Assembly (NCBI GenBank): GCA_964527235.1 | Contig: CAZGNC010000001.1 | Location: 83,220-147,219 of the forward strand | Length of the DNA stretch: 64,000 nucleotides | Origin: an uncultured Candidatus Saccharibacteria bacterium | GTDB lineage: Bacteria; Patescibacteriota; Minisyncoccia; Phycocordibacterales; UBA9973 | Reading direction: 5' to 3' | Shown here: one piece after another, positions 1 through 64,000 of the stretch | Layout: each line of letters begins with the position of its first letter | How positions within the stretch are numbered: the stretch's first letter is position 1 | Program-made: the position numbers and the translations under genes | Notes under the pieces: generated by a model | What the model saw: only the letters and a program-made list of their open reading frames with translations | What the model was told of the DNA's origin: nothing | Databases searched by the model: none

Positions 1-1
1 T

Positions 2-145
2 CTACAAAATGTGCTCAAGATTCCAGTTTATGTCGTAGACGACCCTCTTTCTGCTGTGGCGCGTGGTACAGGAGTTATACTAGATGATATTGAAGCTTAC
101 AAAGATGTTTTAATTGGGAACCAAGATGAGTTACCTCCTAGATAG
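2..145 (+). CDS. mreB: Rod shape-determining protein MreB, C-terminal fragment (runs off the window start)
   Basis: Frame-2 translation ...LKIPVYVVDDPLSAVARGTGVILDDIEAYKDVLIGNQDELPPR* matches the conserved MreB C-terminus (DPL..VARGTG). It is followed immediately by mreC. Confidence 0.75.
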   Translation, partial: LQNVLKIPVYVVDDPLSAVARGTGVILDDIEAYKDVLIGNQDELPPR

Positions 146-917
146 AAAATTAAAGAGAAAGAAGTTGGGCAAAATTGCTCTAGGTGTTTTAGGGCTTTTT
201 TTATTTTTTTATTTCAGAGTAGGAATTTTCGGTTTCTTTTCTAGCGTTTCAAGTTTTGTTTTTCGACCAGTTTTAAATTCAGGAAACATGGTGGGACAGA
301 GAGCGAGCGCTGTGTCGGCGTTCTTTCGGTCTAAAGATAGTTTCGTGGAAGAAAATGAAACTCTACGGAGAGACCTCGAAGCCACGTCTCTACGTCTAGC
401 GAATTACAATTCTATTCTCGATGAAAATATTAAATTGCGCGAAATTCTTGGTAGAAAAAAGGAAGACTCAAATATGATATTGGGTGCCATACTTTCCAAG
501 CCCAATCGTAGCCCATATGATACGTTGCTTATTGATATTGGAGAGAAGCATGGGGTGAAGGTAGGGGATTTGGTTCTGGCTTCTGGGTCCATTCCTATTG
601 GGAGGATTGCTGAAGTTTTCAGTAAATCTGCGAAGGTTGTTTTGTTTTCGACTTGGGGAGAAAGCAATCAAGTCGTTATCTCAGGTAAAGATATTTTTAT
701 CGACGCAGTTGGTCGCGGTGGAGGTAATTTCGAAATGGTGCTTTCTCGAGAGTTAGTCTTAGATAAAGGCACCGAAGTGCTTCTGCCTGGTAGTGACTCA
801 CGGGTTTTAGGAGTTGTAGAAACCACCATATCTGACCCCAGAGATGCGTTTAATAAAGTTTTAGTATTAAGTCTTGTAAACATTCAAGAACTCAAATTTG
901 TTCAAGTAGAAATATAA
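114..917 (+). CDS. mreC: Rod shape-determining protein MreC
   Basis: N-terminal TM segment, a coiled coil (LRRDLEATSLRLANYNSILDENIKLREIL), then beta-rich C-terminal domains, directly downstream of mreB. The track start is a TTG at 114; an in-frame ATG lies at 126. Confidence 0.8.
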   Translation: MGTKMSYLLDRKLKRKKLGKIALGVLGLFLFFYFRVGIFGFFSSVSSFVFRPVLNSGNMVGQRASAVSAFFRSKDSFVEENETLRRDLEATSLRLANYNSILDENIKLREILGRKKEDSNMILGAILSKPNRSPYDTLLIDIGEKHGVKVGDLVLASGSIPIGRIAEVFSKSAKVVLFSTWGESNQVVISGKDIFIDAVGRGGGNFEMVLSRELVLDKGTEVLLPGSDSRVLGVVETTISDPRDAFNKVLVLSLVNIQELKFVQVEI

Positions 918-919
918 TA

Positions 920-2119
920 ATGGAATTTAAGATTGAGAAAAAGTTAGCAAATAGTTTGGGCCGAGCGGGAGTACTCACGACACCACACGGGGTCATCGAG
1001 ACTCCAGCGTTTGTGCCTGTGGGCACGAAGGCCACAGTGAAGTCCCTCACCACTGAGCAGGTGAAAGACTTAGGTGCTCAGGTGGTGCTCGGTAATACTT
1101 ATCATCTTTATCTACAACCAGGTGACGAAATAGTGGCGAAGGCTGGAGGAATAGGAAAATTCATGAATTGGCCTGGACCGACCATGACTGATTCGGGAGG
1201 GTTTCAAGTTTTCTCTCTTGGAGCAGCTTATGGTAAAGATATATCAAAAATTGTAAAAATTACCGACCCGTCGCTGATGATTCCTGAGCGATTCGATGAT
1301 TCTCTGGCGCCCGCACTGGCGAAAATAGGAGCTGATGGAGTTTCTTTCAAATCCCATCTAGACGGTTCAATACACTACATAACTCCAGAGAAATCTATCG
1401 AGATTCAGCACAATCTCGGTGCAGATATTATTTTCGCATTTGATGAATGCACTTCACCTGCAGAAGATCTGCGTTACCAAGAAGAAGCTCTCGAGCGTAC
1501 TCATAGATGGGCTGAGAGAAGTTTAGTCCAACATAAAAAATTAAATACTGAAAACAAGATTGCATTATTTGGTATCGTGCAAGGCGGACGCGATGAAAAC
1601 TTACGCAAGAAATCAGCAGAGTTTATCTCTAGTTTAGACTTTGATGGTTTTGGTGTTGGAGGATCTTTCGCTAAAGAAGATATGTCGAGTGCGGTAAAGT
1701 GGGTCAACGAAATTCTTCCCGAAGATAAACCCAGGCACCTACTTGGCATTGGTGAACCTGAAGATCTATTTATGGGGATAGAAAACGGGGTGGATTTGTT
1801 CGATTGTGTCGCTCCTACTAGGTTAGGACGTAACGGAACTATATACACTAAAAAGGGAAGGATGCTCATAATGAACAAGCAATACCGAGATGATTTTTCT
1901 CCGATCGAGGCCGATTGCGGTTGTTATACTTGCAAGAATTATACTCGGGCCTACATCGCGCATATGTTCCACGGCAAGGAGATGCTAGGAGGGACGCTTG
2001 CCTCGACTCACAACTTATACTTCATAGTCAACCTAGTTAAGAAGATTAGGCAGTCTATTCTAGATGGCAATTTCTTTGAGTTTAAGGAGGAGTTCTTGGC
2101 ACAATATCTCCAGAAGTAG
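920..2119 (+). CDS. tgt: Queuine tRNA-ribosyltransferase
   Basis: LGNTYHLYLQPG; catalytic FDCVAPTRLGRNG; Zn-site CGCYTCKNYTRAYIAHMF. Confidence 0.9.
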   Translation: MEFKIEKKLANSLGRAGVLTTPHGVIETPAFVPVGTKATVKSLTTEQVKDLGAQVVLGNTYHLYLQPGDEIVAKAGGIGKFMNWPGPTMTDSGGFQVFSLGAAYGKDISKIVKITDPSLMIPERFDDSLAPALAKIGADGVSFKSHLDGSIHYITPEKSIEIQHNLGADIIFAFDECTSPAEDLRYQEEALERTHRWAERSLVQHKKLNTENKIALFGIVQGGRDENLRKKSAEFISSLDFDGFGVGGSFAKEDMSSAVKWVNEILPEDKPRHLLGIGEPEDLFMGIENGVDLFDCVAPTRLGRNGTIYTKKGRMLIMNKQYRDDFSPIEADCGCYTCKNYTRAYIAHMFHGKEMLGGTLASTHNLYFIVNLVKKIRQSILDGNFFEFKEEFLAQYLQK

Positions 2120-2125
2120 TTTGAT

Positions 2126-2154
2126 TTGACAAGTAACTTATAAAATGTTATACT
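2126..2154 (+). promoter_or_regulatory. Sigma-70 type promoter (TTGACA-17 nt-TATACT) upstream of the decarboxylase gene
   Basis: TTGACA at 2126-2131, a 17-nt spacer, TATACT at 2149-2154, about 60 nt upstream of the ATG at 2213. Confidence 0.55.
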
Positions 2155-2212
2155 TATATAGTTAGTTTTACTTTACAATTATTTCGCAGTTGCTATACTG
2201 TTTTACATTTAA

Positions 2213-3628
2213 ATGTCAGATAAAAAAGTTCGCAAAATAAAAAAGACAAAGAAGCCAGGAAAGAATTGGAGAAAATTTTGGAAACTTGGTGCGGATGAAT
2301 TTAACACTCAATTTCTAGGTGTGAACAAAGAAGGTGAGCTCACTGCTACCGAAGGCCATCACGTTTACAACCTCCACGACTTAGCACAGAAATACGGGAC
2401 ACCTCTTCAGGTGGTTTTCCCATTTCTTATTGAAGACCGACTGAAAGATCTGATCGGTTATTTCCAAGCGTATATGAAGATATACGGTTACAAGGGTAGA
2501 TTCTCTTATCATTACCCAATGAAAGTTAACCAGAACAAAGAATTTATTTTACCTATTCTCTCTGAGGGTGGAAATCTCGAAGTGACTTCTGCTAACGAGC
2601 TTTGGCTTGTGAAGAAACTCTGGGAAGGTGAGAAATTCAACAGCAAGATACGTGTGCTATGTAATGGTCCTAAGACTGATCAGTATATAGACCTGATCGA
2701 AGAGCTTCGCGGTAAGGGTATGAGCATCGTGCCTATCATTGAGGGCTACGAAGAGATAGAAAAATTTGTTAAGTATAAGGGTGATGTCGGCGTGCGCGTG
2801 GATTTAAATATTAAAGCTGACACTCATTGGGATAAAAAGTTCGACCGTTTCGGACTTTCTGAGAAAGACGTTTTGGATTTAGGTAAGATGAAGAATCTAA
2901 AAATTCTGCACTACCACCTAGGTTCACAGATTAAAACTCAGAAAAGTATTCTAGACGGTGTGAAGCACGCGTTTAGTATTTATGTGCAGGTTCAAAAGAC
3001 TAACCCATCTCTAGACACCCTAGATATCGGTGGTGGATTCGGCGTGCCTTACGAAAAGAAGAAATTCTATACTGCGAAAGGCGTTTCAAGTAAAATCATT
3101 AAAGTTCTTAAAAATCTTTCCGATAAAGCAGGCATCAGACACCCTAACTTAGCAGTTGAGTGGGGTCAATACATCGTAGCTCCTTCTCAGGTTACTCTCT
3201 ATAAAGTAATCTCAGAGAAAGCTATTCCGAAAGCTAATGCCAAGGCCTGGTATATAGTAGATGGTAGCTTCATGAATGACCTCAAGGATACTTGGGCGAT
3301 ACATCAGAAATGGCACACCATCCCAGCGAACAACATGGACGGTGCACTTAAGACCGTATGGCTTGCAGGTAGTACCTGTGACTCTGACGATAAATACACC
3401 GCCGGCGGTAACTATATCTTGCTTCCTAAGTTGCATGAGAATAAAGATCAATACGTCGCGCTTCTAGATACTGGTGCCTACCAAGATGCGCTAGCGTCTC
3501 ACCACTGTCTGCTTGCAGCACCGATGAAATTAATCGCTCAAGATGGTACTATTAAGATAGCTCGCAAGCGCGAGACACCTGAGTCTATCGGCAAACTCTT
3601 TGGCTGGACCAACGGGGATCATAAATAA
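2213..3628 (+). CDS. PLP-dependent fold-type III decarboxylase, biosynthetic arginine decarboxylase (SpeA)-like
   Basis: HYPMKVNQN (SpeA has YPIKVNQ) and DIGGGFGVPYE motifs of the Orn/DAP/Arg decarboxylase family. It is shorter than E. coli SpeA. Confidence 0.65.
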   Translation: MSDKKVRKIKKTKKPGKNWRKFWKLGADEFNTQFLGVNKEGELTATEGHHVYNLHDLAQKYGTPLQVVFPFLIEDRLKDLIGYFQAYMKIYGYKGRFSYHYPMKVNQNKEFILPILSEGGNLEVTSANELWLVKKLWEGEKFNSKIRVLCNGPKTDQYIDLIEELRGKGMSIVPIIEGYEEIEKFVKYKGDVGVRVDLNIKADTHWDKKFDRFGLSEKDVLDLGKMKNLKILHYHLGSQIKTQKSILDGVKHAFSIYVQVQKTNPSLDTLDIGGGFGVPYEKKKFYTAKGVSSKIIKVLKNLSDKAGIRHPNLAVEWGQYIVAPSQVTLYKVISEKAIPKANAKAWYIVDGSFMNDLKDTWAIHQKWHTIPANNMDGALKTVWLAGSTCDSDDKYTAGGNYILLPKLHENKDQYVALLDTGAYQDALASHHCLLAAPMKLIAQDGTIKIARKRETPESIGKLFGWTNGDHK

Positions 3629-3642
3629 TTTTCATTTTTAAA

Positions 3643-4116
3643 ATGAAGCAATCAATATTTTTTGTAATAATAGTTACTCTGTTTGCTGTTGTGAATTTTA
3701 TATGGGTGGAGAAGAAATATACTCCCGATACACCACCTCTAACTGTACAAGAAGCGAAAATAAAATATGCAGAGCTTGCTGGTAAAAAGATTAAAGTTGA
3801 TCTAGCTCAAAGCAAAGCCGAGCAGGAACTCGGTCTTTCGGGTAGATCTTCTTTAGCTCCCGATGAAGGACTGCTTTTTGTATTCGAAAATTCTGCCCAA
3901 CATCTTTTCTGGATGAAAGATATGAAGTTCGCTATTGATATTATCTGGATAGACGCAGATGGCAAGGTTGTATATATTAAAAAATCCGCAACCCCAGATT
4001 CTTACCCTGAAGTTTTCAAACCAACTTTAAATGCGAAATACGTTCTAGAAGTTTTAGCTGGATTTTCTGATAGTAATAATCTCAAAGAGGGGGATAGTGT
4101 CCTCTTTACATTCTAG
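3643..4116 (+). CDS. DUF192 (COG1430) family protein
   Basis: N-terminal TM segment; LGLSGRSSLAPDEGLLFVF...FWMKDMKFAIDIIWIDADGKVVYI matches the DUF192 signature. Confidence 0.8.
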   Translation: MKQSIFFVIIVTLFAVVNFIWVEKKYTPDTPPLTVQEAKIKYAELAGKKIKVDLAQSKAEQELGLSGRSSLAPDEGLLFVFENSAQHLFWMKDMKFAIDIIWIDADGKVVYIKKSATPDSYPEVFKPTLNAKYVLEVLAGFSDSNNLKEGDSVLFTF

Positions 4117-4128
4117 TTCTGAAATAGA

Positions 4129-4165
4129 AAATCCCCCGCTTTAGGCAGGGGATTCTCATTTTTTC
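4129..4165. terminator. Bidirectional intrinsic terminator shared by the DUF192 gene (+) and rnpB (-)
   Basis: Hairpin AATCCCC-cgctttaggca-GGGGATT flanked by T-runs on both strands. Confidence 0.6.
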
Positions 4166-4514
4166 ATGGGTATCTATAAGCCGAATTCTGTGTTTTAGCC
4201 GAAGCTAAAAGATAGTAATTTATCTAGGCCCACACTTGCGTGGGGGCTCAAGCGATTCTCTCCAACCAAGGTCGGAGCACGATCTTGCACAGGGGTAAGG
4301 GTTTAGCCGTTTCACTCCTAATGTTGCCATCAGGACTCACCCTTGGCTTGCGCTTTGGGTGTCCCTAGATTTTCACCTCGGGACGTCTCTGCTCGCACCT
4401 ATACATTGCTGTACACGGGGGTTACCCGCTACCTGTCTCTCCGACCAAGGTCGGAGCTGTGTTCGGACTTTCCTCTATAAAGACCGAAGTCTCTACAGTA
4501 ACTATCCAATACCC
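4166..4514 (-). ncRNA. rnpB: RNase P RNA, bacterial type A
   Basis: The reverse complement reads 5' GGGUAU...AGAGGAAAGUCCGAACACAGCUCC...GGUGAAAA...GCUUGAGCC...GGCCUAGAUAAAUUACUAUC...ACAGAAUUCGGCUUAUAGAUACCC 3'. This matches the P4 halves (GGAAAGUCCG / ACAGAA..CGGCUUAU), the CUUGAGCC...GGCCUAGAU block and P1 pairing (GGGUAU/AUACCC), with covariation CCGAA/UUCGG in P4. A near-identical 21-nt hairpin (GCUCCGACCUUGGUYGGAGAG) occurs twice inside the RNA. Confidence 0.9.
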
Positions 4515-4545
4515 ACGTCTGCATCCTAGCATATTTCCCCAAAAC

Positions 4546-4574
4546 TTGCATTATTTTTAGTAATATGATATACT
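4546..4574 (+). promoter_or_regulatory. Near-consensus sigma-70 promoter (TTGCAT-17 nt-TATACT) divergent from rnpB
   Basis: TTGCAT at 4546-4551, a 17-nt spacer, TATACT at 4569-4574. Confidence 0.55.
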
Positions 4575-4580
4575 GTATGC

Positions 4581-4663
4581 GTGAGTGTGAGGTAATTCTC
4601 ACCTTTATAGAACAACATAAGTGCCGCAAGACCCCGCCGTAAGGCGGGGTCTTGTTTTTCTTT
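4581..4663 (+). ncRNA. Candidate small RNA or attenuator leader (~83 nt) between the promoter and an intrinsic terminator, upstream of the Clp-like ATPase gene
   Basis: The predicted TSS lies about 7 nt after TATACT. There is an internal hairpin GUGAG..CUCAC, then the terminator CAAGACCCCGCC-guaa-GGCGGGGUCUUG followed by UUUUUCUUU. No ORF is present. Confidence 0.4.
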
Positions 4664-4691
4664 AGGGTTCTCTATGTGTTAGAATAAATCA

Positions 4692-6581
4692 ATGCATCCT
4701 GGATTAGTGTCTTGGAAAAACTTACTCGTTTATTCTTTTAACGCTTTTTCAACTCCGCTTCTTTTGAAGACCTTGTTTGATCCTTGGAAGAGGGATGATG
4801 ACGTGGGGAGGAACTCAACATTTCTAGAAAGATTCGTCTTCGCTATTATCTCTCGAGTTCTGGGATTTATTGCTAGACTTTTCTTGATTCTTGTTGGACT
4901 TATTTTTTATTTATTGACAGTCTGCACTTTCCCTATTTTCTTTTTTGTACCTTTTAAAATCTCTACTGAGTATTTACAGAGTCTTGGGAGCGTCGGCGCA
5001 TCTCTATCTTATGGTGATACATATACACTAAATGCGCACAGTCGTGACGTGCTCTCACCGATAGCATTGAAACTTTTCGGTAAGGAGAAAACCTTTCGAA
5101 TGATCGAACGTGGGCTCGATAAAGACACCAACCACAATGTTTTGCTTGTGGGCGAGACGGGCTCTGGTAAGACTACAGTAGTGGACTATCTCGGTCGCCT
5201 AGGTCGCTCGGGGCTTTCTTTCCCAGGTATTCGTAACCATCGCGTGGTGGAGCTTTTCATGGAGGGTATAAGTATTGAGGATTTCGATCAAGCTCTTCGT
5301 GAAGCCAACTCTGCGGGCAATGTCGTTCTTGTGATTGAGAACATTCATAGTTATGAAAATATTTTCGATAGGATTATGCCGTACCTGGTGACTTCGAGTT
5401 TGGGAGTTGTGGTGACCACAGATTTTGCTAATTACGACAGAGTGCTTAAAAATTATCCAGAATTTCTTTCTAAGTTTGAGAAGGTTGATGTTCTACCTTC
5501 TAACTTCGAAGACACAGTAAATATAATTAAGAACCATGTTCGTATTTCTGGCACTAGGATCAAAGACGATGCAGTTTTAGAAATAGTCCGACTCTCTGAT
5601 AGATATATCGGCAACCAACCGCAACCACTTAAGTCACTATTGATTCTAGAAGAGCTTCGCTCGCTCAGAAAGACTATCACTATCGAAGACGTCGAGCAGG
5701 TGATTTCAGACAAAACCAACATGCCGATAGGGGCACTAAGTCGCGACGAGCGCTCTGTGTTGGTGGGCCTAGAGGACGCTATGAAGCGCAAGATCATCGG
5801 CCAGGAAGAAGCAGTTAAAGACGTGTGTAACGCCCTACAGCGCCTCCGCACGGGTATATCTGACCCTAGTAAGCCTGCAGGAAGCTTCTTGTTCTTGGGG
5901 CCTACTGGTGTGGGTAAGACCTATACAGCCAAGATCTTAGCTGAGAGTTATTTCGGTAGAAAGAATGCGATGATACGTTTCGATATGACTGAATTTTCTC
6001 TACCTGAGTCAGTGCCTACTTTCGTAGATAGACTGGCGTCAGTTATTGAAGAAGCGCCACTTTCGCTAGTATTTCTAGACGAGCTTGAGAAGTCGAACAG
6101 AATGATTCAGAATTTATTTTTGCAAATTCTAGACGAGGGGGGGCTGACTCGCGGTACAGGTAGAGAAGTGTCTTTCAAAGATGCATTAATCATCGCTACG
6201 TCTAACGCTGGAAGCGCGACAATAATACAAAATCCAAATATTGATAAGAAGACTTTGGTAAGTGATTTAATTCGCAATAATATTTTTGCGCCAGAATTTT
6301 TAAACAGATTTAGTAGTGTGGTACTCTTTGGCCCGCTTAGCGCAGATGAGGTGAGGGAAGTCGCCAAGCTTCTGCTTAACGAACTAGCTCAGAGGTTGCT
6401 TGAAGATAAAAATATAAAATTAGAAATTACCGAAGCGCTTGTAGACAAGATAGCGTTAGCGGGATTTGATTTAGAATTCGGTGCACGACCTATCAAGCGC
6501 GCAATTGAAGATATTGTAGAAAATAAAGTAGCGGACTACATAATGGCAGGGAATACTGGCGGAACTTTAAAGATTTTATAA
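4692..6581 (+). CDS. Clp/Hsp100-family double AAA+ ATPase (ClpC/ClpB-like) with an N-terminal transmembrane anchor in place of the Clp N-domain
   Basis: Two TM helices (aa ~50-95); D1 Walker A LLVGETGSGKTT; D2 Walker A FLFLGPTGVGKTYTAKILAE; LVFLDELEKS; C-terminal D2-small domain GARPIKRAIEDIV. Confidence 0.8.
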   Translation: MHPGLVSWKNLLVYSFNAFSTPLLLKTLFDPWKRDDDVGRNSTFLERFVFAIISRVLGFIARLFLILVGLIFYLLTVCTFPIFFFVPFKISTEYLQSLGSVGASLSYGDTYTLNAHSRDVLSPIALKLFGKEKTFRMIERGLDKDTNHNVLLVGETGSGKTTVVDYLGRLGRSGLSFPGIRNHRVVELFMEGISIEDFDQALREANSAGNVVLVIENIHSYENIFDRIMPYLVTSSLGVVVTTDFANYDRVLKNYPEFLSKFEKVDVLPSNFEDTVNIIKNHVRISGTRIKDDAVLEIVRLSDRYIGNQPQPLKSLLILEELRSLRKTITIEDVEQVISDKTNMPIGALSRDERSVLVGLEDAMKRKIIGQEEAVKDVCNALQRLRTGISDPSKPAGSFLFLGPTGVGKTYTAKILAESYFGRKNAMIRFDMTEFSLPESVPTFVDRLASVIEEAPLSLVFLDELEKSNRMIQNLFLQILDEGGLTRGTGREVSFKDALIIATSNAGSATIIQNPNIDKKTLVSDLIRNNIFAPEFLNRFSSVVLFGPLSADEVREVAKLLLNELAQRLLEDKNIKLEITEALVDKIALAGFDLEFGARPIKRAIEDIVENKVADYIMAGNTGGTLKIL

Positions 6582-6595
6582 AAAAGAAAACAAAG

Positions 6596-6622
6596 AGGCC
6601 CCGTGCTTGCGCGCGGGGCCAT
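6596..6622. terminator. GC hairpin GGCCCCGTGC-ttgc-GCGCGGGGCC at the left boundary of the GC-rich island
   Basis: Perfect stem with a T-rich tract on the minus-strand side (TCTTTGTTTTCTTTTTT), so it terminates the minus-strand lipoprotein gene. It may also act on the Clp-like gene. Confidence 0.55.
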
Positions 6623-6672
6623 GAATGTCTCTCTTTGATGTCAGCCGAGAGACGATTGGCTGTTTGCTTCAA

Positions 6673-8298
6673 CTACGAACTTCCTTCAACCCTTCGCATC
6701 TCTGCGAGAAGGGTAGCTTCACCTCCGGGCTCGAGCGTAGCACGAGCTTCGCCGATGAGGTCGTTAGACCCCGGCTTGACGCATCGCGAGGTGTACTCGC
6801 CGGGCAACATCCCGCGGAGAGTGGTGGGGGTGGTGAAGATTCCCACGATCCCTCCGTTTGTCCGAACTTCGCACTGCATCTCGGGCAGGTTTGCCCGGAT
6901 GTTCAGTGTGCCGCCCATGATGCAGATCAGCTTGGCTGTCTTGCCGGCTTCCACAACAGCGCGTCCTTCGCCGATGATCTGGCCACCAGAGCCAGGCTTC
7001 ACGCATTTCCCGATGTATTCACCGGGTTGTCTGTTTGTGAGCGTGGTGTCGGTCAGCCACGCTCCAATGATGGTTCCGCCGAACGACACCTTCATCTCGA
7101 CGGGACCGTCGATGTTGTCGGTCAACACCAAGGTTCCCGTGGTTGGTGCCGGCGGTGGCGGCGGAGGTGGCGGAGCCACTTCCTTTTCCACATCGCAGTT
7201 CGACACCGTGCGTTGGTCGACGTTCACCGCGACGGGTGGAACCAGTCGCGACACGTATCCAGCGGGAGCCGTGTACGTGACCGAATAGAATCCAGCCTCG
7301 ACATTGATGCTGTCGGGCAGGGCGGGGAAGGACTTCAGCACAGACGAACTTCCAAGCTTCCGCACTTCAGCTTTCACGCCTGCAACTGTGCAGGTAGCGA
7401 GCAGCTTGCCCATGATTCTGGGCGGCGGCGGTGGAGCCGGCGGTTCCGGCTTGAGCGGGTTGTCACACACCGCGTTTGCTGAACCTCCTGCTGGCACCAC
7501 AGCGTAGGCCGTATCGGCCATACGCTTTCCTTCGGGGTCTTCGCATACAACCACGTAGCCTCCCGCCTTGACCTTGAGGTCGAAGTCGGTCGTTTGTGTG
7601 GTCAAGAGAGACCCGTAGAGCGCCGTGTATACCTTCGCGCGCATCCCTCTGGGTGAGGAATACACGTTGAGCACTCCGCTGTCCGACGCTATGGTCGGGA
7701 GCGGAGTGAGGTCGACGAGGAGCGTCTTCGTCGTTCGCGGATCTGGTGTCCATTCGGCCAGCCTGCTAGCATAGCCAGCGCGGCTGAGCGCGAAGATGTA
7801 CGATGACCCGTTACCGACGACGCTCGCCGTGTGAGGCGTCGTCGCATTTGTGAGCTTGGTCCAAGTGGTCGCACCGTTTGTGCGAGCCTGAGCCATGCTG
7901 TCTACCTTGGCCGTCATGCCGTCCTGTGTGCGGACGATGATGGTGGCCATGCTGTCGAGCGGCATCGTGGTCGACGGTTTGACCGTGACGCTGTCGGAGG
8001 CCTGGGTGTTTCCACCAGGGCCAGATGCGAACGCCCGGTATCGTACCGAACGCGACGGGTAGTCCGTCAACGTGTCGCACTTGGCGACAGTGAACCCTCC
8101 GGGTGACACCTGGATGGTGTTGAACCCAGTACCGCAGACTTCAATCTGCACCGGTTGCCCGGTCGTGATCGAGTCCTGCTTGATGTTGATCGTGACCGTT
8201 GGCGCTTCAGGCGCCGACGGTGGGGCTGTGATCTCTTCTACCGGATTGTTACATCCGGCGAGGATGACGAGCCCTACGATTGCAGCGAATCTTTTCAT
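6673..8298 (-). CDS. Secreted lipoprotein with PEGA-like domains, poly-Pro linkers and two C-terminal repeated beta domains (high-GC island)
   Basis: Start is placed at MKRFAAIVGLVILAGC (lipobox LAGC) with RBS GAGGAA 5 nt upstream. The track ORF extends a further 44 codons to 8430. PEPPAPPPPP and PPPPPPPPAP linkers. PEGA-like GFYSVTYTAPAGYVS. Duplicated ~60-aa C-terminal unit (PGEYIGKCVKPGSGGQIIGEGRAV / PGEYTSRCVKPGSNDLIGEARATL). About 60% GC. Confidence 0.7.
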   Translation of the reverse strand: MKRFAAIVGLVILAGCNNPVEEITAPPSAPEAPTVTINIKQDSITTGQPVQIEVCGTGFNTIQVSPGGFTVAKCDTLTDYPSRSVRYRAFASGPGGNTQASDSVTVKPSTTMPLDSMATIIVRTQDGMTAKVDSMAQARTNGATTWTKLTNATTPHTASVVGNGSSYIFALSRAGYASRLAEWTPDPRTTKTLLVDLTPLPTIASDSGVLNVYSSPRGMRAKVYTALYGSLLTTQTTDFDLKVKAGGYVVVCEDPEGKRMADTAYAVVPAGGSANAVCDNPLKPEPPAPPPPPRIMGKLLATCTVAGVKAEVRKLGSSSVLKSFPALPDSINVEAGFYSVTYTAPAGYVSRLVPPVAVNVDQRTVSNCDVEKEVAPPPPPPPPAPTTGTLVLTDNIDGPVEMKVSFGGTIIGAWLTDTTLTNRQPGEYIGKCVKPGSGGQIIGEGRAVVEAGKTAKLICIMGGTLNIRANLPEMQCEVRTNGGIVGIFTTPTTLRGMLPGEYTSRCVKPGSNDLIGEARATLEPGGEATLLAEMRRVEGSS

Positions 8299-8329
8299 GT
8301 GTTCCTCATCGGGGGTTCTTGTGTGGGAG

Positions 8330-9391
8330 CTACTTGCGTTCGCTTGGTGTCCATCGGAGCATGGCCCCGAGTCTCCATCCGATTCCTTTTGTGGGGTTGT
8401 TGGGTGTCTTAGCAAGAGTGTTCTGGCCATAGGTAATGTCTAGGTTCCAGATCGCTCTCGTATCCTTGGCGATCTGTAGTCCTGCGTCCAGACCTAGGCG
8501 ACCATAGTTGTTCTGCTGAACCCAGTTTCCGTTTACTCCCTCCGTGCCGGAGGTGCATGTAATCTCATCATGTCCACCGCCGGCGGTCAAGCCGAATGGG
8601 CCAGAGATGTCTCTCCTGATTCCAAGGTCGAACGATTTGTTCGCTTGGCTGCAGGTTCGACTTTGTCCTCTGGGCGAGTATCCAACCCGCCCTGTGAGTT
8701 CGAACGGGACGACGCGGGCCTTAGCAAAGAATCCCACACCAAATGTGAATGTCGAAAGGCGTTTTCTGCCTCCCGAAATCCCGTATCCGGGGCCGACAGC
8801 GAGGTCGATCCAGGACTCGTTCTTCTTCGCCTCTTCCTTCTTACCGCTGTCGGCGTTCGAGTTGTCGATCATCTTCTGGACCACCCCGGCGATTTGCGCC
8901 GTGGTGTCCTTCAGCGCACTGATGTCCTTCTTGGCCGACTGCATGTCGGTATTGAGCGTGTCGACTGCCTTGGTGACAGTCGCCAACGAGTCGTTCGGCG
9001 GTGCCGAGGCGACTGGGCAATCGAGGGAGATCATCACACCACGGTACTGCGGACCGCGTTGTGGTACTGCAATTCCCTTGGCATGAATTCGTCCGAGTTC
9101 GATCTTCTCGATCTCGTTCAGGATTCTTGTTACGTTACCTGCGCGGCGATCCGCGAGGTCTTGGTTCTGCTCCTTGTTGTTGGTTTTGTAGGGGGTTCCG
9201 TCTGCGAACCCCGTGACGTTGATATGGCACGAAGTGCCCGCGGCAATCGCAATCTCTTTCAATGCCAGACGGGTCTCGTCCTTACCAAGTGTGTACCCCA
9301 TGAAGGGGTATACGGTCGCCTTCGTTTCCTGCGCCTTGAGGGCGAAGGGGAAGATGGCGACCATGAGGATGGTCAGAATGAAGCGAAACAC
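8330..9391 (-). CDS. OmpA-domain protein with inverted architecture: N-terminal OmpA-like peptidoglycan-binding domain, coiled coil, C-terminal beta-rich (barrel-like) domain (high-GC island)
   Basis: GTG start with RBS AGGAG-acaaa-GTG. The track ORF is longer, with an upstream ATG. Signal peptide FRFILTILMVAIFPFALKAQE. OmpA-like motif INVTGFADGTPYK...NQDLADRRAGNVTRILNE. Coiled coil, then alternating-hydrophobic segments ending ...GWRLGAMLRWTPSERK. Confidence 0.65.
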   Translation of the reverse strand: MFRFILTILMVAIFPFALKAQETKATVYPFMGYTLGKDETRLALKEIAIAAGTSCHINVTGFADGTPYKTNNKEQNQDLADRRAGNVTRILNEIEKIELGRIHAKGIAVPQRGPQYRGVMISLDCPVASAPPNDSLATVTKAVDTLNTDMQSAKKDISALKDTTAQIAGVVQKMIDNSNADSGKKEEAKKNESWIDLAVGPGYGISGGRKRLSTFTFGVGFFAKARVVPFELTGRVGYSPRGQSRTCSQANKSFDLGIRRDISGPFGLTAGGGHDEITCTSGTEGVNGNWVQQNNYGRLGLDAGLQIAKDTRAIWNLDITYGQNTLAKTPNNPTKGIGWRLGAMLRWTPSERK

Positions 9392-9691
9392 TTTGTCTCC
9401 TGCGTTGTTGGTTGTGTGACTATTCTTCGGCTTCCCGGTAAGCGTTTGTGTTATTCTATAGCTTTTTTCGTAGTTGAAGTTGTCAAGGTACTGTGATGCC
9501 GGGGGATCCGGCCCACAGAGATTGTTCTCATAAAGACGGATTCCGACTACTGACCTATTACTAGCATAAAAAGTGCATTTTGTCAATGCCTAGCTTGACG
9601 TTTTTGGATTTTATGAAAAAGACAAAGCCGGGTAGCGTGGTGTTCGCTATCCCGGCTCGGATGTCCTCGTTGATGTCCCCTGAGGAAGGGG

Positions 9692-10210
9692 TTACCGCCA
9701 GGTGCGAATCATCACACCTGTGTGCAGACCAAGTGCCTGCTCTCCGTGGTTATTTCTTGTCCAGGCGAGGCCTGGGGCAAGGATGATGCCGAGCTTCTTG
9801 ACGTGCAATGTGTATGCTGGGCCAAGAATCAGGCCCATCTCGCGTTCTCGCTCATCGCGACAATTGTTTGCCTCTATGAGGGCACCTGCTGTGGCGCCCC
9901 ATGGACCACGAATCTCACGATGAATTGAGGCGACCAGAGCGCTCGAGCGTTCAGTGCAGTGATCCCGGGCATTTGCCCAGAATCCTCCCTCTACTTCGAT
10001 GTCGGTCCGATGGTCGATTCGTACGATGCCGATGACGGTCGGTTTGGTGCTCGATCTGCCGTTTGAACGCAGGTCGGACACTCCCGCGCCGAAGTTCAGG
10101 CGCGGGGACGGATTGTGTACGGTCTGGTGCGAGCTGTCTGCGGGTGAGTGTTGCGCATGAGAATTAGTAGCCCATGCGAGAATCGCAAGAAAAGAAATAA
10201 TTATACGCAC
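9692..10210 (-). CDS. Small outer-membrane beta-barrel (OMP_b-brl/porin-family-like) protein with signal peptide (high-GC island)
   Basis: GTG start with RBS GGAG-aatctc-GTG. Signal peptide MRIIISFLAILAWATNSHAQ. The ~150-aa mature part has amphipathic beta-strand periodicity. Confidence 0.5.
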   Translation of the reverse strand: MRIIISFLAILAWATNSHAQHSPADSSHQTVHNPSPRLNFGAGVSDLRSNGRSSTKPTVIGIVRIDHRTDIEVEGGFWANARDHCTERSSALVASIHREIRGPWGATAGALIEANNCRDEREREMGLILGPAYTLHVKKLGIILAPGLAWTRNNHGEQALGLHTGVMIRTWR

Positions 10211-10329
10211 GAGATTCTCCGCCCGGACGGTAATGTAATGTACAAAAATCGTCGGGATTTCCGGCGATCAATATATTTTTATCACAAACTTGCGCACTTG
10301 TCGATTTTAAAAATTTCTAGTTTATGTAT

Positions 10330-10357
10330 TTGACTTTATTTTTATAAATGTTAGAGT
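10330..10357 (+). promoter_or_regulatory. Promoter TTGACT-16 nt-TAGAGT for the micro-gene
   Basis: TTGACT at 10330-10335 and TAGAGT at 10352-10357. The perfect SD AAGGAGGTGA at 10376-10385 follows. Confidence 0.45.
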
Positions 10358-10389
10358 TTTTATTCCTCTAGATATAAGGAGGTGATTGC

Positions 10390-10452
10390 ATGTTCAGTTT
10401 CGCCGATTTCGTGAACGCCGTCTTCGAAGGGTGGAAGCCGCTGAAGAAGTAG
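10390..10452 (+). CDS. 20-aa micro-protein MFSFADFVNAVFEGWKPLKK with a perfect Shine-Dalgarno site
   Basis: AAGGAGGTGA-ttgc-ATG. Followed by a perfect 13-bp inverted repeat (10466-10492) and an intrinsic terminator. Confidence 0.45.
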   Translation: MFSFADFVNAVFEGWKPLKK

Positions 10453-10530
10453 CGTCACCGTCGAGCCTCTCGGCACACAGTGTGCCGAGAGGCCAGCAAT
10501 CAAGAGCTTGTTAAGCTCTGCAGTATTTAA

Positions 10531-10570
10531 GGACCCTGCTCGCCACCGCGCGACAGGGTCCTGCTTTTTT
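10531..10570 (+). terminator. Intrinsic terminator GGACCCTG..CAGGGTCC followed by TTTTTTG
   Basis: 8-bp GC stem and a T6 run, after the micro-gene and its inverted repeat. Confidence 0.6.
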
Positions 10571-10797
10571 GTCTTAATGTGCAGGAATCTCAGTACAAAT
10601 TTTTTCTTATTTTTCTTCAGGACTCGGTCACGAGTTACTAAGTATTTTATTTCATTACATTTATAAAATACAAAGTACTCGCGACCCCGCCTCGACCACG
10701 ACCTTCGGTCGGCTTCGCGGTCTCCGGCTTTCTCGTCCTGTACAATCTCGCAAAATGTAAAACCCCATTGCTTTCGCAATAGGGCTATAACATTTTG

Positions 10798-10870
10798 TGG
10801 ACCGTACAGGACTCGAACCTGCCACCCCCTCATTGCAAATGAGGTGCTCTACCAGATGAGCTAACGGCCC
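10798..10870 (-). tRNA. tRNA-Ala (anticodon UGC)
   Basis: Reverse complement GGGCCGUUAGCUCAUCUGGUAGAGCACCUCAUUUGCAAUGAGGGGGUGGCAGGUUCGAGUCCUGUACGGUCCA. Cloverleaf with G3:U70 in the acceptor stem, the Ala identity element. Anticodon loop UUUGCAA. The 3' end faces the GC-rich island, and a terminator-like hairpin lies at 10763-10784. Confidence 0.9.
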
Positions 10871-10880
10871 AGTAAAAGGT

Positions 10881-10908
10881 ATTCTAAACCATTTTATTAA
10901 TAATGCAA
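10881..10908 (-). promoter_or_regulatory. Promoter for tRNA-Ala (TTGCAT-16 nt-TAGAAT, minus strand)
   Basis: Reverse complement TTGCATtattaataaaatggttTAGAAT, ending about 10 nt upstream of the tRNA 5' end. Confidence 0.5.
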
Positions 10909-10985
10909 ATCAATAGCCGGTCTTGTTGTTGTTTTTTCTCTGTTTTCTGTTAGTATAATAAAAGTTCTCTAGAGAATTATTGTAT

Positions 10986-11058
10986 TCCGGGGTAGCTCAG
11001 CGGTAGAGCGGTCGCCTGTTAAGCGATTGGTCGTAGGTTCGATCCCTACCCCCGGAGC
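10986..11058 (+). tRNA. tRNA-Asn (anticodon GUU)
   Basis: UCCGGGGUAGCUCAGCGGUAGAGCGGUCGCCUGUUAAGCGAUUGGUCGUAGGUUCGAUCCCUACCCCCGGAG. Anticodon loop CUGUUAA; acceptor, D, anticodon and T stems all pair. Confidence 0.85.
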
Positions 11059-11084
11059 TCGTTTTTTGGGATAATCTAAATTAT

Positions 11085-11519
11085 ATGAAGCCATGTGCGT
11101 ACTGTACTAAACCAGAAGCGAAGGAAAGAACTATTATAAAAAATGATTTAGCTTTTGCTTTTCCAACTTATATTCCGATAACTCCAGGGCATACTTTGAT
11201 TTGTCCTATTCGTTGTGTGGCAAAATTTAGCGAATTGTCCAAAGAAGAATTATCAGCAATCTTTGAGCTACAAAATAAACTTAATATCGCACTATCCAAA
11301 GCGTTCGGGGCAGAGGGTTTTAACTATGCTTGGAACGAAGGAGAAATAGGTGGTCAAGATGTGCCACATTTTCATTTACATATGGTGCCAAGAAAGTCAG
11401 GAGATGCTGGTATATATGGGTATGATCCTAGGAAATTTCTTTATCGACCTGGCTCTCGCGAGAAAACCCCTGAAGATGAATTAAAGCACGTTGTTTCTTT
11501 TATCCAGAGTTTTCTTTAA
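11085..11519 (+). CDS. HIT-family (histidine triad) hydrolase
   Basis: HIT motif DVPHFHLHMVPR. Confidence 0.85.
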   Translation: MKPCAYCTKPEAKERTIIKNDLAFAFPTYIPITPGHTLICPIRCVAKFSELSKEELSAIFELQNKLNIALSKAFGAEGFNYAWNEGEIGGQDVPHFHLHMVPRKSGDAGIYGYDPRKFLYRPGSREKTPEDELKHVVSFIQSFL

Positions 11520-11726
11520 TTCAGAAATTGCTAAGATAATTTTGCGAGTTGGTGCCCAGCCCGAGTTTTGCGACGGCAAAGTGAGAGGCGCGGGAGATAT
11601 CCCTACCCTTGATGCAGACTTGACGAAAATTTTTTAATGTGCAAAATAAAAATTGGTTATCACTCTATTTGCGTTGGTTTTTATACGCAGATAGGTTCCT
11701 TATAAAACAACGCAGACAACGCGGAG

Positions 11727-12152
11727 ATGGAACAAATGGACTCACTGCATCTGGCTGGGAACTTGGGTTGGCAAATACTTCTGGCGGTCATTACGCCGGT
11801 TGTGGTTTCTGTCTTCGTGATTGTGAAAGTATTTATGCCCAACGTGAACCGTGAGGAAGAGAGGGCTGTGTCAGTATCCCTGGCACAGCGCGTGGCGTCT
11901 TCTAGCCACGGCGTCAGGAAAGTCGAGCCCAACAAAGGTGCAACTCGTCTCCATTTGTTTCCTCGTGACGGAAAGATGGAGGATTGCGTCCTCTGGTTCT
12001 TCTCCGGTCACCCTGATTTCAAGGAGGTGTCTCGAATTCCTGAGGACATCATGTTCACAGTGGAATTTGTGTTCACCGAGGTCCCCGTCAAAGGGCAAGC
12101 TCAGGAAGCTACGGGGTATCTTCGGTTAAAGAAGATGCCTCTGGTGTTGTAG
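11727..12152 (+). CDS. Hypothetical membrane-anchored protein, GC-rich, SD-driven (foreign-looking)
   Basis: N-terminal TM segment GWQILLAVITPVVVSVFVIVKVF. GGAG upstream of ATG. About 52% GC against an AT-rich background. An intrinsic terminator follows at 12161-12203. Confidence 0.45.
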   Translation: MEQMDSLHLAGNLGWQILLAVITPVVVSVFVIVKVFMPNVNREEERAVSVSLAQRVASSSHGVRKVEPNKGATRLHLFPRDGKMEDCVLWFFSGHPDFKEVSRIPEDIMFTVEFVFTEVPVKGQAQEATGYLRLKKMPLVL

Positions 12153-12160
12153 TTTGGTAT

Positions 12161-12203
12161 TCGCCCGACAGGTCGCCCGACCTCTCGGGCGATTCTGTTT
12201 TTG
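12161..12203 (+). terminator. Intrinsic terminator TCGCCCGA-cctc-TCGGGCGA followed by TTCTGTTTTTG
   Basis: Perfect 8-bp stem plus a T-run. Confidence 0.6.
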
Positions 12204-12428
12204 TATACAATTTTATTTTAATATAGCCATTCGAACATCCTCCCAAGTTTGGAGCATGTGAAAATCTTAAATCCACGCAAGTGGGCTTTTGATTTTTTAG
12301 ACGAGGGGAGAAAGCCAACCATTTGGCTTTCTTGTAGGGATCGAGAAGTTCACTCATGTTTTTTTTCACAAGAAGTTAATTGAATAAAATTAACATTCCT
12401 CTAAAAATTGATAAAATAGGGCTATTGT

Positions 12429-13013
12429 ATGAATAACGATGATATAAAACTAGTTGCACTGGCTAAGGAAAACCCGAAGGAATATGAGAAACTATACACT
12501 AAATATTCTGATAAGGTTTTCAACTATTTCTGGTATCGCACTGGACATGACAAGATGCTATCAGAAGATCTTATGCAAGAAACATTTTTGCGAGGGTTTC
12601 AGTATTTAGGCCGATTTAATAATCGAGGATACTCATACCTGACATATTTGATAACCATTGCTCACAATGTACTAGTTGACCACTATCGCAAGCCACAATC
12701 AGTGCCTTTTGAAGCTATTGATGATATCCCATACGAGGTTACAGAAGATATTGAAAATAAATCAGATGCCGAAGCGCTTTGGCGAGCCATCCAAGATTTG
12801 CCATCCCCAAATAGGGACAAGCTCCTCATGTATTATCAGCAGGATATGTCAATTAAGGATATTGCCACTGCTACCAACACTACGGAAAATGCGGTAAAGC
12901 TTTCGCTTTCTCGAACCAGGAAGAAACTCAAAGATCATCCGTACATCAAGGATATTCGTGGATTTGCAGATAAGAAACGCGAGCAGACCCACGCACAGTT
13001 TTTGGATAAGTAG
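12429..13013 (+). CDS. RNA polymerase sigma factor, sigma-70/ECF-like family
   Basis: Region 2 LMQETFLRGFQYLGRFN...YLTYLITIAHNVLVDHYRK. Region 4 HTH DMSIKDIATATNTTENAVKLSLSRTRKKL. Confidence 0.8.
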   Translation: MNNDDIKLVALAKENPKEYEKLYTKYSDKVFNYFWYRTGHDKMLSEDLMQETFLRGFQYLGRFNNRGYSYLTYLITIAHNVLVDHYRKPQSVPFEAIDDIPYEVTEDIENKSDAEALWRAIQDLPSPNRDKLLMYYQQDMSIKDIATATNTTENAVKLSLSRTRKKLKDHPYIKDIRGFADKKREQTHAQFLDK

Positions 13014-13309
13014 ACACCTTTTTTGGTTAAATACGTTTAATATTTTGACAGTGAGGTGGTCACTCACTGTGGTATAGAAAAAATCAATGATACTTAAGTC
13101 AAATAATGTGAATTCAAAACAAAAAGTGGCTCAAGGGATTCATTCTTTAAATTTCTGATGCCACATACCTCCACACAACTAAATAGTGCCAGTATAAAAG
13201 ATTGCATAAGCAAGCAAGAGAAGGCATATAGCTTTCTGGTGTACCACCAATCCCCCTTGTGATAGATCGACGTCAAGGGCATTAATAGAATCTAATCTTC
13301 AACATACCT

Positions 13310-13807
13310 ATGAATACAGCAATTAAAAAAGTAGACAATAATTCTCTTCAAAGACGAGATGAGTTTTTGGGTCCGTTCTCTTTAGTTGATAGATTCTTTG
13401 ATGATGCGCTCGATTCGTTCTCTATGATGTCGCCAAACCTGTTCCGTCATAGGACGCTAGGTAACGTCAGCACGCTGTTCCCCAAGGTAGATGTTGAGGA
13501 AACAGAGAATGAGATAAAGGTGACAGCCAATATTCCAGGAATCGACGCGGAAAATATAAATGTCGAGGTTGGAGATGATTATCTGTCGCTTTCCGGAAAA
13601 ATTGAGAAAGAGGATAAGTCTAGAGACAGGCAAGGCAAAGTGTATCGCTATGAACGTGAGTTCGGTGAGTTCCGCAGAGAGTTTGCACTCCCTGCGAGAG
13701 TAGATAAGGATGGAATAATTGCCAGGTCTAAAAATGGTGTACTCTCCATCATATTGCCCAAGTCTGAAGAAGAGAAGAAGAAAAAGGTTAAGGTAGAAGT
13801 TGAGTAA
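13310..13807 (+). CDS. Hsp20/alpha-crystallin family small heat-shock protein
   Basis: ACD core VDVEETENEIKVTANIPGIDAENINVEV...LSLSGKIE...FGEFRREFALP...NGVLSIILPK. Terminator at 13826-13858. Confidence 0.9.
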   Translation: MNTAIKKVDNNSLQRRDEFLGPFSLVDRFFDDALDSFSMMSPNLFRHRTLGNVSTLFPKVDVEETENEIKVTANIPGIDAENINVEVGDDYLSLSGKIEKEDKSRDRQGKVYRYEREFGEFRREFALPARVDKDGIIARSKNGVLSIILPKSEEEKKKKVKVEVE

Positions 13808-13825
13808 GTGAAAGAAATATTAAAC

Positions 13826-13858
13826 AAAAACCCGCTTATGAGCGGGTTTTTGTTTTGG
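13826..13858 (+). terminator. Intrinsic terminator AAAAACCCGCT-tatg-AGCGGGTTTTTGTTTTGG
   Basis: Stem plus a long T-run after hsp20. Confidence 0.7.
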
Positions 13859-13928
13859 TTTTTACCGAAGTAAATTTACTATCTATGTTTAGCTCGAAAA
13901 TTTAGATAACTTCTGGTATTATTTACTT

Positions 13929-14309
13929 ATGAAAACAAATAGTAACAAATACGTAGATGGGTTTGTGATACCAATAAAAAAGAAGGATGTAGAAGCTTAT
14001 AAAAAGATGGCGATAGCGGGTGCAAAGATGTGGAAAAAATACGGTGCCTTGGAGTATTTTGAATGCATAGCAGATGACATAGAAGTTAAAAAAGATATGC
14101 CACAAAAAGGCTTCGGCAAACTCGCAGGTCTTAAGCCCGATGAGACTGTTGTGTTTTCTTGGATAGTTTATAAATCCAAAGCTCATAGAGACCAAGTAAA
14201 TAAGAAAGTAATGAGTGACCCAAGCATGAATGATTTCGATCCTGCCACCATGCCAATCAACATGAAGCGTTTCGCTTCTGGAGGCTTTAAGCCGATAGTT
14301 GAATTCTAA
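13929..14309 (+). CDS. DUF1428 (YbaA-like) family protein
   Basis: KYVDGFVIPI..., FSWIVYKSKAHRDQVNKKVMSDP and GGFKPIVEF align with E. coli YbaA. Confidence 0.85.
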   Translation: MKTNSNKYVDGFVIPIKKKDVEAYKKMAIAGAKMWKKYGALEYFECIADDIEVKKDMPQKGFGKLAGLKPDETVVFSWIVYKSKAHRDQVNKKVMSDPSMNDFDPATMPINMKRFASGGFKPIVEF

Positions 14310-14384
14310 ATATTTAAATTGCTAAGATAATTTCCTGAGTATATAATTAAACAATTATATATAAGGTTTATTTTCTACAAGTAC

Positions 14385-15176
14385 ATGAAATCACTTTTTA
14401 AGAACCCTGTAACTATTTTTGCATCAACATACTTCCTCGTGGTTTTGGTTTGGGATCTAGTATTATTCATCGGCGCAGATAAAACCACATTCCTGCATTA
14501 CTGGTTTAATGCAGGTTATGGATTGATATATCTCGTTGCAGGCATTCTAGGAGTTGTGTATGCAAAGCGTATAGGACTAAGTAGTGTGTTTGGCAAGGCC
14601 TTTGCATTTATCGGAGCTAGTTTGGTGTCTTACGGGGTGGCTCAGTTTATTTGGTTCTTCTACAATTTCTTTCTGAACGTAGAGACACCATTTCCTTCTG
14701 TCGCTGATGTGTTTTTCCTCCTATTCTTTGTTTTGATATCAACTGGTTTCCTTTTCCTGTTGAACAATTTCAAGCAGTCGATTACAAAAGAGACCATAGC
14801 GCAATTCGCCTTAATGATCCCAGTTGTTTTTATTATCGCACTTTCGACTATTTTCAGACCCGATTTTTCCTCAGATTTAACATTTTGGCAAAATACTCTA
14901 AACATTATTTATCCAGTTAGTGACACTATACTTCTATGCATCATACTAATAATGCTCACTATCTCTGGTGGATACTTTAGAAGTACAGTAATATTCTTTG
15001 CTGTGGCGGGGATGGCGCAATTGATCGCTGATTTTATATTTACCCTAGATACAGCAAATGGTTCGTATTGGAATGGTGGGCTGGCGGACTTAGTTTTCAC
15101 TGTGGCCTCGTACTTATTCTTGCTAAGTCTTGTGTATTTTATGCAGAAGATGATTCAAGAACCCGCACAAGCTTAA
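14385..15176 (+). CDS. Hypothetical polytopic membrane protein
   Basis: About 8 predicted TM helices. No recognisable catalytic motif. Confidence 0.5.
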   Translation: MKSLFKNPVTIFASTYFLVVLVWDLVLFIGADKTTFLHYWFNAGYGLIYLVAGILGVVYAKRIGLSSVFGKAFAFIGASLVSYGVAQFIWFFYNFFLNVETPFPSVADVFFLLFFVLISTGFLFLLNNFKQSITKETIAQFALMIPVVFIIALSTIFRPDFSSDLTFWQNTLNIIYPVSDTILLCIILIMLTISGGYFRSTVIFFAVAGMAQLIADFIFTLDTANGSYWNGGLADLVFTVASYLFLLSLVYFMQKMIQEPAQA

Positions 15177-15208
15177 TGCTGTGCTTTCTCATCTAAATCA
15201 AAAAATAT

Positions 15209-16048
15209 ATGAAAAAAGAAATTAAATTATTGATATTAGTTTTTGTTATGTTAGGTCTTTGGACCAATGTTGCCTCTGCTCATCAGCCTCAAATAGTGAA
15301 AGGTGAGAATACTATAGTTGCTGATCCTGAAATATCGAAGGCGTATTATGGGCAGTTGAAAGGCGAGCCAGATGTTTTCTTTATCAGTGCTACCGAACCC
15401 TTTGATTTATACGTTAATGTTTTAGTCCCAGACATAGAAGGTCAGAAGAAAGACGTCTCTGCGGTGGTTCTCCAAAATGGCAAGCAGTTGGTGGTGCTTG
15501 ATGGCATGAACTATGAGTGGAAGGAATTCTTTGAACCTTTCGGTCGTGATAGCTACTTCATGGGTCCTGAATATAAATCTAAAGCTCCAAGGGGTGAATA
15601 TGAGATTCGCGTTTGGAGTTCACACAATGATAGTAAGTACGCACTTGCAATTGGCGAGATAGAAAAGTTCGGTCGCAAAGAAGGAATAGATTCGCTCAAA
15701 ACAGTATTGTCTCTAAAGAGTGATTTCTTTGGTAAATCTCGTGCAGGTCTCATCTTCTCATCTATCGGTTACGGGATGATAATAGCTCTCTATCTACTTG
15801 CTCTGCTAGTATTTTTTATTGCGAAGATTATTACCAAGAAATTCTCACATACTGTACCTAATAAAGCCAATAAAAATGTAGGCAAGAAAGATCGCCTAGT
15901 TCGCTTGGTTCTCGGGCTTGCCATCTTGTTCTTTGCTATCACTACTTCGTGGAATCCATTGATTATTTTCATCTCAGGGTTAGTGTTGTGCACCGCACTG
16001 TTCTCTTGGTGTGGGCTTTACTCACTGATGGGAAAGAATACTTGCTAG
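15209..16048 (+). CDS. Secreted protein with C-terminal DUF2892 (YgaP-like) membrane domain
   Basis: Signal peptide MKKEIKLLILVFVMLGLWTNVASA. C-terminal RLVRLVLGLAILFF...SWCGLYSLMGKNTC matches the DUF2892 GxCxxYxxxGxxTC signature. Confidence 0.6.
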   Translation: MKKEIKLLILVFVMLGLWTNVASAHQPQIVKGENTIVADPEISKAYYGQLKGEPDVFFISATEPFDLYVNVLVPDIEGQKKDVSAVVLQNGKQLVVLDGMNYEWKEFFEPFGRDSYFMGPEYKSKAPRGEYEIRVWSSHNDSKYALAIGEIEKFGRKEGIDSLKTVLSLKSDFFGKSRAGLIFSSIGYGMIIALYLLALLVFFIAKIITKKFSHTVPNKANKNVGKKDRLVRLVLGLAILFFAITTSWNPLIIFISGLVLCTALFSWCGLYSLMGKNTC

Positions 16049-16110
16049 TGGAGTATGCAATAGAAGGTCTGTGATATAATTATTTATTATAAGTATAAAT
16101 TTTATATTCT

Positions 16111-16482
16111 ATGGACACTACTCTTTTAGTCGCGAAAATATTAGGTATATATTTAGTGATTAGTGGTTTGTTTCTTTTAATAAGAGGGAAGAGCATTCCG
16201 CATCTTCTTAAAGATTTCTTTAATCATCCAGCTATAGTGTATCTAACTGGGGTTATTTTGGTTTTCCTTTCGTCGCTTTATTTACTACAGTACAACATCT
16301 GGGACGGCACTTGGAAGACAAGCGTTACTATGTTCGTATGGTTAGTATTACTTAAGGGGATTACCTACATATTTGCTCCTGAGTCGCTCTCTGACATGGC
16401 GGTGAAGAAGTCCCGTAAGCTTTTCGGAGTTTATGGTATCTTGGCTATTGCTGTCGGGTTCTACTTATTTTTCCTGATTTAA
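16111..16482 (+). CDS. Small hypothetical membrane protein (4 TM)
   Basis: Hydrophobic helices only. Confidence 0.45.
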   Translation: MDTTLLVAKILGIYLVISGLFLLIRGKSIPHLLKDFFNHPAIVYLTGVILVFLSSLYLLQYNIWDGTWKTSVTMFVWLVLLKGITYIFAPESLSDMAVKKSRKLFGVYGILAIAVGFYLFFLI

Positions 16483-16555
16483 GAATTAAATAAATTTTAA
16501 AAAGCATGCTATGATAGGGAAGTTAGTTTATTAGTATTAAAAATATACAAACAAT

Positions 16556-16675
16556 ATGGCAAAAAGAAGCACAACACTAAGTCCTAAGAAAAAGTCTCGC
16601 CGATCTCACAAGACCAAGAAGCGTCTCGAAGTAAAGCGACAGATGCTAGCTAAGAAAGCAGGGAAGAGAAAATAA
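16556..16675 (+). CDS. 39-aa extremely basic protein MAKRSTTLSPKKKSRRSHKTKKRLEVKRQMLAKKAGKRK (ribosomal-protein-like or nucleic-acid-binding)
   Basis: Not in the track because it is under 60 aa. It is an intact ORF followed by a bidirectional terminator at 16702-16735. The composition is Lys/Arg-rich, like small r-proteins (bL35-like KKATKRK tail). Confidence 0.4.
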   Translation: MAKRSTTLSPKKKSRRSHKTKKRLEVKRQMLAKKAGKRK

Positions 16676-16701
16676 ATAATAGTTCTGCCTAAAAAGTGCG
16701 A

Positions 16702-16735
16702 ACCCCCGACCGTGTGCAACGGTGCGGGGGTTTTG
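16702..16735. terminator. Bidirectional hairpin ACCCCCG...CGGGGGT with T-runs on both strands
   Basis: Serves the 39-aa basic gene (+) and the 36-aa GC-rich peptide gene (-). Confidence 0.5.
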
Positions 16736-16753
16736 GGCGCCTGGGGGTGTTTT

Positions 16754-16864
16754 CTAGAACATCCCCAGGGCGCGATCGATGCTGTCGGTGCCGATGGCGT
16801 CGAGCACGGCGCCGGCGGCGAGGGTTGCGGTAAAGATGAGGAAGTCGGCAATCTTACGACGCAT
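16754..16864 (-). CDS. 36-aa GC-rich peptide MRRKIADFLIFTATLAAGAVLDAIGTDSIDRALGMF with SD (foreign-looking)
   Basis: RBS GGAGA-cccgcc-ATG. Lies in a ~200-bp stretch of >60% GC. Hydrophobic core. Confidence 0.35.
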   Translation of the reverse strand: MRRKIADFLIFTATLAAGAVLDAIGTDSIDRALGMF

Positions 16865-17035
16865 GGCGGGTCTCCGGGTTGTGCCTAGCAAAGCTAGGCG
16901 GTGATTTGTGCAACTGAGTACATTATAGCACGTTTTATGCTCAAAAGTCAATAGGCAAAACACCTTATATTGACTGTGTTTTGTAGTGTTTTTAGGCGAT
17001 TTAACATAAAGCCATATTTGTGATACAATGTAGGT

Positions 17036-17719
17036 ATGGAAACAAAAGATAAACTAAAGGAATATGGCGTTTTTTGGGTAGCTTTGGCATTACTAGTATT
17101 TGCATTAATATTTTTCGTGTCAGCTAGAGGATTCTCTGCGCAAGGAAAATTCGTAGAAGTTAAAGGTCTTTCAGAGAGAATCGTTAAAGCTGATGTGGCT
17201 ATCTGGTCTATCAACTTTGAAGTTAAGTCTAACAACATTGATACTCTTTCTCTCGATATCGAAAAGAATATTTCCGGAATAAAATCTTTCCTAACAGAGA
17301 AAGGATTTGAAGCTTCTGAGATAAATATCGCTCCAGTAAATATTTATCAGGATACTTATCGTGATGCACTATTCCGATACAATGCGAACGTGCAAATGTC
17401 TGTATATACCAAGAAAGTTGACCTAGTGAAGTCTGCTTCAGGAGAGACTCTGTCTTTGGTTAAAAAGGGCGTAACTATGAATCAAAACATGGTAACCTTC
17501 GAATTCTCTGACCTAAATAGCATCAAGCCCGAAATGTTACAAGAAGCTATCAAGAATGCGAGAGTTTCAGCTACACAGTTTGCCAAGGATTCTGGTTCAG
17601 CCCTAGGTGGCGTGTCTCGCGCGAATCAGGGAGTTTTCGATATTACTGAGAAAGACCCAGGTTCTCCTGAGTACAAGAAAATCCGCGTAGTTTCAAGTTT
17701 GAGATTCTTATTAAAGTAG
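17036..17719 (+). CDS. SIMPL/DUF541-family protein with N-terminal TM anchor
   Basis: TM anchor FWVALALLVFALIFFV. C-terminal ...AIKNARVSATQFAKDSGSALGGVSRANQGVF resembles the SIMPL domain. Extended -10 TGATACAAT lies 6 nt before the ATG. Confidence 0.55.
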   Translation: METKDKLKEYGVFWVALALLVFALIFFVSARGFSAQGKFVEVKGLSERIVKADVAIWSINFEVKSNNIDTLSLDIEKNISGIKSFLTEKGFEASEINIAPVNIYQDTYRDALFRYNANVQMSVYTKKVDLVKSASGETLSLVKKGVTMNQNMVTFEFSDLNSIKPEMLQEAIKNARVSATQFAKDSGSALGGVSRANQGVFDITEKDPGSPEYKKIRVVSSLRFLLK

Positions 17720-17747
17720 CTAAATAATCAACGTTCTATCTTAGTCT

Positions 17748-17930
17748 ATGATGGAAGTATTGTTTAAAGTCTGGATGCTTATAGCGGTGTTGCCTTTTCT
17801 GATGGCGCAGAAGGGTCTTGAGATGTTGGCTGAGCATATGGGCAAAGAAAGCTGGACAGAGATACTCCCTGAGATATTGGTGGTTGTATTATCTATTGCT
17901 GTGATAGTTCTGATATTGCTTGGATACTAA
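17748..17930 (+). CDS. 60-aa two-TM membrane peptide (hypothetical)
   Basis: Two hydrophobic helices. Confidence 0.3.
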   Translation: MMEVLFKVWMLIAVLPFLMAQKGLEMLAEHMGKESWTEILPEILVVVLSIAVIVLILLGY

Positions 17931-18611
17931 TTATTCCAAAGCCTCAGTGTTGTTCCAAGTTAAGAGCTTCCACTCGGTTTTACTAAACCAGTGTGGAATA
18001 CAGAGGCATATAGTCATGCCGGCGTTGTTGATGGGGTTAAAATAGCTAAGCTCGTTATACTGTGAGGCAGTTAGCTTCTTGCCGTATAGCATGGATGCGA
18101 TGACCATTTTAAGAAATATTCCATGGGTCACCATTATTATTCTTTCTTCTTTTTGTCCCTTGATGAAGCGAAGTAGCTTGTGGGCTCTGTTTTTCAAATC
18201 TATGAAATTTTCTTCATCAGAATAGCGTAGATTATCTTCATGAAAGCTGTTGTCGATACGGTCGACTATTTGTTTTACTTCTTTTGAGTCAGCCTTTTTA
18301 CCGATTATTTCTGAAGGGTTCCTTCTTTCTACTAGAAGATCAGAAAAATGGATTTCCATGTCCAATTCTTTGGCAATTATTTCTGCGGTTTCTTTGGTGC
18401 GCTGATACGGACTTGCAAAGAGTATCTGGGGTTTGCCTCTTTTCTTTGGGAATTTTTGTGCAGTTTCTAGTGCCTGTCTACGACCGAGTTCAGTCAGAGA
18501 GCCTTCTGAGCCTTGCCTTATACCCTGGGCATTGAGCTCTGATTCTCCATGTCTAACGAAGTAAATAATTTTTCTAGCCATAGATAATATTTTAGCATAA
18601 CTGCCTTGCAA
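17931..18611 (-). CDS. Histidine phosphatase superfamily (phosphoglycerate mutase-like) protein
   Basis: IIYFVRHGESELN (RHG catalytic motif)...TELGRRQA. Extended -10 TGCTAAAAT lies 6 nt before the ATG. Confidence 0.85.
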   Translation of the reverse strand: MQGSYAKILSMARKIIYFVRHGESELNAQGIRQGSEGSLTELGRRQALETAQKFPKKRGKPQILFASPYQRTKETAEIIAKELDMEIHFSDLLVERRNPSEIIGKKADSKEVKQIVDRIDNSFHEDNLRYSDEENFIDLKNRAHKLLRFIKGQKEERIIMVTHGIFLKMVIASMLYGKKLTASQYNELSYFNPINNAGMTICLCIPHWFSKTEWKLLTWNNTEALE

Positions 18612-18665
18612 CGACTATGGATTCTTGGATTTTGGCTTATTTTCTTGCTATACTGCAATTAATTT

Positions 18666-19352
18666 ATGAACAACAATTTACCTAGAGTTTCTGCGGTTGT
18701 GGCAGCATATAGAGAGAGACCTCGCATAGGTAGTGTACTCGAAACTTTACTTGCCTCAGATGTATTGAGTGAAGTGGTGCTGGTGGATGATGGGTCAGGT
18801 GACGGTACTGAAGAATACGTGCGAAAAGAATTCCCAGCTGTGCGATTGCTAGTAAATGAGCGCAACCACGGTAAAGCATACTCAATGGATAAAGGAGTGA
18901 AAGCATCTACTGGGGATGTGATATTTTTCTGTGATGCAGACCTGGTGGGGCTAACACCCGAAATGGTTAGAGATATGGTGAGCCCGGTGATAGAGAATAA
19001 GTACGATATGTTTATTGGCATACGTAATAATGTAATGCAGAAATCATTTCTGCCCTTTGCTCTAAACTCTGGTGAGCGCACGATGCGTAAAGAGGTTTGG
19101 CAGAGGTTGCCTCAGTTTTATAAGTTCAGATTTCGCATAGAGGCAGGGCTTAACTTTATGGTGTATTTTATGGGGCGACGTGGTTTGGGTTACAGGGTGA
19201 TGCCGTACTTTCAGACATTAAAAGAAAAGAAATATGGTTTTTGGCGTGGGGAGTGGCAACGCCAGAAAATGAATTTAGATGTGGTGACTGGCTGGGTGAG
19301 AGCTTTCTTTGAATTTTTATTTTTGGCGAAAATTCTAGGTAAAAAGTTATAA
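18666..19352 (+). CDS. Glycosyltransferase family 2
   Basis: VVLVDDGSGDGT...HGKAYSMDKG...FFCDADL. Confidence 0.85.
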   Translation: MNNNLPRVSAVVAAYRERPRIGSVLETLLASDVLSEVVLVDDGSGDGTEEYVRKEFPAVRLLVNERNHGKAYSMDKGVKASTGDVIFFCDADLVGLTPEMVRDMVSPVIENKYDMFIGIRNNVMQKSFLPFALNSGERTMRKEVWQRLPQFYKFRFRIEAGLNFMVYFMGRRGLGYRVMPYFQTLKEKKYGFWRGEWQRQKMNLDVVTGWVRAFFEFLFLAKILGKKL

Positions 19353-19361
19353 AATATATTT

Positions 19362-19970
19362 ATGGTAGAACAACTCACATGGTTACGGGAAGTAATAATT
19401 AATTATCCTTCGTTTCAATACGTGACGATATTCTTGGGCGCTGCGCTTGGAGGGGAGGTAGCACTTTTTACGTTAGCATTTCTGGCGGCGCAGAAAATAA
19501 TTTCTCCTATCGCCTTGGTTTTATTGAGCTTGGTTGGCACGATGTGTTCTGATTCTATGTGGTTCCTGTTGGGTCGGACAAATCCTGCCAAGAAATTCAT
19601 CTATCATCGTTATACTACTTCGACCATTACAGTTATAGCTGAAGCAATACGCAGAGTAAGTCGAGGGAGTCATCTGATGGCTCTGATATTTGCAAAATTT
19701 CTAGTTGGGACTCGTATTGTGATGCTCCTTTACCTTAGTAATTTAGAGTTTTCTTTTAAGGAATTTATCCGCTATAATGTGGTCGCTACCTTAATCTGGC
19801 TTCTGGTGGTTATACCGACTGGGTATCTCTCGGGTTTGGGCTTTACGTATGTAGCAGAAGTTTTCCAGAATATTTATGCCGGGCTAGGGTTTGTCTTTTT
19901 GGTTTTGATAGTTATAGTTATACTTCAATTATGGTTAAAAAAGATATTCATCCACATGCGCGACCGATAG
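19362..19970 (+). CDS. DedA/SNARE-associated (TVP38/TMEM64) family membrane protein
   Basis: VTIFLGAALGGEVALFTLAFLAAQK...LVGTMCSDSMWFLLGR. Confidence 0.55.
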   Translation: MVEQLTWLREVIINYPSFQYVTIFLGAALGGEVALFTLAFLAAQKIISPIALVLLSLVGTMCSDSMWFLLGRTNPAKKFIYHRYTTSTITVIAEAIRRVSRGSHLMALIFAKFLVGTRIVMLLYLSNLEFSFKEFIRYNVVATLIWLLVVIPTGYLSGLGFTYVAEVFQNIYAGLGFVFLVLIVIVILQLWLKKIFIHMRDR

Positions 19971-20701
19971 CTTTGAAAGGCGGAGGTGAATTGGCGTTTT
20001 TGCTTATTCACGGATACACCGGAAGTCCTACAGACTTTAACGGTTTGCCGGCGTTCTTGGAGAAGAATTTACAGGCTTCGGTATATGCGCCACTTCTGCC
20101 TGGGCACGGAACTGTAGTAGAAGATCTTGTCGGACTAACCAAGGATGATTTTATAAAAAGTGCTGAGCAAGAGCTCGAACATCTTCTTTCTAAACATAAA
20201 AAGGTAATAGTTGGTGGGCATAGTTTTGGTGGGCAGATAGCGCTGCATTTATCGGCTAGATATCCAGTACACGGAGTGGTGGTGACGGCGGCTCCAGTGA
20301 AGCCAGCGATACTTCTGACTATTCCTTGGCTATATGAGGTGTATAAGTTTTTATTCAGGAAAAAGTTTTTCAATAAATCTCACTCTAAAGAGCAGATACA
20401 GGCTAGAAGAAATGCTAGCTCTTTCTCGTACGATAAAATGCCGGCTTATGGGTTGCGATTGATTTTAGATATGAATAAAGACCTAAAGAAAATACTAAAA
20501 AACACAACAAGCCCTATGCTGAGTTTCTACGTGAAAAAGGATGGTGTTGCTGATGCTGAAAGTGGCGCAGAGATCGAAAGACTGATTTCTTCCGTTGAAA
20601 AACGGACACACACACTAGACTCTCTAGAGCATGGAGTTTTCTTTACTGAAGACGCTCCGCAGATATACCAGGAAGTTGTGGAATTCTTTAAAGATAGATA
20701 A
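19931..20701 (+). CDS. Alpha/beta-hydrolase fold esterase
   Basis: GxSxG nucleophile elbow GGHSFGG. HGYTGSP oxyanion-region motif. Confidence 0.75.
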   Translation: MVKKDIHPHARPIALKGGGELAFLLIHGYTGSPTDFNGLPAFLEKNLQASVYAPLLPGHGTVVEDLVGLTKDDFIKSAEQELEHLLSKHKKVIVGGHSFGGQIALHLSARYPVHGVVVTAAPVKPAILLTIPWLYEVYKFLFRKKFFNKSHSKEQIQARRNASSFSYDKMPAYGLRLILDMNKDLKKILKNTTSPMLSFYVKKDGVADAESGAEIERLISSVEKRTHTLDSLEHGVFFTEDAPQIYQEVVEFFKDR

Positions 20702-20758
20702 TGCTTGACTTAGGCTGTGAGTATTTTAAGATAATATTGAATATACACCGGAGCGTGT

Positions 20759-20923
20759 ATGAGTGCATTCGATAAGGGGCAGCGCGGTGATGAGACCATC
20801 AAGACCGAGCTCCCAACGTTTCGTCTGAAGCCAAGCCCAATTCCGCACTTGGCTACTCCAGAGGATAACGGAGAGTGCAGGAGGCCGTTGCCTCCTGCGA
20901 CGCAGGGGAAAGACCCTCAGTGA
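20759..20923 (+). CDS. Possible 54-aa hydrophilic ORF in a GC-rich intergenic module (alternatively an ncRNA)
   Basis: GGAG-cgtgt-ATG. ~58% GC patch (20740-20990) between AT-rich genes. Weak terminator-like hairpin at 20946-20975. No homology recognised. Confidence 0.2.
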   Translation: MSAFDKGQRGDETIKTELPTFRLKPSPIPHLATPEDNGECRRPLPPATQGKDPQ

Positions 20924-21014
20924 TCATACATGGGGGCAGGTAAAGGGGGCCGATTGCAGCACAGCGCAGTCGGTCCTTTGTACTTTAATGCCCCAAATAT
21001 GATATAATGTAATT

Positions 21015-21413
21015 ATGAAAATCAACTTATTAAGCAAGAATATGGAGCTCACAGAGGCCATATATGAGTATGTTGAGAAGAGGGTTACTAATTTAGAAAA
21101 ATTATTAGGCAAGATTGAGGAGAGTGGTGGGGAAGTTTCTGTAGTGTTCGAAGTTTCTCAGAGTAGTAAGCGTCACAAGTCAGGAGATATTTTCCATGCA
21201 GATTGTTTAGTAAAAATAAAAGGCGAAGAATATTATGCTAGTGCTGATGAGAGTGATCTATATGCCGCTGTAGATAAAATCAAAGACACTCTATTTAGAG
21301 AAATAAGTAAAGACAAAGATCGCACTCAGACACTACTTCATCGTGGAGCTCGTAGCGTAAAGAAAATGCTCAAGGGCCTCTCAAAGAGAAATCCTTTCAC
21401 CTCTAAATATTAA
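21015..21413 (+). CDS. hpf: Ribosome hibernation-promoting factor / RaiA (S30AE family)
   Basis: MKINLLSKNMELTEAIYEYVEKRVTNLEKL matches the HPF N-terminus (MQLNITGHN.E.T.AL...V..K..KL). Confidence 0.75.
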   Translation: MKINLLSKNMELTEAIYEYVEKRVTNLEKLLGKIEESGGEVSVVFEVSQSSKRHKSGDIFHADCLVKIKGEEYYASADESDLYAAVDKIKDTLFREISKDKDRTQTLLHRGARSVKKMLKGLSKRNPFTSKY

Positions 21414-22223
21414 TTAGTTTCTAAAGTCTATCTCTTTGCCACCTTCAGGGATTACTTTTTCTATTATAAATTTCCCGTCTTCTAGTCTAGCTTTGGTTAT
21501 GATTATTCTTTTGCCGTCTTTGAAAAAGAAGGTTCTGGGCCAGTGTGCATAGGCACGGAATTTATTGTAATTTTTCGTAGCATCGTCGTTTAAATCTATA
21601 AGCCCGTCCTCTTTCTTTATTTTCTTACAGAAAGTCGCTTCATTTTCTGATTGTGGAGTTTCTTTGGTGTTACCTGCAATTAAATCAGGTAGAATTTTAA
21701 CCAACAATTCTCCGCCTACTTTTATCAGCCTAGCTCTGAGTTCTGGAGCAGTTTCATCTGGCATTATGGCTGTTTCTTCTAGGGCTATAATTGGCCCTGA
21801 GTCCATCTTGTAAGCCATCTTTTGGATTGTAACGCCAGTGATCGTATCACCGTTAAGAATCGCCGATTCTACTGGTGAGGCGCCACGGTATTTGGGCAGC
21901 ATGGAATAATGGATATTGATTGAGCCTAATCTAGGGGCGTTTAATATATCCTCTGGAATTATTTTCCCATAAGCTACTACAATAGATAAATCAAATTTAG
22001 ATACGTCAGGGTTTTCAGTTTGCGTATAGGGGATATTGTTCTTTTCTGCCCAGACTTTAACGGGTGGAGGAGTAACAAGCATTTTACGGCCTTGAGGTTT
22101 ATCTTCTCCTGTAACAATTAATGCTGGAATGTATCCTGAGTTTTTAAGTATTTCAAGAGTTTCTGACGCTACATCAGGAGTACCCCAAAACACGAAATTA
22201 AGTTTCTCGTTTGAATTATGCAT
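21414..22223 (-). CDS. fmt: Methionyl-tRNA formyltransferase
   Basis: FWGTPDVASETLEIL; formyltransferase core SINIHYSMLPKYRGASPVESAILNGD. Confidence 0.85.
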   Translation of the reverse strand: MHNSNEKLNFVFWGTPDVASETLEILKNSGYIPALIVTGEDKPQGRKMLVTPPPVKVWAEKNNIPYTQTENPDVSKFDLSIVVAYGKIIPEDILNAPRLGSINIHYSMLPKYRGASPVESAILNGDTITGVTIQKMAYKMDSGPIIALEETAIMPDETAPELRARLIKVGGELLVKILPDLIAGNTKETPQSENEATFCKKIKKEDGLIDLNDDATKNYNKFRAYAHWPRTFFFKDGKRIIITKARLEDGKFIIEKVIPEGGKEIDFRN

Positions 22224-22227
22224 ACTC

Positions 22228-22767
22228 TTATCCTATGTGCTCTGCTTTAATATCTTTCGCGTGGTCGATAAACAATACGCCGTTGAGATGGTCTGTCTCG
22301 TGCTGGAATATTTGTGCCAAGAGCCCTGATGCACCTCGGGTGAATTTCTTGCCTTTTTCGTCATAAGCAGTTACTGTGGCTTTCTTTGACCGCCAGGTTT
22401 TCCCATATAGCGGGCGCACTGAAAGACAGCCTTCAGGCATCCATTCTTTGTCGCGGGATAGTTTAGAAATCTTTGGATTTATAAATACCACATCTTCAAC
22501 CTCAGCATTATTAAGTTCAGCCAGAGATTCTTCTTGAAGGTCTTCTTTGCCAAAATCTTTTAGGAATATTCTTCCTGATACCAAGAAAATTCTAAGCGAA
22601 TATCCTATCTGTGGAGCTGCTATCGCCACGCCGTCGCTCTGGCTCCTGAGTGATTGAGACATTTCAGCCAAGATTTTCTTAATTTTAGTAGAAGCAATTT
22701 GCTCTAGAGGAACTTCTTTGGCTATCTTCCTGAGAACTTTTTCTTCTTTTTGAAGAATTTTCTTCAT
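22228..22767 (-). CDS. def: Peptide deformylase
   Basis: Motifs GVAIAAPQIG, EGCLS and HETDHLNG. Confidence 0.9.
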   Translation of the reverse strand: MKKILQKEEKVLRKIAKEVPLEQIASTKIKKILAEMSQSLRSQSDGVAIAAPQIGYSLRIFLVSGRIFLKDFGKEDLQEESLAELNNAEVEDVVFINPKISKLSRDKEWMPEGCLSVRPLYGKTWRSKKATVTAYDEKGKKFTRGASGLLAQIFQHETDHLNGVLFIDHAKDIKAEHIG

Positions 22768-22771
22768 TGTT

Positions 22772-24070
22772 TTATTTTAGCTCTTTTATGTATTCTAAGA
22801 GTTTGCTTAGTTTGACTGTTTCTTGGGAGCGGTTAGTCATATTGCGTACGATAACAGCGTTATCGAGTGCTTCCTTAACCCCGAAAATTATAGCGTAGGG
22901 GATGGCGAGTCTTTCTGCTACTGCTAGCTGGGATCCCAGACTGTCTTTAGATAGTGAATGAGCTATCGGTATGTGTGCCTTACGGAGAATTTCTATAATG
23001 TTTAGACTTTTCAATTTTGCCTCATTGCCAAGCTGAATGAAGTAAATTTTTGGTTTTTTAACAATGCGAGGAGAGAGCTTCTTGTACCATTTAGCTTCTA
23101 TGACTCGATCTACACCGATAGAGAAACCAACTCCAGGGACATCCTTCTTGCTCCCAATTTGACGAGCCAGGTAATCATATCTACCTCCTGAGGCTATCTG
23201 CATAGGTCCTACGCCTTCTTCACCGCTTTCAGAATAAACTTCGAATACTGTTCGGGTGTAATAAGAAAGACCGCGAACTAGATTCTTATTGATGTTGTAC
23301 GGAATACCCATTTCTTCGAGGTACTCCAATACTTCTTTGAAGTGTTTCTTGCAAGACGCGCACAGGAAGCTAACTGCATCTGGAGCGTTCTCGTTTATTT
23401 CTTTTGTTTTTTCTTCTTTAGAGTCTAGGATGCGAAGGGGATTGGTCTTTAGTCTTTGTCTATCAATTGCGCCCAGGCTGTTGATGTGCTTTTTGTAGTA
23501 GTTGGTTAGTTCTTTGATATATCCACCACGGCATTCTTTATCCCCGATAGAATTTATCTCTATTGAAAGATTTTCTGCACCGGCTTCTTCTAGGATACTC
23601 ATACCTGTTTTAATAACGAAAGCGTCCATAATACTCTTGTCGCTTCCTAGTGAATCAAGATCGAACTGCCAGAATTGTCGATAACGTCCGCGCTGAGGTT
23701 TGTCATGGCGGAAGACTGGTCCGTATTGATAGAACATTACAGGCTGAGGCATAGCTTGCATACCATGCTCTATGTATGCGCGCATTAGAGGAGCAGTGTG
23801 TTCTGGGCGCATTGCTAAATGATCACCGCCCTTGGTTCGCAAGGTATACATTTCTTTATCTACGATATCAGTACCTTCGCCGACGCTACTGGTGAACACA
23901 TCTTCGTTTTCAAGTATTGGAGTTTCTATTGGTTTAAAGCCATAATACACTGCTACTTCTTGAGCCTTTTCGAATAGACCTTGAAAAGCATAATATTCTT
24001 CACTAACAATATCCCTCATTCCTTTTGGAGAGGTGTAATCTTTCTGTTTGGTTTTTGAATCTTTAGACAT
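22772..24070 (-). CDS. hisS: Histidyl-tRNA synthetase
   Basis: Class II motifs. GMRD near the N-terminus and the HisRS-specific GGRYDYL. Confidence 0.9.
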   Translation of the reverse strand: MSKDSKTKQKDYTSPKGMRDIVSEEYYAFQGLFEKAQEVAVYYGFKPIETPILENEDVFTSSVGEGTDIVDKEMYTLRTKGGDHLAMRPEHTAPLMRAYIEHGMQAMPQPVMFYQYGPVFRHDKPQRGRYRQFWQFDLDSLGSDKSIMDAFVIKTGMSILEEAGAENLSIEINSIGDKECRGGYIKELTNYYKKHINSLGAIDRQRLKTNPLRILDSKEEKTKEINENAPDAVSFLCASCKKHFKEVLEYLEEMGIPYNINKNLVRGLSYYTRTVFEVYSESGEEGVGPMQIASGGRYDYLARQIGSKKDVPGVGFSIGVDRVIEAKWYKKLSPRIVKKPKIYFIQLGNEAKLKSLNIIEILRKAHIPIAHSLSKDSLGSQLAVAERLAIPYAIIFGVKEALDNAVIVRNMTNRSQETVKLSKLLEYIKELK

Positions 24071-24080
24071 TTTATTAATT

Positions 24081-24692
24081 TTATTTCACACTTCCTGGGA
24101 GCAAATCCATATCACTTACCGGCAATAAGCGTAGGAAGGCCCTACCCACTAAAAGATCTTTTTTTACTGGACCCCAATATCTAGAGTCTGAGCTTGCATC
24201 TCTGTTGTCGCCCATAACAAAGTATTCGTCGTTACCTAATTCAAAATGCATAGCTTCGTCATTGGAGGGATTTTTTATAAAATATTGATCAATCTTGAAC
24301 CCCTCTTTGTTTTCTTTGTTGGTTATGGTGACAGTCTCTCCCTTTATATCAACGGTTTCATTTGGGAGCCCAATGATTCTTTTTATAAAGAATTTTGTGG
24401 TGTCCTTGGGGTATTTAAATATCACTACATCAAGTCTTTGAGGTTCGCCGAGGCGATAAGATAATTCATCTACAATTAGATAATCTGAATTTTCAAAAGT
24501 AGGAACCATTGAAGACCCAGATACTATGAAAGGCTGGGCTATAAACACTCTCACAGGCACCACGACGGCTATTGCTACTAAAGCAAAACCGGCAAATTCT
24601 AATATAGATTGGCCGAGGGTTTTTAAGGGAGTGGGGCTGGTTTCTCTCGAACCAACTTCTTTTTCTAATTCCATGCTTATAATATAGCACAA
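24081..24692 (-). CDS. lepB: Signal peptidase I
   Basis: Catalytic-Ser box GSSMVPTF and box E GDNRDASSDSRYWG. TM anchor. Confidence 0.9.
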   Translation of the reverse strand: MCYIISMELEKEVGSRETSPTPLKTLGQSILEFAGFALVAIAVVVPVRVFIAQPFIVSGSSMVPTFENSDYLIVDELSYRLGEPQRLDVVIFKYPKDTTKFFIKRIIGLPNETVDIKGETVTITNKENKEGFKIDQYFIKNPSNDEAMHFELGNDEYFVMGDNRDASSDSRYWGPVKKDLLVGRAFLRLLPVSDMDLLPGSVK

Positions 24693-24770
24693 AAAAGTAT
24701 TGACACAACACCTATATGTGTTTTGAAATAAAATTTGCCACTTCGGTGTTTTGAGTGGTATTATGAATGC

Positions 24771-25304
24771 ATGAAATTATTAGTTGGTCTTGGAAATCCT
24801 GGAGAGGAATACGAAAACACTAGGCACAATACTGGACGTATTGTGGTAGGTTTGGTTGAGAAGAAGCTCGAAGATAGTAATTTAAAAATAAAATACCTCA
24901 CACCAGACACCTTTATGAATAATTCAGGTAAGGCTGTTGCGCCGTTAGTGAAGTCTAAAAAAGATTTGAAAGATTTAGTGGTAGTGTACGACGATATTGA
25001 TTTACCACTAGGTAAGATGAAAATTTCTTTTAATCGTTCTTCTGGTGGTCACAATGGTCTAGGATCTATCATAAAGTCACTAAAGACTGAAGAATTTGTT
25101 CGTATTCGAATAGGTATCGCGCCATCGACACCATCTGGAAAAATAAAAAAGCCAAAAGGTGAGAAAGCCACACTTAACTTCCTCCTAGGAGAGTTTAAAA
25201 AGCCAGAACTCGAAGTTTTGAAAAAACTCTCAAAGAACGTTGCTCTCGCAGTAGAAACTATCTTTACTGAAAGCAAAGATAAGGCGATGACTTTATATAA
25301 TTAG
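24771..25304 (+). CDS. pth: Peptidyl-tRNA hydrolase
   Basis: Start is placed at MKLLVGLGNPGEEYENTRHNTG (the track ORF begins 12 codons upstream). Extended -10 TGGTATTAT lies 6 nt before this ATG. Confidence 0.85.
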   Translation: MKLLVGLGNPGEEYENTRHNTGRIVVGLVEKKLEDSNLKIKYLTPDTFMNNSGKAVAPLVKSKKDLKDLVVVYDDIDLPLGKMKISFNRSSGGHNGLGSIIKSLKTEEFVRIRIGIAPSTPSGKIKKPKGEKATLNFLLGEFKKPELEVLKKLSKNVALAVETIFTESKDKAMTLYN

Positions 25305-25305
25305 C

Positions 25306-28300
25306 TTATACTTCCTTCACGGCTTCAATGATGATGCTTTTTTCGCCGTTGCGATTTGAGATTTTGCCAGTGAGTGCGATGCATTTTTCAGCGACTAGGA
25401 CATCTATGAAGTCTTTGAATATAGAAGGGAAAGTCACGGCTTCTATTGATCCTGTGAAATCAGCTATTTTAATAAACGCCATGCGTTCGTTTTTCTTGGT
25501 AACTACTTGCCGTACATTTTCTATGATTCCGGCAATTGTTACCGGCAGACCGTTGCCTAGTTCTTCTTTTATTTTTTTAATATTTACATCACGTTTCTCG
25601 AGTTTTTCACGAAGCCTGTCTAGCGGGTGGCCTGAGATATATAATCCTAGAAGTTCTTTCTCCCATAGTAGCTTTTCTGCCATGCTTGAGGGGGTGCCTT
25701 CTTTGAGCTTAAAGCCCACACTACTTGTTTCTGGTAAATCTCCAAAAAGAGAAACCTGGTTTTGATTCTGCGTGCCGGATTCTTTGTTGTAGGCAAGCAT
25801 GTCCTCGAGGTTGGATAACAATTTTCCTCTTTCTTCCCAGTCATCGAAACAGCCCGATTTAATTAAAGCCTCCATAGATTTCTTGTTTAGATTTTTGTGT
25901 TTGATTCTATCTAGGAAATCAGTGATTGATTTAAATTTACCTTTTGCTTTTCTCTCTTCGATTATTGCATCAGAGATATCAGTGCCGAGATTTTTAATTG
26001 TATAAAGTCCGAATCTTATCTTTTCACTTTTGTGATCTTTGTCTACTAGAATTTCATTTCCTCCTGGTAGGCAAGTGAAGCCTCCGAAACTTTCATTGAT
26101 GTGAGGCGGAAGCACTTGGATTTTCATATTTTTGCACTCCTCGATGATCTCAGCGATTTTCTCTACGTCCCCAGATTCGGCTGTTAGTATCGCAGCCATG
26201 TATTCCACTGGGTAATGAGCTTTCATGTACGCAGTCTGATAAGCCACTCGTCCGTAGCTCGCAGCGTGGGCCTTATTGAATCCATAAGCCTGGAAAGGTT
26301 CGAAAAGTTTCCATAAATCTTCGGCAAACTTTTTCGTCTGACCATTTTTGATAACTCCTTTCACGAATTTTTCATGCTGAGCTGCCATCTCTGCTGGGAT
26401 CTTTTTACCCACAGCTTTACGGAATTTATCTGCTTCTTCCCAGTTGTAACCTGCAAGTTCGAGTGCGCAGAAAAGTAGATCGTCCTGATACACAATCAAT
26501 CCATAAGATTCAGTTAAGAAATTCTTCATTCTAGGGTCTAGATATTTTATGAGGTTTGGATTGTGTTTACGTTTGATGTATTCAGGAATTGTCTCCATTG
26601 GTCCAGGACGATACAGTGCCACCATGGCATTGATGTCGTGAATCGAAGTTGGTTTGAGTTCTTTGAGATAACGAGTCATCCCAGAGCCGTTGAGCTGGAA
26701 CAATCCTTCGGTCTGGCCCTTAGCCAATAGAGAGAAAGTTTTCTTGTCGTCCAGTGGAATTTTCTCGATGTCGATTTCAATACCGTAGAACTTTTTCACT
26801 AATCTAACTGCATCTCCGAGAATAGCTAAGTTGCGAATTCCCAAGAAGTCGAATTTTAGTAGCCCAGCATCTTCGACGCTGTACATGTCGTACTGAGTTA
26901 TTATTTTCCCACCCTTTGGGTCGAGCTGTGTTGGTACGTACTCATATAGTGGTCCTGGAGCTATAACCACACCTGCGGCGTGCACTGAGATGTGCCTTAC
27001 GCAACCTTCTAACTTCTTTGCGAGATTAATTATTTCTTTAGTGTCTTTTTCTTTTTCGTATGCTTCTTTGAGTTCTGGGACTATCTCCATGGCATGATCT
27101 ATCGTCATGGGCATTCCTTGAGACCCCATTGGAATCATTTTGGAAATTCTATCACCGATGCCGTATGGATATCCCTGAGCACGAGCCACGTCACGAACCG
27201 CACCACGAGCCATCATAGTACCGAAGGTACCAATTTGAGCGACTTTGTCAGCGCCGTATTTTGATTTCGCGTACTCAATCATTTCATCGCGACGGTTGTC
27301 AGCGTAATCCATGTCGATATCGGGAGCCGAAGGACGAAATGGGTTTAAGAATCTTTCGAACGGGAGTTTGTACTCTATTGGGTTCATGTTGGTGATGCCA
27401 ATCAGGTAAGTAACCATAGAGCCTGCCACCGATCCGCGGATTGTTGTGAGTATTCCGTTTTCTCTAGCGTGGCGCAGTAGGTCTCCCACCACAAGAAAGT
27501 AAGGGGAGTAACCTTTATCGAAAATAATTTTCAGTTCGTATTCTAGACGATCAACTATTTCTTTAGTTTCTTCTAGTCCGCGATTTTTGATACCTGCGTA
27601 TGCAAGCTGGCGGAGTTTGTCATTATAAGACATGCCTTCTTCTATCTTTAAGTCAGGGAAAACCCAACGCCCGAGATCTAGCTCGAGGTCGCACATGTTG
27701 GCGACTTTTACAGTGTTAGTTACTGCCTCGGGGGTGTCTTTGAAAATTTCGAATGCTTCCTCGGTACTAATGAAAGAGAAGTTGTCGTTTGAGAATTCGA
27801 ATTTACTTGCGTCTTTTATGTCTCCTTGAGTGTTGATTTGTAGCAGTGTTTTGTGGGCGTCGTGGTCGTCAGCACATGGGTAATGTGAGTCTTGGGTAGC
27901 TACAAGGTCGACGTTGTGTTTGTGAGCTAGCTTTATCAAAGATTCACGCACAAATGCATCCTTCTCTACAGTAGGATGTTTTTGAATTTCTATAAAGTAA
28001 TTTTCTTTGCCGAAAATATCCTGATAGTCGGTTATGATTTTGTCAGCTGCTTCGAAATCTTCACGCAGAACTGCCTGAGAGAGCTCACCACCTAAACATC
28101 CTGAAAGCGCAATAATACCGTCAGAGTATTCACGTAGGATTTCTTTATCCATTCTGGGTTTGTAGTAGTAGCCTTCGAGGTTGGCGAGTGTGACAAGGCG
28201 GATAAGGTTTTTGTAGCCCTGCATGTTTTTCGCAAGTAGGGTCAGGTGGTAGTAGCGCTTAGTGCCGTTGGCTTCAGTTGTCTTATCTTTACGACTTCCG

Positions 28301-28524
28301 GCTGTCATGTATGCTTCAACACCAATAATAGGCTTAACACCGGCCTTCTTGGCTAATTTATAGAACTCTATTGCGCCGTACATGTTGCCGTGGTCAGTGA
28401 TAGCTATAGCGGGCATATTGAACTTCTTGGCTAGGTTAACTAAATCCTCAAGTTTTGAAAGCCCGTCTAGAAGGGAGTAGTGGCTGTGGGTATGCAGATG
28501 TACGAAGCTTTTTTCCATGCCCAT
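25306..28524 (-). CDS. dnaE: DNA polymerase III alpha subunit
   Basis: N-terminal PHP domain [14 protein letters not shown]. 1072 aa with the polymerase core. The likely true start is MEKSF at 28518, placed 8 nt after a TATAAT box. Confidence 0.95.
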
Positions 28525-28565
28525 TGATTATACTAGTTTTTTATTTTTTTGGTATAATTAAAATT

Positions 28566-29588
28566 ATGAAAAAAATAAGAGTTGGAATTAATGGTTTCGG
28601 TAGAATCGGACGAGCTTTTTTGAAAATAGCGTGGGAACGTCCAGAATTGGAGATAGTTGCAGTAAATGATTTGGGGGATGTGCACAACTTAGCTTATTTA
28701 TTAAAACATGACACAGTCTACAGAGAGTGGAAGCATGAGATAAGCGCTGAAGGACAGATAATTAAAATTGATGGAAAGGAAGTGAAAGTTCTAGCCGAGA
28801 AAGATCCTGCGATGCTTCCTTGGAAGGATTTAGAAGTAGATGTAGTTGTAGAGTCTACTGGACTTTTCACTTCTTACGATAAAGCTAATGCACACATTAA
28901 AGCTGGCGCTAAGAAAGTTGTAATTTCTGCCCCTTCAAAAGGTGGAGACGACAGTGTGCATGGAGAGACAATACTACTTGCGGTGAATGAAGAAAAATTC
29001 GGAACTTGTGATGTTACCTCGAATGCTTCTTGTACCACGAATGCAGCTTCTCCACTTATAGCGATACTTGATGAAACATTAGGAATCGAGAAAGCGATTT
29101 TAAGTACAGTGCATGGCTATACTGCATCTCAAGCATTAGTTGATGGTCCAAGCAAGAAAGACATGCGTGAAGGTCGTGCAGCAGCGCAAAACATAGTGCC
29201 TTCTTCTACAGGAGCAGCTATCGCAGTAACGAAAGCTTTTACCAAACTCGAAGGACTCTTTGACGGGATATCTATCCGCGTGCCAGTACCAGCGGGGTCT
29301 ATTGCGGATATTACTTTCATTTCCAAAAAAGAAACTACAGCTGAAGAAGTAAATGAAATATTGAAGAAAGCTGCGTCTGATAAAAGATGGCAAGGAGTTT
29401 TCGCTGTTACCGAAGAGCCACTCGTTTCGAGTGATATATTGGGCAATTCCCATGCATCCATCGCAGACCTCGAGATGACTCGAGTGGTGGGTGGTAATTT
29501 AGTGAAAGTTTTAGGTTGGTATGACAATGAAATGGGGTATACATATACGCTTGTAGACCACGTTATCAAAACAGGTCAGTTGATTTAG
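28566..29588 (+). CDS. gap: Glyceraldehyde-3-phosphate dehydrogenase
   Basis: INGFGRIGR NAD-binding motif; active-site ASCTTN. Start is at MKKIRVG. Extended -10 TGGTATAAT lies 7 nt before the ATG, so the transcript is likely leaderless. Confidence 0.95.
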   Translation: MKKIRVGINGFGRIGRAFLKIAWERPELEIVAVNDLGDVHNLAYLLKHDTVYREWKHEISAEGQIIKIDGKEVKVLAEKDPAMLPWKDLEVDVVVESTGLFTSYDKANAHIKAGAKKVVISAPSKGGDDSVHGETILLAVNEEKFGTCDVTSNASCTTNAASPLIAILDETLGIEKAILSTVHGYTASQALVDGPSKKDMREGRAAAQNIVPSSTGAAIAVTKAFTKLEGLFDGISIRVPVPAGSIADITFISKKETTAEEVNEILKKAASDKRWQGVFAVTEEPLVSSDILGNSHASIADLEMTRVVGGNLVKVLGWYDNEMGYTYTLVDHVIKTGQLI

Positions 29589-29592
29589 TTAC

Positions 29593-29937
29593 ATGAAAAC
29601 TATAAAAAGTTACAGACTTCTTTTTCCACTTAGTCTTGTATTGCTTTTAATTGTTGCTGCCTCCGAAATGAATTTAAACCTAGAATTACGTTATGATGTA
29701 GCTATCCTTTTATTATTTTTCGGTTTAGTACTATTTGTTTTTAGCTTACTTGATATTATCTTATGTCTCGCTCGCGAAAAGATGAGTTTTGGACTAATAC
29801 CCCTTAATCAGAAATTTTCGAAAACGCTAAAATATTTTGGTTTAACAATAATCATCATAATTACAGTCATTATCGCAATTATCCTTGCCTACCTCGTGTT
29901 TTTTGTGTGGCAGGTTTCATTTGGGCACTGGTGGTGA
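29593..29937 (+). CDS. Hypothetical small membrane protein (3 TM)
   Basis: Hydrophobic helices, no motif. Confidence 0.4.
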   Translation: MKTIKSYRLLFPLSLVLLLIVAASEMNLNLELRYDVAILLLFFGLVLFVFSLLDIILCLAREKMSFGLIPLNQKFSKTLKYFGLTIIIIITVIIAIILAYLVFFVWQVSFGHWW

Positions 29938-30025
29938 TTAAAGTTGTATCTCCAAATTACCTTGATCTATTTTAGGAGTTATTGCGATAAGGTTGCTTTG
30001 TGTGGTGGTGTGGTATAATCATTAT

Positions 30026-30505
30026 ATGAAAATTTTTGTTGGAACAGATCATGCGGGGTATGTTTTAAAAGAGAAACTTGTGGTTTTGCTCAAGGGTCTT
30101 GGGCACGAAGTAGTTGATAAAGGAGCTTTCGGATACAACGAAGAAGATGATTATCCTGATTTTGTTATACCAGTAGCAGAAGAAGTTTCCAAGAATCCAG
30201 ATACCGTAAAAGGGATTATATTAGGAGCCACAGGTCAAGGAGAAGCTATGGTTGCTAATAAATTTCCTCATGTTCGTGCAGTTGTATATTATGGTGAAGC
30301 ACATAGTGTGGTGGATGATGAAGCCGATGTGGTAGAAAGATCCAGGGCGCATAATAATTCTAATATTCTTTCTTTGGGCGCCAGATATCTCACAGAAGAA
30401 ATTATGACTAATGCTGTTGCGTTGTGGCTCCAAACACCATTTAGTGAAGGAGAAAGACACATTCGTCGTTTGGCAAAAATTGATAAAATAAAAATAAATG
30501 GTTGA
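30026..30505 (+). CDS. rpiB: Ribose-5-phosphate isomerase B (RpiB/LacAB family)
   Basis: MKIFVGTDHAGYVLKEKLVVLLKGLGHEVVD. Extended -10 TGGTATAAT lies 6 nt before the ATG. Confidence 0.85.
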   Translation: MKIFVGTDHAGYVLKEKLVVLLKGLGHEVVDKGAFGYNEEDDYPDFVIPVAEEVSKNPDTVKGIILGATGQGEAMVANKFPHVRAVVYYGEAHSVVDDEADVVERSRAHNNSNILSLGARYLTEEIMTNAVALWLQTPFSEGERHIRRLAKIDKIKING

Positions 30506-31190
30506 AGTAATTCCGGCAATTTTGCCGAAAAATTATGAAAATCTGAAAAACGACGTCGCGCTCGTGCGTGGGGTTGTTCCTCTAGTTCAAATAGATATAT
30601 GCGATGGAGTTTTCACCAAGTCTCGGACTTGGCCTTTCTTGGGTGGGGATTTCGATATTCACTTCAAGGCGATAATGAATGAAGAGGAAGGGATGCCTTT
30701 TTGGGAAGATATCGACTTTGAGCTTGATTTGATGGTAGCTGACGCGGTGGAGAATTTCGATATTTATACCAAACTTGGTCCGAAAAGTATTATTTTTCAC
30801 ATAGAAGCAGTAGGGAATTTGGAAAGTTTCAAGGATTTCATCGAAGGTATAGATATGTATATCAGAGATAGTATGAAAATTGGGGTAGCTATTAATCCTT
30901 CAACTCCACTTGAAAATATTTTCCCACTAATTTCTCACATTGATTTTGTGCAATGCATGGGTAACGACACATTGGGGCACCACGGTGTAGAACTAGATGA
31001 AAAAGTATATGAGAGAATAAAAATTTTACGAGAAAAGTATTCTGATCTACCCATCGCTATCGATATAGGTGTTGATCAAGACACAGCACCAGCATTAGTA
31101 GAAGCAGGAGTTACTAAACTTGTCTCAGGCTCTGCTATTTTCAACACTGATGATATAATTGATACTGTAGAACGTTTTCGAAATTTATAA
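30498..31190 (+). CDS. rpe: Ribulose-phosphate 3-epimerase-like (TIM barrel)
   Basis: VIPAILPKNYENL...VQIDICDGVFT and C-terminal VSGSAIF align with Rpe (IAPSILSADF...HFDVMDNHYVPN...VAGSAIF). Confidence 0.65.
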   Translation: MVEVIPAILPKNYENLKNDVALVRGVVPLVQIDICDGVFTKSRTWPFLGGDFDIHFKAIMNEEEGMPFWEDIDFELDLMVADAVENFDIYTKLGPKSIIFHIEAVGNLESFKDFIEGIDMYIRDSMKIGVAINPSTPLENIFPLISHIDFVQCMGNDTLGHHGVELDEKVYERIKILREKYSDLPIAIDIGVDQDTAPALVEAGVTKLVSGSAIFNTDDIIDTVERFRNL

Positions 31191-31191
31191 T

Positions 31192-32052
31192 ATGCTAAGC
31201 GACAAGAAAATTTTAGATTTAGAATTACAAGCGAACGAAGTTCGTAAATCTATTATTGAGATGTTGGTAGAAGCAGGTAGTGGTCACACAGCAGGGCCTC
31301 TGGGCATGGCTGATATTTTCACGCTTTTTTATTTTGATATTTTAAAAAATGATCCCAAGAACACTTCTTGGGAAGATCGTGACCGACTAGTGCTTTCCAA
31401 TGGACACATTGCTCCAGTTTTGTATTCTGCTATGGCGCATGCAGGGTATTTCCCAGTTTCTGAGCTTAAAACTTTACGTAAATTTGGGACTAGGCTTCAA
31501 GGTCATCCACACAGAGAGTTTATGCCTTGGCTCGAGACGTCATCAGGCCCTCTCGGCGCAGGACTTTCCCAGGCTGTTGGTATGGCGCTAGCTGATAGAA
31601 TCGATAAGAAAGATGGAGATAGATATATATATTGTTTTATGTCTGATGGTGAGCTCGGAGAAGGGAATTCCTGGGAGGCAATAATGCTTGCAGGGAAAAA
31701 TCAATTACGAAATCTCATCGCTATTATTGATAGAAACAATATTCAGATCGACGGGAACACAGAAGACGTGTTGCCCCTCGAACCTCTTGCTTCAAAATGG
31801 AAAGCTTTTAATTGGCATGTGATTGAAGTGTCAGGACATGATTTTCTGGCGCTTAAGCAAGCAGTAGTTGAAGCGCAAGCAATATTTGAAAAGCCGACAG
31901 TGATAATAGCACACACCATCCCAGGTAAAGGTGTGCATGAATTTGAGCGAGATTATACCTGGCACGGTAAACCACCCTCAAAAGAAGAAGCCAAGATGGC
32001 CCTGGCTGAGCTTCATACTCTTGGTGGTAAAATAAAAAGTGAACATCAATAA
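31192..32052 (+). CDS. Transketolase, N-terminal (thiamine-diphosphate-binding) subunit of a split enzyme
   Basis: GHTAGPLGMADIF and MSDGELGEGNSWEA (TPP-binding GDG-like motif). Confidence 0.85.
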   Translation: MLSDKKILDLELQANEVRKSIIEMLVEAGSGHTAGPLGMADIFTLFYFDILKNDPKNTSWEDRDRLVLSNGHIAPVLYSAMAHAGYFPVSELKTLRKFGTRLQGHPHREFMPWLETSSGPLGAGLSQAVGMALADRIDKKDGDRYIYCFMSDGELGEGNSWEAIMLAGKNQLRNLIAIIDRNNIQIDGNTEDVLPLEPLASKWKAFNWHVIEVSGHDFLALKQAVVEAQAIFEKPTVIIAHTIPGKGVHEFERDYTWHGKPPSKEEAKMALAELHTLGGKIKSEHQ

Positions 32053-32054
32053 AA

Positions 32055-33059
32055 ATGCTTAATCCAAAATTAAAATTAAATCCTAAAATTTTCTCTCAAG
32101 ATGTAGAGCAAGCCCCTATTCGTAAAGGTTTCGGCGAAGGTTTAGTAAAAGCAGGGGAAGAAAACTCCCAAGTGGTTGCCCTGTGTGCAGATCTCACAGA
32201 GTCTACTCAGATGCACCTTTTCAAAGCGAAATTTCCTGAAAGGTTTGTAGAGATTGGTGTAGCAGAACAGAATCTCGTTACCGTGTCTTCAGGAATGTCT
32301 GCGATGGGCAAGATCCCTTTTTGTTCTTCTTATGCGATGTTTTCTCCTGGAAGAAATTGGGAACAAATTCGCACTACTATTGCTTATAACGATAGGAAGG
32401 TTGTGGTAGTGGGAAGCCACGCCGGAATTTCTGTGGGCCCAGATGGCGGAACTCATCAAGCCCTAGAAGACATTGCACTCATGCGAGTAATTCCTAACAT
32501 GGATGTAATTTCTCCATGTGATGTTATAGAGGCTAAGAAAGCGACACTTGCTTTAGCGAAATCTAAACGACCTGCGTATCTACGCCTAGCACGTGAGAAA
32601 ACTCCAGTAATTACAACCGAAGAAACCCCGTATGAAATAGGTAAGGCAGAAATATATTGGATGCCTGAAGTCGGTGTAGCGCAAGTAGGTATTGTTGTGA
32701 CTGGTGGTTTAATTTCTCGTGCATTATTCGCTGCGAAAGAATTAGAAGAAGAGGGAATCAAGACTAAAGTATTAAATCTCTCTTCCATTAAACCATTAGA
32801 CTCTGATGCGATACTAAAATTAGCTAAAGAAGTAAATGCAATAGTGACAGTTGAAGAACATCAAGTCGCTGGGGGGATGGGCAGCGCGGTTTCTGAATTT
32901 CTTTCTCAGAATTATCCAGTTATTGTTGAGCGTGTCGGTGTGCGGGATCAGTTTGGACAATCAGGTACCCCAGATGAGCTAATAGAGCACTATGGCATGG
33001 GGAAGAATTCTATAAAAGAGTCTGTTAAAAAGGTTCTAAAGTCCAAAAGAGCGCAATAA
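32055..33059 (+). CDS. Transketolase, C-terminal (pyrimidine-binding) subunit
   Basis: GVAEQNLV and GSHAGISVGPDGGTHQALEDIALMRVIPNM. Confidence 0.85.
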   Translation: MLNPKLKLNPKIFSQDVEQAPIRKGFGEGLVKAGEENSQVVALCADLTESTQMHLFKAKFPERFVEIGVAEQNLVTVSSGMSAMGKIPFCSSYAMFSPGRNWEQIRTTIAYNDRKVVVVGSHAGISVGPDGGTHQALEDIALMRVIPNMDVISPCDVIEAKKATLALAKSKRPAYLRLAREKTPVITTEETPYEIGKAEIYWMPEVGVAQVGIVVTGGLISRALFAAKELEEEGIKTKVLNLSSIKPLDSDAILKLAKEVNAIVTVEEHQVAGGMGSAVSEFLSQNYPVIVERVGVRDQFGQSGTPDELIEHYGMGKNSIKESVKKVLKSKRAQ

Positions 33060-33118
33060 TTTGTTATTGTGGATAACTTTATTTATAAGCTTAAGCTCTA
33101 GGGTGATATAATTAATTT

Positions 33119-36100
33119 ATGAAAAAATTCATAATTGGCTTTTTATTTTTTGGAACTTTTTTATTGATTCCAAGTATTAGTCTTGCTCAGACTTCAGGAT
33201 TTGGTGGTTATGATCCTAATAAGCCTCCAGCAGGTTATGATGCTGATTGTTGGGCAACTAAATTTTCTAGCCAAGGCGTGGGAGTTGACCTAAGAACAGG
33301 AAAGAGTGTTGATTTCCATTGTCGTGCTTTGACTGATAATACTACTGCGAAGTTTCCCAATGATTGGTATCAATGGACTGCTCAGCAATGGCAAACCATG
33401 TTTGCGGATGTGAAAACCAATCCTTATATCAAAGGTACCGTCACCGCGACGACTTTTTCTTGGGCAGAACAAGCTTATAACCAGGCTGGCATAAAAGCTG
33501 CGGCTGATTTAATGGCGCATAACTTAACAGTATCTCAAGCTGTTTCGGGAAATTGGCCAGGAGGACCTAATTATAAACCAGTTACTACTTCTTCCAATTC
33601 CACCAGTTCAGCAACTGTTGATGTAAAAGCAGATGGTCAGGATGGAGGAGTGAGTGTTCCAGCTTTTTCTAATGTTTCTATCTCTTGGACTTCAAGCGGT
33701 ATGAATGTTTGTAATATTTCTGCTCCAGATGCAAGTTCTCGTGTTTCCAATAGCGGTTCTTTAACAATGACCGTCCCATCTAGAATTGGATACACAAATA
33801 ATTGGCCATATACGATTTATTGTCTGGATTCAGGTGGTCAGAGATTTTCAGATACAGTTACAGTGAGTGCTACTCCAGCGTCTTTCCCTGCGAAGCCTGC
33901 ACCAATACCATTCATTGCTACTATGGCTAGTGGTTCTGATTGCCAGGCTGTAAATATTTCTTGGGGTTCATATGATTTAAATACAGCTTCAAGTTTCAAT
34001 ATATATCGAGATAGTATTAAAGTTGGTAGTGTAAACGCTAATGTATATAACTATCAGGACACAGGTCTGGTTGTCGGTAAAACTTATAGATATACAGTAC
34101 GAGCTGTTGGTACAAATGGTGAGTCTTTAGATTCGAATGCATCCTCATCTATTCCTAGTGGTTCTTGCAGTTCGTCAAATCCTAATCCCTCAACTATCAC
34201 ATACCCAACTCCAACCCTACCCACAACCACGACAACTACCACCAAAACTACACCCAACGTATTACCAGTAGGTTGTTCTACTACCGCAGGGCTAAGTCCA
34301 ATAACAGGAATTGCTTGCTCGAGTAATGGTGCAACAACCTACTATACTTCTTCAACTCCTACAGTGAAGGCCTCAGGATCATTGCCAATAAATCTTATCG
34401 CTTCTCCGTCTTCGATTTCTGCTGGTCAGGCGTCTACAATTGCGTGGAGTTCTACGGGGTTCACATCTTGTTCTAGTATAGATTTTTATGTTCCAAGAGG
34501 GAATTCAACTGCGGGTTCTGCTGTGGTGTATCCATCTAGAACCACAACATTTTGGATTGAATGTACAAAATCTTCTGGTGTAGAACAAAAGTCAGTCACT
34601 ATAACTGTAGGTGGCACTGGTAGTTCGTCTTCTGGTGGTTATGTGCCTCCCACCACGACTCTACCTATTGGAACAACACCACCTACTGTTGGCACTCCAA
34701 CGGTTGTACCGTCTTCTTACTGTGTTGGTAATGTTTTACCTACCATTCCGACCCCACCAGGACCGGTACCAACAGGTTGGGATGGTGTGTACACACGCGC
34801 TATTGATTTGATGGCGACAATGCAAAACAACATGAGTACCAACTATGTACTCGCGGCTCAATATAATTTACTTTCTGCTATGTTGGGAGCTCAGGGTGGG
34901 CAAAATGATTACACTCCGCCAGCAAATATCGCACCATTTCATACCTGGGTTAATTTAGTTTACAGAGCAGGGAGTGCTTGGGTGGGTGAAAGGGCTGTTA
35001 CAGGTCCTAATGGGCAAGGAATTCTACAAACTACCACTACTGGATCGTCACTATCTCAGTTGTTAAATTCTTACGGTGTTAATTGGCTACCTACATGTCC
35101 AGGGTCTTCTGGAACTGGTTCAGGAAGTGCCGTAATAACTTCTTTTACTGCGTCTCCTGATTCAATTTCTTCTGGAAATTCTTCAACTCTTTCTTGGACT
35201 ACAAGAAATGCTTCTTCCTGTGAAATAATAGGATCAATTAATGAAACAGTTCCAGTAAATGGGAAAAAAGTTGTTAGCCCTTCGGAGACTTCGTATTATG
35301 TTTTGCAGTGCACGAGTGCCAATGGGGTTACTGGTGTCGGGAAATATGTAACTGTCGATGGTTTACCTTTTGTGCCGAAAAATCCTGTGATTTCTATAGA
35401 TGTGTCTCCAAATATTATTACAGTTCCTCCTCTGACTTCAAGGACAATTGATGCGACTGTTAGCTGGAGCACAACTAATGCCATAACATGTTCAGGTGAC
35501 TTTGATGTTAATAGTGGTTCTGTAAAAAAAGCTCTTTCTGGATCAGAAATTGTTAAGATTCAAGTACCACCTAGTGCCTCGGGTGATACAGAAAGACATG
35601 TATTTACTTTGACTTGTGGAGGGGTGGGCACTAATAACATTTCTAAGTACACTACTTTAGATGTTAAGATCAGCAATGCGTCTCAGTCAAATTCTACAAA
35701 ATTTAAGGTTGGAGATAGTGTGTCTACTACTTCAATGTTGAACGTTCGTAGTTCAGCATCGATCAATGGTCAGGTATTAGGTACTCAAGCCAGGGGCGCA
35801 GTAGGTAAAATTATTAGCGGTGGTAATTACATAGATGGATATTATTGGTGGCAGGTTGATTATGTGAATGGCGATGACGGATGGAGTGCAGAGAACTATT
35901 TAACCAAGAGCACAAGTTCTTCTAGTACATCTTCTGGTGTACCTGCGTCTGTGAATGTAACTGGAGTTAAAGATGGGGATACAGTTTCTGGCACCTTGCA
36001 ACTCGGATTTGATTTTACTGGTGATACTTGTACATCCACTGATGGTGTTACCAAAGCCCCTTGCTCCTTGAATTGGCATACAGTAATTCTTTTAAGGAAT

Positions 36101-36580
36101 GACTCCGTGACTCAGGATTTTCTAGGATACAGAAACAGTTCTGATCCTTTTATTACAACACTAGATACAAAAACTTTAGCCGATGGTTGGCATGTAATTA
36201 TGGTTAGACCACAAGTAAATGTTCCTGTTGGGTTTACTCTAGACATGACGAAAGCGATTTATTTTAAAGTTGATAACAACAAGGCCGCGAAAACAACTCT
36301 TATAACTTCTCCTTTGGGTGTATCAACGACTAATGGAGGCACAATACAAGTAGATGCTCAGACCTCAAATTCTGCTGCCAATGTTCAATTTTTTGTTGGC
36401 AACGGCATATATCAAACAGTTGCCCCAATAAATGGCAAAGCCAGCGTGAATGTGTCTTATTCACAATTCAAGAACAATACAGGTATTCCTTTGTGGCCTG
36501 TACAGATATGTGCTCAGGCTAATTTCTCAGCAACTGGAGGTTTCTCTACCAGCACACCTGATTGTGTGTTTGTTAAATAG
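33119..36580 (+). CDS. 1153-aa secreted multidomain surface protein (Ig/FN3-like repeats plus a bacterial SH3-like domain)
   Basis: Signal peptide. FN3-like ...GKTYRYTVRAVGTNGES. Thr/Pro linker TPTLPTTTTTTTKTTP. Repeated ~90-aa Ig-like units (SISSGNSSTLSWTTRNASSCEI / SISAGQASTIAWSSTGFTSCSS). SH3b-like KVGDSVSTTSMLNVRSSASINGQVLGTQARGAVGKI...WWQVDY. Confidence 0.6.
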   Translation: MKKFIIGFLFFGTFLLIPSISLAQTSGFGGYDPNKPPAGYDADCWATKFSSQGVGVDLRTGKSVDFHCRALTDNTTAKFPNDWYQWTAQQWQTMFADVKTNPYIKGTVTATTFSWAEQAYNQAGIKAAADLMAHNLTVSQAVSGNWPGGPNYKPVTTSSNSTSSATVDVKADGQDGGVSVPAFSNVSISWTSSGMNVCNISAPDASSRVSNSGSLTMTVPSRIGYTNNWPYTIYCLDSGGQRFSDTVTVSATPASFPAKPAPIPFIATMASGSDCQAVNISWGSYDLNTASSFNIYRDSIKVGSVNANVYNYQDTGLVVGKTYRYTVRAVGTNGESLDSNASSSIPSGSCSSSNPNPSTITYPTPTLPTTTTTTTKTTPNVLPVGCSTTAGLSPITGIACSSNGATTYYTSSTPTVKASGSLPINLIASPSSISAGQASTIAWSSTGFTSCSSIDFYVPRGNSTAGSAVVYPSRTTTFWIECTKSSGVEQKSVTITVGGTGSSSSGGYVPPTTTLPIGTTPPTVGTPTVVPSSYCVGNVLPTIPTPPGPVPTGWDGVYTRAIDLMATMQNNMSTNYVLAAQYNLLSAMLGAQGGQNDYTPPANIAPFHTWVNLVYRAGSAWVGERAVTGPNGQGILQTTTTGSSLSQLLNSYGVNWLPTCPGSSGTGSGSAVITSFTASPDSISSGNSSTLSWTTRNASSCEIIGSINETVPVNGKKVVSPSETSYYVLQCTSANGVTGVGKYVTVDGLPFVPKNPVISIDVSPNIITVPPLTSRTIDATVSWSTTNAITCSGDFDVNSGSVKKALSGSEIVKIQVPPSASGDTERHVFTLTCGGVGTNNISKYTTLDVKISNASQSNSTKFKVGDSVSTTSMLNVRSSASINGQVLGTQARGAVGKIISGGNYIDGYYWWQVDYVNGDDGWSAENYLTKSTSSSSTSSGVPASVNVTGVKDGDTVSGTLQLGFDFTGDTCTSTDGVTKAPCSLNWHTVILLRNDSVTQDFLGYRNSSDPFITTLDTKTLADGWHVIMVRPQVNVPVGFTLDMTKAIYFKVDNNKAAKTTLITSPLGVSTTNGGTIQVDAQTSNSAANVQFFVGNGIYQTVAPINGKASVNVSYSQFKNNTGIPLWPVQICAQANFSATGGFSTSTPDCVFVK

Positions 36581-36592
36581 TATATTGTCAGC

Positions 36593-37594
36593 CTAGTTTT
36601 CTTTAGGAGTATAAGACGCAGGGGCTACAGAGAGGAACTTTTCAAGACTTTCTCTACTGAGTAGCCCTTCTTGCGCTCCTACTTTCTGAACTACAGACAT
36701 TGAGTTTATTGGCCCCCATTTTAGTGCTTCAAGAGGGGATTTACCAAGCGCTATGGCTGAGGTCAAGGTAGAAGAAAATGCATCTCCTGCGCCAGTTCTT
36801 TCAACTGGGGGAGCTATATCTGGGTATATTGGTATGTGCCAAAGCTTGTTGTCTTCATACAGATATGCGCCATTAGGGCCGTCACTTATTGATACAATTT
36901 TAGGACCTAGGTTGCGGATCCCTTCAGAAAGAGTTCGAACATCCTTCGTGTCTATGCCCAGTATCCTCTGAGCTTCTTCTAGGTTACAGAAGAATATCTC
37001 AGTTCTTTGGTATATTTCTTTTAGTTTTTCTGTGCCGAGTTTCATCTGAAAAGTCCCTGGTTGGAATGCGAGCTTAACATCTCTATTTTCTCTAAGATAT
37101 TTGGCAATTTCTTTATGATATTCTAGAGAATTTTCCCCCAAAGAGCTTAGATATACCCAAGCCACCTTAGGCATACCAAGAAATGGCTTAGGGAATTTGT
37201 AAGAAAATTTTTCGTGTTTGATTAGGATGGTTCGATCTACATCATAAGACAAAACATAGTGGTAATTTGTTTTCTTACCTTTCTCTTTTGTGACGAATTT
37301 TGTTTCTATGCCATCATTTTTTAAACTTTTCAGGCATTCTTCACCATCTTTGTCGTCACCGATGTTGGTAATTAAAGCTGAGTGAAGTCCTAACCGTGAA
37401 GCAGAAACGGCGGCATTTGCACTATTGCCTACAGCGGGTAAAACTTTAACATCTTCATAAGGAACTTTATCACCGAAACGCAGACATAATTCACAAGAGT
37501 CTGTATCGATCTTGCAGTGCACATGTGCATCTTTTAACTTTATAAAAGCATCAACAACCACATCACCAATAGCTAAGAAATCAATTTTTTTCAT
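36593..37594 (-). CDS. PfkB-family carbohydrate kinase (ribokinase-like)
   Basis: C-terminal PfkB signature ERTGAGDAFSSTLTSAIALG. N-terminal LAIGDVVVDAF. Confidence 0.8.
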   Translation of the reverse strand: MKKIDFLAIGDVVVDAFIKLKDAHVHCKIDTDSCELCLRFGDKVPYEDVKVLPAVGNSANAAVSASRLGLHSALITNIGDDKDGEECLKSLKNDGIETKFVTKEKGKKTNYHYVLSYDVDRTILIKHEKFSYKFPKPFLGMPKVAWVYLSSLGENSLEYHKEIAKYLRENRDVKLAFQPGTFQMKLGTEKLKEIYQRTEIFFCNLEEAQRILGIDTKDVRTLSEGIRNLGPKIVSISDGPNGAYLYEDNKLWHIPIYPDIAPPVERTGAGDAFSSTLTSAIALGKSPLEALKWGPINSMSVVQKVGAQEGLLSRESLEKFLSVAPASYTPKEN

Positions 37595-37926
37595 CCTGTT
37601 AGAAGTTAAAATTAAATTATAATACCCAAACAATTCTCGTTATTGAAATTTGTAACGGGATTTATGTTAAAATTATATCATACAATATGAAATTTTTCTT
37701 AATTTTTGTTATTTTCTTGGTCTTGCTTGCAGTTTTGGTTTTTGTGTTGCGTAAAACCAAAAATCAGACAAAAATCGGCGACGATTTTGAGATTCTGGAG
37801 TAGTAATTTCGACAAGTTAGGGCACTGAACTTTTCGGTGTAATTTTTCGCGTAAAAAGTTATGCACAACTGTTGAAAAACCCTATATTGCAAAAGAAAAA
37901 TATGCTAAAATTAACTTGTTACACTA

Positions 37927-40900
37927 ATGAAATTAAGTAACAAAAAATTGAGCGGGAAAAAGGGTCCTAGAATGCTTTTCGGCGTTCAGGTTTTTTTCAT
38001 AACTTTTGCTCTAATTTTAAATTTATTTTTCACAAGTTTTGCTAACGCTACTGCTGGCGTTCCTCTAGTCATAAATTTTCAAGGACGATTGATGGATAAT
38101 GCGGGTGATCTTTTGGGTGGACCTTCTGGAACAGACTATTGTTATAAATTTTCTATTTATGACGCTACCACTGGAGGATCTAAAATTTGGCCGACAGGTT
38201 CTCCTTCGACTATGACCATCGTAACTCGTGAAGGAGTCTTCGATGCAAGTATCGGAGATACTGGTGCTGGAGGCGATGCGTTGGATTTAGCTTTCACTGA
38301 CGACCAGGCATATGTAAATGTTGAAGTTGCAGCTAAGGTGGGTGGCTCATGTACTACAGGTGGTGATGAAGTTTTCGAAACTCTATCACCTCGTCCGAGA
38401 ATTGTTTCTTCGGCTTTCGCTATAAATTCTAAAACTGTTGGAGGATTCACTCCAGCGCAATCCGCAACCAACAACCAGATTCCAGTTCTAACTTCTGGTT
38501 CACTTATACTTAGTCACGCAACTACTGCTGGTATAACCTCGTCAGGCGCAAACCCTCTTGCAGTAGATGCCGGTGCTTCTGGGGTATTAAATATTAACGG
38601 AACTTCAACAGGAGACATTCTAATCGGTGGAGGTTCTGGTTCTACTGGTTGTACGATTACTAACTCCTCTGGAGCATTTGCTTGTTCTGCTGGTATCTCG
38701 GGTACTACTGGCACTTTCTCAGGAGCCATCGCTGCTAACGGAGGCATCACATTCGACGCATCTACCGACACCATCGGAGCATTCACTGCAGCAGGGACGA
38801 TCGACATGAATGCAAACATCATTACCAACATCGGTAATGCTGGCACAGACTTCACAGCAACAGGAGGCTTAACATTAGACGACATACTCACAGTTAATGA
38901 CGACCTTACTGTTGCACTTTCAGGAAATGAGAACGTAGAGATTACTGATGGAGCTACTCCAACAACAGACATATTAAGCATCATAGCTGATGGAGCTTCA
39001 ATCACTAATGATGCTAACGCTTTAGAAATTGACTTTACCACAGGTGACGGAGCTAACGTAACTCAATCAGGATTACAGATTGATCTAGCTTCTGGAGGTA
39101 CTGCTTCTGGAGATACCATCTACGGTATCCATTTAACCATGGATGCAGCCGATGCTTCAACCCAAGACGCAATTTTCGTAAATGGTAACTTCGATACTAT
39201 CCTCGGTGGTACGACTGCTGGCACTTCAATATTCGACTTCACCAACTTCGATGTTACTTCTGCGGGAGCTATTTCTGGACTTAGTTTAGATCTTACAAGT
39301 GCAACACAAGCGACGATTAACCTAACTGATAGTGGTGACACATCTGGTCTTGGTATTATTAACTTTAAAGGAGGAGCTACTACAAGATTTCAAATACTTG
39401 GTAGAAACGATGTAACTACCGGCAATACTTTAACTTTCACCGATGGAACCAATGAACTTGTAAGAATTACCGACAATGGTCGTGTGGGTATCGGATCAAC
39501 TGACCCTGAAGACCTCCTCGAAGTTCAAGGAGCCGAAGCCACAGATTCAGTGTTAGTACTTGATGCTGACGATGGTGATGATGCTGCTGACACATGGTTT
39601 GTAAAATCTGTTGCTACAAGTAACTCTCTTTCAATACTAAATGATGTCACAGAAAGATTCGCTTTAACTTCTGCAGGGAATCTTCAGTTTGATGGAACAC
39701 TTACCTCAGGCTCCGGCAACACCGTCCTCACTCTCTCTACCGGTATGATTGATGCAGATGCACTTACTCTAACAACAGCCGCAGACGGAGGTACAGGTAC
39801 TTCTTCAGGCTCAGGACTTATTGTAAGAAGTGATGGTATAGGATTACTACAAGGTTGTACTGATGGACAAGTGCTGGCATGGGTAGAGTCTACTGATACT
39901 TGGGATTGTGCGACAGCGAGTGGAGGAGTATCTGACGGAGACAAGGGAGATGTAACAGTTTCGGGTTCTGGGGCAACCTGGACTGTGGACTATACTTCTT
40001 CTGATGGAGTAGGTGGCACCTCAACATCTGGGGGGCTCGAACAAGGCACAGGAGGCATAGGATTATTACAGGGTTGTGCTGATAATGAAATTTTGAAATG
40101 GAATGATGGCACTTCTGTCTGGGCGTGTGCTACTGACGCTACATCTGCTGGTGCTGGAGTTTCTACAATTCAAGAAGGAGATAGCACCATAGAAGGTTCA
40201 GCTTCGACTATAGATTTCTTAGCTGCTGATTTTACAGTTACAAGTTCTCCAGCCGGTGAAGCGAACATAGTAATTGATTACACAAACTCAGGAATAACTC
40301 GAAACAGCCAGAACGAAGCAATAACTGGTGACTGGGGCTTTACTTTAGGAGCGGGAGAGGCTATAGATTTTGTTGCTGGGGCTGCGCCAACTGTAGACAT
40401 GGTAGAAATTGGAAATACTGGTCAAGGGACCACTACTACTGGCGTTGATGGATTAGAAATAAATTTCGTAACAGCAGCGGTGGCTGGTTCAGTAGAGAAC
40501 TCTGCTTTAGAGATTATCCTTGATCCTTCAGGAGCCACAGAAGCAGGAGATCAAGTTAATGCTGTTGACATAGCCAACATAACCAATCCAACAGGGCTAA
40601 CTACAGGAGTGAGAGTTGGTAGTGGGTACGATGTCGGTATCGCTTTCAGGGATTCTGCTGGAGATTATGTAGGATTTAAAGCTCCTGCAGATGTAACAAC
40701 AACTACGACTTGGACACTACCAGCTGCGGATGCTGCGGGATGTTTTAAATCTGATGGCTCTGGAAACATGTCTATAAGTTCTTGCGGTGATACTAAGGTT
40801 CAGGTCTATGATTCCAACACTACTTATACAGTTCCCGCTGATGCTCAGATGATAATAATTGAAGCTATCGGTGGAGGAGGATCTGGAGGTGGTGGTGCGC

Positions 40901-43740
40901 TTGGCAACATTGCTCAGGTTGCGGGTGGAGGAGGTGGAGGAGGTGGAGCTTACTACCTTGGAACTTTCGCAGTGAGTGATCTAGGAGGAGCAAACTCAGT
41001 GCTCCAGATTACAAGAGGTGCAGGAGGATCTTCTCCTAACTTAACAGTTGATGGTAACTCAGGAGGAGCGAGCTGTGTTTCTACATCTTCTTCTTGTGGA
41101 GGTACTGTTTATCATCGAGCTTACGGCGGTGGCGGTGGATCGGCTTCAGCTAACAACACTGCAAACGGTGGCGGTGGAGGTGGTGGAGGAGGAGGTGCTA
41201 CAAGTGCTGGTAACAATGCTGCTGCGGCGAACCGTGTCGGAGGTACAGGAGGTCTGCCGGGTCCTGCTGCTGTGGGTATTGCCTCCGATGGACTTGGAGG
41301 AGGAGGAGGAGCGACTGGAGCCGGAACTGGTGCCGATGGAGGTAACTCAGGCTGGGGAGGTGCAGGAGGAGGAGCGTCATCTACAAACGGTGCTGCGACA
41401 ACTGGACGTGGAGGTAACTCAGCGCGTGGAGGTGCGGGTGGCGGAGGTGGTGCTTCCTGTACGATTTCACCTTGTACTACTGCACGTGTCGGGCAGATTG
41501 GAGGATCTGGCGGAAATGGACAATTTGCTGGAGGTGCTGGAGGTACTGCTCCTGGAGGAGATGGATCAGCGGGAACAAATGCCGCTGCGAATAGTGCATT
41601 TGGAGGAGGTGGAGGAGGTGGAGGAGGTTCTAACCAGGCAGCTTCTGGTGTCCCAGGAGATGGAGGTGCAGGAGGTGTTCCTGGCGGAGGAGGTGGAGGA
41701 GGTGGAACAGCGATTAACAACACTGCCTGTGCTGCCAATTGTCAGGGTACAGGAGGAGCCGGAGGTAATGGGCGCGTGAGAATCACTACTCTACGTGGAG
41801 CCGGAGCAGACTTGGCTGAAATGTATGCCACAAATGACGACGAACTTAAGGCGGGTGATGTTGTTGCGTTAGATCCAGAACTTAAGGCGGGTGTTAAAAA
41901 GACAACTAGGGCTTATGATCCAAACGTGATTGGTGTTATTTCCACGGATCCAGGAATTACTATAGGTAACATTGACCAAGATCCTACCGCTCGTCCAGTG
42001 TTGCTTGCCCTAGCGGGTCGTGTGCCGGTGAAAGTAAGTATGGAAAACGGACCTATTAATCCGGGAGATTTATTGACACCTTCTTCTGTGCCTGGAGTTG
42101 CGATGAAGTCTACTAAAGCAGGAATTATTATAGGGCAAGCTCTTACCAAATTTGATCAATCGATAGTAGACCTAGGTGACGCACCACACCCCACAGGATA
42201 TTTGATGATGTTTATAAAAAATAGCTATGCTAATGGAAGTACATTAGCTCAAGTAATACCAGGCCTAGAGTTATCTGACGGTCCGCCAATTGCCACAGAA
42301 GAAGATAATAATATTCCAAGTGAAAATGATGCTGGTGTTGCAAACAGCGAAGCCGATACTGATCCACCAGAATCAGAAGAGGGTTCTACAGAGCTTCCAA
42401 TACCAGAAGTGACTGCGAAAAATGATGTTGGAATTTTTGCTCTTAAATATTTCATGGATAAAAAGGGCGAACTAAGCGAGTCTGTAAGCTTCTCTGAAGT
42501 TATGGCAGACAGAGTTAGTGCTGGACTTGAAGTTATTACTCCTACTCTAACTGCAGACACTGTTCGAACTAACACGATAACCACTTCAACGGGTAAAGAT
42601 ATAAATTTGGTTTTGGGCCCAGATGGTAAGTTTGTAATTGGAGGATCTTCTGAGGTCACTACTAATGAAGACGGCTCAACTTCGACCATAGAGACAGAAC
42701 CACCGGTGATCACCTTTGACTCTCTAGGTAATGCTATATTTGCAGGCAAAATTACCGCTAATGAAATTTCTATAAATTCTGTAGAGGGGATTCAGTCGAT
42801 AATCGCGCAGTTGTCTCAATTAAGCCAAGGTCAAGCTGGACTCACATTAACTGCGTCTGCTCTCGATGCGCTTACTTTAGCCTTAGAAGAGAGTAAGAAT
42901 AAAATTCTTGGTTTAGAGACCACAACCACAGACCTAGCGACTCGACTTGGAGTTATTGAAGTAATGTTGAATGCAAATGCTTTCGATGCACTGACCTCTC
43001 TCACTACTGGCAACTTAGCAGTGTCGGGAGACAGTACTTACACAGGGCAAGCACAATTTGACGGACTTTCATTCTTCAATAACGAAGCGAAGTTTAGTGG
43101 CTTGGTAACTTTTGATCAAGAAGTTGAATTTAAAGCCCCACCATTGTTTAATAAAGATACTGCTGGGTTCGCTCTTATTCATGAGGGAGACAGGAGAGTT
43201 AGCGTGACTTTTGACAAACCTTATGTTATGACTCCTATAGTGAATGTTAGTATGTCGTTTGAGACTACAGACAACATAGATGATGTCTCTGCGATGTCGC
43301 TCTTTGACTCAGATATACGTTTTGTTACTTTAGACAAAAGTAATACAGGGTTCACCATACTTTTGAATCAAAATGCACCTATGAATATTAGGTTTTCGTG
43401 GATAGCATTAGGGGTACGTGATCCTAAGATTATAGAGAGTATTGCTGAAGGTTTAGTTATTAATCCTCCCGAGACAAACGATGACACTATCCCAATTCCA
43501 ATACCTGTACCCAACAATAACCCTGCACCAAGTCCCGAAGTTGTACCATTAGAGAATCCTTCTGGTGGTGTGGAGATACCTCCTACCGGAGACACAACAG
43601 GAGGCGTGATTGAAGACTCTACTTCTACGGAGGAGATTGTACCCGAGCCTGAGCCTGAAGTTGAAGATTCAAGTGAGCCTCCCGCGCCAGAGTCGTCTGC
43701 GGACTCGAGTAGTCCTGATGGTGGAAGCACTGCACCATAG
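37927..43740 (+). CDS. 1937-aa giant Gly/Thr-rich fibrous cell-surface protein (tail-fibre-like adhesin architecture)
   Basis: N-terminal TM/signal. Gly/Thr-rich repeats. Duplicated GLLQGCTDGQVLAWVESTDTWDCAT / GLLQGCADNEILKWNDGTSVWACAT motifs. Poly-Gly tracts. A coiled-coil segment. Pro-rich C-terminus. Confidence 0.6.
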   Translation: MKLSNKKLSGKKGPRMLFGVQVFFITFALILNLFFTSFANATAGVPLVINFQGRLMDNAGDLLGGPSGTDYCYKFSIYDATTGGSKIWPTGSPSTMTIVTREGVFDASIGDTGAGGDALDLAFTDDQAYVNVEVAAKVGGSCTTGGDEVFETLSPRPRIVSSAFAINSKTVGGFTPAQSATNNQIPVLTSGSLILSHATTAGITSSGANPLAVDAGASGVLNINGTSTGDILIGGGSGSTGCTITNSSGAFACSAGISGTTGTFSGAIAANGGITFDASTDTIGAFTAAGTIDMNANIITNIGNAGTDFTATGGLTLDDILTVNDDLTVALSGNENVEITDGATPTTDILSIIADGASITNDANALEIDFTTGDGANVTQSGLQIDLASGGTASGDTIYGIHLTMDAADASTQDAIFVNGNFDTILGGTTAGTSIFDFTNFDVTSAGAISGLSLDLTSATQATINLTDSGDTSGLGIINFKGGATTRFQILGRNDVTTGNTLTFTDGTNELVRITDNGRVGIGSTDPEDLLEVQGAEATDSVLVLDADDGDDAADTWFVKSVATSNSLSILNDVTERFALTSAGNLQFDGTLTSGSGNTVLTLSTGMIDADALTLTTAADGGTGTSSGSGLIVRSDGIGLLQGCTDGQVLAWVESTDTWDCATASGGVSDGDKGDVTVSGSGATWTVDYTSSDGVGGTSTSGGLEQGTGGIGLLQGCADNEILKWNDGTSVWACATDATSAGAGVSTIQEGDSTIEGSASTIDFLAADFTVTSSPAGEANIVIDYTNSGITRNSQNEAITGDWGFTLGAGEAIDFVAGAAPTVDMVEIGNTGQGTTTTGVDGLEINFVTAAVAGSVENSALEIILDPSGATEAGDQVNAVDIANITNPTGLTTGVRVGSGYDVGIAFRDSAGDYVGFKAPADVTTTTTWTLPAADAAGCFKSDGSGNMSISSCGDTKVQVYDSNTTYTVPADAQMIIIEAIGGGGSGGGGALGNIAQVAGGGGGGGGAYYLGTFAVSDLGGANSVLQITRGAGGSSPNLTVDGNSGGASCVSTSSSCGGTVYHRAYGGGGGSASANNTANGGGGGGGGGGATSAGNNAAAANRVGGTGGLPGPAAVGIASDGLGGGGGATGAGTGADGGNSGWGGAGGGASSTNGAATTGRGGNSARGGAGGGGGASCTISPCTTARVGQIGGSGGNGQFAGGAGGTAPGGDGSAGTNAAANSAFGGGGGGGGGSNQAASGVPGDGGAGGVPGGGGGGGGTAINNTACAANCQGTGGAGGNGRVRITTLRGAGADLAEMYATNDDELKAGDVVALDPELKAGVKKTTRAYDPNVIGVISTDPGITIGNIDQDPTARPVLLALAGRVPVKVSMENGPINPGDLLTPSSVPGVAMKSTKAGIIIGQALTKFDQSIVDLGDAPHPTGYLMMFIKNSYANGSTLAQVIPGLELSDGPPIATEEDNNIPSENDAGVANSEADTDPPESEEGSTELPIPEVTAKNDVGIFALKYFMDKKGELSESVSFSEVMADRVSAGLEVITPTLTADTVRTNTITTSTGKDINLVLGPDGKFVIGGSSEVTTNEDGSTSTIETEPPVITFDSLGNAIFAGKITANEISINSVEGIQSIIAQLSQLSQGQAGLTLTASALDALTLALEESKNKILGLETTTTDLATRLGVIEVMLNANAFDALTSLTTGNLAVSGDSTYTGQAQFDGLSFFNNEAKFSGLVTFDQEVEFKAPPLFNKDTAGFALIHEGDRRVSVTFDKPYVMTPIVNVSMSFETTDNIDDVSAMSLFDSDIRFVTLDKSNTGFTILLNQNAPMNIRFSWIALGVRDPKIIESIAEGLVINPPETNDDTIPIPIPVPNNNPAPSPEVVPLENPSGGVEIPPTGDTTGGVIEDSTSTEEIVPEPEPEVEDSSEPPAPESSADSSSPDGGSTAP

Positions 43741-43757
43741 TTGTTAATTAAAATAAT

Positions 43758-44753
43758 ATGGAAGTTACAAAAAATAAAAAAAATAATATTAAATCAGCCA
43801 CTCTGTGTATTATTGTTTTTTTTGTTGGTTTTTTTGTGCATAATTTCTTTCCAAGAGATCATCACTTAGAATGTGAACCCGATAAGTTTAGGTATATCAA
43901 TATTGACTTTGTCTGCAGTAAAAAACCAGTAGTAGAAAAGTATGCATATGCAGCTCTTAAAGGAGAGCTTATGGGCATGATCCAGCAGTCGAAAGAAGAA
44001 AATAAAATTACTTCAGCTTCTATCTACTTTAGAGATTTGCAAGGGGGCCCCACTATGGGAATCGAAGAATATGTTAAGTTTTCACCAGCTAGCTTATTGA
44101 AATTGTCAATGTTGTTGACGTATCTATCTTTAGCTGAAGCAAATCCCCAAATTCTAGAAAGGCAGTTTTCCTTCTCGCGTTTCGAGGAGGAGTGGAAGCA
44201 GTACTATCCAGCTCAGCAACAAATTCAAGAAAATATATCATATAGCATCAACGACATGCTGAATTTTATGATACGTTTTTCTGATAATCGTTCTTATTAT
44301 GCACTGTTGGATTATTTAACTGAATTGAGTCCCAATGAGAGTATTTTACAGAAAACTTTCTTTGACTTAGGAATTGTTGACCCAAAAGATTTTATAGATC
44401 AAACTATCTCCGTGAAGGCCTACGCTTCTATATTTGTGGGTCTATATAATAATGCATTTTTTAGTGAAAAGGAGACTTCAGAAAAGGCTCTCGAAATACT
44501 TGTACGCACAGATTTTAACGAAGGCCTAGTGAAAGGCTTGCCTCCAGGTATGGTGGTGGCGCATAAATTTGGTGAAAGAGATGGGCTTCCAGGAGGGATT
44601 AAGCAGCTGCATGATTGTGGCATTGTTTATTTCCCTGAGAATCCATATCTGTTGTGTGTGATGACGAGAGGTAAAGATTTTCAAAAACTATCAGATACTA
44701 TAGGTATTATTTCTGCGATGGTGTATAAAGAATTTAACGATAGAAGTATCTGA
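43758..44753 (+). CDS. Class-A beta-lactamase-like serine hydrolase (PBP fold) with N-terminal TM anchor
   Basis: S-x-x-K (PASLLK), SDN (FSDNRSY) and KTG-equivalent (HKFGE) motifs in canonical order. Confidence 0.6.
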   Translation: MEVTKNKKNNIKSATLCIIVFFVGFFVHNFFPRDHHLECEPDKFRYINIDFVCSKKPVVEKYAYAALKGELMGMIQQSKEENKITSASIYFRDLQGGPTMGIEEYVKFSPASLLKLSMLLTYLSLAEANPQILERQFSFSRFEEEWKQYYPAQQQIQENISYSINDMLNFMIRFSDNRSYYALLDYLTELSPNESILQKTFFDLGIVDPKDFIDQTISVKAYASIFVGLYNNAFFSEKETSEKALEILVRTDFNEGLVKGLPPGMVVAHKFGERDGLPGGIKQLHDCGIVYFPENPYLLCVMTRGKDFQKLSDTIGIISAMVYKEFNDRSI

Positions 44754-44756
44754 TTT

Positions 44757-46799
44757 ATGATTAAAGACAAAATAGTGTGGCAGAAAATTTCTAAATATGT
44801 TGTTTTCTTTGTACTGCTTTCATTTCTAGGTTTATTAATTACCTATAAAATACCCCTCCCAGCGGCGGAAGATTTACCTCGCCAGATGGCCAATGGGCGA
44901 GATATTTTACAGGGGAATTTTGAAGTTCTAACTAACAACTTTTATTCTTATACTGAGCCTAGTCACTATTTTGCCAATCACCATTGGCTTTATGGAGTAT
45001 TTGCGTATTTACTTCACGGGGCTGTTGGGTGGAGTGGAATGGTGATATTTAAGATCCTATTCATTTTTGCGACCTTTACACTATTGTTTTTAACGGCCTT
45101 AAGGAAAGCGGACTTTTGGTTGGTTTCACTATTTTCTGTGCCTACTATAATCATGATAGCAGGTAGATCTGGGTTGCGTCCTGAGTTGTTTGGGTATTTT
45201 TTTGTTGTTGTTTACATTTATTTTTTGCTTAGATTTGAAGAGAACCCAAAAAGCAACAAAATTTTCTGGTTGATTCCAGCTCAGATATTGTGGGCGAATC
45301 TACATATAACTTTCCCTATCGGAGTCATGATAACTGGCGCCTTTCTATTGGAAAAAATTATTATTCGACAAACAGCTTGGTCCTGGAAAAGGCTTAGCTT
45401 AGAGGGGTTAAGGCAAATTTACAATGATGTAATTGTGAAAAAGCTCGTGGCCCTAGTTGTTTTCCTGGCTATTGCGAGCTTCGTCAATCCGCTTGGAATA
45501 GGCGGTGTAATTTATTCCCTAACGGCCAATGTGGGAGCTGATTCTCTCGTGAAAAGCTCCGAAGTGCAAAATATATTCTCTACTATTGATGATATTCCTA
45601 AATGGGCTAGTACTCCTGTAGCTCTTGTTATTCCTATTATTATAGTAACTCTAGCCAGCTTTGTTGTCGGTTTTAAAAAGAAAAATATATTCTTCTTTTT
45701 AATGTACTTAGGTGTATCTGTGTTGGCGTATGTGATGTTAAGGGGAGCTCCATTTTTGGGAATTGTATTTCTACTTGCTGCTTCTGCTAATTTTAACGAT
45801 GTCTTTATTAAAGGTAAGTATTGGGTGATGGAGAGAATAAAAGTAAATAGAGAATATGGGGAAATTATCCTAAATGCAGTATTAGTTCTTTCTGTTGTAT
45901 TGTTTGTTTGGGTAAATCATGTTGATTTTTTATTTGGTCGTGAGTTGGGAGTAGGGCTCGAGAGGAACTCAGAAGATTCTGCTAGGTTTTTCATTGATAA
46001 CAATCTCAAAGGTCCAGTTTTTAATGATACGGACATAGGTAGTTATCTATCTTTTTATTTATATCCTAAAGAAAGAATATACACAGATAATAGATTTGGT
46101 GATGCATATTCGGATAATTTTTTCAGAAATAGTTACGTGAATGCAGTTACAAGTGAAGCTGATTGGCAAGAAGTTTCTGCAAAATATAAATTCAATGTTA
46201 TTTTTATGTATCAGTACGACCAAGGATACAATATGCGGGACTTTCTTTTCAGAAGAATACGAGACAAGAATTGGGTCTTTGTATATGCGGACAGATTTAG
46301 TGTGATTTTAGTTAGGAATATACCAGAGAATAAGGATGTCATAGAAAAATACGCAATCAATATAGATAATATCGATAAAAGATTAGCTCATATGTCTGAG
46401 CATTATGATGGTTATAACCAAGTTGCTGTGGCGGACATCTACGCTCTTATGGGTGAGCCTGCTTGGGCTATGGCTAACTATGCTGTGGCAGTAGCCGAAA
46501 ACCCAAGATGGGCCAAGATATGGTTTACCATGGGAAAGATGGAATTGCAGAGAGCTGATTGGGTTGGTTCTAATCCTGCCTTGGCGTTGATGTATTTACA
46601 CCAAGCCATAGATAGGGGATGGAAGACTACGAATTCTTATAGTTTTTTGGCTCTAGCGTATTATAGGCTCGGGCAGCTCGATAAGGTTGAAGAAGCTGTA
46701 AAGGAAGAATTAAAGATAAATCCAAAAAGTGAAGACGCCCAGGCGTGGTTGAAAACAATTGCACGTGAAAAAGCTAAAAGACAAGAAAATGCAAAATAA
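44757..46799 (+). CDS. Polytopic membrane protein with C-terminal TPR repeats (PMT/ArnT/DUF2723-type glycosyltransferase architecture)
   Basis: More than 10 TM helices, then TPR-like repeats (ANYAVAVAENPRWAKIWFTMGKMELQ...). Confidence 0.4.
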   Translation: MIKDKIVWQKISKYVVFFVLLSFLGLLITYKIPLPAAEDLPRQMANGRDILQGNFEVLTNNFYSYTEPSHYFANHHWLYGVFAYLLHGAVGWSGMVIFKILFIFATFTLLFLTALRKADFWLVSLFSVPTIIMIAGRSGLRPELFGYFFVVVYIYFLLRFEENPKSNKIFWLIPAQILWANLHITFPIGVMITGAFLLEKIIIRQTAWSWKRLSLEGLRQIYNDVIVKKLVALVVFLAIASFVNPLGIGGVIYSLTANVGADSLVKSSEVQNIFSTIDDIPKWASTPVALVIPIIIVTLASFVVGFKKKNIFFFLMYLGVSVLAYVMLRGAPFLGIVFLLAASANFNDVFIKGKYWVMERIKVNREYGEIILNAVLVLSVVLFVWVNHVDFLFGRELGVGLERNSEDSARFFIDNNLKGPVFNDTDIGSYLSFYLYPKERIYTDNRFGDAYSDNFFRNSYVNAVTSEADWQEVSAKYKFNVIFMYQYDQGYNMRDFLFRRIRDKNWVFVYADRFSVILVRNIPENKDVIEKYAINIDNIDKRLAHMSEHYDGYNQVAVADIYALMGEPAWAMANYAVAVAENPRWAKIWFTMGKMELQRADWVGSNPALALMYLHQAIDRGWKTTNSYSFLALAYYRLGQLDKVEEAVKEELKINPKSEDAQAWLKTIAREKAKRQENAK

Positions 46800-47535
46800 T
46801 TTCAATAATAAAAAAGTTGTTGGTGTAATTTTAGCTTATAAACATGCTAGCTTTTTAAGAGACTTGTATCAGAAAATTCCTTTTGGAGTGGTGGATAGTG
46901 TTTTTATAACCAATGATGATTCTGGAGATGGGATAGAAGAGATTGCTCGAGAATTACAAATACCATGTTTTAGTCATGCACGACTTGGCTATGGTGGCAA
47001 CATGAAGTATGGTATGCAGAAAGCCCTAGAGATGGGTGCGGATTATGTTGTGGAGATTCATGGAGATGGGCAGTATGACCTTGCTTTTGTCGAACTTGCA
47101 ATAAAGAAAATGGAGGAGGAGAGGCTTGATTTAGTTTTAGGTAGTAGGTTTTTGAACTCGAAGCAGGCTTTGTGCGATGAAATGCCTATTGAGAAATATA
47201 TAGCCAATGTTGGTTTGTCTTTGATAGAGAGATTGGTTCTTGGGGTTGGGATTACTGAATTTCATACAGGGGCTAGGGTCTATAGTAGAAAAGCTATTGA
47301 AAGCGTTGATTTATCAAGAACTTCCAATAATTTTCTTTTTGGGTTTGAGATAATAGCGCAGATTATTTATCATAATTTGAAAATTGGCGAAGTGCCAGTT
47401 AGGTGTTATTATGCGAAAGAGCATACTACAATTGGCTTTAAAGATAGCGTTGTATATGCATTATTGAATATGAAGGTCTTATTACTTTATGTTTGGGCTA
47501 GGCTTGGTTTTAATACTAGGTTATTTCATAAATAA
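46789..47535 (+). CDS. Glycosyltransferase family 2 (dolichol/polyprenol-phosphate sugar transferase-like)
   Basis: VGVILAYKHASFLRDL...TNDDSGDG...EIHGDGQYD. Confidence 0.7.
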   Translation: MQNNFNNKKVVGVILAYKHASFLRDLYQKIPFGVVDSVFITNDDSGDGIEEIARELQIPCFSHARLGYGGNMKYGMQKALEMGADYVVEIHGDGQYDLAFVELAIKKMEEERLDLVLGSRFLNSKQALCDEMPIEKYIANVGLSLIERLVLGVGITEFHTGARVYSRKAIESVDLSRTSNNFLFGFEIIAQIIYHNLKIGEVPVRCYYAKEHTTIGFKDSVVYALLNMKVLLLYVWARLGFNTRLFHK

Positions 47536-47541
47536 TTTTTA

Positions 47542-48321
47542 ATGAGTCACAACAATACAATGAAAGGAGTTATCTTGGCGGGCGGCCGAGCGACAAGGTT
47601 GCACCCATTAACTTTGGTGACCAACAAGCATCTATTGCCGGTTTTTAATAAACCTGTAATTTATTATGTTATAGAGAAAATGGTTAGGTTAGGTATAGAT
47701 AAAATAATGATAGTCACTTCCCCAGAACATGTTGAAGACTTCATAAAGTTACTTGGCTCAGGCGAGGGTTTCAAGCCTAATGGTAGAGGAAGTCAAATAC
47801 AGATAGTCTATGGTATACAGAATGAACCCAATGGAATCGCGCAAGGTTTATGGATTGCTAAGGATTATGTCGGCCAGGATGCGTGTATGCTGTGTTTAGG
47901 GGATAATATTATCGAAGATGATTTAGAAAGCCAAGTTAGAGGTTTTACAGAAGGATCTGCGATATTTTTAAAGGAAGTAGAAGATCCTAGTGCTTTTGGT
48001 GTTGCTGAAATAGATACAAATGGTAATGTGTTGGGGATAGAAGAGAAACCTAAAATTCCAAAATCTAATTTTATTGTTACAGGTGTGTATTTATATGACA
48101 ACACTGTCTTCGATAAATTTGAAGGTATACAGAAATCAGATAGGGGTGAATATGAGATAAACTACATAAACAATCAATATATCAAAGAGGGGAAGATGAA
48201 GGCGCATTTTTTACATAAAGCTTGGTTCGATACTGGAACTTTTGAAGGATTGGCAGAAGCGAATAAATATATGGAAGAAAAAGCTAAAACTATTGATAGT
48301 ACTAAATCACATGACATATAA
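47542..48321 (+). CDS. rmlA: Glucose-1-phosphate thymidylyltransferase-like sugar nucleotidyltransferase
   Basis: MKGVILAGGRATRLHPLTLVTNKHLLPVFNKPVIYY. Confidence 0.85.
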   Translation: MSHNNTMKGVILAGGRATRLHPLTLVTNKHLLPVFNKPVIYYVIEKMVRLGIDKIMIVTSPEHVEDFIKLLGSGEGFKPNGRGSQIQIVYGIQNEPNGIAQGLWIAKDYVGQDACMLCLGDNIIEDDLESQVRGFTEGSAIFLKEVEDPSAFGVAEIDTNGNVLGIEEKPKIPKSNFIVTGVYLYDNTVFDKFEGIQKSDRGEYEINYINNQYIKEGKMKAHFLHKAWFDTGTFEGLAEANKYMEEKAKTIDSTKSHDI

Positions 48322-49270
48322 AAAAACTATATTGATAACAGGGGGAGCTGGGTTCATTGGTAGTAATTTTTTAAATATCTGGGTAAAAAAATACCCTGAT
48401 TATTTTTTTGTAAATATTGATTCTCTAACGTATGCCTCTGATATGTCTAACGTCTTGGTTGAGAAGATGGAAAATTATAATTTCCAGAAGATGGATATTA
48501 GAGATTTTAATTCTCTAGATCTTTTATTCAAAGAGTTTAATTTTACAGATATAATAAATTTTGCCGCGGAGAGTCATGTGGATGTTAGTATTGATAATCC
48601 TAAGATATTTTTAGAGACTAATATTGTTGGGACATACAATCTGCTTGAACTAGCTCGAAAGTACAATATAAAAAGGTTTTACCAGATATCTACTGATGAG
48701 GTTTACGGTTCTCTTGCGATAGATGATAAGCCCTTCACTACAGATTCCATTTTGAATCCTAGTAGCCCATATAGCGCAAGTAAGGCAAGTGCTGACATGT
48801 TGGTCTCTGCCTATCATAAAACCTATGGCCTGGATACTGTTATTTCTAGAAGCACTAATAACTACGGCCCCAATCAAGATAATTCTAAATTCATACCTAA
48901 ATTTATTGAGAATTTAATAAAAGGGGAGAAAGTTCCTTTGTATTCAAATGGTCAGCATGTACGTGATTGGATATATGTGTTAGATCATGTGGAAGCTATT
49001 GATGTTGTATTTCATCGTGGTATTTCGGGCGGTGTGTATAACATAGGTTCTAATCAAGAATTTACGAATAGGGAAGTCGTCAATAAACTTCTAGAGTTGT
49101 CTGGGCGAGATGAGTCGTACATAGATAATGTGCCTGACCGCTTGGGGCATGATTTTCGTTATGCATTAGACACCAAAGAAATGTTTGAAGAATTTGGTTG
49201 GCAAGCGCGTACTAGTTTTATTGAAGGCATACAAAAGACATTTGATTTCTATAAGGAGAAGCGTGTTTAA
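48311..49270 (+). CDS. rmlB: dTDP-glucose 4,6-dehydratase
   Basis: ILITGGAGFIGSNF Rossmann motif; catalytic YSASKASADMLV (YxxxK); YQISTDEVYGS. Confidence 0.9.
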   Translation: MTYKKTILITGGAGFIGSNFLNIWVKKYPDYFFVNIDSLTYASDMSNVLVEKMENYNFQKMDIRDFNSLDLLFKEFNFTDIINFAAESHVDVSIDNPKIFLETNIVGTYNLLELARKYNIKRFYQISTDEVYGSLAIDDKPFTTDSILNPSSPYSASKASADMLVSAYHKTYGLDTVISRSTNNYGPNQDNSKFIPKFIENLIKGEKVPLYSNGQHVRDWIYVLDHVEAIDVVFHRGISGGVYNIGSNQEFTNREVVNKLLELSGRDESYIDNVPDRLGHDFRYALDTKEMFEEFGWQARTSFIEGIQKTFDFYKEKRV

Positions 49271-49273
49271 ACT

Positions 49274-49663
49274 ATGAAGACGCAACTTTATCAAACAATT
49301 CGGTATGTCTTAGCTGGAGCGACAGGGGCTGGGATAAATTTCTTGATTTACTTTATACTTCTTAGGTTTTTAAATGTATGGTATGTTCTGGCGTCCATTG
49401 TTTCATTTACCCTCTCTCTTTTTGCAGGTTTTTATTTACAAAAACATTTCACTTTTCGTAATTTCTCTAGTCATAATATTAAAAATCAAATGGCGCAATA
49501 TTATGCTTTTTCTGTTTTAAATTTAGTTATCAATGTTGCAATCTTAGCTTTCTTGGTGGAGATAATAATGATGGGTAAAGTTATATCTAAGGTTATTACC
49601 CTAATTATAATCTCTCTCTGGAGTTATTTTATTTATCAAAAGATTATATTTAAAAACCCTTAG
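49274..49663 (+). CDS. GtrA-family membrane protein (polysaccharide biosynthesis or flippase-associated)
   Basis: 4 TM segments. YVLAGATGAGINFLIYFILL...FYLQKHFTFRN is typical of GtrA. Confidence 0.65.
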   Translation: MKTQLYQTIRYVLAGATGAGINFLIYFILLRFLNVWYVLASIVSFTLSLFAGFYLQKHFTFRNFSSHNIKNQMAQYYAFSVLNLVINVAILAFLVEIIMMGKVISKVITLIIISLWSYFIYQKIIFKNP

Positions 49664-50613
49664 ATTGTATTATTACGAGCCATTTGTGTCAGCTCTTGAA
49701 CTCGCAGTCCATCTTCGAAAGAAGGGGTCATTTGTTGGCCGTTCTGACATGCCTTTATAAATCTTTTTGCCAAAATTCTAATTATTTTTACTCGCTGGTC
49801 TTCGTTTCCTACCTGTTTGTCTCTTTTTGTCTTTAGTATTTTGATTTTTTTACCATTTAATTGTGTTGATATTTGGAAATTATCCACTACGCTATTTTGA
49901 GTTGATAATATTATAGTGCCTTTCTCGCACTCAAATACTAGTTTATGTTCTATTAAGTTTGGGTGTACACATGATACGTGCACATCTCCAATAACCCCGT
50001 TTTTGAATTGGATAGATAGATCCACAGTTGTTTCTGCATACCTTGGTCTATCTTTAGGATAAGTAAGTTTAGCCTTTATGGTTTTTATTGGACCTGCAAA
50101 ATGTTCTAGGTAGTAAAGTCCATGAGAGAAATAAAAAGACAACACCCCGCCTCCTTCTTGTGTGTTATTTTTCCAGGAGTATTGGCTGTTTTTTATACTA
50201 TTAGCTAGCCATGCCCAATTCACTGAGATTTTCTTTAATTTGCCAAATTTTTTTGTGTCTAAGAGTTCTTTAACTTTTCTCCATTCTGCAATTTCAGGAA
50301 ATTCAAAATCTACACAAGTTATAATTTTATGTTTTCTAGCAAGTTTGGCTAGTGATTTACCTTGAGCTAGGTTTGCTGATAAGGGTTTTTCTGCGAATAC
50401 GTGTAGGCCCTGACTCAGAGCTTTTTGGGCGATATTGTATTGTTGACTCGGAGGTACCGCTATTGCTACTGCATCTAGGGATTTATTTTTTAATACATCT
50501 ACCCATTCGTGTCCAGGGAAAACTCCAACTACTTCACAATCTTTCAGCGAGCTGAATGCTGGCAGTAGTCCTATTTTACCAAAATTTGAACCGATGATAG
50601 CTAGGCGTATCAT
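49660..50613 (-). CDS. Gfo/Idh/MocA-family NAD(P)-dependent sugar oxidoreductase
   Basis: MIRLAIIGSNFGKIGLLPAF Rossmann N-terminus; EKPLS motif. Confidence 0.75.
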   Translation of the reverse strand: MIRLAIIGSNFGKIGLLPAFSSLKDCEVVGVFPGHEWVDVLKNKSLDAVAIAVPPSQQYNIAQKALSQGLHVFAEKPLSANLAQGKSLAKLARKHKIITCVDFEFPEIAEWRKVKELLDTKKFGKLKKISVNWAWLANSIKNSQYSWKNNTQEGGGVLSFYFSHGLYYLEHFAGPIKTIKAKLTYPKDRPRYAETTVDLSIQFKNGVIGDVHVSCVHPNLIEHKLVFECEKGTIILSTQNSVVDNFQISTQLNGKKIKILKTKRDKQVGNEDQRVKIIRILAKRFIKACQNGQQMTPSFEDGLRVQELTQMARNNTI

Positions 50614-51893
50614 TTTATGCTTGAATTTTTTATTATTCTAAAATTAGGCAATGGTATAACGAAATCTGATTTTAACCCAGCTCTTTTCAGTCTTGTGGTT
50701 ATGACTTCTTGGTAGTGCCAAGAAAGTATCACCACAAAGTCGGGTTGGTCCTTGAAAAGTATTTTTTCCTTCACTATAGGTATGTGTTTGCCAGGAAGAT
50801 ACATGCCTAGTTTTAGTGAATTATGTAGTTCAGCTAGGTAGGGCATTAATTCCTTATCTACACCGTAGTAATTTAATAATGTAGATGCGCGTCCCGGACA
50901 TGATTTCCCAACTACAGTTTTACCAGACTTTTTTGCGTTTATTATGAAACTCATGAAATCTAGACGAGCTTTTTTTACTTTTTGTGCAAATTCTCGATAA
51001 GTTTCAATTCGTTCTAGGCCAGCATCCTTTTCTAGTTTTAGTAGATTCTTTACATTTTCACTAACTGGTCTGTTCTTACCTTTCATTACATGGATTCTAA
51101 TATTACCACCATACCTACTTCCTCGTTCTACATCCGTTACGGTGAAGTCATATTGGTCAAAAAGCACAACAAGAGATTTCAGTGAATAAGTTCTTAGATG
51201 TTCGTGGTATATAGTATCAAACTGAACTTCCTTTATTACATCCATAAGATAGTGTGTTTCAGAAATGAATACTCCGTCATCTTCTAGTAAGTTATAAACA
51301 CCCATGATTACTTCACCCAATGTCTGTATGTGGGCGAAGACGTTTGTGGTAGTTATAATCTTCGCCCTACCATATTTTTCTAATATTTCTTTTGATGTGT
51401 CTATGTCAAAAAATTTCTGCAACGTTTTTATCCCATGCTTGTTAGCATATTTAGCCATGTTTGTAGGTTCTATTCCTAGTGTTTTTATCCCTTTTGATTT
51501 AAAGCCACTAAGTAACGTGCCGTCGTTGGATCCTATATCTATAACTAGGTCGTTTTTATTCAGAGAGTATCTTTCTGTTAAAGAATTTGCAATATCTTTC
51601 TGGTACACAACTAGTGGCTTGGATATGCCAGTACGGTAGGGGTATTCTGGATAATAAACTTCTCCTCCATCAACACAGTAGTCAATTTGGATCAAGGTAC
51701 ATTTTTCACACCACATCATGTGTAGTGGGTAAGTTTTCTCAGGGGTGTTTAAAGTCTTGTTTGTTAACAGGCTGTCGCAAGGTGGCTGGTGGCCCAAATC
51801 TAGTATGAGTCGGAGTTTATCATTGGCACATACTTGGCACTTATTTATCGGGCCTGTCTTTATTGAGTGGTGTCGAGGATATTTCAGCTTCAT
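50610..51893 (-). CDS. NDP-hexose C-methyltransferase-like class I SAM methyltransferase (TylCIII-type)
   Basis: N-terminal Cys-rich C-x-x-C...C (CQVCAND...PPCDS). SAM motif VIDIGSNDGTLLSGF. C-terminal C-methyltransferase-like domain. Confidence 0.65.
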   Translation of the reverse strand: MKLKYPRHHSIKTGPINKCQVCANDKLRLILDLGHQPPCDSLLTNKTLNTPEKTYPLHMMWCEKCTLIQIDYCVDGGEVYYPEYPYRTGISKPLVVYQKDIANSLTERYSLNKNDLVIDIGSNDGTLLSGFKSKGIKTLGIEPTNMAKYANKHGIKTLQKFFDIDTSKEILEKYGRAKIITTTNVFAHIQTLGEVIMGVYNLLEDDGVFISETHYLMDVIKEVQFDTIYHEHLRTYSLKSLVVLFDQYDFTVTDVERGSRYGGNIRIHVMKGKNRPVSENVKNLLKLEKDAGLERIETYREFAQKVKKARLDFMSFIINAKKSGKTVVGKSCPGRASTLLNYYGVDKELMPYLAELHNSLKLGMYLPGKHIPIVKEKILFKDQPDFVVILSWHYQEVITTRLKRAGLKSDFVIPLPNFRIIKNSSIK

Positions 51894-51996
51894 ATGGTTG
51901 TGTCTATTTAATCACGTTATCGTATAATTTACAAATTAAATATTTTATTAAAACCATAGCTTCCTTTTTTTAATAATCATTGTTATAATTCACCCC

Positions 51997-52380
51997 ATGA
52001 GGAAATTAAACATAATTCTAGTTCTTCTTATAGTTGTTTTGAGTGCAACAACTTTTTATTTTTACAGGAATAGTCAAATTTCTAAAGGTCCTGGATCAAA
52101 AACTATTGATCAAACTGAAGCCAAAGCCCTATCTGACAAAGTGGGGAAATTAATAATGTTACCTTCGGATGAAATTCCTACAATCGCGACCGTTTCAGAC
52201 CCTGAGGCTCTCAAAGATCAGTCTTTCTTTGTTGATGCAAAGAAGGGTGACAAGGTTCTGATATATTCAAATGCCAAAAAGGCAATCCTTTATGACCCAG
52301 TAGCCAACAAGATCATAACAGTTGCCCCTCTTGATACTAAAAACCAAAATCCAAATTCTACCCAATCCGGAACTCCATAA
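51997..52380 (+). CDS. Small TM-anchored hypothetical protein, paralog 1 of a tandem pair
   Basis: Shares GKLIMLPSDEIPTIATVSDPEALKDQSFFVDAKKGDKVLIYSNAKKAILYDPVANKII with the next gene. Extended -10 TGTTATAAT lies 7 nt before the ATG. Confidence 0.55.
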   Translation: MRKLNIILVLLIVVLSATTFYFYRNSQISKGPGSKTIDQTEAKALSDKVGKLIMLPSDEIPTIATVSDPEALKDQSFFVDAKKGDKVLIYSNAKKAILYDPVANKIITVAPLDTKNQNPNSTQSGTP

Positions 52381-52433
52381 TAATTGACTTTTGTAGTTGT
52401 ATTTCTGAAATAGAACTATGTTATAATATTTAA

Positions 52434-52874
52434 ATGAGAAAGTTTGCCTGGGAGCATCTTCCGTTGATTTTGGTGTTTTTGCTCGTTGTTGTGGGCTCTT
52501 TGACTGAATATTTTTATGAAAATGATGTCGTGTATGAGAACCCCAATTTAATTGCTGAAAGTCAGGTCAGTGTTTATACAGAAAAGATTGGTAGGCTGGT
52601 GTTTCTACCAAAGGATGAGATACCAAGTGTTGCCACAGTGTCTGAGCCAGAACTTCTAAATAATCAGATATTTTTCGCAGAAGCGAAGAAGGGATATATA
52701 GTGCTTATTTATTCAAACGCAAAGAAGGCTATATTGTATGACCCAATAGCAGACAAAATTATTGCCATGGCTTCAGTCAATATAGGTGATGTAGAGCAAT
52801 CAGCTGAAATGTTGCCGGATTTACAGCCTGGGCAATTTAAAGAGTCAGACACGACAACAGAGAATCAATTTTAG
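52434..52874 (+). CDS. Small TM-anchored hypothetical protein, paralog 2
   Basis: GRLVFLPKDEIPSVATVSEPELLNNQIFFAEAKKGYIVLIYSNAKKAILYDPIADKII. Confidence 0.55.
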   Translation: MRKFAWEHLPLILVFLLVVVGSLTEYFYENDVVYENPNLIAESQVSVYTEKIGRLVFLPKDEIPSVATVSEPELLNNQIFFAEAKKGYIVLIYSNAKKAILYDPIADKIIAMASVNIGDVEQSAEMLPDLQPGQFKESDTTTENQF

Positions 52875-52890
52875 ATTAAAATATTTATTC

Positions 52891-53967
52891 ATGCGATTTT
52901 TAGATCTTAAAAAATATTTTCCAGAAACCATACTCATCGTATTTTTTCTATTGTTCGGTGTTGCTTACTTTGCAAGTGCAGAGACTCTGACTAGTACGAA
53001 TTTTATTATCAAAGATCCAGTGATAGGCACAGGAGGGGGCTACGGATCTTCTGCTAGTTTTCAATTGCTTTCTGAGGGTGATAAAGTTTTGACCGGAGCA
53101 GGCTCATCTACTTCTTTTATTGGGCATTATGGATTTTTATATTATCCATTCATTACTGAAGCTGTGCTTACCGCCGTTGCCAATGGTTCTGATGGCGACC
53201 TGACTTGGACTGCCTCTGATGCTGGACAAGGCTGGACTGTATCAGGCTACAACGTGGGTAAGGCGACAGCACCTGGCGGTCCTTATACTTACATTGATGT
53301 CGGCAATGTGTTGCTTTATAGTTATGACAATCTTGCACCCGGGGATTACTGCTTTGTGGTGCAGACTTATGATGTGTTTGATTATGTGATTGCTACATCT
53401 AATGAAGACTGTATAACGATATTACCCACCATTGTTTTCGACTTAGACACTGAGGCTGGCGGTGGCACAGGAGAATCTTCTACTCCATATAGTGTAGGTT
53501 TGGGAGTTATCTCGACCTCAGACACCCGTGTCTCTGGAACTACCGATGGCATACAGATGATTGTCGCTGAAGGAGAGACAAATGCTACGAGTGGCGTGGT
53601 AGTCACTGTGCGTAATACGAATGGTGCAAATGGTCTGGCTTCCACCTCAGTGCCTGCTGATGATATCGATAGTGCTGATGGCACCATGGCTGATGGCACA
53701 GAGAACTATGGTTTATGTGTGGCGACTGCAGGACTTACTGGGTTTGCTCGATCTTCACCTTACAATTCTGGTACTTGTGCGACCGATTCCGAAACCAATG
53801 ACATTCAGGGTTTGACTTCAGTGGGGGAGAATATATTAAATTCTGCGACGGTACCGATGGTGGGAGGTCATGCTGAGATTATAGTCAATGGCGCCATTAG
53901 CAACATCACTCCTGCTCATTCGGATTACACCGACACCTTAACTTTCATTGCGACCAGCACATTTTAG
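52891..53967 (+). CDS. Secreted cell-surface protein, paralog A (divergent N-terminal half, conserved C-terminal ~190 aa)
   Basis: Signal peptide ...AYFASAET. The C-terminal region is ~80% identical at protein level to paralog B (SSTPYSVGLGVISTSDTRVSGTTD...HSDYTDTLTFIATSTF). Confidence 0.6.
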   Translation: MRFLDLKKYFPETILIVFFLLFGVAYFASAETLTSTNFIIKDPVIGTGGGYGSSASFQLLSEGDKVLTGAGSSTSFIGHYGFLYYPFITEAVLTAVANGSDGDLTWTASDAGQGWTVSGYNVGKATAPGGPYTYIDVGNVLLYSYDNLAPGDYCFVVQTYDVFDYVIATSNEDCITILPTIVFDLDTEAGGGTGESSTPYSVGLGVISTSDTRVSGTTDGIQMIVAEGETNATSGVVVTVRNTNGANGLASTSVPADDIDSADGTMADGTENYGLCVATAGLTGFARSSPYNSGTCATDSETNDIQGLTSVGENILNSATVPMVGGHAEIIVNGAISNITPAHSDYTDTLTFIATSTF

Positions 53968-54067
53968 TAGTTATCCACAGAGGCATTTTATACTGTGAAA
54001 GTATTATATAGTATAATTAAGGCATAATTTATTAACAAAATTTTAATTTATTAATTAATATAAAAAT

Positions 54068-55225
54068 ATGATAAAGAAATTAGGTAGTTTGTCTTTCGCC
54101 AAGTTCGTTAGCGGTTTCACTATATTGGCTATACTCACAGTTATGGCTGCTCCACAGCCAGCACAAGCTGCGTCAGTCACTAGTGCCAAGGCTACATTTG
54201 GTAGACTGAAGGCAAGTACTGCCAATGAATACGGCACCATTGAATTCGCTACTCCCACAGGCATACAGACTGGAGGTGCTGATACCATAAGCTTTACTTT
54301 CAGTGCTGACTTTACTCTAGCTGCTGAGTCCGCAAACAACTTCGACATAGAGCTTGGAGACAGTGCTACTTGTTCTTCTGCTGTTTATACCGATGAAGTT
54401 GTTGCGTTGACTGCTTCGGCTACAGATTGGGGAGTGGATGTGACTGGCAATGTGATAACTCTTTCTCCTGAAACTGACCAGACTCTTACAGCAGGATTCT
54501 GTATGAGACTTGTTTGGGGTACAGCTGCTACAACTGGAGCTACTGGTTCTGCGAGTACTATAACTAACGGAGCTGCAGACGATGATGACACGATAGTTAT
54601 CGGTGGAGTTTTTGGTGATTCAGGAACTATTACAGTAGACATAATCGACGATGATCAAGTTACAGTTACTGCAACAGTAAACCAGAGTATTACTTTCGAC
54701 CTAGACACCTCTGTGGCTGATGGCGAAACATCTACTCCTTACTCTGTTGCTTTGGGCACAATAACAGTAACCGATACAAGAGTTTCTGGAAGCACTGATT
54801 CTGTTAATATGATTATTGCTGAGTTAGACACAAACGCTTCTGGCGGTGCTGTGGTGACTGTAAGAAATGCTAATGGTGCCAACGGCCTAGCTTCTACTTC
54901 AGTGCCAGCAGACAACATAGGTAGTGCAGATGGTACCATAGCAGATGGCACTGAGAACTATGGTCTGTGTGTTATGTCAGTAACGCAAACTGCTGGTACT
55001 CTAGCAAAAGCGTCTCCATATAACGCTGGAACATGTGCAACTAACTCTGAGACCAACGACATACAAGGCTTAACTACTACTGGAGAAAATATTTTAAACT
55101 CTTCTTCTGCTCCTATCGCAGGAGGACATGCTGAGATCGCAGTTAACGCTGCTATCTCTGGGGTTACAGTAGCGCATTCTGATTACACTGACACTCTGAC
55201 TTTCGTTGCGACCGGAACTTTCTAG
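54068..55225 (+). CDS. Secreted cell-surface protein, paralog B
   Basis: Signal peptide ...AAPQPAQAAS. C-terminal TSTPYSVALGTITVTDTRVSGSTD...HSDYTDTLTFVATGTF. The DNA is only ~70% identical to paralog A, so the duplication is old. Confidence 0.6.
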   Translation: MIKKLGSLSFAKFVSGFTILAILTVMAAPQPAQAASVTSAKATFGRLKASTANEYGTIEFATPTGIQTGGADTISFTFSADFTLAAESANNFDIELGDSATCSSAVYTDEVVALTASATDWGVDVTGNVITLSPETDQTLTAGFCMRLVWGTAATTGATGSASTITNGAADDDDTIVIGGVFGDSGTITVDIIDDDQVTVTATVNQSITFDLDTSVADGETSTPYSVALGTITVTDTRVSGSTDSVNMIIAELDTNASGGAVVTVRNANGANGLASTSVPADNIGSADGTIADGTENYGLCVMSVTQTAGTLAKASPYNAGTCATNSETNDIQGLTTTGENILNSSSAPIAGGHAEIAVNAAISGVTVAHSDYTDTLTFVATGTF

Positions 55226-55249
55226 TACCAATAACTTAATTTTTGGATA

Positions 55250-56281
55250 ATGAAAAACCACTCAAATTGCAGAGTATTGCTAACACTTTTCACGATAATA
55301 ACACTCGGCATTTGTTTGTATCCGGGAAACGCTGATGCGATAACCATAACTCCAACTCGCTTTGAGGTGAGTGGCAACCCAGGAGAAACTCTAAGCTATG
55401 AGATACTACTTATAAACGAAACTGAATCCTCAGAAACTTTTTACCCTTCGTTTTCAAACTTTGAAGCTCAAGGGGACACTGGTAGCCCTGCTTTCACTGA
55501 GCCTACTGATGATCTAGGAACTTGGATGTCGGCCGACATGTCGTCGGTGTATCTTGCACCAAGACAGCAGAAGATAGTTCCATTTAAAATTCAAATACCT
55601 AAAGATGCAGAACCAGGAGGGCATTTTGCTGTGATATTCTGGGGTACTTCTCCTCCCAATGGAGCTCCTGGTGTCGCAGTTGGTGCCAAGACTGGAGTTC
55701 TTGTCCTTCTTTCTGTGAATGGAGATGTTCGAGAGGAGGCGGGGTTGTTGGATTTCAATACTAAAGATAAAAAGTTTTTCTATAAGACCTTACCAGTTTC
55801 CTTTGAATATAGATTGAGAAATGACGGAGGAGACAGAATAAAACCAAATGGTGTTATAAAAGTAAGAAACACTTTCTTCTTGCCATCTGAGAAATTAGAT
55901 GCAAACCCTGTACAGGGAAACGTCTTACCAAGCAGTACACGAAAGTTCAAGATTGATTGGGTTGAATATGAAAGAGCTCTAGATTATGTGCCACCTACTG
56001 GAGTATTCAAGAAATTCTGGAGTGAGACAGTCTATCAATGGAGAAACTTCGCAGTTGGCTTGTATTCAGCAAATCTAAACATAGAATACGGTACGCAAGG
56101 CGCTAAAGCTAAAAGCACATCTTTCTTCTTTGTCTTTCCTTGGCAACTTGTATCAGTGTTGTTACTAATATTTATTATAGTCTTCTGGGGTGGTAAGAAA
56201 ATTATCAGACGCTACAATAGATTTATAATCGAGAAGGCAAGGGCTGGTATGCATTTACCGTCCGATTCTTCTCATGTCTAA
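55250..56281 (+). CDS. Cell-surface protein with signal peptide and C-terminal TM anchor plus basic tail (DUF916-like architecture)
   Basis: SP ...CLYPGNADA. C-terminal VLLLIFIIVFWGGKKIIRRYNRF. Confidence 0.4.
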   Translation: MKNHSNCRVLLTLFTIITLGICLYPGNADAITITPTRFEVSGNPGETLSYEILLINETESSETFYPSFSNFEAQGDTGSPAFTEPTDDLGTWMSADMSSVYLAPRQQKIVPFKIQIPKDAEPGGHFAVIFWGTSPPNGAPGVAVGAKTGVLVLLSVNGDVREEAGLLDFNTKDKKFFYKTLPVSFEYRLRNDGGDRIKPNGVIKVRNTFFLPSEKLDANPVQGNVLPSSTRKFKIDWVEYERALDYVPPTGVFKKFWSETVYQWRNFAVGLYSANLNIEYGTQGAKAKSTSFFFVFPWQLVSVLLLIFIIVFWGGKKIIRRYNRFIIEKARAGMHLPSDSSHV

Positions 56282-57167
56282 TTCTTTTAAATTTTATCTT
56301 GTTTTTTCTTTAGCTCTATTTGTTTCTTGTTTTTGCGTTAGAGTTGTTTTGGCACAAACTGGACCAGTTACTGAGAATGTGAATGTAACTGCCAGGGTTG
56401 GCGAGGAAGTAGTAGTCACTCCTGGAGGCCCTAGCGGGGGTAGTGTGGCTTCGCCAGCTACTGCGGTGAGATTTTCTGGACAGGCTTACCCTAACGCAAG
56501 TGTTAAGCTTTTAAAGTGGGGTCAAGAACAGGTGGAAGTGTTTGCAGATCAAAACGGAAATTTCTCTATTACGTTGCCAGAATATTATGATGCTAGTGTG
56601 CTTTACTCGCTTACCGCTGAGGATATATTCGGGAACAGGTCTCTAATAATCAACTATCCTCTGGTTGTTAAGGTTGGCTTTGTTACGCATCTAAGTGGTG
56701 TGCGATTTGCTCCAACAATAGTGACAGATAAAACTGAAGTTAAATCCGGAGACTATTTAACGGTTAGCGGCTATGCATTACCAAGTCAGAATATGGAAAT
56801 ATTAGTAGATGGGGCAGCGAAGCGTAATTTTTCCTTAGTTTCAAATTCTGATGGAACTTACAAGATAGTCTTACCACTCTCTCTCTTGCCGAAAGGTGAA
56901 TACACAGTTTCTATACACTATATAAACGATGATCGATTTAGTAAATTAGTAAAATTTATAATAGGTGAGTTGAATATTCTTAATGCTGACATATTACTAA
57001 ACATTCCGGGGGATTGTAATACTGATAAAATAATAAACTTAGTTGATTTCTCAGTGCTAGCATTCTGGTATGGTAAACCCAATCCGCCTGTGTGTGTTGA
57101 TACGAATGCAGACAAGAAAATCGACTTGATAGACTTCTCAATATTAGCTTTTTATTGGACTGGATAA
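56274..57167 (+). CDS. Secreted protein with C-terminal dockerin-like domain
   Basis: Signal peptide. Two tandem Ca-binding dockerin segments GDCNTDKIINLVDFSVLAFWY and DTNADKKIDLIDFSILAFYW, with D/N at positions 1, 3, 5, 9 and 12 plus the following aromatic/Leu pattern. Confidence 0.7.
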   Translation: MSNSFKFYLVFSLALFVSCFCVRVVLAQTGPVTENVNVTARVGEEVVVTPGGPSGGSVASPATAVRFSGQAYPNASVKLLKWGQEQVEVFADQNGNFSITLPEYYDASVLYSLTAEDIFGNRSLIINYPLVVKVGFVTHLSGVRFAPTIVTDKTEVKSGDYLTVSGYALPSQNMEILVDGAAKRNFSLVSNSDGTYKIVLPLSLLPKGEYTVSIHYINDDRFSKLVKFIIGELNILNADILLNIPGDCNTDKIINLVDFSVLAFWYGKPNPPVCVDTNADKKIDLIDFSILAFYWTG

Positions 57168-57168
57168 T

Positions 57169-58053
57169 ATGAATAAATATTTACGATACTTTTTTATAGG
57201 AATTATTTTTTTTCTCAGTCCTCTAGCCACCATACTAGCAGCGGAGGTTTCTTTCGATGCACCGAAGCAAGTATACTTAGGTGAAGTTTTTAATGTTCCG
57301 GTAAATGTGGACAGTGGTGGGGTAATGATTAATTCTGTTGATTTGTCTATAGATTTCAATGAAGATATGATTGTTTTTTCAGGCTATAAGAGTGATGACG
57401 GAATTGTGAAGCTATGGGTTAAATCCCCAACTGACGAGAATGGTGTGCTCAAAATGAGTGGGATTATTCCTGGTGGAGTGTCAGGCCTGTATGATCCTAA
57501 AGAGAGTGGATTAAGAGCCGTGCCAGTGGTAAGTTTAATTTTCACTGCAAATAAGACTGGCAATGCCGAATTTTATTTTACAGATTCTAAAGTTTTCAAA
57601 CATGATGGTAAGGGTACTGAGATTGAACATCAACGATCTAGCGCTTCAGTCACGATTGTAGATGATCCAGATTCTGATCCTAGTATCGTTAAAGATATAA
57701 ATATTACTGATACTGATAAACCAGAGCCCTTCGAGATGGTTTTCCTAAATTCAGCATTCTTTGGTCGCACACCTTCTATGATTATTTTTGAAACTACTGA
57801 CAAAACTTCTGGGGTTAAGGAGTTTCGCATGAAGGCTGTAGGTGATACATGGTTTACGGTAAAAAGTCCGTATCCTGTGTCTAAAGGTCTTTTCCCTAGG
57901 AGTGTGGTTGTTAGGGCTTATGATTTTTATGATAATTTTCAAGAAAGTTCTGTGAGAGTGCCAGGCATCATGGGTTCGAAGTTCTTCTGGGGCTTTGTTG
58001 TCTGGTTGTTGTTTTGTTTGGGAGTATATAAAGTGTTAAAATATAAATCATGA
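57169..58053 (+). CDS. Cohesin-like domain protein with C-terminal TM anchor
   Basis: SP, then AEVSFDAPKQVYLGEVFNVPVNVDSGGVMINSVDLSIDFNEDMIVFSGY...GVLKMSGII, the cohesin beta-sandwich pattern. C-terminal TM FFWGFVVWLLFCLGVY. Confidence 0.6.
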   Translation: MNKYLRYFFIGIIFFLSPLATILAAEVSFDAPKQVYLGEVFNVPVNVDSGGVMINSVDLSIDFNEDMIVFSGYKSDDGIVKLWVKSPTDENGVLKMSGIIPGGVSGLYDPKESGLRAVPVVSLIFTANKTGNAEFYFTDSKVFKHDGKGTEIEHQRSSASVTIVDDPDSDPSIVKDINITDTDKPEPFEMVFLNSAFFGRTPSMIIFETTDKTSGVKEFRMKAVGDTWFTVKSPYPVSKGLFPRSVVVRAYDFYDNFQESSVRVPGIMGSKFFWGFVVWLLFCLGVYKVLKYKS

Positions 58054-59168
58054 GAGCTATTTTAAATTCCAAGGTCTTCAGTATATTGCTGTTTGGCTTC
58101 CTAATAGCTAATGTGGCTCACGCACAAACTCCTAGCGTATTTTTCAGCACACCGCCTAAGCAGATTCACGAGGGTGAGAGGCTGACTGTTGATGTAAAAA
58201 TTCAATCACCAGGTAAGTCCGTAAACGCTATTTCTGGAGTTATTTCGTATCCAGAAAGTTTGGTGAATGTCGCTTCAATTTCAAAAGACAAGAGCATCAT
58301 CAATATTTGGACCCGTGAACCGAAAGCCAGTAAGGGCCGAATTGTGTTTGAGGGTGTTGCGCTCAATCCAGGATTCGAAGGTTACAATGGTTTGGTTTTT
58401 AGGATTACCTTTGAAGCAAAACGCACAGGCACTGTGTTCCTCAAGATTACCGAAGGGGCGGTGTTGGCGAACGATGGTCGGGGTACGAATGTTCTAGCTA
58501 GTTTGGGTTCTACTAACTTCAATATTATCCAAGGTCTTACTCCTGCACCAACTATTGCCGAAGTAATAACCCCAGAAGGTGGCACCAAGCTAACCGCCTT
58601 GCCTGTCATCATTGAATATTCACCTTTAGTTAATACTAAAGAAGGACTCTTTGTAAAAGGTAAAGGCGAGCCGAATGCTCTAACCAAGATTGTTTTCAAA
58701 GATGTCTCAGTCAAGTCTATAGGCGAGCAATTAATTGCAATGCTTCAGACTAAGAAGAAAAAGCTTAATGAAGTTTTGGTTCAAAACGATGAGATTGGCG
58801 GATTCAATTATATTAGCCCTAAGAACTTAGTTGCAGGGGTGTATAATGCAACGCCGTTCTTGGTTGAAGAGAGTACCAACACAGAGAAGCCTGGTTTTGG
58901 TGTTCAGCTTCTGGTTGACGATAGTAAGATAGTGAAGTGGCTTGTGGTGTTGATAAATGTATTAGGATTGTTGATTCCGGTTGTCGCATTGATCGTTGTT
59001 ATATACTTTATTCCTTGGTATTCCTTTAGACGAATGCGGGTGATTAAGAAGAAGCTTGGGTTAGAAGAGGAACAGCTAGACCTCACCGAGCATCAGCTAG
59101 AACGGCAAGACAAAAGTCAGGATAAGCCTCTTATTCCACCTTTCATACCACCCACAGGTACGCAATAA
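58050..59168 (+). CDS. Cohesin-like domain protein with C-terminal TM anchor and coiled-coil or Pro-rich tail
   Basis: SP, then PPKQIHEGERLTVDVKIQSPGKSVNAISGVISYPESLVNVASI...GLVFRITFEAKRTGTVFLKITEGAVL. C-terminal TM WLVVLINVLGLLIPVVALIVVIYFIPWY. Confidence 0.6.
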   Translation: MRAILNSKVFSILLFGFLIANVAHAQTPSVFFSTPPKQIHEGERLTVDVKIQSPGKSVNAISGVISYPESLVNVASISKDKSIINIWTREPKASKGRIVFEGVALNPGFEGYNGLVFRITFEAKRTGTVFLKITEGAVLANDGRGTNVLASLGSTNFNIIQGLTPAPTIAEVITPEGGTKLTALPVIIEYSPLVNTKEGLFVKGKGEPNALTKIVFKDVSVKSIGEQLIAMLQTKKKKLNEVLVQNDEIGGFNYISPKNLVAGVYNATPFLVEESTNTEKPGFGVQLLVDDSKIVKWLVVLINVLGLLIPVVALIVVIYFIPWYSFRRMRVIKKKLGLEEEQLDLTEHQLERQDKSQDKPLIPPFIPPTGTQ

Positions 59169-59211
59169 TTTCGTTGTTTTATCTACTTAATGTGATATTA
59201 TTAATGGCAAG

Positions 59212-60306
59212 ATGAGGATGTCTAGGTATAATTTTATACTCGCTTTAGTTCTATTTTTGGCTGCTTTTCCAGTATTTGGACAGACAAGTGATTTACTTTC
59301 CCCTGAAGAAGAATTATGGTTAAAGTCTCGCAACAATACCATAGTAGTTTATCCCGAGAAAAACAATCCTCCTTTTTCTTACACTAGTGCCAGTGGCAAC
59401 ATTCAAGGTCTAGCCATTGATTTCATTGAACTAATCGCTGAAAAAATAGATGCTAAGGTTGTTTATTTATTGCCACAGTCTCGCAGCCAAGTTTTAAATG
59501 ATTTCAAACAAGGCAAGGGTGATGTTGTGATCGGTGTTATGGACACAGAGAGTCGAGGCGCAGAACTTATTTTTTCTGATTCTTTTGTCACCGTGCCGAC
59601 TGTGATAGTAGTTAGGAAAGATTTTGAAAAAAGAAAAGCTCTAACTCTCAATGATTTTAACGGGAAGAGAGTTGCGATGGTTGATGACTCTGCTTTGGAG
59701 GAATATGTGAAGAAAAATTATCCCAGAGTTGTTATAGAAGACGTTACCGATGACGAGGTGAGTTTACAGCAGGTCATACTTGGTGAAGTCGATGCTGCAG
59801 TGATGGATATAGCATCTCTATCTTTTTATCTTTCAAAGCAAGTTCTTAGTAGTGTAAAAGTAGTAGGGAATACTGGGCTTGATTACAAGCCTGCCATGGC
59901 GCTTCTCCCCAACAACACCATTCTGCAATCAATATTAGAGAAGGGCATGACTCAGATTAGCACCACTGATCGCAGTGTTTTAAATGACAAATGGATTATT
60001 ACACCAGGAGAACCCGAGACAGAAAGCCCCGTCTTAGATATCTTTCAGGGACATGCTGATATTATAGTACCTTATGCTTTGCTGGTTTTAGTATTAGTTA
60101 TTGTTGCTTTCAGGCTTGTGTCTCATAGGCGCCATGATTTAGAGCATTTACATAAAGTAGATACAGTGGTAGATCTTAAAAAAGAAGTCTCTGAGCTAGA
60201 GAGCACTAACGACATATTGGCTGCTGAGATGAGATTGATAAAAGAAAAAGAAGATAAACTTCAAGAGAAAATAAACTCTATAGCCCAAGAACACACACAA
60301 CCATAG
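59212..60306 (+). CDS. Periplasmic substrate-binding (SBP_bac_3-like) domain fused to a TM helix and C-terminal coiled coil, with no output domain
   Basis: SP. SBP-like NTIVVYPEKNNPPFSY...GLAIDFIELIAEKI. TM IIVPYALLVLVLVIVAF. Coiled coil to the C-terminus. Confidence 0.55.
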   Translation: MRMSRYNFILALVLFLAAFPVFGQTSDLLSPEEELWLKSRNNTIVVYPEKNNPPFSYTSASGNIQGLAIDFIELIAEKIDAKVVYLLPQSRSQVLNDFKQGKGDVVIGVMDTESRGAELIFSDSFVTVPTVIVVRKDFEKRKALTLNDFNGKRVAMVDDSALEEYVKKNYPRVVIEDVTDDEVSLQQVILGEVDAAVMDIASLSFYLSKQVLSSVKVVGNTGLDYKPAMALLPNNTILQSILEKGMTQISTTDRSVLNDKWIITPGEPETESPVLDIFQGHADIIVPYALLVLVLVIVAFRLVSHRRHDLEHLHKVDTVVDLKKEVSELESTNDILAAEMRLIKEKEDKLQEKINSIAQEHTQP

Positions 60307-60405
60307 AAGTGCTTAAAAATTTCTTTACTTTTTAGGGGTGTATTCACACCAAAATGTATTGCGTTAATATCTCAATATAGTAAAATTAAGCTAAGTAGAT
60401 ATTTT

Positions 60406-61212
60406 ATGGTGAGTCAAAAAAAATCTTCAAATTTTAATTCAAAAAACACTTCTAAAAAAAGTAATGTTTTGCGCGTTCAAGTAGATGGAATTTACAAGAA
60501 AAGAAAATTTACTGAAGTAAAAGACGAAAAAGTTGTATGCAATTTAAGTAGTATAGATAGTGATAAAGTTGAAGAAATTAATTCAGTAGATGATAACAGG
60601 CGTCTATTTCTGAAAGCTGCTGGTGTTGCTGGTTTGGGCTTGGCGGCAGGGGCTTTATTTCCAAAAGGTGCTGAGGCGTACGTTGCTGGTAGTACGCCGA
60701 CTTCAAATGTCGTGGGGTCTAAGGACGCTTCAAACGTCCGAATAAATCCAGCCAAAGAAGATGGCAACTTAGCAACTATTGCTGGGAAAGACTTTGCCAC
60801 ACAGACAACCCTGGCGGCGATGAAAGCCAAGACGGATTTACTGACTTTCGATGGTAGTAATAATCTTCTAACTGCGTCTAGTGGTGGAGCTTCATCTGTT
60901 AAAATAAAAGATACTTCGAATACCGAAGTAAACCCTGCCACAGAAGATAGCATGATGTTGCTTAGAAGAATTCTAAGACAAATGGACTCATTGGCTGTCG
61001 TAGATTCTGCGCAAAGACAGAAAGTCACAGTTGAAGGTGCAACTATTACAAGTGGAACCATTACGACAGTAACCACAGTAACCACAGTTTCTACTCTAAC
61101 TTCAGCAACTAACTTAGTTGCACTCGGAGGTGTGGATGGTAGGTATTTATATATTGATACTGCACGAAATGCTTCAGCGAATGGTATTAGAGGTAACTTA
61201 TTATTTTCATAA
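60406..61212 (+). CDS. Hypothetical Thr-rich protein with an internal twin-arginine-like motif (NRRLFLKAAGVAGLGLAAGALF)
   Basis: RRLFLK plus a hydrophobic stretch at aa ~64-90. Ends at a TAA that is in frame with, and 3 nt before, the next large ORF. Confidence 0.45.
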   Translation: MVSQKKSSNFNSKNTSKKSNVLRVQVDGIYKKRKFTEVKDEKVVCNLSSIDSDKVEEINSVDDNRRLFLKAAGVAGLGLAAGALFPKGAEAYVAGSTPTSNVVGSKDASNVRINPAKEDGNLATIAGKDFATQTTLAAMKAKTDLLTFDGSNNLLTASSGGASSVKIKDTSNTEVNPATEDSMMLLRRILRQMDSLAVVDSAQRQKVTVEGATITSGTITTVTTVTTVSTLTSATNLVALGGVDGRYLYIDTARNASANGIRGNLLFS

Positions 61213-61215
61213 TAT

Positions 61216-64000
61216 ATGGCTGTTACAAATAATCTTAAAGCTCAAGTAGATTTACCCGTATGGGAATGGTGTAGATTTGCCCCTACTGCTTCTGTTGCTC
61301 TTTCAGGTATGGCCACCGCTGATGATGGGACAGCTAGGTTTATATATTACATGACAACAGCGACTTTCTATCGCTATGATACTTATGCTGATACATGGCA
61401 ACAGCTCGCTACTCCTAACACTACTCCTGTTACTATTCTTTCTTTACGATATACAGGATTTCGTGGTTATCACGGTAGAGTGTTGAGTGCGACAAGTACC
61501 ACAGTGCAAATTCCTGGCCTTAGGGGGCCAACGCTAAATGGTAAGACTTTAAAAATATTAAGTGGCACGGGTATGGGTCAGGAGAGAGTGTTGACTTACA
61601 CGGGGGAAACTATTCATGATGCTGGGGTTATCACAGGTACCACGACAGCTACATTGGTGGACTCCACAAAGAAGTGGAGGTTCAATCAATGGTCGGGTTA
61701 CCTTGTTGGTATAACTTTCGGTACAGATGCGACTCAGTACAAGAAGATTCTATACAATGATGCTACCACTCTTTATATCCAGGATTCAAACTTACAACCA
61801 CAGGATCCATGGAATAACCAGATTTTCGTTGCAGCAGCACCTTATGCATTACCTGTTACTACTGCAGGTTCTCAGGCACATTTTCAGATTTTATCTAGTA
61901 CATTCTCAGTAGCTTCATGGGATGTTACTCCGGATTATACTTCTTACTTTACTACCACAACTGGTGGAATTTATTTACTTTCCTCAGCCGCTGCTGCGCC
62001 ATTCTTTACTTTACAGTATTACGATATTATCCATGATTCATGGCAAACTAAAACTTGTAACCAGGGTTTAATTCAGGCTGCATTTGGTACTGATTGTACT
62101 TTTGAAAGATTGGCAAAGACAGGTACAGCTTTTCTTTCATCAACTGCTACGGCTGGGTCAGCACGTACTGTCACTGATTCTGTGCAGACTTTAACAGTAG
62201 ATAGATATGCCAATTATAGAATTTTAATCACTGGCGGTACTGGTATTGGTCAAAGCCGAAGAATCATTTGCAACACTACCACCGTGTTTACAGTCAATAA
62301 GGCCTGGGATGTTACACCTGACAATACTTCTACTTATGAAATATGGGGAGATTACGACAAAGCATTTATGGCAGGAGGTGCAGCAGGTGCTTTGTATGCT
62401 TATTCTCCGAGTAATGATTTTTGGATGCAGGGACAGAGCTTCGATGATGGAATTGTAGCTAACATCGCAGTAAAGATGAATGGCTGGGAAGCCCTAGGTG
62501 TAACTTCTGGAGTAAGAATTGCTTCGGGAGTTACAGCAGTGAATCCTGTTCCGACCGCGGGTGGGACAGGATATGTGGTTGGAGATATTTTAACTTGCTC
62601 TGTTGGTGGTACAGGTGCTCGTGTGATAGTTACTTCTACTACATTTTCTGGTTCCTCTGGTGTTGTCACCGGTATTGAACTTGTTGCCTCTGGTACTGTA
62701 ACTGGTTTTACTACAGGCACTGGTAAGGCTACTACCGGTGGTACTGGTACAGGATGCACAATAGAAATAACTTCAGTGGGGGCTACTTGTTTAGTAACCA
62801 CTGCTTCAGCAAACTGGTTTAAGACAGGGGATTCTGTAACTTTCTCTGGTTGCACCGAAGCTGCATATAATGCTGCCCATACTATCTTAGGAGTTGGAAG
62901 TACTACAACTTTTGATGTTGCTGTTTCTGCTACAGCTAACATGGCAGCAAGTAATTCTCAGTCGACAACTGTTATAGTTGACCCTACAAAGAGCTGGACG
63001 ACTAATGAGCACGTAGGTAAGTTGGTGCACCTTTCTGTGGCTGGTACTGCACCTACTGCGCAGATAAGATGGATTACCGCGAATACTGCAACAACTTTAA
63101 CTGTTGCAACTATAGTTGCGGGTGTTAATGGTACTTCAAAGTATGCAATTTACGATTCTAAAGTCTTCGGAACTGATAATCAATTCAAACCAGCTAATCA
63201 GCAAAATTGGGGTCATGCTTCTAGTGGATCTACCACTACTTTAGTAGATTCTTCAAAAAGTTGGGTTACCAACTGTTGGGCGGGTTATAAACTTCGCATA
63301 GAGTCTGGCACTGGCTTCGCTTCGGGAATTATTTCTATTGTTTCAAATACTGCTACGACTTTAACCTATGCGTCACAATCTTTTACCCCTGATGCTACTA
63401 CTCACTATGAAATTGCTGATAGTTGGGGTTTGATAACTGCCGGTGGTACTACTACACCTGTTACCGAAACGACTACGAAAAACTGGACTACTAACATGTG
63501 GGCAGGAAAAAGATTGCGAATCACAGGAGGCACAGCTTTAGGGCAGGAGGGAACTATAACCTCAAACACTGCTACAGCTCTCACCACTGCAGCGCTTACT
63601 TTGACTGATACGACTTCTACATATGCAATTCTTGGCATCCCAGCTCGTGGTGCAGGTATTCAGTTGATTTGGCTATGGAATAATTCAGATTCCACCACTA
63701 AGGGTAAATATATGTTCTTGCCGAGAGGTGGAGCGTCTAACACTGCTGATATATATGACATCACGACCTCTCGTTGGATATATGGGTACTTTTATTCACC
63801 GCAGGCAGAAACTCTTACCACTGGGTCAATGTATGCATATGATGGTCATAACACTATTTACTTCCAAAAAGATGCAACAGGAAGAGTGTATGCATATAAT
63901 TTTACCACCAATGATATTAAATTATTAGGTACTATACCTTACGGACACTCCACGGCTATAGTTGGTAATAGAATGGAGATAATAGAAACAGCAGATGGTT
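61216..64000 (+). CDS. Partial (>928 aa, open at the window end) giant repeat protein with ~50-aa [ST]K-x-W-x-x-N-x-W-x-G...GTG-x-GQ...NT-x-T-x-LT repeats and a C-terminal Kelch/beta-propeller-like region
   Basis: Frame 1 from the ATG at 61216 stays open to position 64000. It is absent from the track because no stop lies in the window. Repeats include STTVIVDPTKSWTTNEHVGKLVHL..., STTTLVDSSKSWVTNCWAGYKLRIESGTGFASG...NTATTLTY and TKNWTTNMWAGKRLRITGGTALGQEGTITSNTATALT. Confidence 0.6.
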   Translation, partial: MAVTNNLKAQVDLPVWEWCRFAPTASVALSGMATADDGTARFIYYMTTATFYRYDTYADTWQQLATPNTTPVTILSLRYTGFRGYHGRVLSATSTTVQIPGLRGPTLNGKTLKILSGTGMGQERVLTYTGETIHDAGVITGTTTATLVDSTKKWRFNQWSGYLVGITFGTDATQYKKILYNDATTLYIQDSNLQPQDPWNNQIFVAAAPYALPVTTAGSQAHFQILSSTFSVASWDVTPDYTSYFTTTTGGIYLLSSAAAAPFFTLQYYDIIHDSWQTKTCNQGLIQAAFGTDCTFERLAKTGTAFLSSTATAGSARTVTDSVQTLTVDRYANYRILITGGTGIGQSRRIICNTTTVFTVNKAWDVTPDNTSTYEIWGDYDKAFMAGGAAGALYAYSPSNDFWMQGQSFDDGIVANIAVKMNGWEALGVTSGVRIASGVTAVNPVPTAGGTGYVVGDILTCSVGGTGARVIVTSTTFSGSSGVVTGIELVASGTVTGFTTGTGKATTGGTGTGCTIEITSVGATCLVTTASANWFKTGDSVTFSGCTEAAYNAAHTILGVGSTTTFDVAVSATANMAASNSQSTTVIVDPTKSWTTNEHVGKLVHLSVAGTAPTAQIRWITANTATTLTVATIVAGVNGTSKYAIYDSKVFGTDNQFKPANQQNWGHASSGSTTTLVDSSKSWVTNCWAGYKLRIESGTGFASGIISIVSNTATTLTYASQSFTPDATTHYEIADSWGLITAGGTTTPVTETTTKNWTTNMWAGKRLRITGGTALGQEGTITSNTATALTTAALTLTDTTSTYAILGIPARGAGIQLIWLWNNSDSTTKGKYMFLPRGGASNTADIYDITTSRWIYGYFYSPQAETLTTGSMYAYDGHNTIYFQKDATGRVYAYNFTTNDIKLLGTIPYGHSTAIVGNRMEIIETADG

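Follow-up and report, generated by a model that had tools for sequence, protein, structure and literature searches.

The AT-rich genome of an ultra-small Candidatus Nomurabacteria bacterium (Patescibacteria/CPR) contains three short GC-rich patches, each holding one small gene. The patches were most probably acquired from other bacteria, gene uptake of this kind being an ordinary process. The explanation that we favour, at a probability of roughly 0.65, is that they are three independent and unrelated single-gene islets, in which foreign DNA entered intergenic spacers at different times and was kept as self-contained units. The genes that they carry differ from all of the native genes in the window (the whole 64,000-nt stretch of DNA that was analysed): they have GC3 values of 0.61-0.84 and are led by a Shine-Dalgarno (SD) sequence, whereas the native genes are SD-less and often leaderless.

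Background GC content was determined in 200-bp windows outside a large GC-rich island and was 40.5 ± 5.6% (0.405, sd 0.056). Patch 2 (16690-16900) has a GC content of 0.63, with a peak of 0.645 (z=4.0) that is the highest single 200-bp window outside the island. The value in patch 3 (20740-20990) is 0.558 (56-58%; z=2.7, top 1.3% of windows) and that in patch 1 (11727-12200) 0.523 (52%; z=2.1, top 2.7% of windows). Leaving aside the large island and a single glycine-rich repeat, the three patches are the top GC outliers. The region 41087-41842 was considered as a fourth patch and rejected, being an unrelated Gly-rich stretch within a 1937-aa protein. At third codon positions, GC is 0.61 in the 141/138-aa gene of patch 1, 0.84 in the 36-aa gene of patch 2 and 0.62 in the 54-aa gene of patch 3, compared with 0.26-0.43 in host genes. 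An earlier note on this DNA had described three GC-rich patches, each with SD-like signals and a hairpin terminator, and both GC measures and the signals at all three patches agree with that description. Every patch is a full transcription unit, with a promoter and a GGAG(A) motif 5-8 nt upstream of an ATG, followed by the ORF and then a terminator hairpin (Table 1). The 141-aa membrane-anchored ORF that the note placed in patch 1 was recovered along with a predicted TM helix and a 15-nt inverted repeat serving as its own terminator. The patch itself does not begin at 11540 as had been proposed, a start that takes in a separate 66-nt element. Logan assemblies from four separate sequencing runs reproduce the patches at 100% identity, and a different species sampled by other studies carries orthologues of them; an assembly artefact is ruled out.

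Table 1. Positions of the features identified in and around the three GC-rich patches.
Feature	Position	Strand	Evidence and remarks
tRNA-Asn(GUU)	10986..11058	+	ARAGORN and Rfam; anchors the variable hotspot containing patch 1
66-nt GC-rich attR-like element	11544..11609		terminates with a putative decayed copy of the 3' end of tRNA-Asn, ATCCCTACCC, 11599-11608
Putative weak promoter-like site, TTGACG-16-CAAAAT	11620..11647	+	consensus scan, 9/12 matches
Shine-Dalgarno GGAGA	11723..11727	+	8 nt 5' of ATG 11736; read from sequence
138-aa protein gene	11736..12152	+	141 aa if ATG 11727 is used (11727-12152); predicted N-terminal TM helix and OB-fold-like beta-barrel
Intrinsic terminator, 138-aa gene	12161..12204 (hairpin 12171-12194)	+	inverted repeat of 15 nt (93% complementary), then a T run
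Bidirectional terminator hairpin	16701..16732		between converging g39 (+) and 36-aa gene (-); inverted repeat, strong fold
36-aa hydrophobic peptide gene, MRRKIADFLIFTATLAAGAVLDAIGTDSIDRALGMF	16754..16864	-	MRRKIADF...; orthologue in L005
Shine-Dalgarno GGAGA	16871..16875	-	6 nt 5' of the 36-aa ATG; invariant in L005
5'-UTR hairpin, 36-aa mRNA	16882..16900	-	GCCTAGC/GCTAGGC here, GCTTGGC/GCCAAGC for L005; the stems differ by two compensatory pair changes
Promoter TTGACT-18-TATAAT, extended TG	16922..16951	-	11/12 match, best in 10.5 kb; 100% conserved in L005
Promoter TTGACT-16-TAAGAT	20705..20732	+	promoter scan; surrounding 40 nt invariant in L005
Shine-Dalgarno GGAG	20750..20753	+	5 nt 5' of the 54-aa ATG; invariant in L005
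54-aa hydrophilic, proline-rich protein gene, MSAFDKGQRGDETIKTELPTFRLKPSPIPHLATPEDNGECRRPLPPATQGKDPQ	20759..20923	+	orthologues in sister species
Terminator hairpin, 54-aa gene	~20945..20988	+	strong hairpin, then T-rich tail

Translation start signals separate the patch genes from their surroundings. The arrangements are GGAGA-N8-ATG in the 138-aa gene, GGAGA-N6-ATG in the 36-aa gene and GGAG-N5-ATG in the 54-aa gene, so that GGAG or GAGG at SD distance occurs in 3/3 patch genes versus 0/52 host-like genes. In about 35% of the host-like genes a -10 box lies immediately next to the ATG, as is typical of leaderless transcripts. Apart from the patch genes, only a lipoprotein gene of the GC-rich island has a real SD-led start in the window. 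Other, unrelated GC-rich SD-led genes are carried by relatives. None of the loci compared contains the 3' end of a 16S rRNA, the site of an anti-SD.

Comparison with related genomes, which the earlier note had recommended, gave a consistent picture of presence and absence. The g39-SIMPL spacer that holds patch 2 is compact in 23 relatives (0-92 nt), and the VTT-HPF spacer that holds patch 3 measures about 20-115 nt in at least 11 relatives; both patches are missing from these junctions and are common only to the window and a sister species (L005). The 138-aa gene of patch 1 is absent both from that sister species and from a third genome (L087). Set against the compact gene order of relatives, all three patches are insertions. 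Between the window and L005, neighbouring genes approach saturation at synonymous sites (dS 0.5-1.7 in most). Each of the three ORFs is a genuine protein-coding gene, and the 36-aa and 54-aa genes are under purifying selection in the sister species. The earlier note had contrasted its proposal with conservation at the same loci across the whole lineage and with lineage-typical codon usage: one sister species does have patches 2 and 3 at the corresponding loci, but they are not found lineage-wide and their codon usage is not lineage-typical.

The gene of patch 1 more likely starts at the second ATG (11736), giving 138 aa, than at 11727. Its reading as an orphan was overturned by an exhaustive HMMER search, which recovered 11 distant full-length homologues with conserved motifs, and the gene itself shows 3-base periodicity. 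All of the homologues carry GGAGGAA 5-7 nt upstream of their own ATG. This SD is kept even where the composition of the gene is host-like (L095), and an SD alone is therefore no mark of foreignness. A single-sequence AlphaFold prediction was uninformative (pLDDT 47.7), and a confident fold was predicted once the family alignment was supplied. The predicted barrel is five-stranded and closed and superposes on OB folds, and the Foldseek matches include PDB 3q6c (TM 0.60, target-normalised). DUF2500/YhhM (PDB 3q6c) and BOF/YgiW, small OB-fold proteins of bacteria that are either anchored in the membrane or secreted, share with the 138-aa protein an N-terminal hydrophobic helix and a five-stranded OB-like barrel of ~90 residues. 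Searches of 12 family members against Pfam and NCBIfam gave no match, and hence none to the DUF2500 or BOF HMMs. We infer an undescribed family of proteins with a predicted OB fold tethered to the membrane, and the positive-inside rule suggests that the barrel lies on the cytoplasmic side. Homologues occur in other leaderless-type genomes, including one of 56% GC (L094, GCA_964866615.1) whose host-typical copy has a GC content of 0.52 and GC3 of 0.64, similar to the 0.52 and 0.61 of the window copy. Since the family sits in such genomes, always with its own SD, the likeliest donor of patch 1 is probably another, higher-GC Patescibacteria-like genome.

The 138-aa gene lies in a hotspot downstream of tRNA-Asn whose content differs among all three genomes compared (window, L005 and L087). 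The 66-nt GC-rich element upstream of the gene has 89% identity to positions 920-985 of L005. There, the 3' 17 nt of tRNA-Asn are repeated exactly, 179 nt downstream, as compared with a maximum of 11 in shuffled sequences (n=300). The copy in the window is only 10 nt long, a length reached by 5% of shuffles and so marginal taken alone. Genomic islands next to tRNA genes are made by tyrosine-integrase elements, their attL and attR sites being repeats of the tRNA 3' end. The patch 1 locus resembles these islands in its siting at the 3' end of a tRNA, in the putative copy of the tRNA end and in content that varies between strains and species. It differs in having neither an integrase nor an intact att pair in the window, and in that the 138-aa gene falls outside the interval from tRNA to repeat. 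The region 11059-14384 holds no integrase and no ORF longer than 194 aa, and Pfam searches with two of its ORFs returned only HIT and sigma-70. The patch 1 locus is a decayed hotspot and not an intact integrative element.

The 36-aa MRRKIADF... ORF with a GGAGA SD was found in patch 2 as the earlier note had reported. Its L005 orthologue is 37 aa long, owing to an in-frame 3-nt indel, with a dN/dS of 0.34; the shared terminator is almost invariant, differing by a 2-nt deletion in the loop. The peptide has a charged N-terminus, a hydrophobic core at residues 8-21 and a mean hydropathy of +0.74. Its C-terminal half is identical in L005 at 16/19 positions, and the conserved C-terminal 13-14 residues are likely the functional part. 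Strong transcription is predicted, and the product would be inserted in the membrane or resemble a signal peptide. GC3 has been retained at 0.83-0.87. GC-to-AT changes fall below the host-neutral expectation (3 vs 8.1 and 2 vs 7.7), while G<->C swaps are in excess (5 vs 0.6, P=2.5e-4). The GC-richness of this gene is therefore at least partly selected and is unclean evidence of its origin; the holding of synonymous sites to G or C hints at a function at the RNA level.

The 54-aa gene of patch 3 behaves otherwise. Its GC-to-AT changes equal the host-neutral expectation (10 vs 9.7 and 9 vs 9.3), so that the ancestral GC3 would have been up to 0.87; this pattern fits that expected of an import undergoing amelioration. 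The orthologue (P0008), found in L005 and on four strain contigs, is 52 aa long with an in-frame 3-nt indel, and dN/dS is 0.07 at a dS of about 2. Patch 3 had been suggested to hold either a 54-aa ORF or an ncRNA; the conserved frame and low dN/dS speak for the ORF, and Rfam gave no match for an ncRNA. The product is small and hydrophilic and probably disordered. At the terminator, L005 has a different sequence that still forms a GC hairpin followed by TGTTTTT. Long-range 5'-3' pairing that would mask the start codon was considered and dropped, the 3' partner being deleted in L005.

Searches for donors were unsuccessful for the two smaller genes. Beyond the two sister species, the following searches recovered no donor and no homologue for either the 36-aa or the 54-aa gene. 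A word-indexed protein search with the 141-aa, 54-aa and extended 36-aa frames gave no match, and metagenome scans with peptide patterns found no homologue of the patch peptides. The two hits to the core GAV[LI]DAIGTD in a metagenome scan were dismissed as chance matches inside long ORFs of contigs with 60-70% GC. No homologue or donor was found among viral contigs. The sole match in a plasmid and phage search, to a Caballeronia replicon (55 nt, 82%, E=1e-4), was read as chance similarity between GC-rich sequences. Sequence searches of Pfam, NCBIfam, PADLOC, PHROGs and PDB with the patch proteins returned nothing. With no donor found, only their base composition, signals and phyletic distribution speak for a foreign origin of the 36-aa and 54-aa genes. 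The earlier suggestion of repeated small acquisitions from a GC-rich source holds for the acquisitions, as seen in the compact junctions, the absence of patch 1 from the sister species and its place in the tRNA-Asn hotspot, the unlike composition and signals and the amelioration of the 54-aa gene, and not for a single GC-rich source, which is not shown.

Other explanations account for some of these features. It is unlikely, in our estimation, that the patches hold small genes native to this lineage, which arose de novo or diverge too quickly to be traced, and whose GC and SD are kept by selection, for example as stable, structured SD-dependent mRNAs. The active retention of GC3 in the 36-aa gene, the two compensatory changes in its 5'-UTR hairpin and the folding of both small transcripts, each better than 200/200 shuffles (z -3.7 and -5.7), speak for native genes of this sort, as do the SD that the 138-aa family conserves whatever the host composition and the failure to find a donor for the 36-aa and 54-aa genes. 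Such an origin sits poorly with a 54-aa gene that sheds GC at exactly the neutral host rate, with a 138-aa gene that has homologues elsewhere and is missing in the sister species, and with junctions that are compact in relatives at all three patches. De novo birth also leaves intergenic DNA of 55-64% GC in a 40% GC genome without account, and the conservation of RNA structure, which spans two species only, is seen for the terminator and the UTR hairpin. For patch 2 alone, a type I toxin-antitoxin-like locus, in which the 36-aa peptide is a membrane-damaging toxin made from a structured mRNA under an antisense RNA, would explain the charged N-terminus and hydrophobic core of a peptide under 60 aa, the very strong promoter (11/12), the conserved hairpin just upstream of the SD, the highly structured mRNA and the inserted, lineage-restricted position. 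In the short hydrophobic peptide, strong promoter, structured 5' UTR and folded mRNA the gene is like the type I toxins Hok, TisB, Fst and Ldr. It differs from them in lacking an antisense promoter or a family match: no promoter-like site was found on the + strand in 16690-16920 (a weak test, being a consensus scan only), the shared terminator halts the converging g39 transcript short of the ORF, and no toxin family of Pfam, NCBIfam or PADLOC matched. An Asp lies within the hydrophobic stretch, and the best-conserved part is a polar C-terminal tail, unlike that of typical type I toxins. We consider this toxin-like locus decidedly improbable.

The earlier note had also proposed a family of mobile small-gene cassettes, and copies of one such family, similar to MITEs or integron cassettes, would account for the recurring arrangement of SD, small ORF and hairpin, as well as for further GC-rich mini-modules in the sister species such as L005 1741-1915 (GGAGAG-N7-ATG, a 16-aa ORF and a terminator). 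However, in an all-vs-all blastn of 198 GC-rich patches from 80 related loci, and in a tblastn of the three peptides, the patches matched neither one another nor anything else apart from their L005 orthologues. Only chance repeats of 8-9 nt occur at the ends, without conservation in L005; the hairpins are of the ordinary terminator type rather than attC-like, and no integrase or transposase is nearby. Since the patches have no sequence in common, lack terminal repeats and match no Rfam family, repeated small acquisitions are supported and a mobile cassette family is not; we hold such a family to be very improbable. Structured ncRNA genes are a common cause of GC-rich spots in AT-rich genomes, intergenic GC patches in the relatives often being RNA genes (RNase P RNA, tRNAs, group I introns), and either such genes or assembly chimeras could be suspected in patches that are GC-rich and strongly folding. 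ARAGORN and Rfam (gathering score; E<=1), however, find nothing in the patches, coding signatures are clear in all three, and the identical sequence in four independent run assemblies, with orthologues in another species, speaks against a chimera. There is hardly any likelihood left for ncRNA genes or chimeras.

If the patches are three separate single-gene islets, small foreign pieces would have entered the intergenic spacers of this genome one at a time, each being retained with a sigma-70-type promoter, an SD-bearing 5' UTR, a small ORF and an intrinsic terminator. The entry of patches 2 and 3 would predate the divergence of the two sister species, since which the 54-aa gene would have shed GC at the neutral rate of the host. 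Patch 1 may have entered later, or the sister species may have lost it. Patch 1 would have come by way of the hypervariable hotspot 3' of tRNA-Asn with its decayed attR-type repeat, and patches 2 and 3, which have no repeats, would most likely have entered by illegitimate recombination of DNA taken up by the cell. None of the patches has an integrase or another mobility gene beside it.

Individually transferred genes and islands are reported to be common in Patescibacteria, which mostly exchange them among themselves (PMC12455944, mSystems 2025). Like those transfers, the patches are compositionally atypical DNA in a streamlined CPR genome with a patchy distribution among relatives, and the 138-aa gene fits the exchange within Patescibacteria. 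The patches differ from the islands that are usually called in being far smaller, at 0.2-0.7 kb with one small ORF each, and in that two of them encode 36-aa and 54-aa proteins without homologues outside two species. The islets are a fresh example of an already known phenomenon and do not overturn current understanding. Island-prediction tools do not detect segments as small as 0.2-0.7 kb.

Within the window, all real SD-led starts are found in GC-rich inserted genes, and how SD-led and leaderless starts coexist becomes a question. It is possible, though unlikely, that inserted mini-genes keep SD-led, 5'-UTR-bearing, GC-rich mRNAs over long periods and form a distinct translational class in Patescibacteria, comprising SD-dependent, structure-gated small proteins, with the GC of the 36-aa gene held by selection against AT drift. 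If so, the mini-genes would be translated unlike the leaderless housekeeping mRNAs, perhaps under particular conditions, and the 36-aa product may be a secreted peptide of 13-14 residues that bears a signal peptide, or a membrane effector for the episymbiotic lifestyle. A by-product of the analysis is the putative membrane-tethered OB-fold family, always with its own SD in otherwise SD-poor genomes. As single-gene islets, the patches would extend gene flow into streamlined CPR genomes down to single ORFs of 36-138 aa, which island tools and many gene callers miss, and would indicate that such islets can persist under purifying selection through speciation.

Against an overall GC content of about 41%, three short patches of the window, which also carries class A RNase P RNA and two tRNAs, stand out as the GC outliers that the earlier note had taken them for. 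In 200-bp windows outside the large island (mean 0.405, sd 0.056), patch 2 gave the highest value (0.645), and patches 3 (0.58) and 1 (0.55) ranked right after a block near 41 kb. The third-codon-position GC (GC3) of their ORFs, whose positions were confirmed, was 0.61, 0.84 and 0.62 for patches 1, 2 and 3, compared with 0.26-0.43 in native genes, and fell within the range of the large-island genes. The 41-kb block (58% GC) was rejected as foreign DNA, since its GC content follows from the amino-acid composition of a Gly/Ala/Ser-rich low-complexity region. Assembly artefacts were likewise rejected, as the patches were recovered at 100% identity and in the same context in Logan assemblies of four separate runs.

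Coordinates of features, in the window unless L005, L087 or L093 (loci of related or homologue-bearing genomes) is named
Feature	Position	Strand	Remark
Large island	6582-10797		57-61% GC; adjoins 3' end of tRNA-Ala
tRNA-Ala	10797-10870	-	
tRNA-Asn	10986-11058		intronless
GC-rich attR-like element, 66 nt	11544-11609		89% identical to L005 920-985; within the earlier note's patch 1
Hairpin in this element	11566-11584		GTTTTGC-GACG-GCAAAGT
Same hairpin, L005	942-960		AATGAGC-GACG-GCGAATT
Patch 1 gene	11727/11736-12152	+	141/138 aa
g39	16556-16675	+	39-aa extremely basic protein, MAKRSTTLSPKKKSRRSHKTKKRLEVKRQMLAKKAGKRK; usually directly upstream of SIMPL gene
Patch 2	16690-16900	-	36-aa gene
Promoter of 36-aa gene	16951-16922	-	TTGACT-18-TATAAT plus extended TG
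SIMPL-domain gene	17036-17719		
Patch 3	20740-20990	+	54-aa gene
Putative surface protein, 1937 aa	37927-43740		contains GC-rich block 41087-41842
tRNA-Asn split by intron, L005	157-757		intron about 557 nt; Rfam match 486-750
Polymorphic interval	L005 1025-1921; L087 44-60		
GC-rich genes, L093	3141-4100, 7224-8018, 8595-8936		one with SD

Each patch unit ends in a hairpin terminator, and its ATG follows a Shine-Dalgarno (SD) motif: GGAGA-N8 in patch 1, GGAGA-N6 in patch 2 and GGAG-N5 in patch 3. The signals described earlier for each patch hold in all three units. The contrast with host-like genes is sharp: GGAG and GAGG occur at SD distance in 0 of 52, and in about a third of the 52 a -10 box lies 6-8 nt from the ATG (the leaderless arrangement). 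Among real gene starts in the full 64 kb, SD motifs precede those of the three patch ORFs and of a lipoprotein of the GC-rich island and no others, so that within the window SD-led starts are restricted to GC-rich inserted genes. The promoter of the 36-aa gene was the top match within 10.5 kb scanned. L093, another SD-poor leaderless-type genome (38-41% GC) with a homologue of the patch 1 gene, is likewise interspersed with GC-rich genes (GC3 0.61-0.67), so a mosaic of this kind is not unique to the window.

Patches 2 and 3 are both present, with the same junctions, in a sister species (L005, CAZUID010000006.1) that is 82% identical to the window across 13.5 kb of collinear DNA. The orthologues there are 37 aa (MRQKVTNALIFSLTLILGAVIDAIGTDSTFDIALGMF) for the 36-aa peptide and 52 aa (cluster P0008) for the 54-aa protein, each small gene differing from its orthologue by one in-frame 3-nt indel, with dN/dS of 0.34 and 0.07, respectively (dS in neighbouring genes was roughly 0.5-1.7 or more). 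Promoters and SD motifs are invariant between the two species, terminator function is conserved, and the 5'-UTR hairpin of the 36-aa gene shows two compensatory pair changes. In the patch 1 ORF a strong 3-base periodicity (0.60/0.35/0.61) is confined to the open frame. All three ORFs are real genes. For patch 3, previously a possible 54-aa ORF or ncRNA, the orthologue and its dN/dS favour the ORF; many intergenic GC patches of relatives are RNase P RNA, tRNAs or group I introns and others are unrelated protein genes, GC-rich and SD-led, but no patch in the window matched an RNA family even at E<=1, which argues against an ncRNA.

By its genes the window belongs to Candidatus Nomurabacteria/Paceibacterota (Patescibacteria, CPR), and about 80 related loci, all from MAGs of this group, were collected with the SIMPL-domain gene as query. 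The gap between g39 and this gene is 0-92 AT-rich nt in 23 relatives; solely in the window and L005 does it widen to 360-372 nt, with patch 2 inside. Similarly, the VTT-domain gene adjoins HPF in at least 11 relatives, and the two are separated by a hydrolase gene and patch 3 in the window and in L005. Patch 1 lies downstream of tRNA-Asn, and its gene is absent from L005. Judged by gene order, all three patches are insertions, which with their atypical GC, GC3 and SD starts supports the earlier suggestion of repeated small acquisitions. The g39 protein is conserved across roughly 45 Nomurabacteria loci, with identities of 59-97% that mostly lie at 70-97%, and has no match in NCBIfam; it is possibly a small protein, so far unrecognised, that associates with ribosomes or nucleic acids.

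The L005 copy of the 66-nt element ends with an exact 17-nt repeat of the tRNA-Asn 3' end (300 shuffles gave none longer than 11 nt), which we interpret as an attR-type scar; the window copy of this 3' end has decayed to 10 nt. From the scar to the conserved gene o263 the interval is about 100 nt in strain L087, about 0.9 kb in L005 and about 2.7 kb in the window, where it includes the 138-aa gene; in L005 it holds a further GC-rich mini-module, composed of GGAGAG-N7-ATG, a hydrophobic ORF of 16 aa (MWAWLLAVASGYNVWA) and a strong terminator. The region is a hypervariable hotspot, in which no integrase was found by ORF listing and Pfam scan. Presence/absence polymorphism occurs within a species: L087 and L005 are 99.6% identical, yet a segment of about 0.9 kb with a 194-aa ORF and the 16-aa-ORF module exists in L005 and is missing from L087. 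Being more conserved than its flanks, the 66-nt element may form a functional RNA or DNA structure. A hairpin within it recurs in L005 with other stem bases. In L005 a group I intron (RF00028, 60.7 bits) containing an HNH-type endonuclease-like ORF splits tRNA-Asn past its anticodon region.

No orthologue of the 141-aa ORF was found in L005, and a word-indexed protein search returned its own cluster only; an exhaustive HMMER search gave 11 full-length homologues (117-141 aa, E 1e-11 to 9e-5). Past an N-terminal hydrophobic helix these share the motifs FPK.DR.KER..S.ELA.RI, HPDF, F.FQE.P and QDATAYLRLK. Translation likely starts at the second ATG (11736), giving 138 aa, the length of the cluster representative P0002, so the membrane-anchored ORF with its own terminator stands in slightly shorter form. 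The protein matched no described sequence family searched; AlphaFold with the family alignment (pLDDT 87.8) predicts a membrane-tethered OB-fold protein, and a Lys/Arg excess directly past the helix suggests a cytoplasmic barrel. Among placeable copies, all in SD-poor, -10-box-at-ATG genomes of 38-56% GC, GGAGGAA lies 5-7 nt before the ATG in every genome, and is kept in L095 although that copy is fully host-like in composition (GC3 0.28). The window copy (GC 0.52, GC3 0.61) resembles that of L094 (0.52, 0.64; genome 56% GC), which suggests transfer from a putative higher-GC Patescibacteria-like genome, in line with the report that other Patescibacteria are the source of most transfers into Patescibacteria (PMC12455944).

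A family of mobile small-gene cassettes, also proposed earlier, was not upheld: the patches resemble one another in neither DNA nor peptide sequence, they lack conserved terminal repeats, and against 198 GC-rich patches from 80 related loci they match nothing but their own orthologues. The 36-aa peptide, with a charged N-terminus and hydrophobic core, is possibly a type I toxin, but no antisense promoter was found at patch 2 and the peptide has no family match. Its C-terminal half is 16/19 identical to the L005 orthologue and its N-terminal half 8/17, from which we infer that a functional tail follows an anchor or signal-peptide-like segment. The patch 3 product is hydrophilic and proline-rich.

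Beyond the two sister species, no relatives of the 36-aa and 54-aa products were found in the protein database, metagenome, viral, plasmid and phage collections or family libraries. Neutral expectations were taken from 16 host genes, whose synonymous third-position changes were counted between the window copies and those of L005 (P(S->W)=0.40, P(S->other S)=0.03; S, G or C; W, A or T). GC-to-AT differences in the 54-aa gene are neutral (10 against 9.7 expected, and 9 against 9.3), implying an ancestral GC3 of up to 0.87 decaying in both lineages, a pattern as would be expected for an import. In the 36-aa gene such changes are too few (3 against 8.1 expected, P=0.015; 2 against 7.7, P=0.005) and G<->C swaps are in excess (5 against 0.6, P=2.5e-4); third positions of this gene are replaced yet remain G or C, so that its GC-richness is, at least in part, under selection. 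One candidate cause is mRNA structure, because the transcript folds at z=-3.7.

The large island encodes a lipoprotein (start MKRFAAIVGLVILAGC, with SD), an OmpA-like 418-aa protein and a 172-aa beta-barrel-like protein, proteins of outer-membrane type that one would not expect in a CPR cell; it has no integrase and no att repeat >9 nt. The three patches represent a small-scale case of the known horizontal gene flow into CPR genomes, and the confinement of SD-led starts to inserted genes and the selected GC-richness of the 36-aa gene are modestly interesting loose ends.

Follow-up and report, generated by a model that had tools for sequence, protein, structure and literature searches.

Widespread leaderless expression from extended -10 promoters that are placed on ATG start codons, without Shine-Dalgarno (SD) sites, is in our assessment highly likely in the bacterium from which the DNA analysed here derives (a stretch of 64,000 nucleotides, hereafter the window). 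The host is a small-genome, groundwater-type bacterium of the Paceibacteria/Nomurabacteria within the candidate phyla radiation (CPR), with a GC content of ~40%, and is present in the sequencing runs SRR14271365, SRR14271372 and SRR14271373. The mRNAs of about half of its transcription units probably begin at the AUG, with a -10 box 6-8 bases 5' of it and no ribosome-binding site. About 15 of the 28 first genes of transcription units in the window (range 11-16 of 28) carry a -10 box at a spacer of 5-9 nt, and a further five of the 28 have predicted leaders of 3-9 nt only; the best explanation is that leaderless architecture would be the main expression mode for first genes in this Paceibacteria genome. 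Leaderless gene expression is a known mechanism, which has not been described before for this lineage: the literature on leaderless or SD/anti-SD initiation in Patescibacteria, CPR, Saccharibacteria and Parcubacteria yielded no report of this architecture, the matches being unrelated or mentions in reference lists.

From the sequence we infer the positions of transcription start and the mechanism of translation as follows. Sigma-70-type extended -10 promoters, with the consensus TRTGnTAnAAT and a weak or dispensable -35 element, would direct RNA polymerase to initiate ~7 nt past the -10 hexamer, where a pyrimidine-purine step leads onto the A of the ATG. Transcripts made in this way would possess neither a 5' untranslated region nor an SD site, and would enter the leaderless pathway, in which the ribosome and initiator tRNA directly recognise the 5'-terminal AUG. 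Some genes packed behind a neighbour would have a promoter of this kind of their own, located within the 3' end of the upstream gene.

Placement of the -10 box before start codons

The motif TGnTAnnAT is found 6-8 nt 5' of 13 of the 53 curated native starts, compared with 0.12 on average, and never more than 2, in 1000 dinucleotide-preserving shuffles, and with only 1 of 263 internal in-frame ATGs. Likewise, TGNTANNAT-N6-ATG has 10 matches where shuffles of the same kind lead one to expect 0.87 (maximum 3 in 100). The motif-start spacing described in an earlier note on this DNA thus stands above the AT-rich background, as tested within the window. When ORFs of at least 100 codons are considered, the histogram of motif-to-ATG spacings holds eight sites at 6 nt, five at 7 nt and one at 8 nt, and every other spacing from 0 to 40 nt holds zero to two. 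For part of the curated starts the motif was considered in the choice; the histogram, which is independent of start assignment, and the pipeline based on first ATGs agree with them. A -10 box was detected by a crude pipeline at 21 of 56 window genes and at 138 of 453 genes (30%) in 478 kb of relatives.

The gene names are borne out by Pfam, whose domains begin at residues 3-9 of the proteins started at these ATGs. The N-termini of orthologues coincide with the chosen starts, and an independent gene caller (Logan contig) gives identical starts for pth and gap. Several ORFs are extendable 5' to TTG or GTG codons. In dnaE, a second in-frame ATG at 28524 lies merely 2 nt from the -10 box, and the Logan call for this gene is probably two codons too long (MGMEKSF vs MEKSF).

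The TG-extended form is unevenly distributed, preceding 11 of 28 first genes but only two of the 24 internal ones (Fisher p = 0.012). Internal genes of the window, too, have the looser TANNAT at spacer 6-8 more often than background (7 of 24), and loose -10-like hexamers precede 21% of the tightly packed genes (<=10 bp behind a neighbour) in relatives. Such hexamers before internal genes could represent internal promoters, or an A/T-rich signal related to translation.

The individual sites are collected in Table 1. All of the -10/ATG cases listed in the earlier note exist, although the motif of the histidine phosphatase lies at the position given in the table instead of ~18626, and its spacer is 7 nt and not 6. 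The boxes at 4677, 21000, 33104, 52419, 58034, 30481 and 24689-24681, and those without TG before the starts at 19362, 22767 and 24070, are cases beyond that list. The rpe promoter sits within the 3' end of rpiB (the two genes overlap by 8 nt), that of the 372-aa gene lies within the upstream gene (overlap 4 nt), and the -10 box of the VTT-domain gene occupies the 9-bp gap behind a GT2 gene. A terminator hairpin at 4627-4663 is located directly 5' of the promoter of the ClpB-like AAA+ gene.

Table 1. Boxes placed before protein and RNA genes, and GC-rich features, in the window
Feature	Coordinates	Strand	Box	Spacer	Start or remark
gap	28550..28568	+	TGGTATAAT at 28550-28558	7 nt (taaaatt)	ATG 28566
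dnaE	28516..28532	-	TATAAT at 28532-28527	8 nt	ATG 28518 (MEKSF)
rpiB	30011..30028	+	TGGTATAAT at 30011	6 nt	ATG 30026
rpe	30481..30500	+	TGATAAAAT at 30481	8 nt	ATG 30498
pth	24756..24773	+	TGGTATTAT at 24756	6 nt	ATG 24771
Signal peptidase S26	24672..24689	-	TGCTATATT at 24689-24681	6 nt	ATG 24674
DUF1428 gene	13914..13931	+	TGGTATTAT at 13914	6 nt	ATG 13929
SIMPL/DUF541 gene	17021..17038	+	TGATACAAT at 17021	6 nt	ATG 17036
Histidine phosphatase	18579..18597	-	TGCTAAAAT at 18597-18589	7 nt	ATG 18581
ClpB-like AAA+ gene	4677..4694	+	TGTTAGAAT at 4677	6 nt	ATG 4692
Hibernation factor HPF (S30AE) gene	21000..21017	+	TGATATAAT at 21000	6 nt	ATG 21015
1153-aa gene	33104..33121	+	TGATATAAT at 33104	6 nt	ATG 33119
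127-aa gene	51981..51999	+	TGTTATAAT at 51981	7 nt	ATG 51997
146-aa gene	52419..52436	+	TGTTATAAT at 52419	6 nt	ATG 52434
372-aa gene	58034..58052	+	TGTTAAAAT at 58034	7 nt	ATG 58050
VTT-domain gene	19347..19364	+	TAAAAT, no TG	6 nt	ATG 19362
RNase P RNA	4517..4531	-	TGCTAGGAT		5 nt 5' of model position 1 (4517)
tRNA-Asn (10986)	10948..10956	+	TGTTAGTAT		29 nt 5' of the tRNA
GC-rich island	6673..10210	-			57-61% GC, GC3 0.58-0.71; three genes, secreted or OmpA-like proteins
GC-rich mini-gene	20704..20923	+	TTGACT-N16-TAAGAT		~20-nt leader, GGAG-6-ATG 20759, 54-aa ORF

Promoter features and the scarcity of Shine-Dalgarno sites

The identical promoter type also precedes non-coding RNA genes, abutting RNase P RNA and lying further from tRNA-Asn (Table 1). 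A logo built from 159 sites displays T/R/T/G 5' of TAnAAT, with T at 58% and G at 58% in the TG positions, and a -35 match slightly above the offset control. Classical -35/-10 pairs were not enriched in a scan over 12-32 kb (48 found vs 49.6 expected), so the signal does not consist of two-hexamer promoters. At the spacer-6 sites, position -1 holds a pyrimidine in 85% of cases and never a G; the resulting start element, Y(-1)A(+1)T(+2), coincides with the ATG, exactly 7-8 nt past the -10 box. Transcription starts have been reported to centre 7 bp downstream of the -10 box, where YRY co-localises with the start in 93% (7 bp) and 79% (8 bp) of cases (PMC12641261).

Closely spaced divergent genes provide a further line of evidence. 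The start codons of dnaE and gap are 41-47 bp apart, with two back-to-back opposed -10 boxes between them; the divergent pair 18581/18666 is separated by 84 bp, and the signal peptidase S26 gene is divergent from pth across an intergenic region of 96 bp (24674/24771). There is no room for leaders in dnaE/gap and other divergent pairs. Judged by these features, the motif is a putative sigma-70 extended -10 promoter and not a translation signal.

SD sites are all but absent from native genes, in line with the earlier note. An SD-like motif (spacer 4-13) precedes 1 of 53 native starts, for which the shuffle expectation is 2.5, and 33 of 263 internal ATGs, whereas the same crude pipeline detects it at 16 of 40 starts in an E. 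coli control; in the relatives it is found at 13 of 453 genes (3%). Upstream of internal genes the sequence is A-rich (~50%) and G-poor (~8%); genes without the motif likewise have A-rich, G-poor upstream sequence, and SD is absent there too.

At canonical distance, SD-like sites are confined to a GC-rich island (6.6-10.2 kb, three genes) and three GC-rich mini-genes. Within the island, the genes starting at 8298, 9391 and 10210 have GAGGA, AGGAG and GGAG 4-6 nt ahead of the start. A homologue search with the island's OmpA-like protein retrieved only itself and one distant match, and the Logan contigs containing the island all end at 10467-10490, none of them bridging into native sequence. The mini-gene at 20759-20923 has its promoter, leader and GGAG all kept in a syntenic relative; being conserved, it is native, which means that a high GC content need not indicate foreign origin. 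At 40.9-41.8 kb, the GC-rich sequence corresponds to a glycine-rich repeat within a giant gene that is itself native (GC3 0.24); the repeat has no start of its own. The proposal that GC-rich modules with classical SD mark foreign DNA is thus correct with respect to SD, but too broad with respect to origin, in view of this native mini-gene and native repeat.

The GC-rich units at 16.5-17.0 and 20.65-21.05 kb both fold far better than shuffles, and Rfam at E <= 1 gave for them only a sub-threshold PreQ1-III match on the wrong strand; they are taken as small protein genes because of their GC3 bias and synonymous substitutions. Since one of the few GGAG-bearing genes is native and conserved, SD pairing may still work in the organism. 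No 16S rRNA 3' end was found in the window (Rfam) or in the retrieved loci of relatives, and no rRNA, rplA or rpsU locus lies within the 64-kb window.

Conservation among relatives and competing explanations

Conservation of the predicted arrangement extends across Paceibacteria, as seen in about 75 related genomes. Of 71 gap orthologues, 43 share a -10 box placed 6-8 nt from the start, TGn being present in 26 of the 43, and a minority have the box 22-37 nt upstream, with SD-less leaders. TGCTAnTAT or TATAAT stands 6-8 nt before the start codon in six of seven dnaE orthologues, three of which begin ATGGAAAAA, like the window's second ATG; TANNNT at spacer 5-9 is present in 22 of 59 rpiB orthologues. 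In a syntenic relative that is 82% identical, boxes and spacings persist while spacer bases change: the histidine phosphatase keeps both box and spacing, the HPF gene does so with two spacer bases differing, and the VTT-domain gene has TAGAAT as its box at unchanged spacing. The earlier note proposed that the position of the extended -10 would make transcription begin on or beside the ATG, with widespread leaderless translation as the consequence. This reading is favoured by the positional enrichment, the first-gene bias and the RNA genes, together with the YRY on the ATG, the divergent genes 41-47 bp apart, the scarcity of SD relative to the E. coli control and this conservation.

It is conceivable, but unlikely, that the promoters are real while leaderless transcripts are partial, most protein being made from longer, read-through or polycistronic mRNAs by SD-less initiation. 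Starts would then be selected via A-rich unstructured upstream sequence (S1-dependent, Bacteroidota-like) or termination-reinitiation coupling, and the box by the ATG would act mainly as an A/T-rich unstructured initiation region. Because internal genes are A-rich, G-poor and SD-less, some way of initiating at leadered or internal starts without SD is required in any case; the enrichment of loose -10-like hexamers even at genes <=10 bp behind a neighbour and the gap orthologues with boxes farther upstream agree with such a mixture of mRNAs. However, the TG, the sharp spacing of 6-8 nt and the pyrimidine at -1 are marks of start selection by RNA polymerase rather than of an unstructured ribosome-binding site (RBS), and the preference of the TG form for first genes points the same way. 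Divergent pairs leave no space for an upstream promoter, and the gene at 4692 has a terminator directly 5' of its putative leaderless promoter.

Much less probable is the explanation that TGnTAnnAT serves leadered mRNAs as a ribosome-binding or translational-enhancer motif of non-SD type (group B of GeneMarkS-2) and is not a promoter. A distance of 6-8 nt from the start is where an RBS would be, and another signal might be expected where SD is absent, yet the motif agrees with the sigma-70 extended -10 consensus at each base and also precedes the untranslated RNase P RNA and tRNA-Asn. Its TG form is moreover rare at internal genes, while group B expects the motif in both gene classes (PMC6028130). 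We give hardly any credence to an artefact of AT-rich composition or of wrongly assigned start codons, even though TA-rich hexamers are common in a genome of ~40% GC and several ORFs can be lengthened to TTG/GTG: the shuffles give 0.12 genes and 0.87 sites against 13 and 10 observed, other spacings are at background, and Pfam domain starts and orthologue N-termini fit the chosen ATGs. Chance and mis-annotation were rejected on the shuffles, the spacing histogram and the Pfam domain starts.

Implications and comparison with known systems

Gene callers trained on SD will mis-place starts in such genomes, and operon predictions from short intergenic distances may err if internal leaderless promoters are common. 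The predicted architecture ties a reported peculiarity of Parcubacteria ribosomes, the frequent loss of anti-SD and bS21, to a concrete organisation of gene starts. If leaderless expression from these promoters is true, a deep-branching, low-GC, reduced-genome lineage joins the bacteria with leaderless initiation as a major mode, which bears on the question of whether this mode is an ancestral one or has arisen several times in the course of genome reduction. A broader proposal, put forward tentatively and perhaps going too far, is that the class Paceibacteria has all but dropped SD-led initiation. Most genes would then be expressed from individually promoted leaderless mRNAs, including many that seem operon-internal and would have promoters in the upstream gene's 3' end, and this would have co-evolved with a reduced ribosome, the anti-SD tail, bS21 and uL1 being lost in many members. 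If so, a large low-GC bacterial clade would use 5'-AUG recognition as its default initiation, with GC-rich, SD-bearing mini-genes as a small residual class.

Among described systems, the architecture predicted for the window is the "group C" leaderless architecture of GeneMarkS-2, found here in a low-GC CPR lineage and with the remaining genes also SD-less. In group C, a Pribnow box of consensus TANNNT lies 6-8 nt from the start of operon first genes, and 25-50% of transcripts are predicted to be leaderless; its members are mainly Actinobacteria and Deinococcus-Thermus (PMC6028130), and according to the MetaGeneMark-2 preprint the code-11 genomes in it are almost all high-GC. The window shows the same -10 placement as Mycobacterium tuberculosis, Streptomyces, Corynebacterium and Deinococcus deserti, with first-gene bias and a predicted leaderless share that reaches the 25-50% range, similar or higher. 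Unlike in these bacteria, the genome is that of a CPR member and has a GC content of ~40%, the remaining genes do not use SD at the same distance (1/53), and the box is the full TG-extended TGnTAnAAT rather than a loose TANNNT. Low-GC Mollicutes (code 4) are also placed in group C by the MetaGeneMark-2 preprint, which predicts a leaderless share of 30-60% for their transcripts and still obtains SD-type RBS models for their other genes. Compared by description alone, they resemble the window in low GC and reduced genomes, but belong to another phylum and use another genetic code.

Bacteroidota-type group B shares with the window native genes without SD and A-rich sequence upstream of internal genes. 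It has one non-SD motif on leadered mRNAs, which should precede first genes as well as internal ones (PMC6028130), whereas the window has a promoter box concentrated at first genes and RNA genes; the equal occurrence before both classes was not found (11/28 vs 2/24). With respect to the ribosome, just 48% of Parcubacteria have CCTCCT at the 3' end of their 16S rRNA, those lacking the anti-SD overlap with the group lacking uL1, and bS21 is often absent (Tsurumaki et al., 2022, RNA 28:1041). The near-absence of SD in the window and in 77 related loci fits this Parcubacteria subgroup, although that study reports ribosome features and not gene-start architecture or leaderless promoters. The conserved native GGAG mini-gene differs from what anti-SD-lacking Parcubacteria would suggest, and SD pairing may persist.

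The box itself resembles extended -10 (TGn/TRTGn) sigma-70 promoters, with TG one base 5' of the hexamer and a weak -35, and with a T and a purine further 5' of the TG as in the Firmicutes TRTG form. Both the TG with a dispensable -35 and the placement before non-coding genes, which such promoters would drive, were found in the window. Compared with these promoters the box is ordinary; the unusual feature is how systematically it is positioned relative to the start codon.

Extended -10 boxes at gene starts

The earlier note had proposed that at least seven native genes of the window carry extended -10 boxes just upstream of their start codons, with transcription starting at or beside the ATG and leaderless translation widespread. 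All the box-to-ATG examples it listed are present in the sequence. The histidine phosphatase box is real as well, but it lies at 18597-18589 (minus) with a spacer of 7 nt between box and start codon, not near 18626 with 6 nt. The list also proved too short, as further genes with the identical arrangement were found, together with genes whose -10 boxes lack the TG at equal distance (Table). Pfam agrees with gap, rpiB, pth, DUF1428, His_Phos_1, SIMPL and dnaE, the models starting at residues 3-9 of these seven proteins when begun at the box-linked ATGs, and an independent gene caller (Logan contig) chose the same starts for pth and gap. A second class of genes on the plus strand has a TGnTAnnnT box 10-15 nt ahead of the ATG; its predicted leaders of only ~3-9 nt would leave no room for a Shine-Dalgarno (SD) site. 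In one member, the GT2 gene (18666), the 11-nt spacing is unchanged in L086, a syntenic locus from a relative (82% identical).

Table. Features of the window, in window coordinates.
Feature	Position	Strand	Description
gap	28550-28568	plus	TGGTATAAT-taaaatt-ATG; ATG is the gap start
ClpB-like gene	ATG 4692		additional case, same box arrangement
HPF	ATG 21015		additional case, same box arrangement
Genes	ATG 33119, 52434, 58050		additional cases, same box arrangement
rpe	ATG 30498		additional case; box inside rpiB
Signal peptidase	ATG 24674	minus	additional case, same box arrangement
Genes	ATG 19362, 22767, 24070		-10 boxes without TG, equal distance
TGnTAnnnT class	2198-2215, 12409-12431, 18643-18668, 37903-37929, 59193-59214	plus	
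RNase P RNA	4161-4517	minus	
Island genes	6673-8298, 8330-9391, 9692-10210	minus	signal-peptide-like N-termini
Mini-gene 1	10334-10570	plus	TTGACT-N17-TAGAGT; TAAGGAGGTGAT 5 nt ahead of ATG 10390; 20 aa
Mini-gene 2	16951-16690	minus	TTGACT-18-TGCTATAAT; ~45-nt leader; GGAGA; 36-aa ORF
Mini-gene 3	20704-20995	plus	TTGACT-N16-TAAGAT; leader; GGAG; 54-aa ORF

Within these 64 kb from one genome, the box-to-start spacing exceeds chance by shuffles, by internal ATGs and by gene-model-free distances. Against dinucleotide-preserving shuffles, TGNTANNAT-N6-ATG was observed 10 times versus 0.87 expected (shuffle maximum 3). The motif stands at spacer 6-8 in 13/53 curated native genes (shuffle mean 0.12, maximum 2 in 1000), and upstream of 1/263 internal in-frame ATGs, while the looser TANNAT precedes 20/53 genes (2.2 expected). 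Without recourse to gene models, distances were also taken from each TGNTANNAT to ATGs that begin an ORF of 100 codons or more: spacers of 6, 7 and 8 nt are represented by 8, 5 and 1 sites, and every other distance from 0 to 40 by 0-2. Overall, TGNTANNAT is only modestly in excess (68 vs 46 expected), a surplus of about the number of copies in promoter positions.

SD-like tetramers or longer, 4-13 nt upstream, are found in 1/53 native genes (2.5 by shuffle) and at 33/263 internal ATGs; a five-base SD occurs at none of the native gene starts of the window. A crude pipeline, which took as start the first ATG in every ORF with 100 aa or more, counted boxes at spacer 6-8 and SD-like sites in 21/56 and 1/56 starts of the window, in 0/40 and 16/40 of a 50-kb E. 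coli control, and in 138/453 and 13/453 across 478 kb from 77 Paceibacteria genomes, sampled around one gene (gap) with crude gene calls. Upstream of box-less genes, the sequence is A-rich (~50%) and G-poor (~8%).

Probable promoter function and the predicted start point

Several independent features point to a promoter. Its TG-extended form precedes 11/28 first genes of transcription units versus 2/24 closely following genes (Fisher p = 0.012). It also serves RNA genes: TGCTAGGAT ends 5 nt short of RNase P RNA position 1, and TGTTAGTAT lies 29 nt upstream of tRNA-Asn. A logo built on 159 sites, taken from relatives as well as the window, gives T-R-T-G-n-T-A-n-A-A-T, an extended -10 of the TRTG form, with only a faint TT at the -35 position; classical -35/-10 pairs are without enrichment (48 vs 49.6 expected).

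By general promoter rules, transcription is expected to begin about 7 nt past the -10 hexamer, where a purine follows a pyrimidine. Starts centred 7 bp downstream of the box have been reported, with Y(-1)R(+1)Y(+2) co-localising with the start (93% when centred at 7 bp, 79% at 8 bp; PMC12641261). In the spacer-6 class, base 7 after the box is the A of ATG, followed by its T, and a pyrimidine stands at -1 in 85% of sites, a G in none; for spacer 7, base 8 is the A, with a pyrimidine ahead in 78%. Y-A-T therefore falls 7-8 nt past the box, making the start codon the predicted start element. We infer the 5' ends and the mode of translation of all these genes from sequence. Tight spacing of divergent genes agrees with a start on the ATG: 41 bp (47 bp with the MEKSF start) separate the start codons of dnaE and gap, a space that holds two opposed -10 boxes, and the distances in the pairs 24674/24771 and 18581/18666 come to 96 and 84 bp. 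Past the RNase P gene, a terminator hairpin with T-run (4627-4663, plus), lying just ahead of the 4692 gene's leaderless promoter, would stop antisense or read-through transcription. The RNase P RNA promoter itself (4517-4531, minus) abuts the mature 5' end, from which 5 nt separate it, and processing at that end may therefore be unnecessary.

Genes 11-40 bp behind a same-strand neighbour have a -10 box at spacer 6-8 in 43% of cases, and those at most 10 bp behind or overlapping in 21% (relatives and window; ~3-8 genes per class expected by chance). Many seemingly operon-internal genes, such as rpe and the gene at 58050 in the window, thus probably possess their own leaderless promoters, although some of the boxes counted may be no more than loose A/T-rich hexamers around stop codons.

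Relatives, the GC-rich island and mini-genes

The window has ~40% GC and short, densely packed genes, and also encodes tRNA-Ala and tRNA-Asn. Its GAPDH is 83-86% identical to Candidatus Paceibacterota and Nomurabacteria MAG proteins, and ~75 more orthologues come from Paceibacteria/Parcubacteria genomes; the window therefore belongs to a candidate-phyla-radiation (CPR, Patescibacteria) bacterium. Many loci, including L007 and L010-L013, share its gene-start architecture, with gap 60-80% identical; they belong to TPA MAGs whose title, 'uncultured Candidatus Saccharibacteria bacterium', may be a general label for CPR genomes and not an accurate taxonomic placement.

The closest -10-like hexamer stands at spacer 6, 7 and 8 in 28, 7 and 8 of 71 gap orthologues from Paceibacteria (58-86% protein identity); these 43 have TGn in 26 and a pyrimidine at -1 in 37. 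In a minority the box lies further out, at 22-37 nt, and these leaders are likewise devoid of SD. The arrangement of rpiB is kept in 22/59 relatives, the gene elsewhere being coupled behind gap. In L086, boxes and spacings are kept for His_Phos, GT2, the VTT gene and HPF, with changed spacer bases. For dnaE, 6/7 orthologues have TGCTAnTAT or TATAAT 6-8 nt ahead of the start codon, and three begin ATGGAAAAA. The Logan-contig call places the window start at MGMEKSF (ATG 28524, minus), 2 nt from the -10 box; orthologue starts and promoter geometry favour ATG 28518 (MEKSF), which would make the call an instance of start mis-calling in such genomes.

The idea that GC-rich modules use SD sites and mark foreign DNA holds in its first half. 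The 6.6-10.2 kb island (57-61% GC; GC3 0.58-0.71 vs 0.31-0.44 in native genes) adjoins tRNA-Ala. Its three genes, for a lipoprotein-like protein (541 aa), one resembling OmpA and one of 172 aa, have GAGGA, AGGAG and GGAG 4-6 nt ahead of their starts. A search of 5.8 billion proteins with the OmpA-like protein returned only the protein itself and one distant match, and the short Logan contigs carrying the island all end at 10467-10490, none reaching the native AT-rich flank; horizontal transfer is therefore likely, and mis-assembly into a chimera possible.

Each of three small GC-rich units combines a TTGACT -35 and a -10 box with a leader, an SD-like site and a short ORF. Mini-gene 1 has the sole perfect SD of the window; its ORF (MFSFADFVNAVFEGWKPLKK, GC3 0.81) could encode a small peptide, leader or toxin, and behind it lie two GC-rich hairpins, of which the distal one has a T-run. 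The promoter of mini-gene 2 is the top classical match in a 20-kb scan (11/12). Its hydrophobic ORF (MRRKIADFLIFTATLAAGAVLDAIGTDSIDRALGMF, GC3 0.81) precedes a hairpin with T-run, the region folds far better than shuffles (z = -4.1), and an Rfam search gave no match; it is either a small membrane peptide gene or an uncharacterised RNA.

Mini-gene 3 recurs at the corresponding position in L086 (~2945-3260), again flanked by the hydrolase gene and HPF, with 72% aa identity. Over some 70 nt its promoter and leader hardly vary, GGAG included, and early codons differ mainly at third positions; it is therefore a native protein gene, and a high GC content need not mark foreign DNA. A small hairpin (ATACAC-CGGAGC-GTGTAT) holds the GGAG in its loop and overlaps the ATG with its 3' arm; folding of the region scores z = -5.7, and the product may be a regulated small protein. 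Given this native GGAG-led gene, SD pairing may still function in this organism. The 40.9-41.8 kb peak was rejected as a separate module, being a glycine-rich repeat within a native 1937-aa ORF (GC1 and GC2 high, GC3 0.24). This ORF (37927-43740, plus; no Pfam match) contains a ~320-residue glycine-rich low-complexity stretch (40861-41830) with GGGGGG runs, which explains the local GC peak and strong GC skew.

Comparison with known leaderless systems

Only 48% of Parcubacteria genomes were reported to have a detectable 16S anti-SD motif, and bS21 to be often absent (Tsurumaki et al. 2022); the scarcity of SD at the gene starts of the window would fit this. A search of ~8 million full-text papers turned up no account of leaderless gene starts for CPR, Patescibacteria, Parcubacteria or Saccharibacteria. 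The leaderless 'group C' of GeneMarkS-2, mostly Actinobacteria and Deinococcus-Thermus, has a Pribnow box 6-8 nt from first-gene starts and 25-50% leaderless transcripts (PMC6028130), and was later joined by low-GC code-4 Mollicutes (MetaGeneMark-2 preprint). The window resembles group C in the position of the box, its association with first genes and its frequency; unlike group C, where the other genes use SD sites, its other genes do not.

Follow-up and report, generated by a model that had tools for sequence, protein, structure and literature searches.

A previously unannotated operon of Paceibacteria that most likely encodes a divergent strand-exchange pilus of the Pam type

The strand-exchange Pam pilus was published in 2026 from other ultra-small bacteria of the CPR (Troman et al. 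2026, bioRxiv 10.64898/2026.03.03.709456). In Ca. Mycosynbacter amalyticus, the system comprises the pilins PamA, PamB, PamE and PamT, the chaperones PamC and PamD, and PamR, an RbmA-like terminator with a TM anchor, with the donated linker and the groove of the C-terminal domain (CTD) being the most conserved regions of the pilins, which were reported mainly in Saccharimonadia and Microgenomatia and not in Paceibacteria (bioRxiv 10.64898/2026.03.03.709456). A second system of interest here is the WxL/Csc cluster of Lactobacillales and Bacillales, which pairs WxL proteins (PF13731) with a WxL-interacting protein (WxLIP) made of DUF916 (PF06030), DUF3324 (PF11797) and a transmembrane (TM) segment.

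The window, meaning the whole analysed stretch of 64,000 nucleotides, carries a gene cluster whose core, u1-u2-gA-gB-gC-gD-gE-gF-gG, probably encodes a Pam-type, usher-less pilus assembled by chaperone-assisted donor-strand exchange on the surface of a monoderm member of the Paceibacteria (CPR). Within it, gA and gB are most likely pilus subunits and gC their chaperone, forming a divergent Paceibacteria version of the Pam pilus. We regard the operon as a divergent, previously unannotated example of a recently described kind of system. A first-pass annotation of the same DNA had called gA, gB and gC, and all three are found on the plus strand with the coordinates and lengths given below.

51997-52380, plus strand: u1, 127 aa, small protein with an N-terminal hydrophobic helix
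52434-52874, plus strand: u2, 146 aa, tandem paralogue of u1, N-terminal hydrophobic helix
52891-53967, plus strand: gA, 358 aa, module protein without the linker, proposed as tip or terminal subunit in a PamT-like position
gA aa 1-30, plus strand: signal peptide
52981-53148, plus strand: gA aa 31-86, conserved segment TSTNFIIxDP..GGGYG..SF..YGFLYY
53149-53415, plus strand: gA aa 87-175, insert of about 90 aa
53416-53964, plus strand: gA aa 176-358, C-terminal domain
54068-55225, plus strand: gB, 385 aa, proposed shaft pilin
gB aa 1-34, plus strand: signal peptide
54170-54640, plus strand: gB aa 35-191, N-terminal beta-sandwich
54641-54688, plus strand: gB aa 192-207, linker of 16 residues with proposed donor strand IDDDQVTVTATVNQSI
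54689-55222, plus strand: gB aa 208-385, C-terminal domain; Cys301 and Cys323 nearly invariant; C-terminal motif DYTDTLTFVATGTF
55250-56281, plus strand: gC, 343 aa, membrane-anchored two-Ig-domain protein, WxLIP-like, proposed PamC/PamD-like chaperone
gC aa 1-30, plus strand: signal peptide
55340-55729, plus strand: gC aa 31-160, domain 1; includes a conserved hairpin (about aa 62-83) modelled at low confidence
55730-56140, plus strand: gC aa 161-297, domain 2
56141-56209, plus strand: gC aa ~298-320, TM helix, followed by a basic tail
56274-57167, plus strand: gD, secreted; Ig-like (Big_6) domains, predicted dockerin at the C-terminus
57169-58053, plus strand: gE, signal peptide, cohesin-like beta domain, C-terminal TM anchor
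58050-59168, plus strand: gF, gE paralogue with signal peptide, cohesin-like beta domain and C-terminal TM anchor
59212-60306, plus strand: gG, SBP_bac_3 domain (PF00497, E 2.6e-17), C-terminal TM segment and coiled-coil tail

The relationship between gA and gB is confined to one domain. By BLASTP, gA 176-358 and gB 203-385 are the only segments that align (about 185 aa, 69% identity, 81% positives, E 5e-83), and a MAFFT codon alignment gives 72% amino acid and 66% nucleotide identity. The conserved C-terminal block noted at first pass is therefore real, while its figure of ~80% identity corresponds to the positives and that of ~70% for the DNA becomes 66%. The proposal of an old duplication under purifying selection is borne out by a pS of 0.79 (saturated) and a pN of 0.19. 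The N-terminal 175 aa of gA and 202 aa of gB are indeed unrelated, giving no BLAST match and 19% identity when forced into alignment. They had also been called hypervariable, whereas they represent two discrete types, each about as conserved among orthologues as the C-terminal domain (N-terminal part vs domain, 0.67-0.68 vs 0.67 in gA-type and 0.64 vs 0.67 in gB-type proteins), although heads do vary at the level of the whole family. Full-length orthologues of both types, at 47-98% identity, are found across Patescibacteria, to which all named homologues belong.

The C-terminal domain defines a family of 734 cluster representatives, with proteins of 170-2955 aa. It lies at the extreme C-terminus in 223 of 224 proteins, and likewise in all of the best 150, behind very diverse heads that include FG-GAP or RCC1 propellers in proteins of up to ~2900 aa, and short forms consist of little else. 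A low-complexity region, which had been considered at first pass, is not what this block is: residues 201-385 of gB are modelled by AF2 (monomer) as a folded beta domain with pLDDT 90-98, and the family alignment contains invariant and nearly invariant positions, Cys301 and Cys323 (gB numbering) being among the latter; exactly two Cys are present in 163 of 226 domains. In our view, a strand-accepting domain of a Pam-type pilin describes it better than the docking or anchoring module previously suggested. Pilus subunits had been among the options offered, and this option is supported by the layout of gB and by the profile matches described below.

In the AF2 model of gB (pLDDT 92), beta strands extend across aa 40-191 and a beta domain spans aa 208-385; between them, aa 192-207 are unpaired in DSSP and coincide with a pLDDT dip to 75 in this monomer model. 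Conservation peaks in the linker (0.83, vs 0.66 in the N-terminal domain and 0.70 in the C-terminal domain), and a linker that is the highest-conserved segment is also a property of Pam pilins. The two further share the order of N-terminal beta-sandwich, single linker and C-terminal Ig-like domain, as judged for gB from the AF2 monomer model, and paired Cys in the C-terminal domain are common to Pam pilins and this family. The linker motif, DDDQVTVTA, recurs throughout the family and in the majority of the large-head proteins, FG-GAP and RCC1 propeller examples included, with few of these lacking it. It is absent from gA and from an insert-less form of ~265 aa that holds the position of gA in other loci. 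A linker-less class of this kind may correspond to the position of PamT, a subunit that has no linker and is little more than a C-terminal domain; its members, however, carry the additional conserved 55-aa TSTNF..YGFLYY segment, and gA has the extra insert as well.

Comparison with the Pam proteins was made through NCBIfam profiles and the published description. Neither gA nor gB matches any NCBIfam model at E<0.1, and the proteins of the window have remained unannotated because they are too divergent for these models. Among 96 family representatives, 6 match the CPR_Pam_pilin_C model (NF058581) at E<0.01, the best at 4.6e-8, all of them under its curated cut-off of 55 bits. In P0343, which is 63% identical to the C-terminal domain of gB, residues 115-268 match model positions 8-148 of 148 (E 5.5e-6, 26.5 bits), and one family member matches the PamT model (CPR_pilus_PamT, NF058579) at E 3e-4. 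At the level of sequence, these sub-threshold NF058581 matches indicate a remote relationship rather than membership by the curated rule.

The arrangement of the genes is likewise conserved. Denoting linker-less and linker-bearing module genes as L- and L+, loci with two classifiable module genes read "L- L+" in 24 cases, "L+ L+" in 2 and "L+ L+ L+" in 2, with no case of "L+ L-"; in the window, the L- gene gA precedes the L+ gene gB. Of the 54 related loci that extend 700 nt or more downstream, 51 have a gC-like gene after the last module gene, which upholds the earlier suggestion of a linkage to the downstream anchored gene. The conserved order is thus linker-less gene, linker-bearing gene (1-3 copies) and gC, and the order gD-gE-gF is also kept in related loci. 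As in the Pam operon, a protein of the PapD/FimC-like chaperone type, anchored by a TM helix at its C-terminus, is encoded without an usher: no usher domain was detected in the 10 cluster proteins scanned, and the conserved cluster contains no usher candidate. CPR-restricted, Sec-exported subunits are a further common trait. The cluster differs in having one chaperone-like gene, vs two in M. amalyticus, in adding dockerin, cohesin-like, solute-binding and u1/u2 genes that are absent from the published pam operon, and in its taxonomic range, with the family found in Paceibacteria/Parcubacteria-type MAGs. Among the genes scanned, none beside the cluster encodes an ATP synthase.

The third gene, gC, had been described as an anchored protein of the DUF916 kind; its C-terminal TM helix and basic tail are confirmed, and its Pfam signal for DUF916 (PF06030) is weak, reaching 13.5 of the 27.3 bits required. 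Among gC homologues, 55 of 61 match PF06030 at E<1 (best 8.5e-5), below the family threshold, and hhalign against DUF916 gives a probability of 79-89% with P of 1.6e-5 to 2.6e-6, vs P>=0.016 for controls. These profile comparisons suggest a remote homology between gC domain 1 and DUF916. For domain 2, comparison with the WxLIP HBD (DUF3324) gives P 0.07 in hhalign, PF11797 is absent among gC homologues in the Pfam search, and the NQIDKxxxYFDLK motif is undetectable in gC, where the aligned position reads TRFEVSGNPGE. Structurally, gC is matched best by a WxLIP (9i1y, 202 residues aligned) and not by a pilus chaperone. While gC also resembles the WxLIP of Gram-positive bacteria, we favour a PapD-like chaperone anchored in the membrane over one more surface protein as its interpretation. 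It is conceivable, and we offer this tentatively, that the membrane-anchored PapD-like chaperones of Pam type in CPR and the Firmicute WxLIPs (DUF916-DUF3324-TM) are homologous. In that case, WxL/Csc clusters and CPR pili would represent two lineages of a single usher-less system of monoderms that assembles by strand complementation, with the Paceibacteria family of the window as a bridging form in which a cohesin-dockerin module has been recruited as well.

The resemblance of gC to WxLIP raises the alternative of a WxL/Csc-type surface display, in which the C-terminal domain would anchor non-covalently to gC and/or peptidoglycan and display the heads without polymerising, a reading that we regard as unlikely. 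Apart from the DUF916 similarity of gC and its homologues, this reading draws on the cluster layout, which is that of published WxL clusters: at least two proteins, short and long, with a strictly C-terminal domain of ~160-190 aa (~185 aa here), followed by a protein with a signal peptide, two Ig domains and a C-terminal TM helix (PMC10599100; PMC9772566). In Firmicute loci, too, the WxL genes lie upstream of WxLIP, and the C-terminal motif Y..TLTF.A of the window family is similar to Y..tLTW.L of WxL. The partners of gC are, however, not WxL proteins. The check for WxL homology proposed at first pass came out negative, and by none of the sequence tests is the C-terminal domain a WxL domain: PF13731 is absent from 78 family members (E<=1), hhalign probabilities are 0.13% for the small (77) and 0.54% for the large (22) verified WxL domains, and the domain contains neither the first WxL motif nor other Trp-x-Leu motifs, with a mean of 0.12 Trp per domain. 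Family members match the Pam pilin model instead, and display alone leaves unexplained both the conserved unpaired linker, which is of donor type, and the strict order from linker-less to linker-bearing genes. The cluster further departs from WxL clusters in lacking an LPXTG protein and in belonging to another phylum, and gC departs from WxLIP in that a DUF3324 domain is undetectable by sequence. The display and Pam readings overlap, in that WxL-WxLIP binding is itself predicted in the literature as beta-strand insertion, as we propose for gC.

The genes downstream of gC and the position of the C-terminal domain invite two other explanations. A cellulosome-like cohesin-dockerin complex for polymer binding or degradation, with gA and gB as accessory binding subunits and gC as scaffold, seems improbable, even though gD-gF are tightly packed with gA-gC and the cohesin-dockerin genes announced at first pass are supported at family level. 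Dockerin_1 and Big_6 each occur in 20 of 23 gD-family members (best dockerin 3.8e-7; 18.7 bits vs a cut-off of 22.9 in the gD of the window), and 8 of 46 gE/gF-family members match Cohesin PF00963 (best E 2.2e-16), with no match in the gE and gF of the window themselves, which are 25% identical. Yet no cluster gene carries a glycoside hydrolase or other enzyme domain, gA and gB lack dockerins and resemble cohesins at the generic level of a beta-sandwich, and the shared C-terminal domain, the linker and the chaperone-like gC would go unexplained. We see gE and gF as candidate membrane anchors, serving either as partners of the gD dockerin or as PamR-like terminators. Still less probable, to the point of being very doubtful, is a C-terminal domain that acts as a sorting or processing signal for attachment to the cell surface, in the manner of sortase signals or the CTD of T9SS substrates, and that would be cleaved off or become covalently attached, gC being the processing factor. 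Its near-invariable terminal position on such diverse heads would fit, as would a stray match of one family member to the T9SS Por_Secre_tail (E 0.0074), but a strongly conserved, pilin-like domain of ~185 aa is far beyond the known size of sorting signals, and family forms that are approximately the domain alone would make no sense for a cleaved tag. Moreover, the cluster contains no LPXTG motif, sortase gene or protease, and Patescibacteria are monoderm, with no T9SS component among the cluster genes scanned.

For the Pam-type pilus, we propose the following assembly route, patterned on that of PamA/B/T/C/D in Ca. Mycosynbacter amalyticus. After export of gA and gB via Sec, the C-terminal domain would present an incomplete Ig-like fold, whose groove would be capped by a strand of gC. 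A point against such a fold is the very high confidence that AF2 gives to the domain as a monomer. The gB linker would then displace gC and complete the C-terminal domain in the subunit before it, producing a gB shaft polymer, with gA predicted at the distal end because it could only accept a strand. Large heads of family members in other genomes would presumably serve in binding, the few linker-less ones being putative tip-type subunits like gA. The TM-anchored cohesin-like gE/gF and the dockerin protein gD may anchor or decorate the pilus base, which is the least supported step of the scheme.

Fold searches with gB retrieved adhesins, Ig-like proteins and pilins, the latter of donor-strand and other kinds (CfaB, CsuA/B, the TLP-1b fibril, Spb1 and RrgB); no Pam entry was among the PDB matches. 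The classical and archaic chaperone-usher pili of Gram-negative bacteria (Pap/Fim, CFA/I, Csu) share with the locus the two-domain PapD-like chaperone fold of gC, an Ig-like pilin domain similar to gB at the fold level (CfaB, CsuA/B), the combination of adhesin head and pilin domain in presumptive tip subunits, and the proposed logic of donor-strand exchange. They differ in that the cell proposed here has no outer membrane and the cluster no usher gene, gC is membrane-anchored, the subunits have two domains, and the proposed donor strand of gB is an internal interdomain linker rather than an N-terminal extension. The TLP-1a/b fibrils from pond water (CryoSeek, PMC11494351) and archaeal bundling pili consist, unlike gB, of single-domain subunits that donate an N-terminal strand, and they have no sequence relationship to the window, different operons and no TM-anchored chaperone. 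Sortase-dependent Gram-positive pili are set apart by the LPXTG signal and sortase gene that the window cluster lacks. A filament from the gA/gB family has yet to be observed.

Few uncultured bacteria are as abundant as the Paceibacteria (Parcubacteria). If our reading is true, the Pam pilus system reaches well beyond Saccharimonadia and Microgenomatia, through a family of which no cluster representative is annotated, and tip-type subunits would be predicted among linker-less proteins such as gA, a few of them with very large N-terminal regions. The resemblance between gC and WxLIP additionally suggests strand complementation as a mechanistic hypothesis that could be extended to WxL clusters in enterococci, listeriae and lactobacilli.

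At the edges of the cluster, gG follows gF in 10 of the 24 loci with enough downstream sequence and often closes the conserved cluster. At the other end, u1 and u2, which have no Pfam or NCBIfam match, are 53% identical to each other, and in many related loci the module genes are preceded by u-like ORFs.

The two paralogous secreted proteins gA and gB, together with the membrane-anchored protein gC encoded next, are specified by three open reading frames (ORFs) arranged head to tail:

52891-53967, forward strand: gA, an ORF of 358 aa
54068-55225, forward strand: gB, an ORF of 385 aa
55250-56281, forward strand: gC, an ORF of 343 aa

Based on domain layout, conservation pattern, fold neighbours, remote model matches and synteny, the region is best read as a divergent, unannotated operon of Paceibacteria for a pilus of the Pam type, the donor-strand-exchange pilus of CPR bacteria. 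Within it, gB would serve as the shaft pilin, gA as a strand-accepting terminal subunit, and gC as a membrane-anchored chaperone.

Alignable sequence between gA and gB is confined to the C-terminal ~185 residues (BLASTP, 69% identity, 81% positives, E 5e-83), the N-terminal 175 residues of gA and 202 residues of gB being mutually unrelated. In a codon alignment, the shared part is 72% identical in amino acids and 66% in nucleotides, with synonymous differences saturated (pS 0.79) and pN at 0.19; these values indicate an old duplication and purifying selection on the shared domain, as the first-pass annotation had proposed. Its description of the N-termini as hypervariable does not hold, since in full-length orthologues of both gene types (47-98% identity) the N-terminal parts are conserved equally with the shared domain. 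The named homologues all come from Patescibacteria metagenome-assembled genomes (Paceibacterota, Parcubacteria, Nomurabacteria, Yanofskybacteria, Minisyncoccia) and all carry the annotation "hypothetical protein", and gA and gB themselves gave no Pfam or NCBIfam match.

Searching 1.84 billion cluster representatives by profile recovered 734 proteins with the shared domain at E<=1e-3, the shortest of 170 aa and the longest of 2955 aa. The domain ends the protein in 223 of 224 homologues and in all of the best 150 of the 734 representatives. Among large-head members, the Pfam scan placed propellers (FG-GAP, RCC1) or Ig-like domains in a few long proteins; its matches included Big_7 and, weakly, BslA, and most members were matchless. 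The AlphaFold model of gB has a pLDDT of 92 overall and of 90-98 over residues 201-385, so the shared block is a folded beta domain. This high confidence, along with invariant and nearly invariant residues, two nearly invariant cysteines among the latter, rules out the low-complexity artefact that had been raised as a concern for the block.

Just ahead of this domain, the monomer model leaves gB residues 192-207 (IDDDQVTVTATVNQSI) unpaired, and pLDDT falls to 75 there; yet they form the most conserved segment of the protein (conservation 0.83; N-terminal domain 0.66, C-terminal domain 0.70). The linker motif recurs throughout the family, most large-head proteins included, and is absent from gA and the ~265-aa short forms, which instead bear a conserved 55-aa "TSTNF..GGGYG..YGFLYY" segment. 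Wherever genes for subunits without (L-) and with (L+) the gB-type linker co-occur in related loci, L- precedes L+: the order "L- L+" was counted 24 times and the reverse never, alongside two cases each of "L+ L+" and "L+ L+ L+". A rule dividing the two subunit classes is part of what the analysis adds.

The Pam system was described in a 2026 preprint on Ca. Mycosynbacter amalyticus: after the signal peptide, the pilins PamA and PamB have a beta-sandwich at the N-terminus and a truncated Ig-like domain at the C-terminus, joined by a single linker strand, and their cysteines are paired (10.64898/2026.03.03.709456). Each linker completes the C-terminal domain of an adjacent subunit, linker and groove being the most conserved parts, and the tip subunit PamT has no linker (10.64898/2026.03.03.709456). 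Two PapD/FimC-like chaperones, PamC and PamD, each carry a TM helix at the C-terminus, and the system has no usher (10.64898/2026.03.03.709456). Compared through the preprint's description and model matches below the cut-off, gB has the layout of PamA and PamB; by analogy, the shared domain would present an open groove, and strand exchange would join successive subunits. In an NCBIfam scan, family members matched NF058581 (CPR_Pam_pilin_C) and NF058579 (CPR_pilus_PamT), with Pam matches at E<0.01 in 6 of 96 representatives (best E 4.6e-8), all of them below the 55-bit cut-off. P0343, a short protein of the family that shares 63% identity with the gB domain, matched NF058581 over profile positions 8-148 of 148, reaching its C-terminus (E 5.5e-6). 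Paceibacteria, WxL and DUF916 all go unmentioned in the preprint (10.64898/2026.03.03.709456), and the present locus would extend the Pam system phylogenetically.

Synteny across 78 metagenome loci and four contigs follows a common order: a small upstream gene (u), an L- gene, one to three L+ genes, gC, gD, gE, gF and often gG. In 51 of the 54 loci with enough sequence, the last module gene has a gC-like gene after it, which bears out the expected linkage to a downstream anchored protein. The reported succession of cohesin-dockerin genes likewise stands at the level of families, with a dockerin in 20 of 23 gD-family members and a Cohesin model match in 8 of 46 members of the TM-anchored gE/gF family; gG encodes an SBP_bac_3 protein that carries a TM segment. 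The published pam operon lacks the cohesin, dockerin and solute-binding genes present here, and any part that the products of gD to gG play in the proposed pilus is putative. Scanning the cluster for promoters and terminators gave counts no better than shuffled sequence, so the operon structure is drawn from gene spacing alone. Upstream, u1 and u2 (window 51997-52874) are tandem paralogues of 127 and 146 aa, 53% identical, each with an N-terminal hydrophobic helix and no family match; many related loci likewise have a u-like ORF right before their module genes. In variants at L114, L129, L137 and L148, either gC-like genes number two or three, or a gC copy adjoins ~1130-aa proteins whose N-terminus is of the gB type, and chaperone and subunit copy numbers therefore differ among genomes.

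The alternative is a display complex like that of the Gram-positive WxL surface proteins and their interacting protein, WxLIP. The cluster grammar agrees with published WxL clusters (PMC10599100, PMC9772566), and the gC side offers further likeness. In the gC model (pLDDT 86), a signal peptide is followed by two Ig-like domains and then by a long helix at the C-terminus, with a basic tail, and weak matches to PF06030 (DUF916) occur in 55 of 61 gC homologues. Against WxLIPs from 68 Firmicute loci, fetched by the published WxLIP motif and with WxL and WxLIP genes verified against Pfam, the gC family reached an hhalign probability of 88.6% (P 2.6e-6; controls P>=0.016), restricted to domain 1, domain 2 being non-significant. 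Within domain 1, the hairpin at aa 62-83 (SFSNFEAQGDTGSPAF; window 55433-55498) is the most conserved part, has the lowest model confidence (pLDDT 62) and aligns to the conserved "A.TN.NG..Y" region of DUF916; this hairpin is a candidate strand for folding onto a partner.

The shared domain itself speaks against the WxL alternative. The suggested profile search for WxL homology gave hhalign probabilities of 0.13% against 77 small and 0.54% against 22 large WxL domains, HMM searches in both directions stayed at noise level, and Trp motifs are absent; by sequence, the domain is not a WxL domain. Only the last 13 columns aligned, non-significantly, and the sole likeness is a C-terminal strand motif, Y..TLTF.A in the family and Y..tLTW.L in WxL. 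A supposed resemblance of a "V.D.R hairpin" to the first WxL motif was dropped (11 of 226 by regular expression), and PDB sequence searches with the gB profile, the gC profile and a genuine WxL protein yielded structures of neither a WxL domain nor a Pam pilin. We consider a WxL-like display complex unlikely, though not fully exclusive of the pilus reading, because WxLIP, too, is predicted to act by strand insertion, in its case into WxL. Under the Pam-type reading, the connection between the gC chaperone and WxLIP/DUF916 is a further part of the added value, and we found no mention of it in the literature searched, nor anything relevant on WxL or DUF916 in CPR or on dockerin in Parcubacteria.

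Directly after the cluster, a 268-aa ORF (window 60406-61212), overlapped by a long antisense ORF, has a twin-arginine signal match (TIGR01409, E 3.8e-4) and is rich in Thr and Val towards its C-terminus. At window 37927-44753, a Beta-lactamase2-family gene comes after a 1937-aa ORF that has no Pfam match and is GC-rich in its middle (0.51 at 40-42 kb); in the related locus L004 (1-8562), a 2800-aa ORF and a Beta-lactamase2 gene lie immediately upstream of the pilus-like cluster. Window 6000-10000 contains no rRNA and has a GC content of 0.55, against about 0.40 elsewhere, with long ORFs overlapping on both strands; of those on the minus strand, one encodes a protein of 585 aa rich in Pro and the other a protein of 418 aa that weakly matches the OmpA family. 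RNA genes in the window include:

4161-4517, reverse strand: RNase P RNA, bacterial class A (112 bits)
10797-11058, divergent genes: tRNA-Ala(TGC) and tRNA-Asn(GTT)
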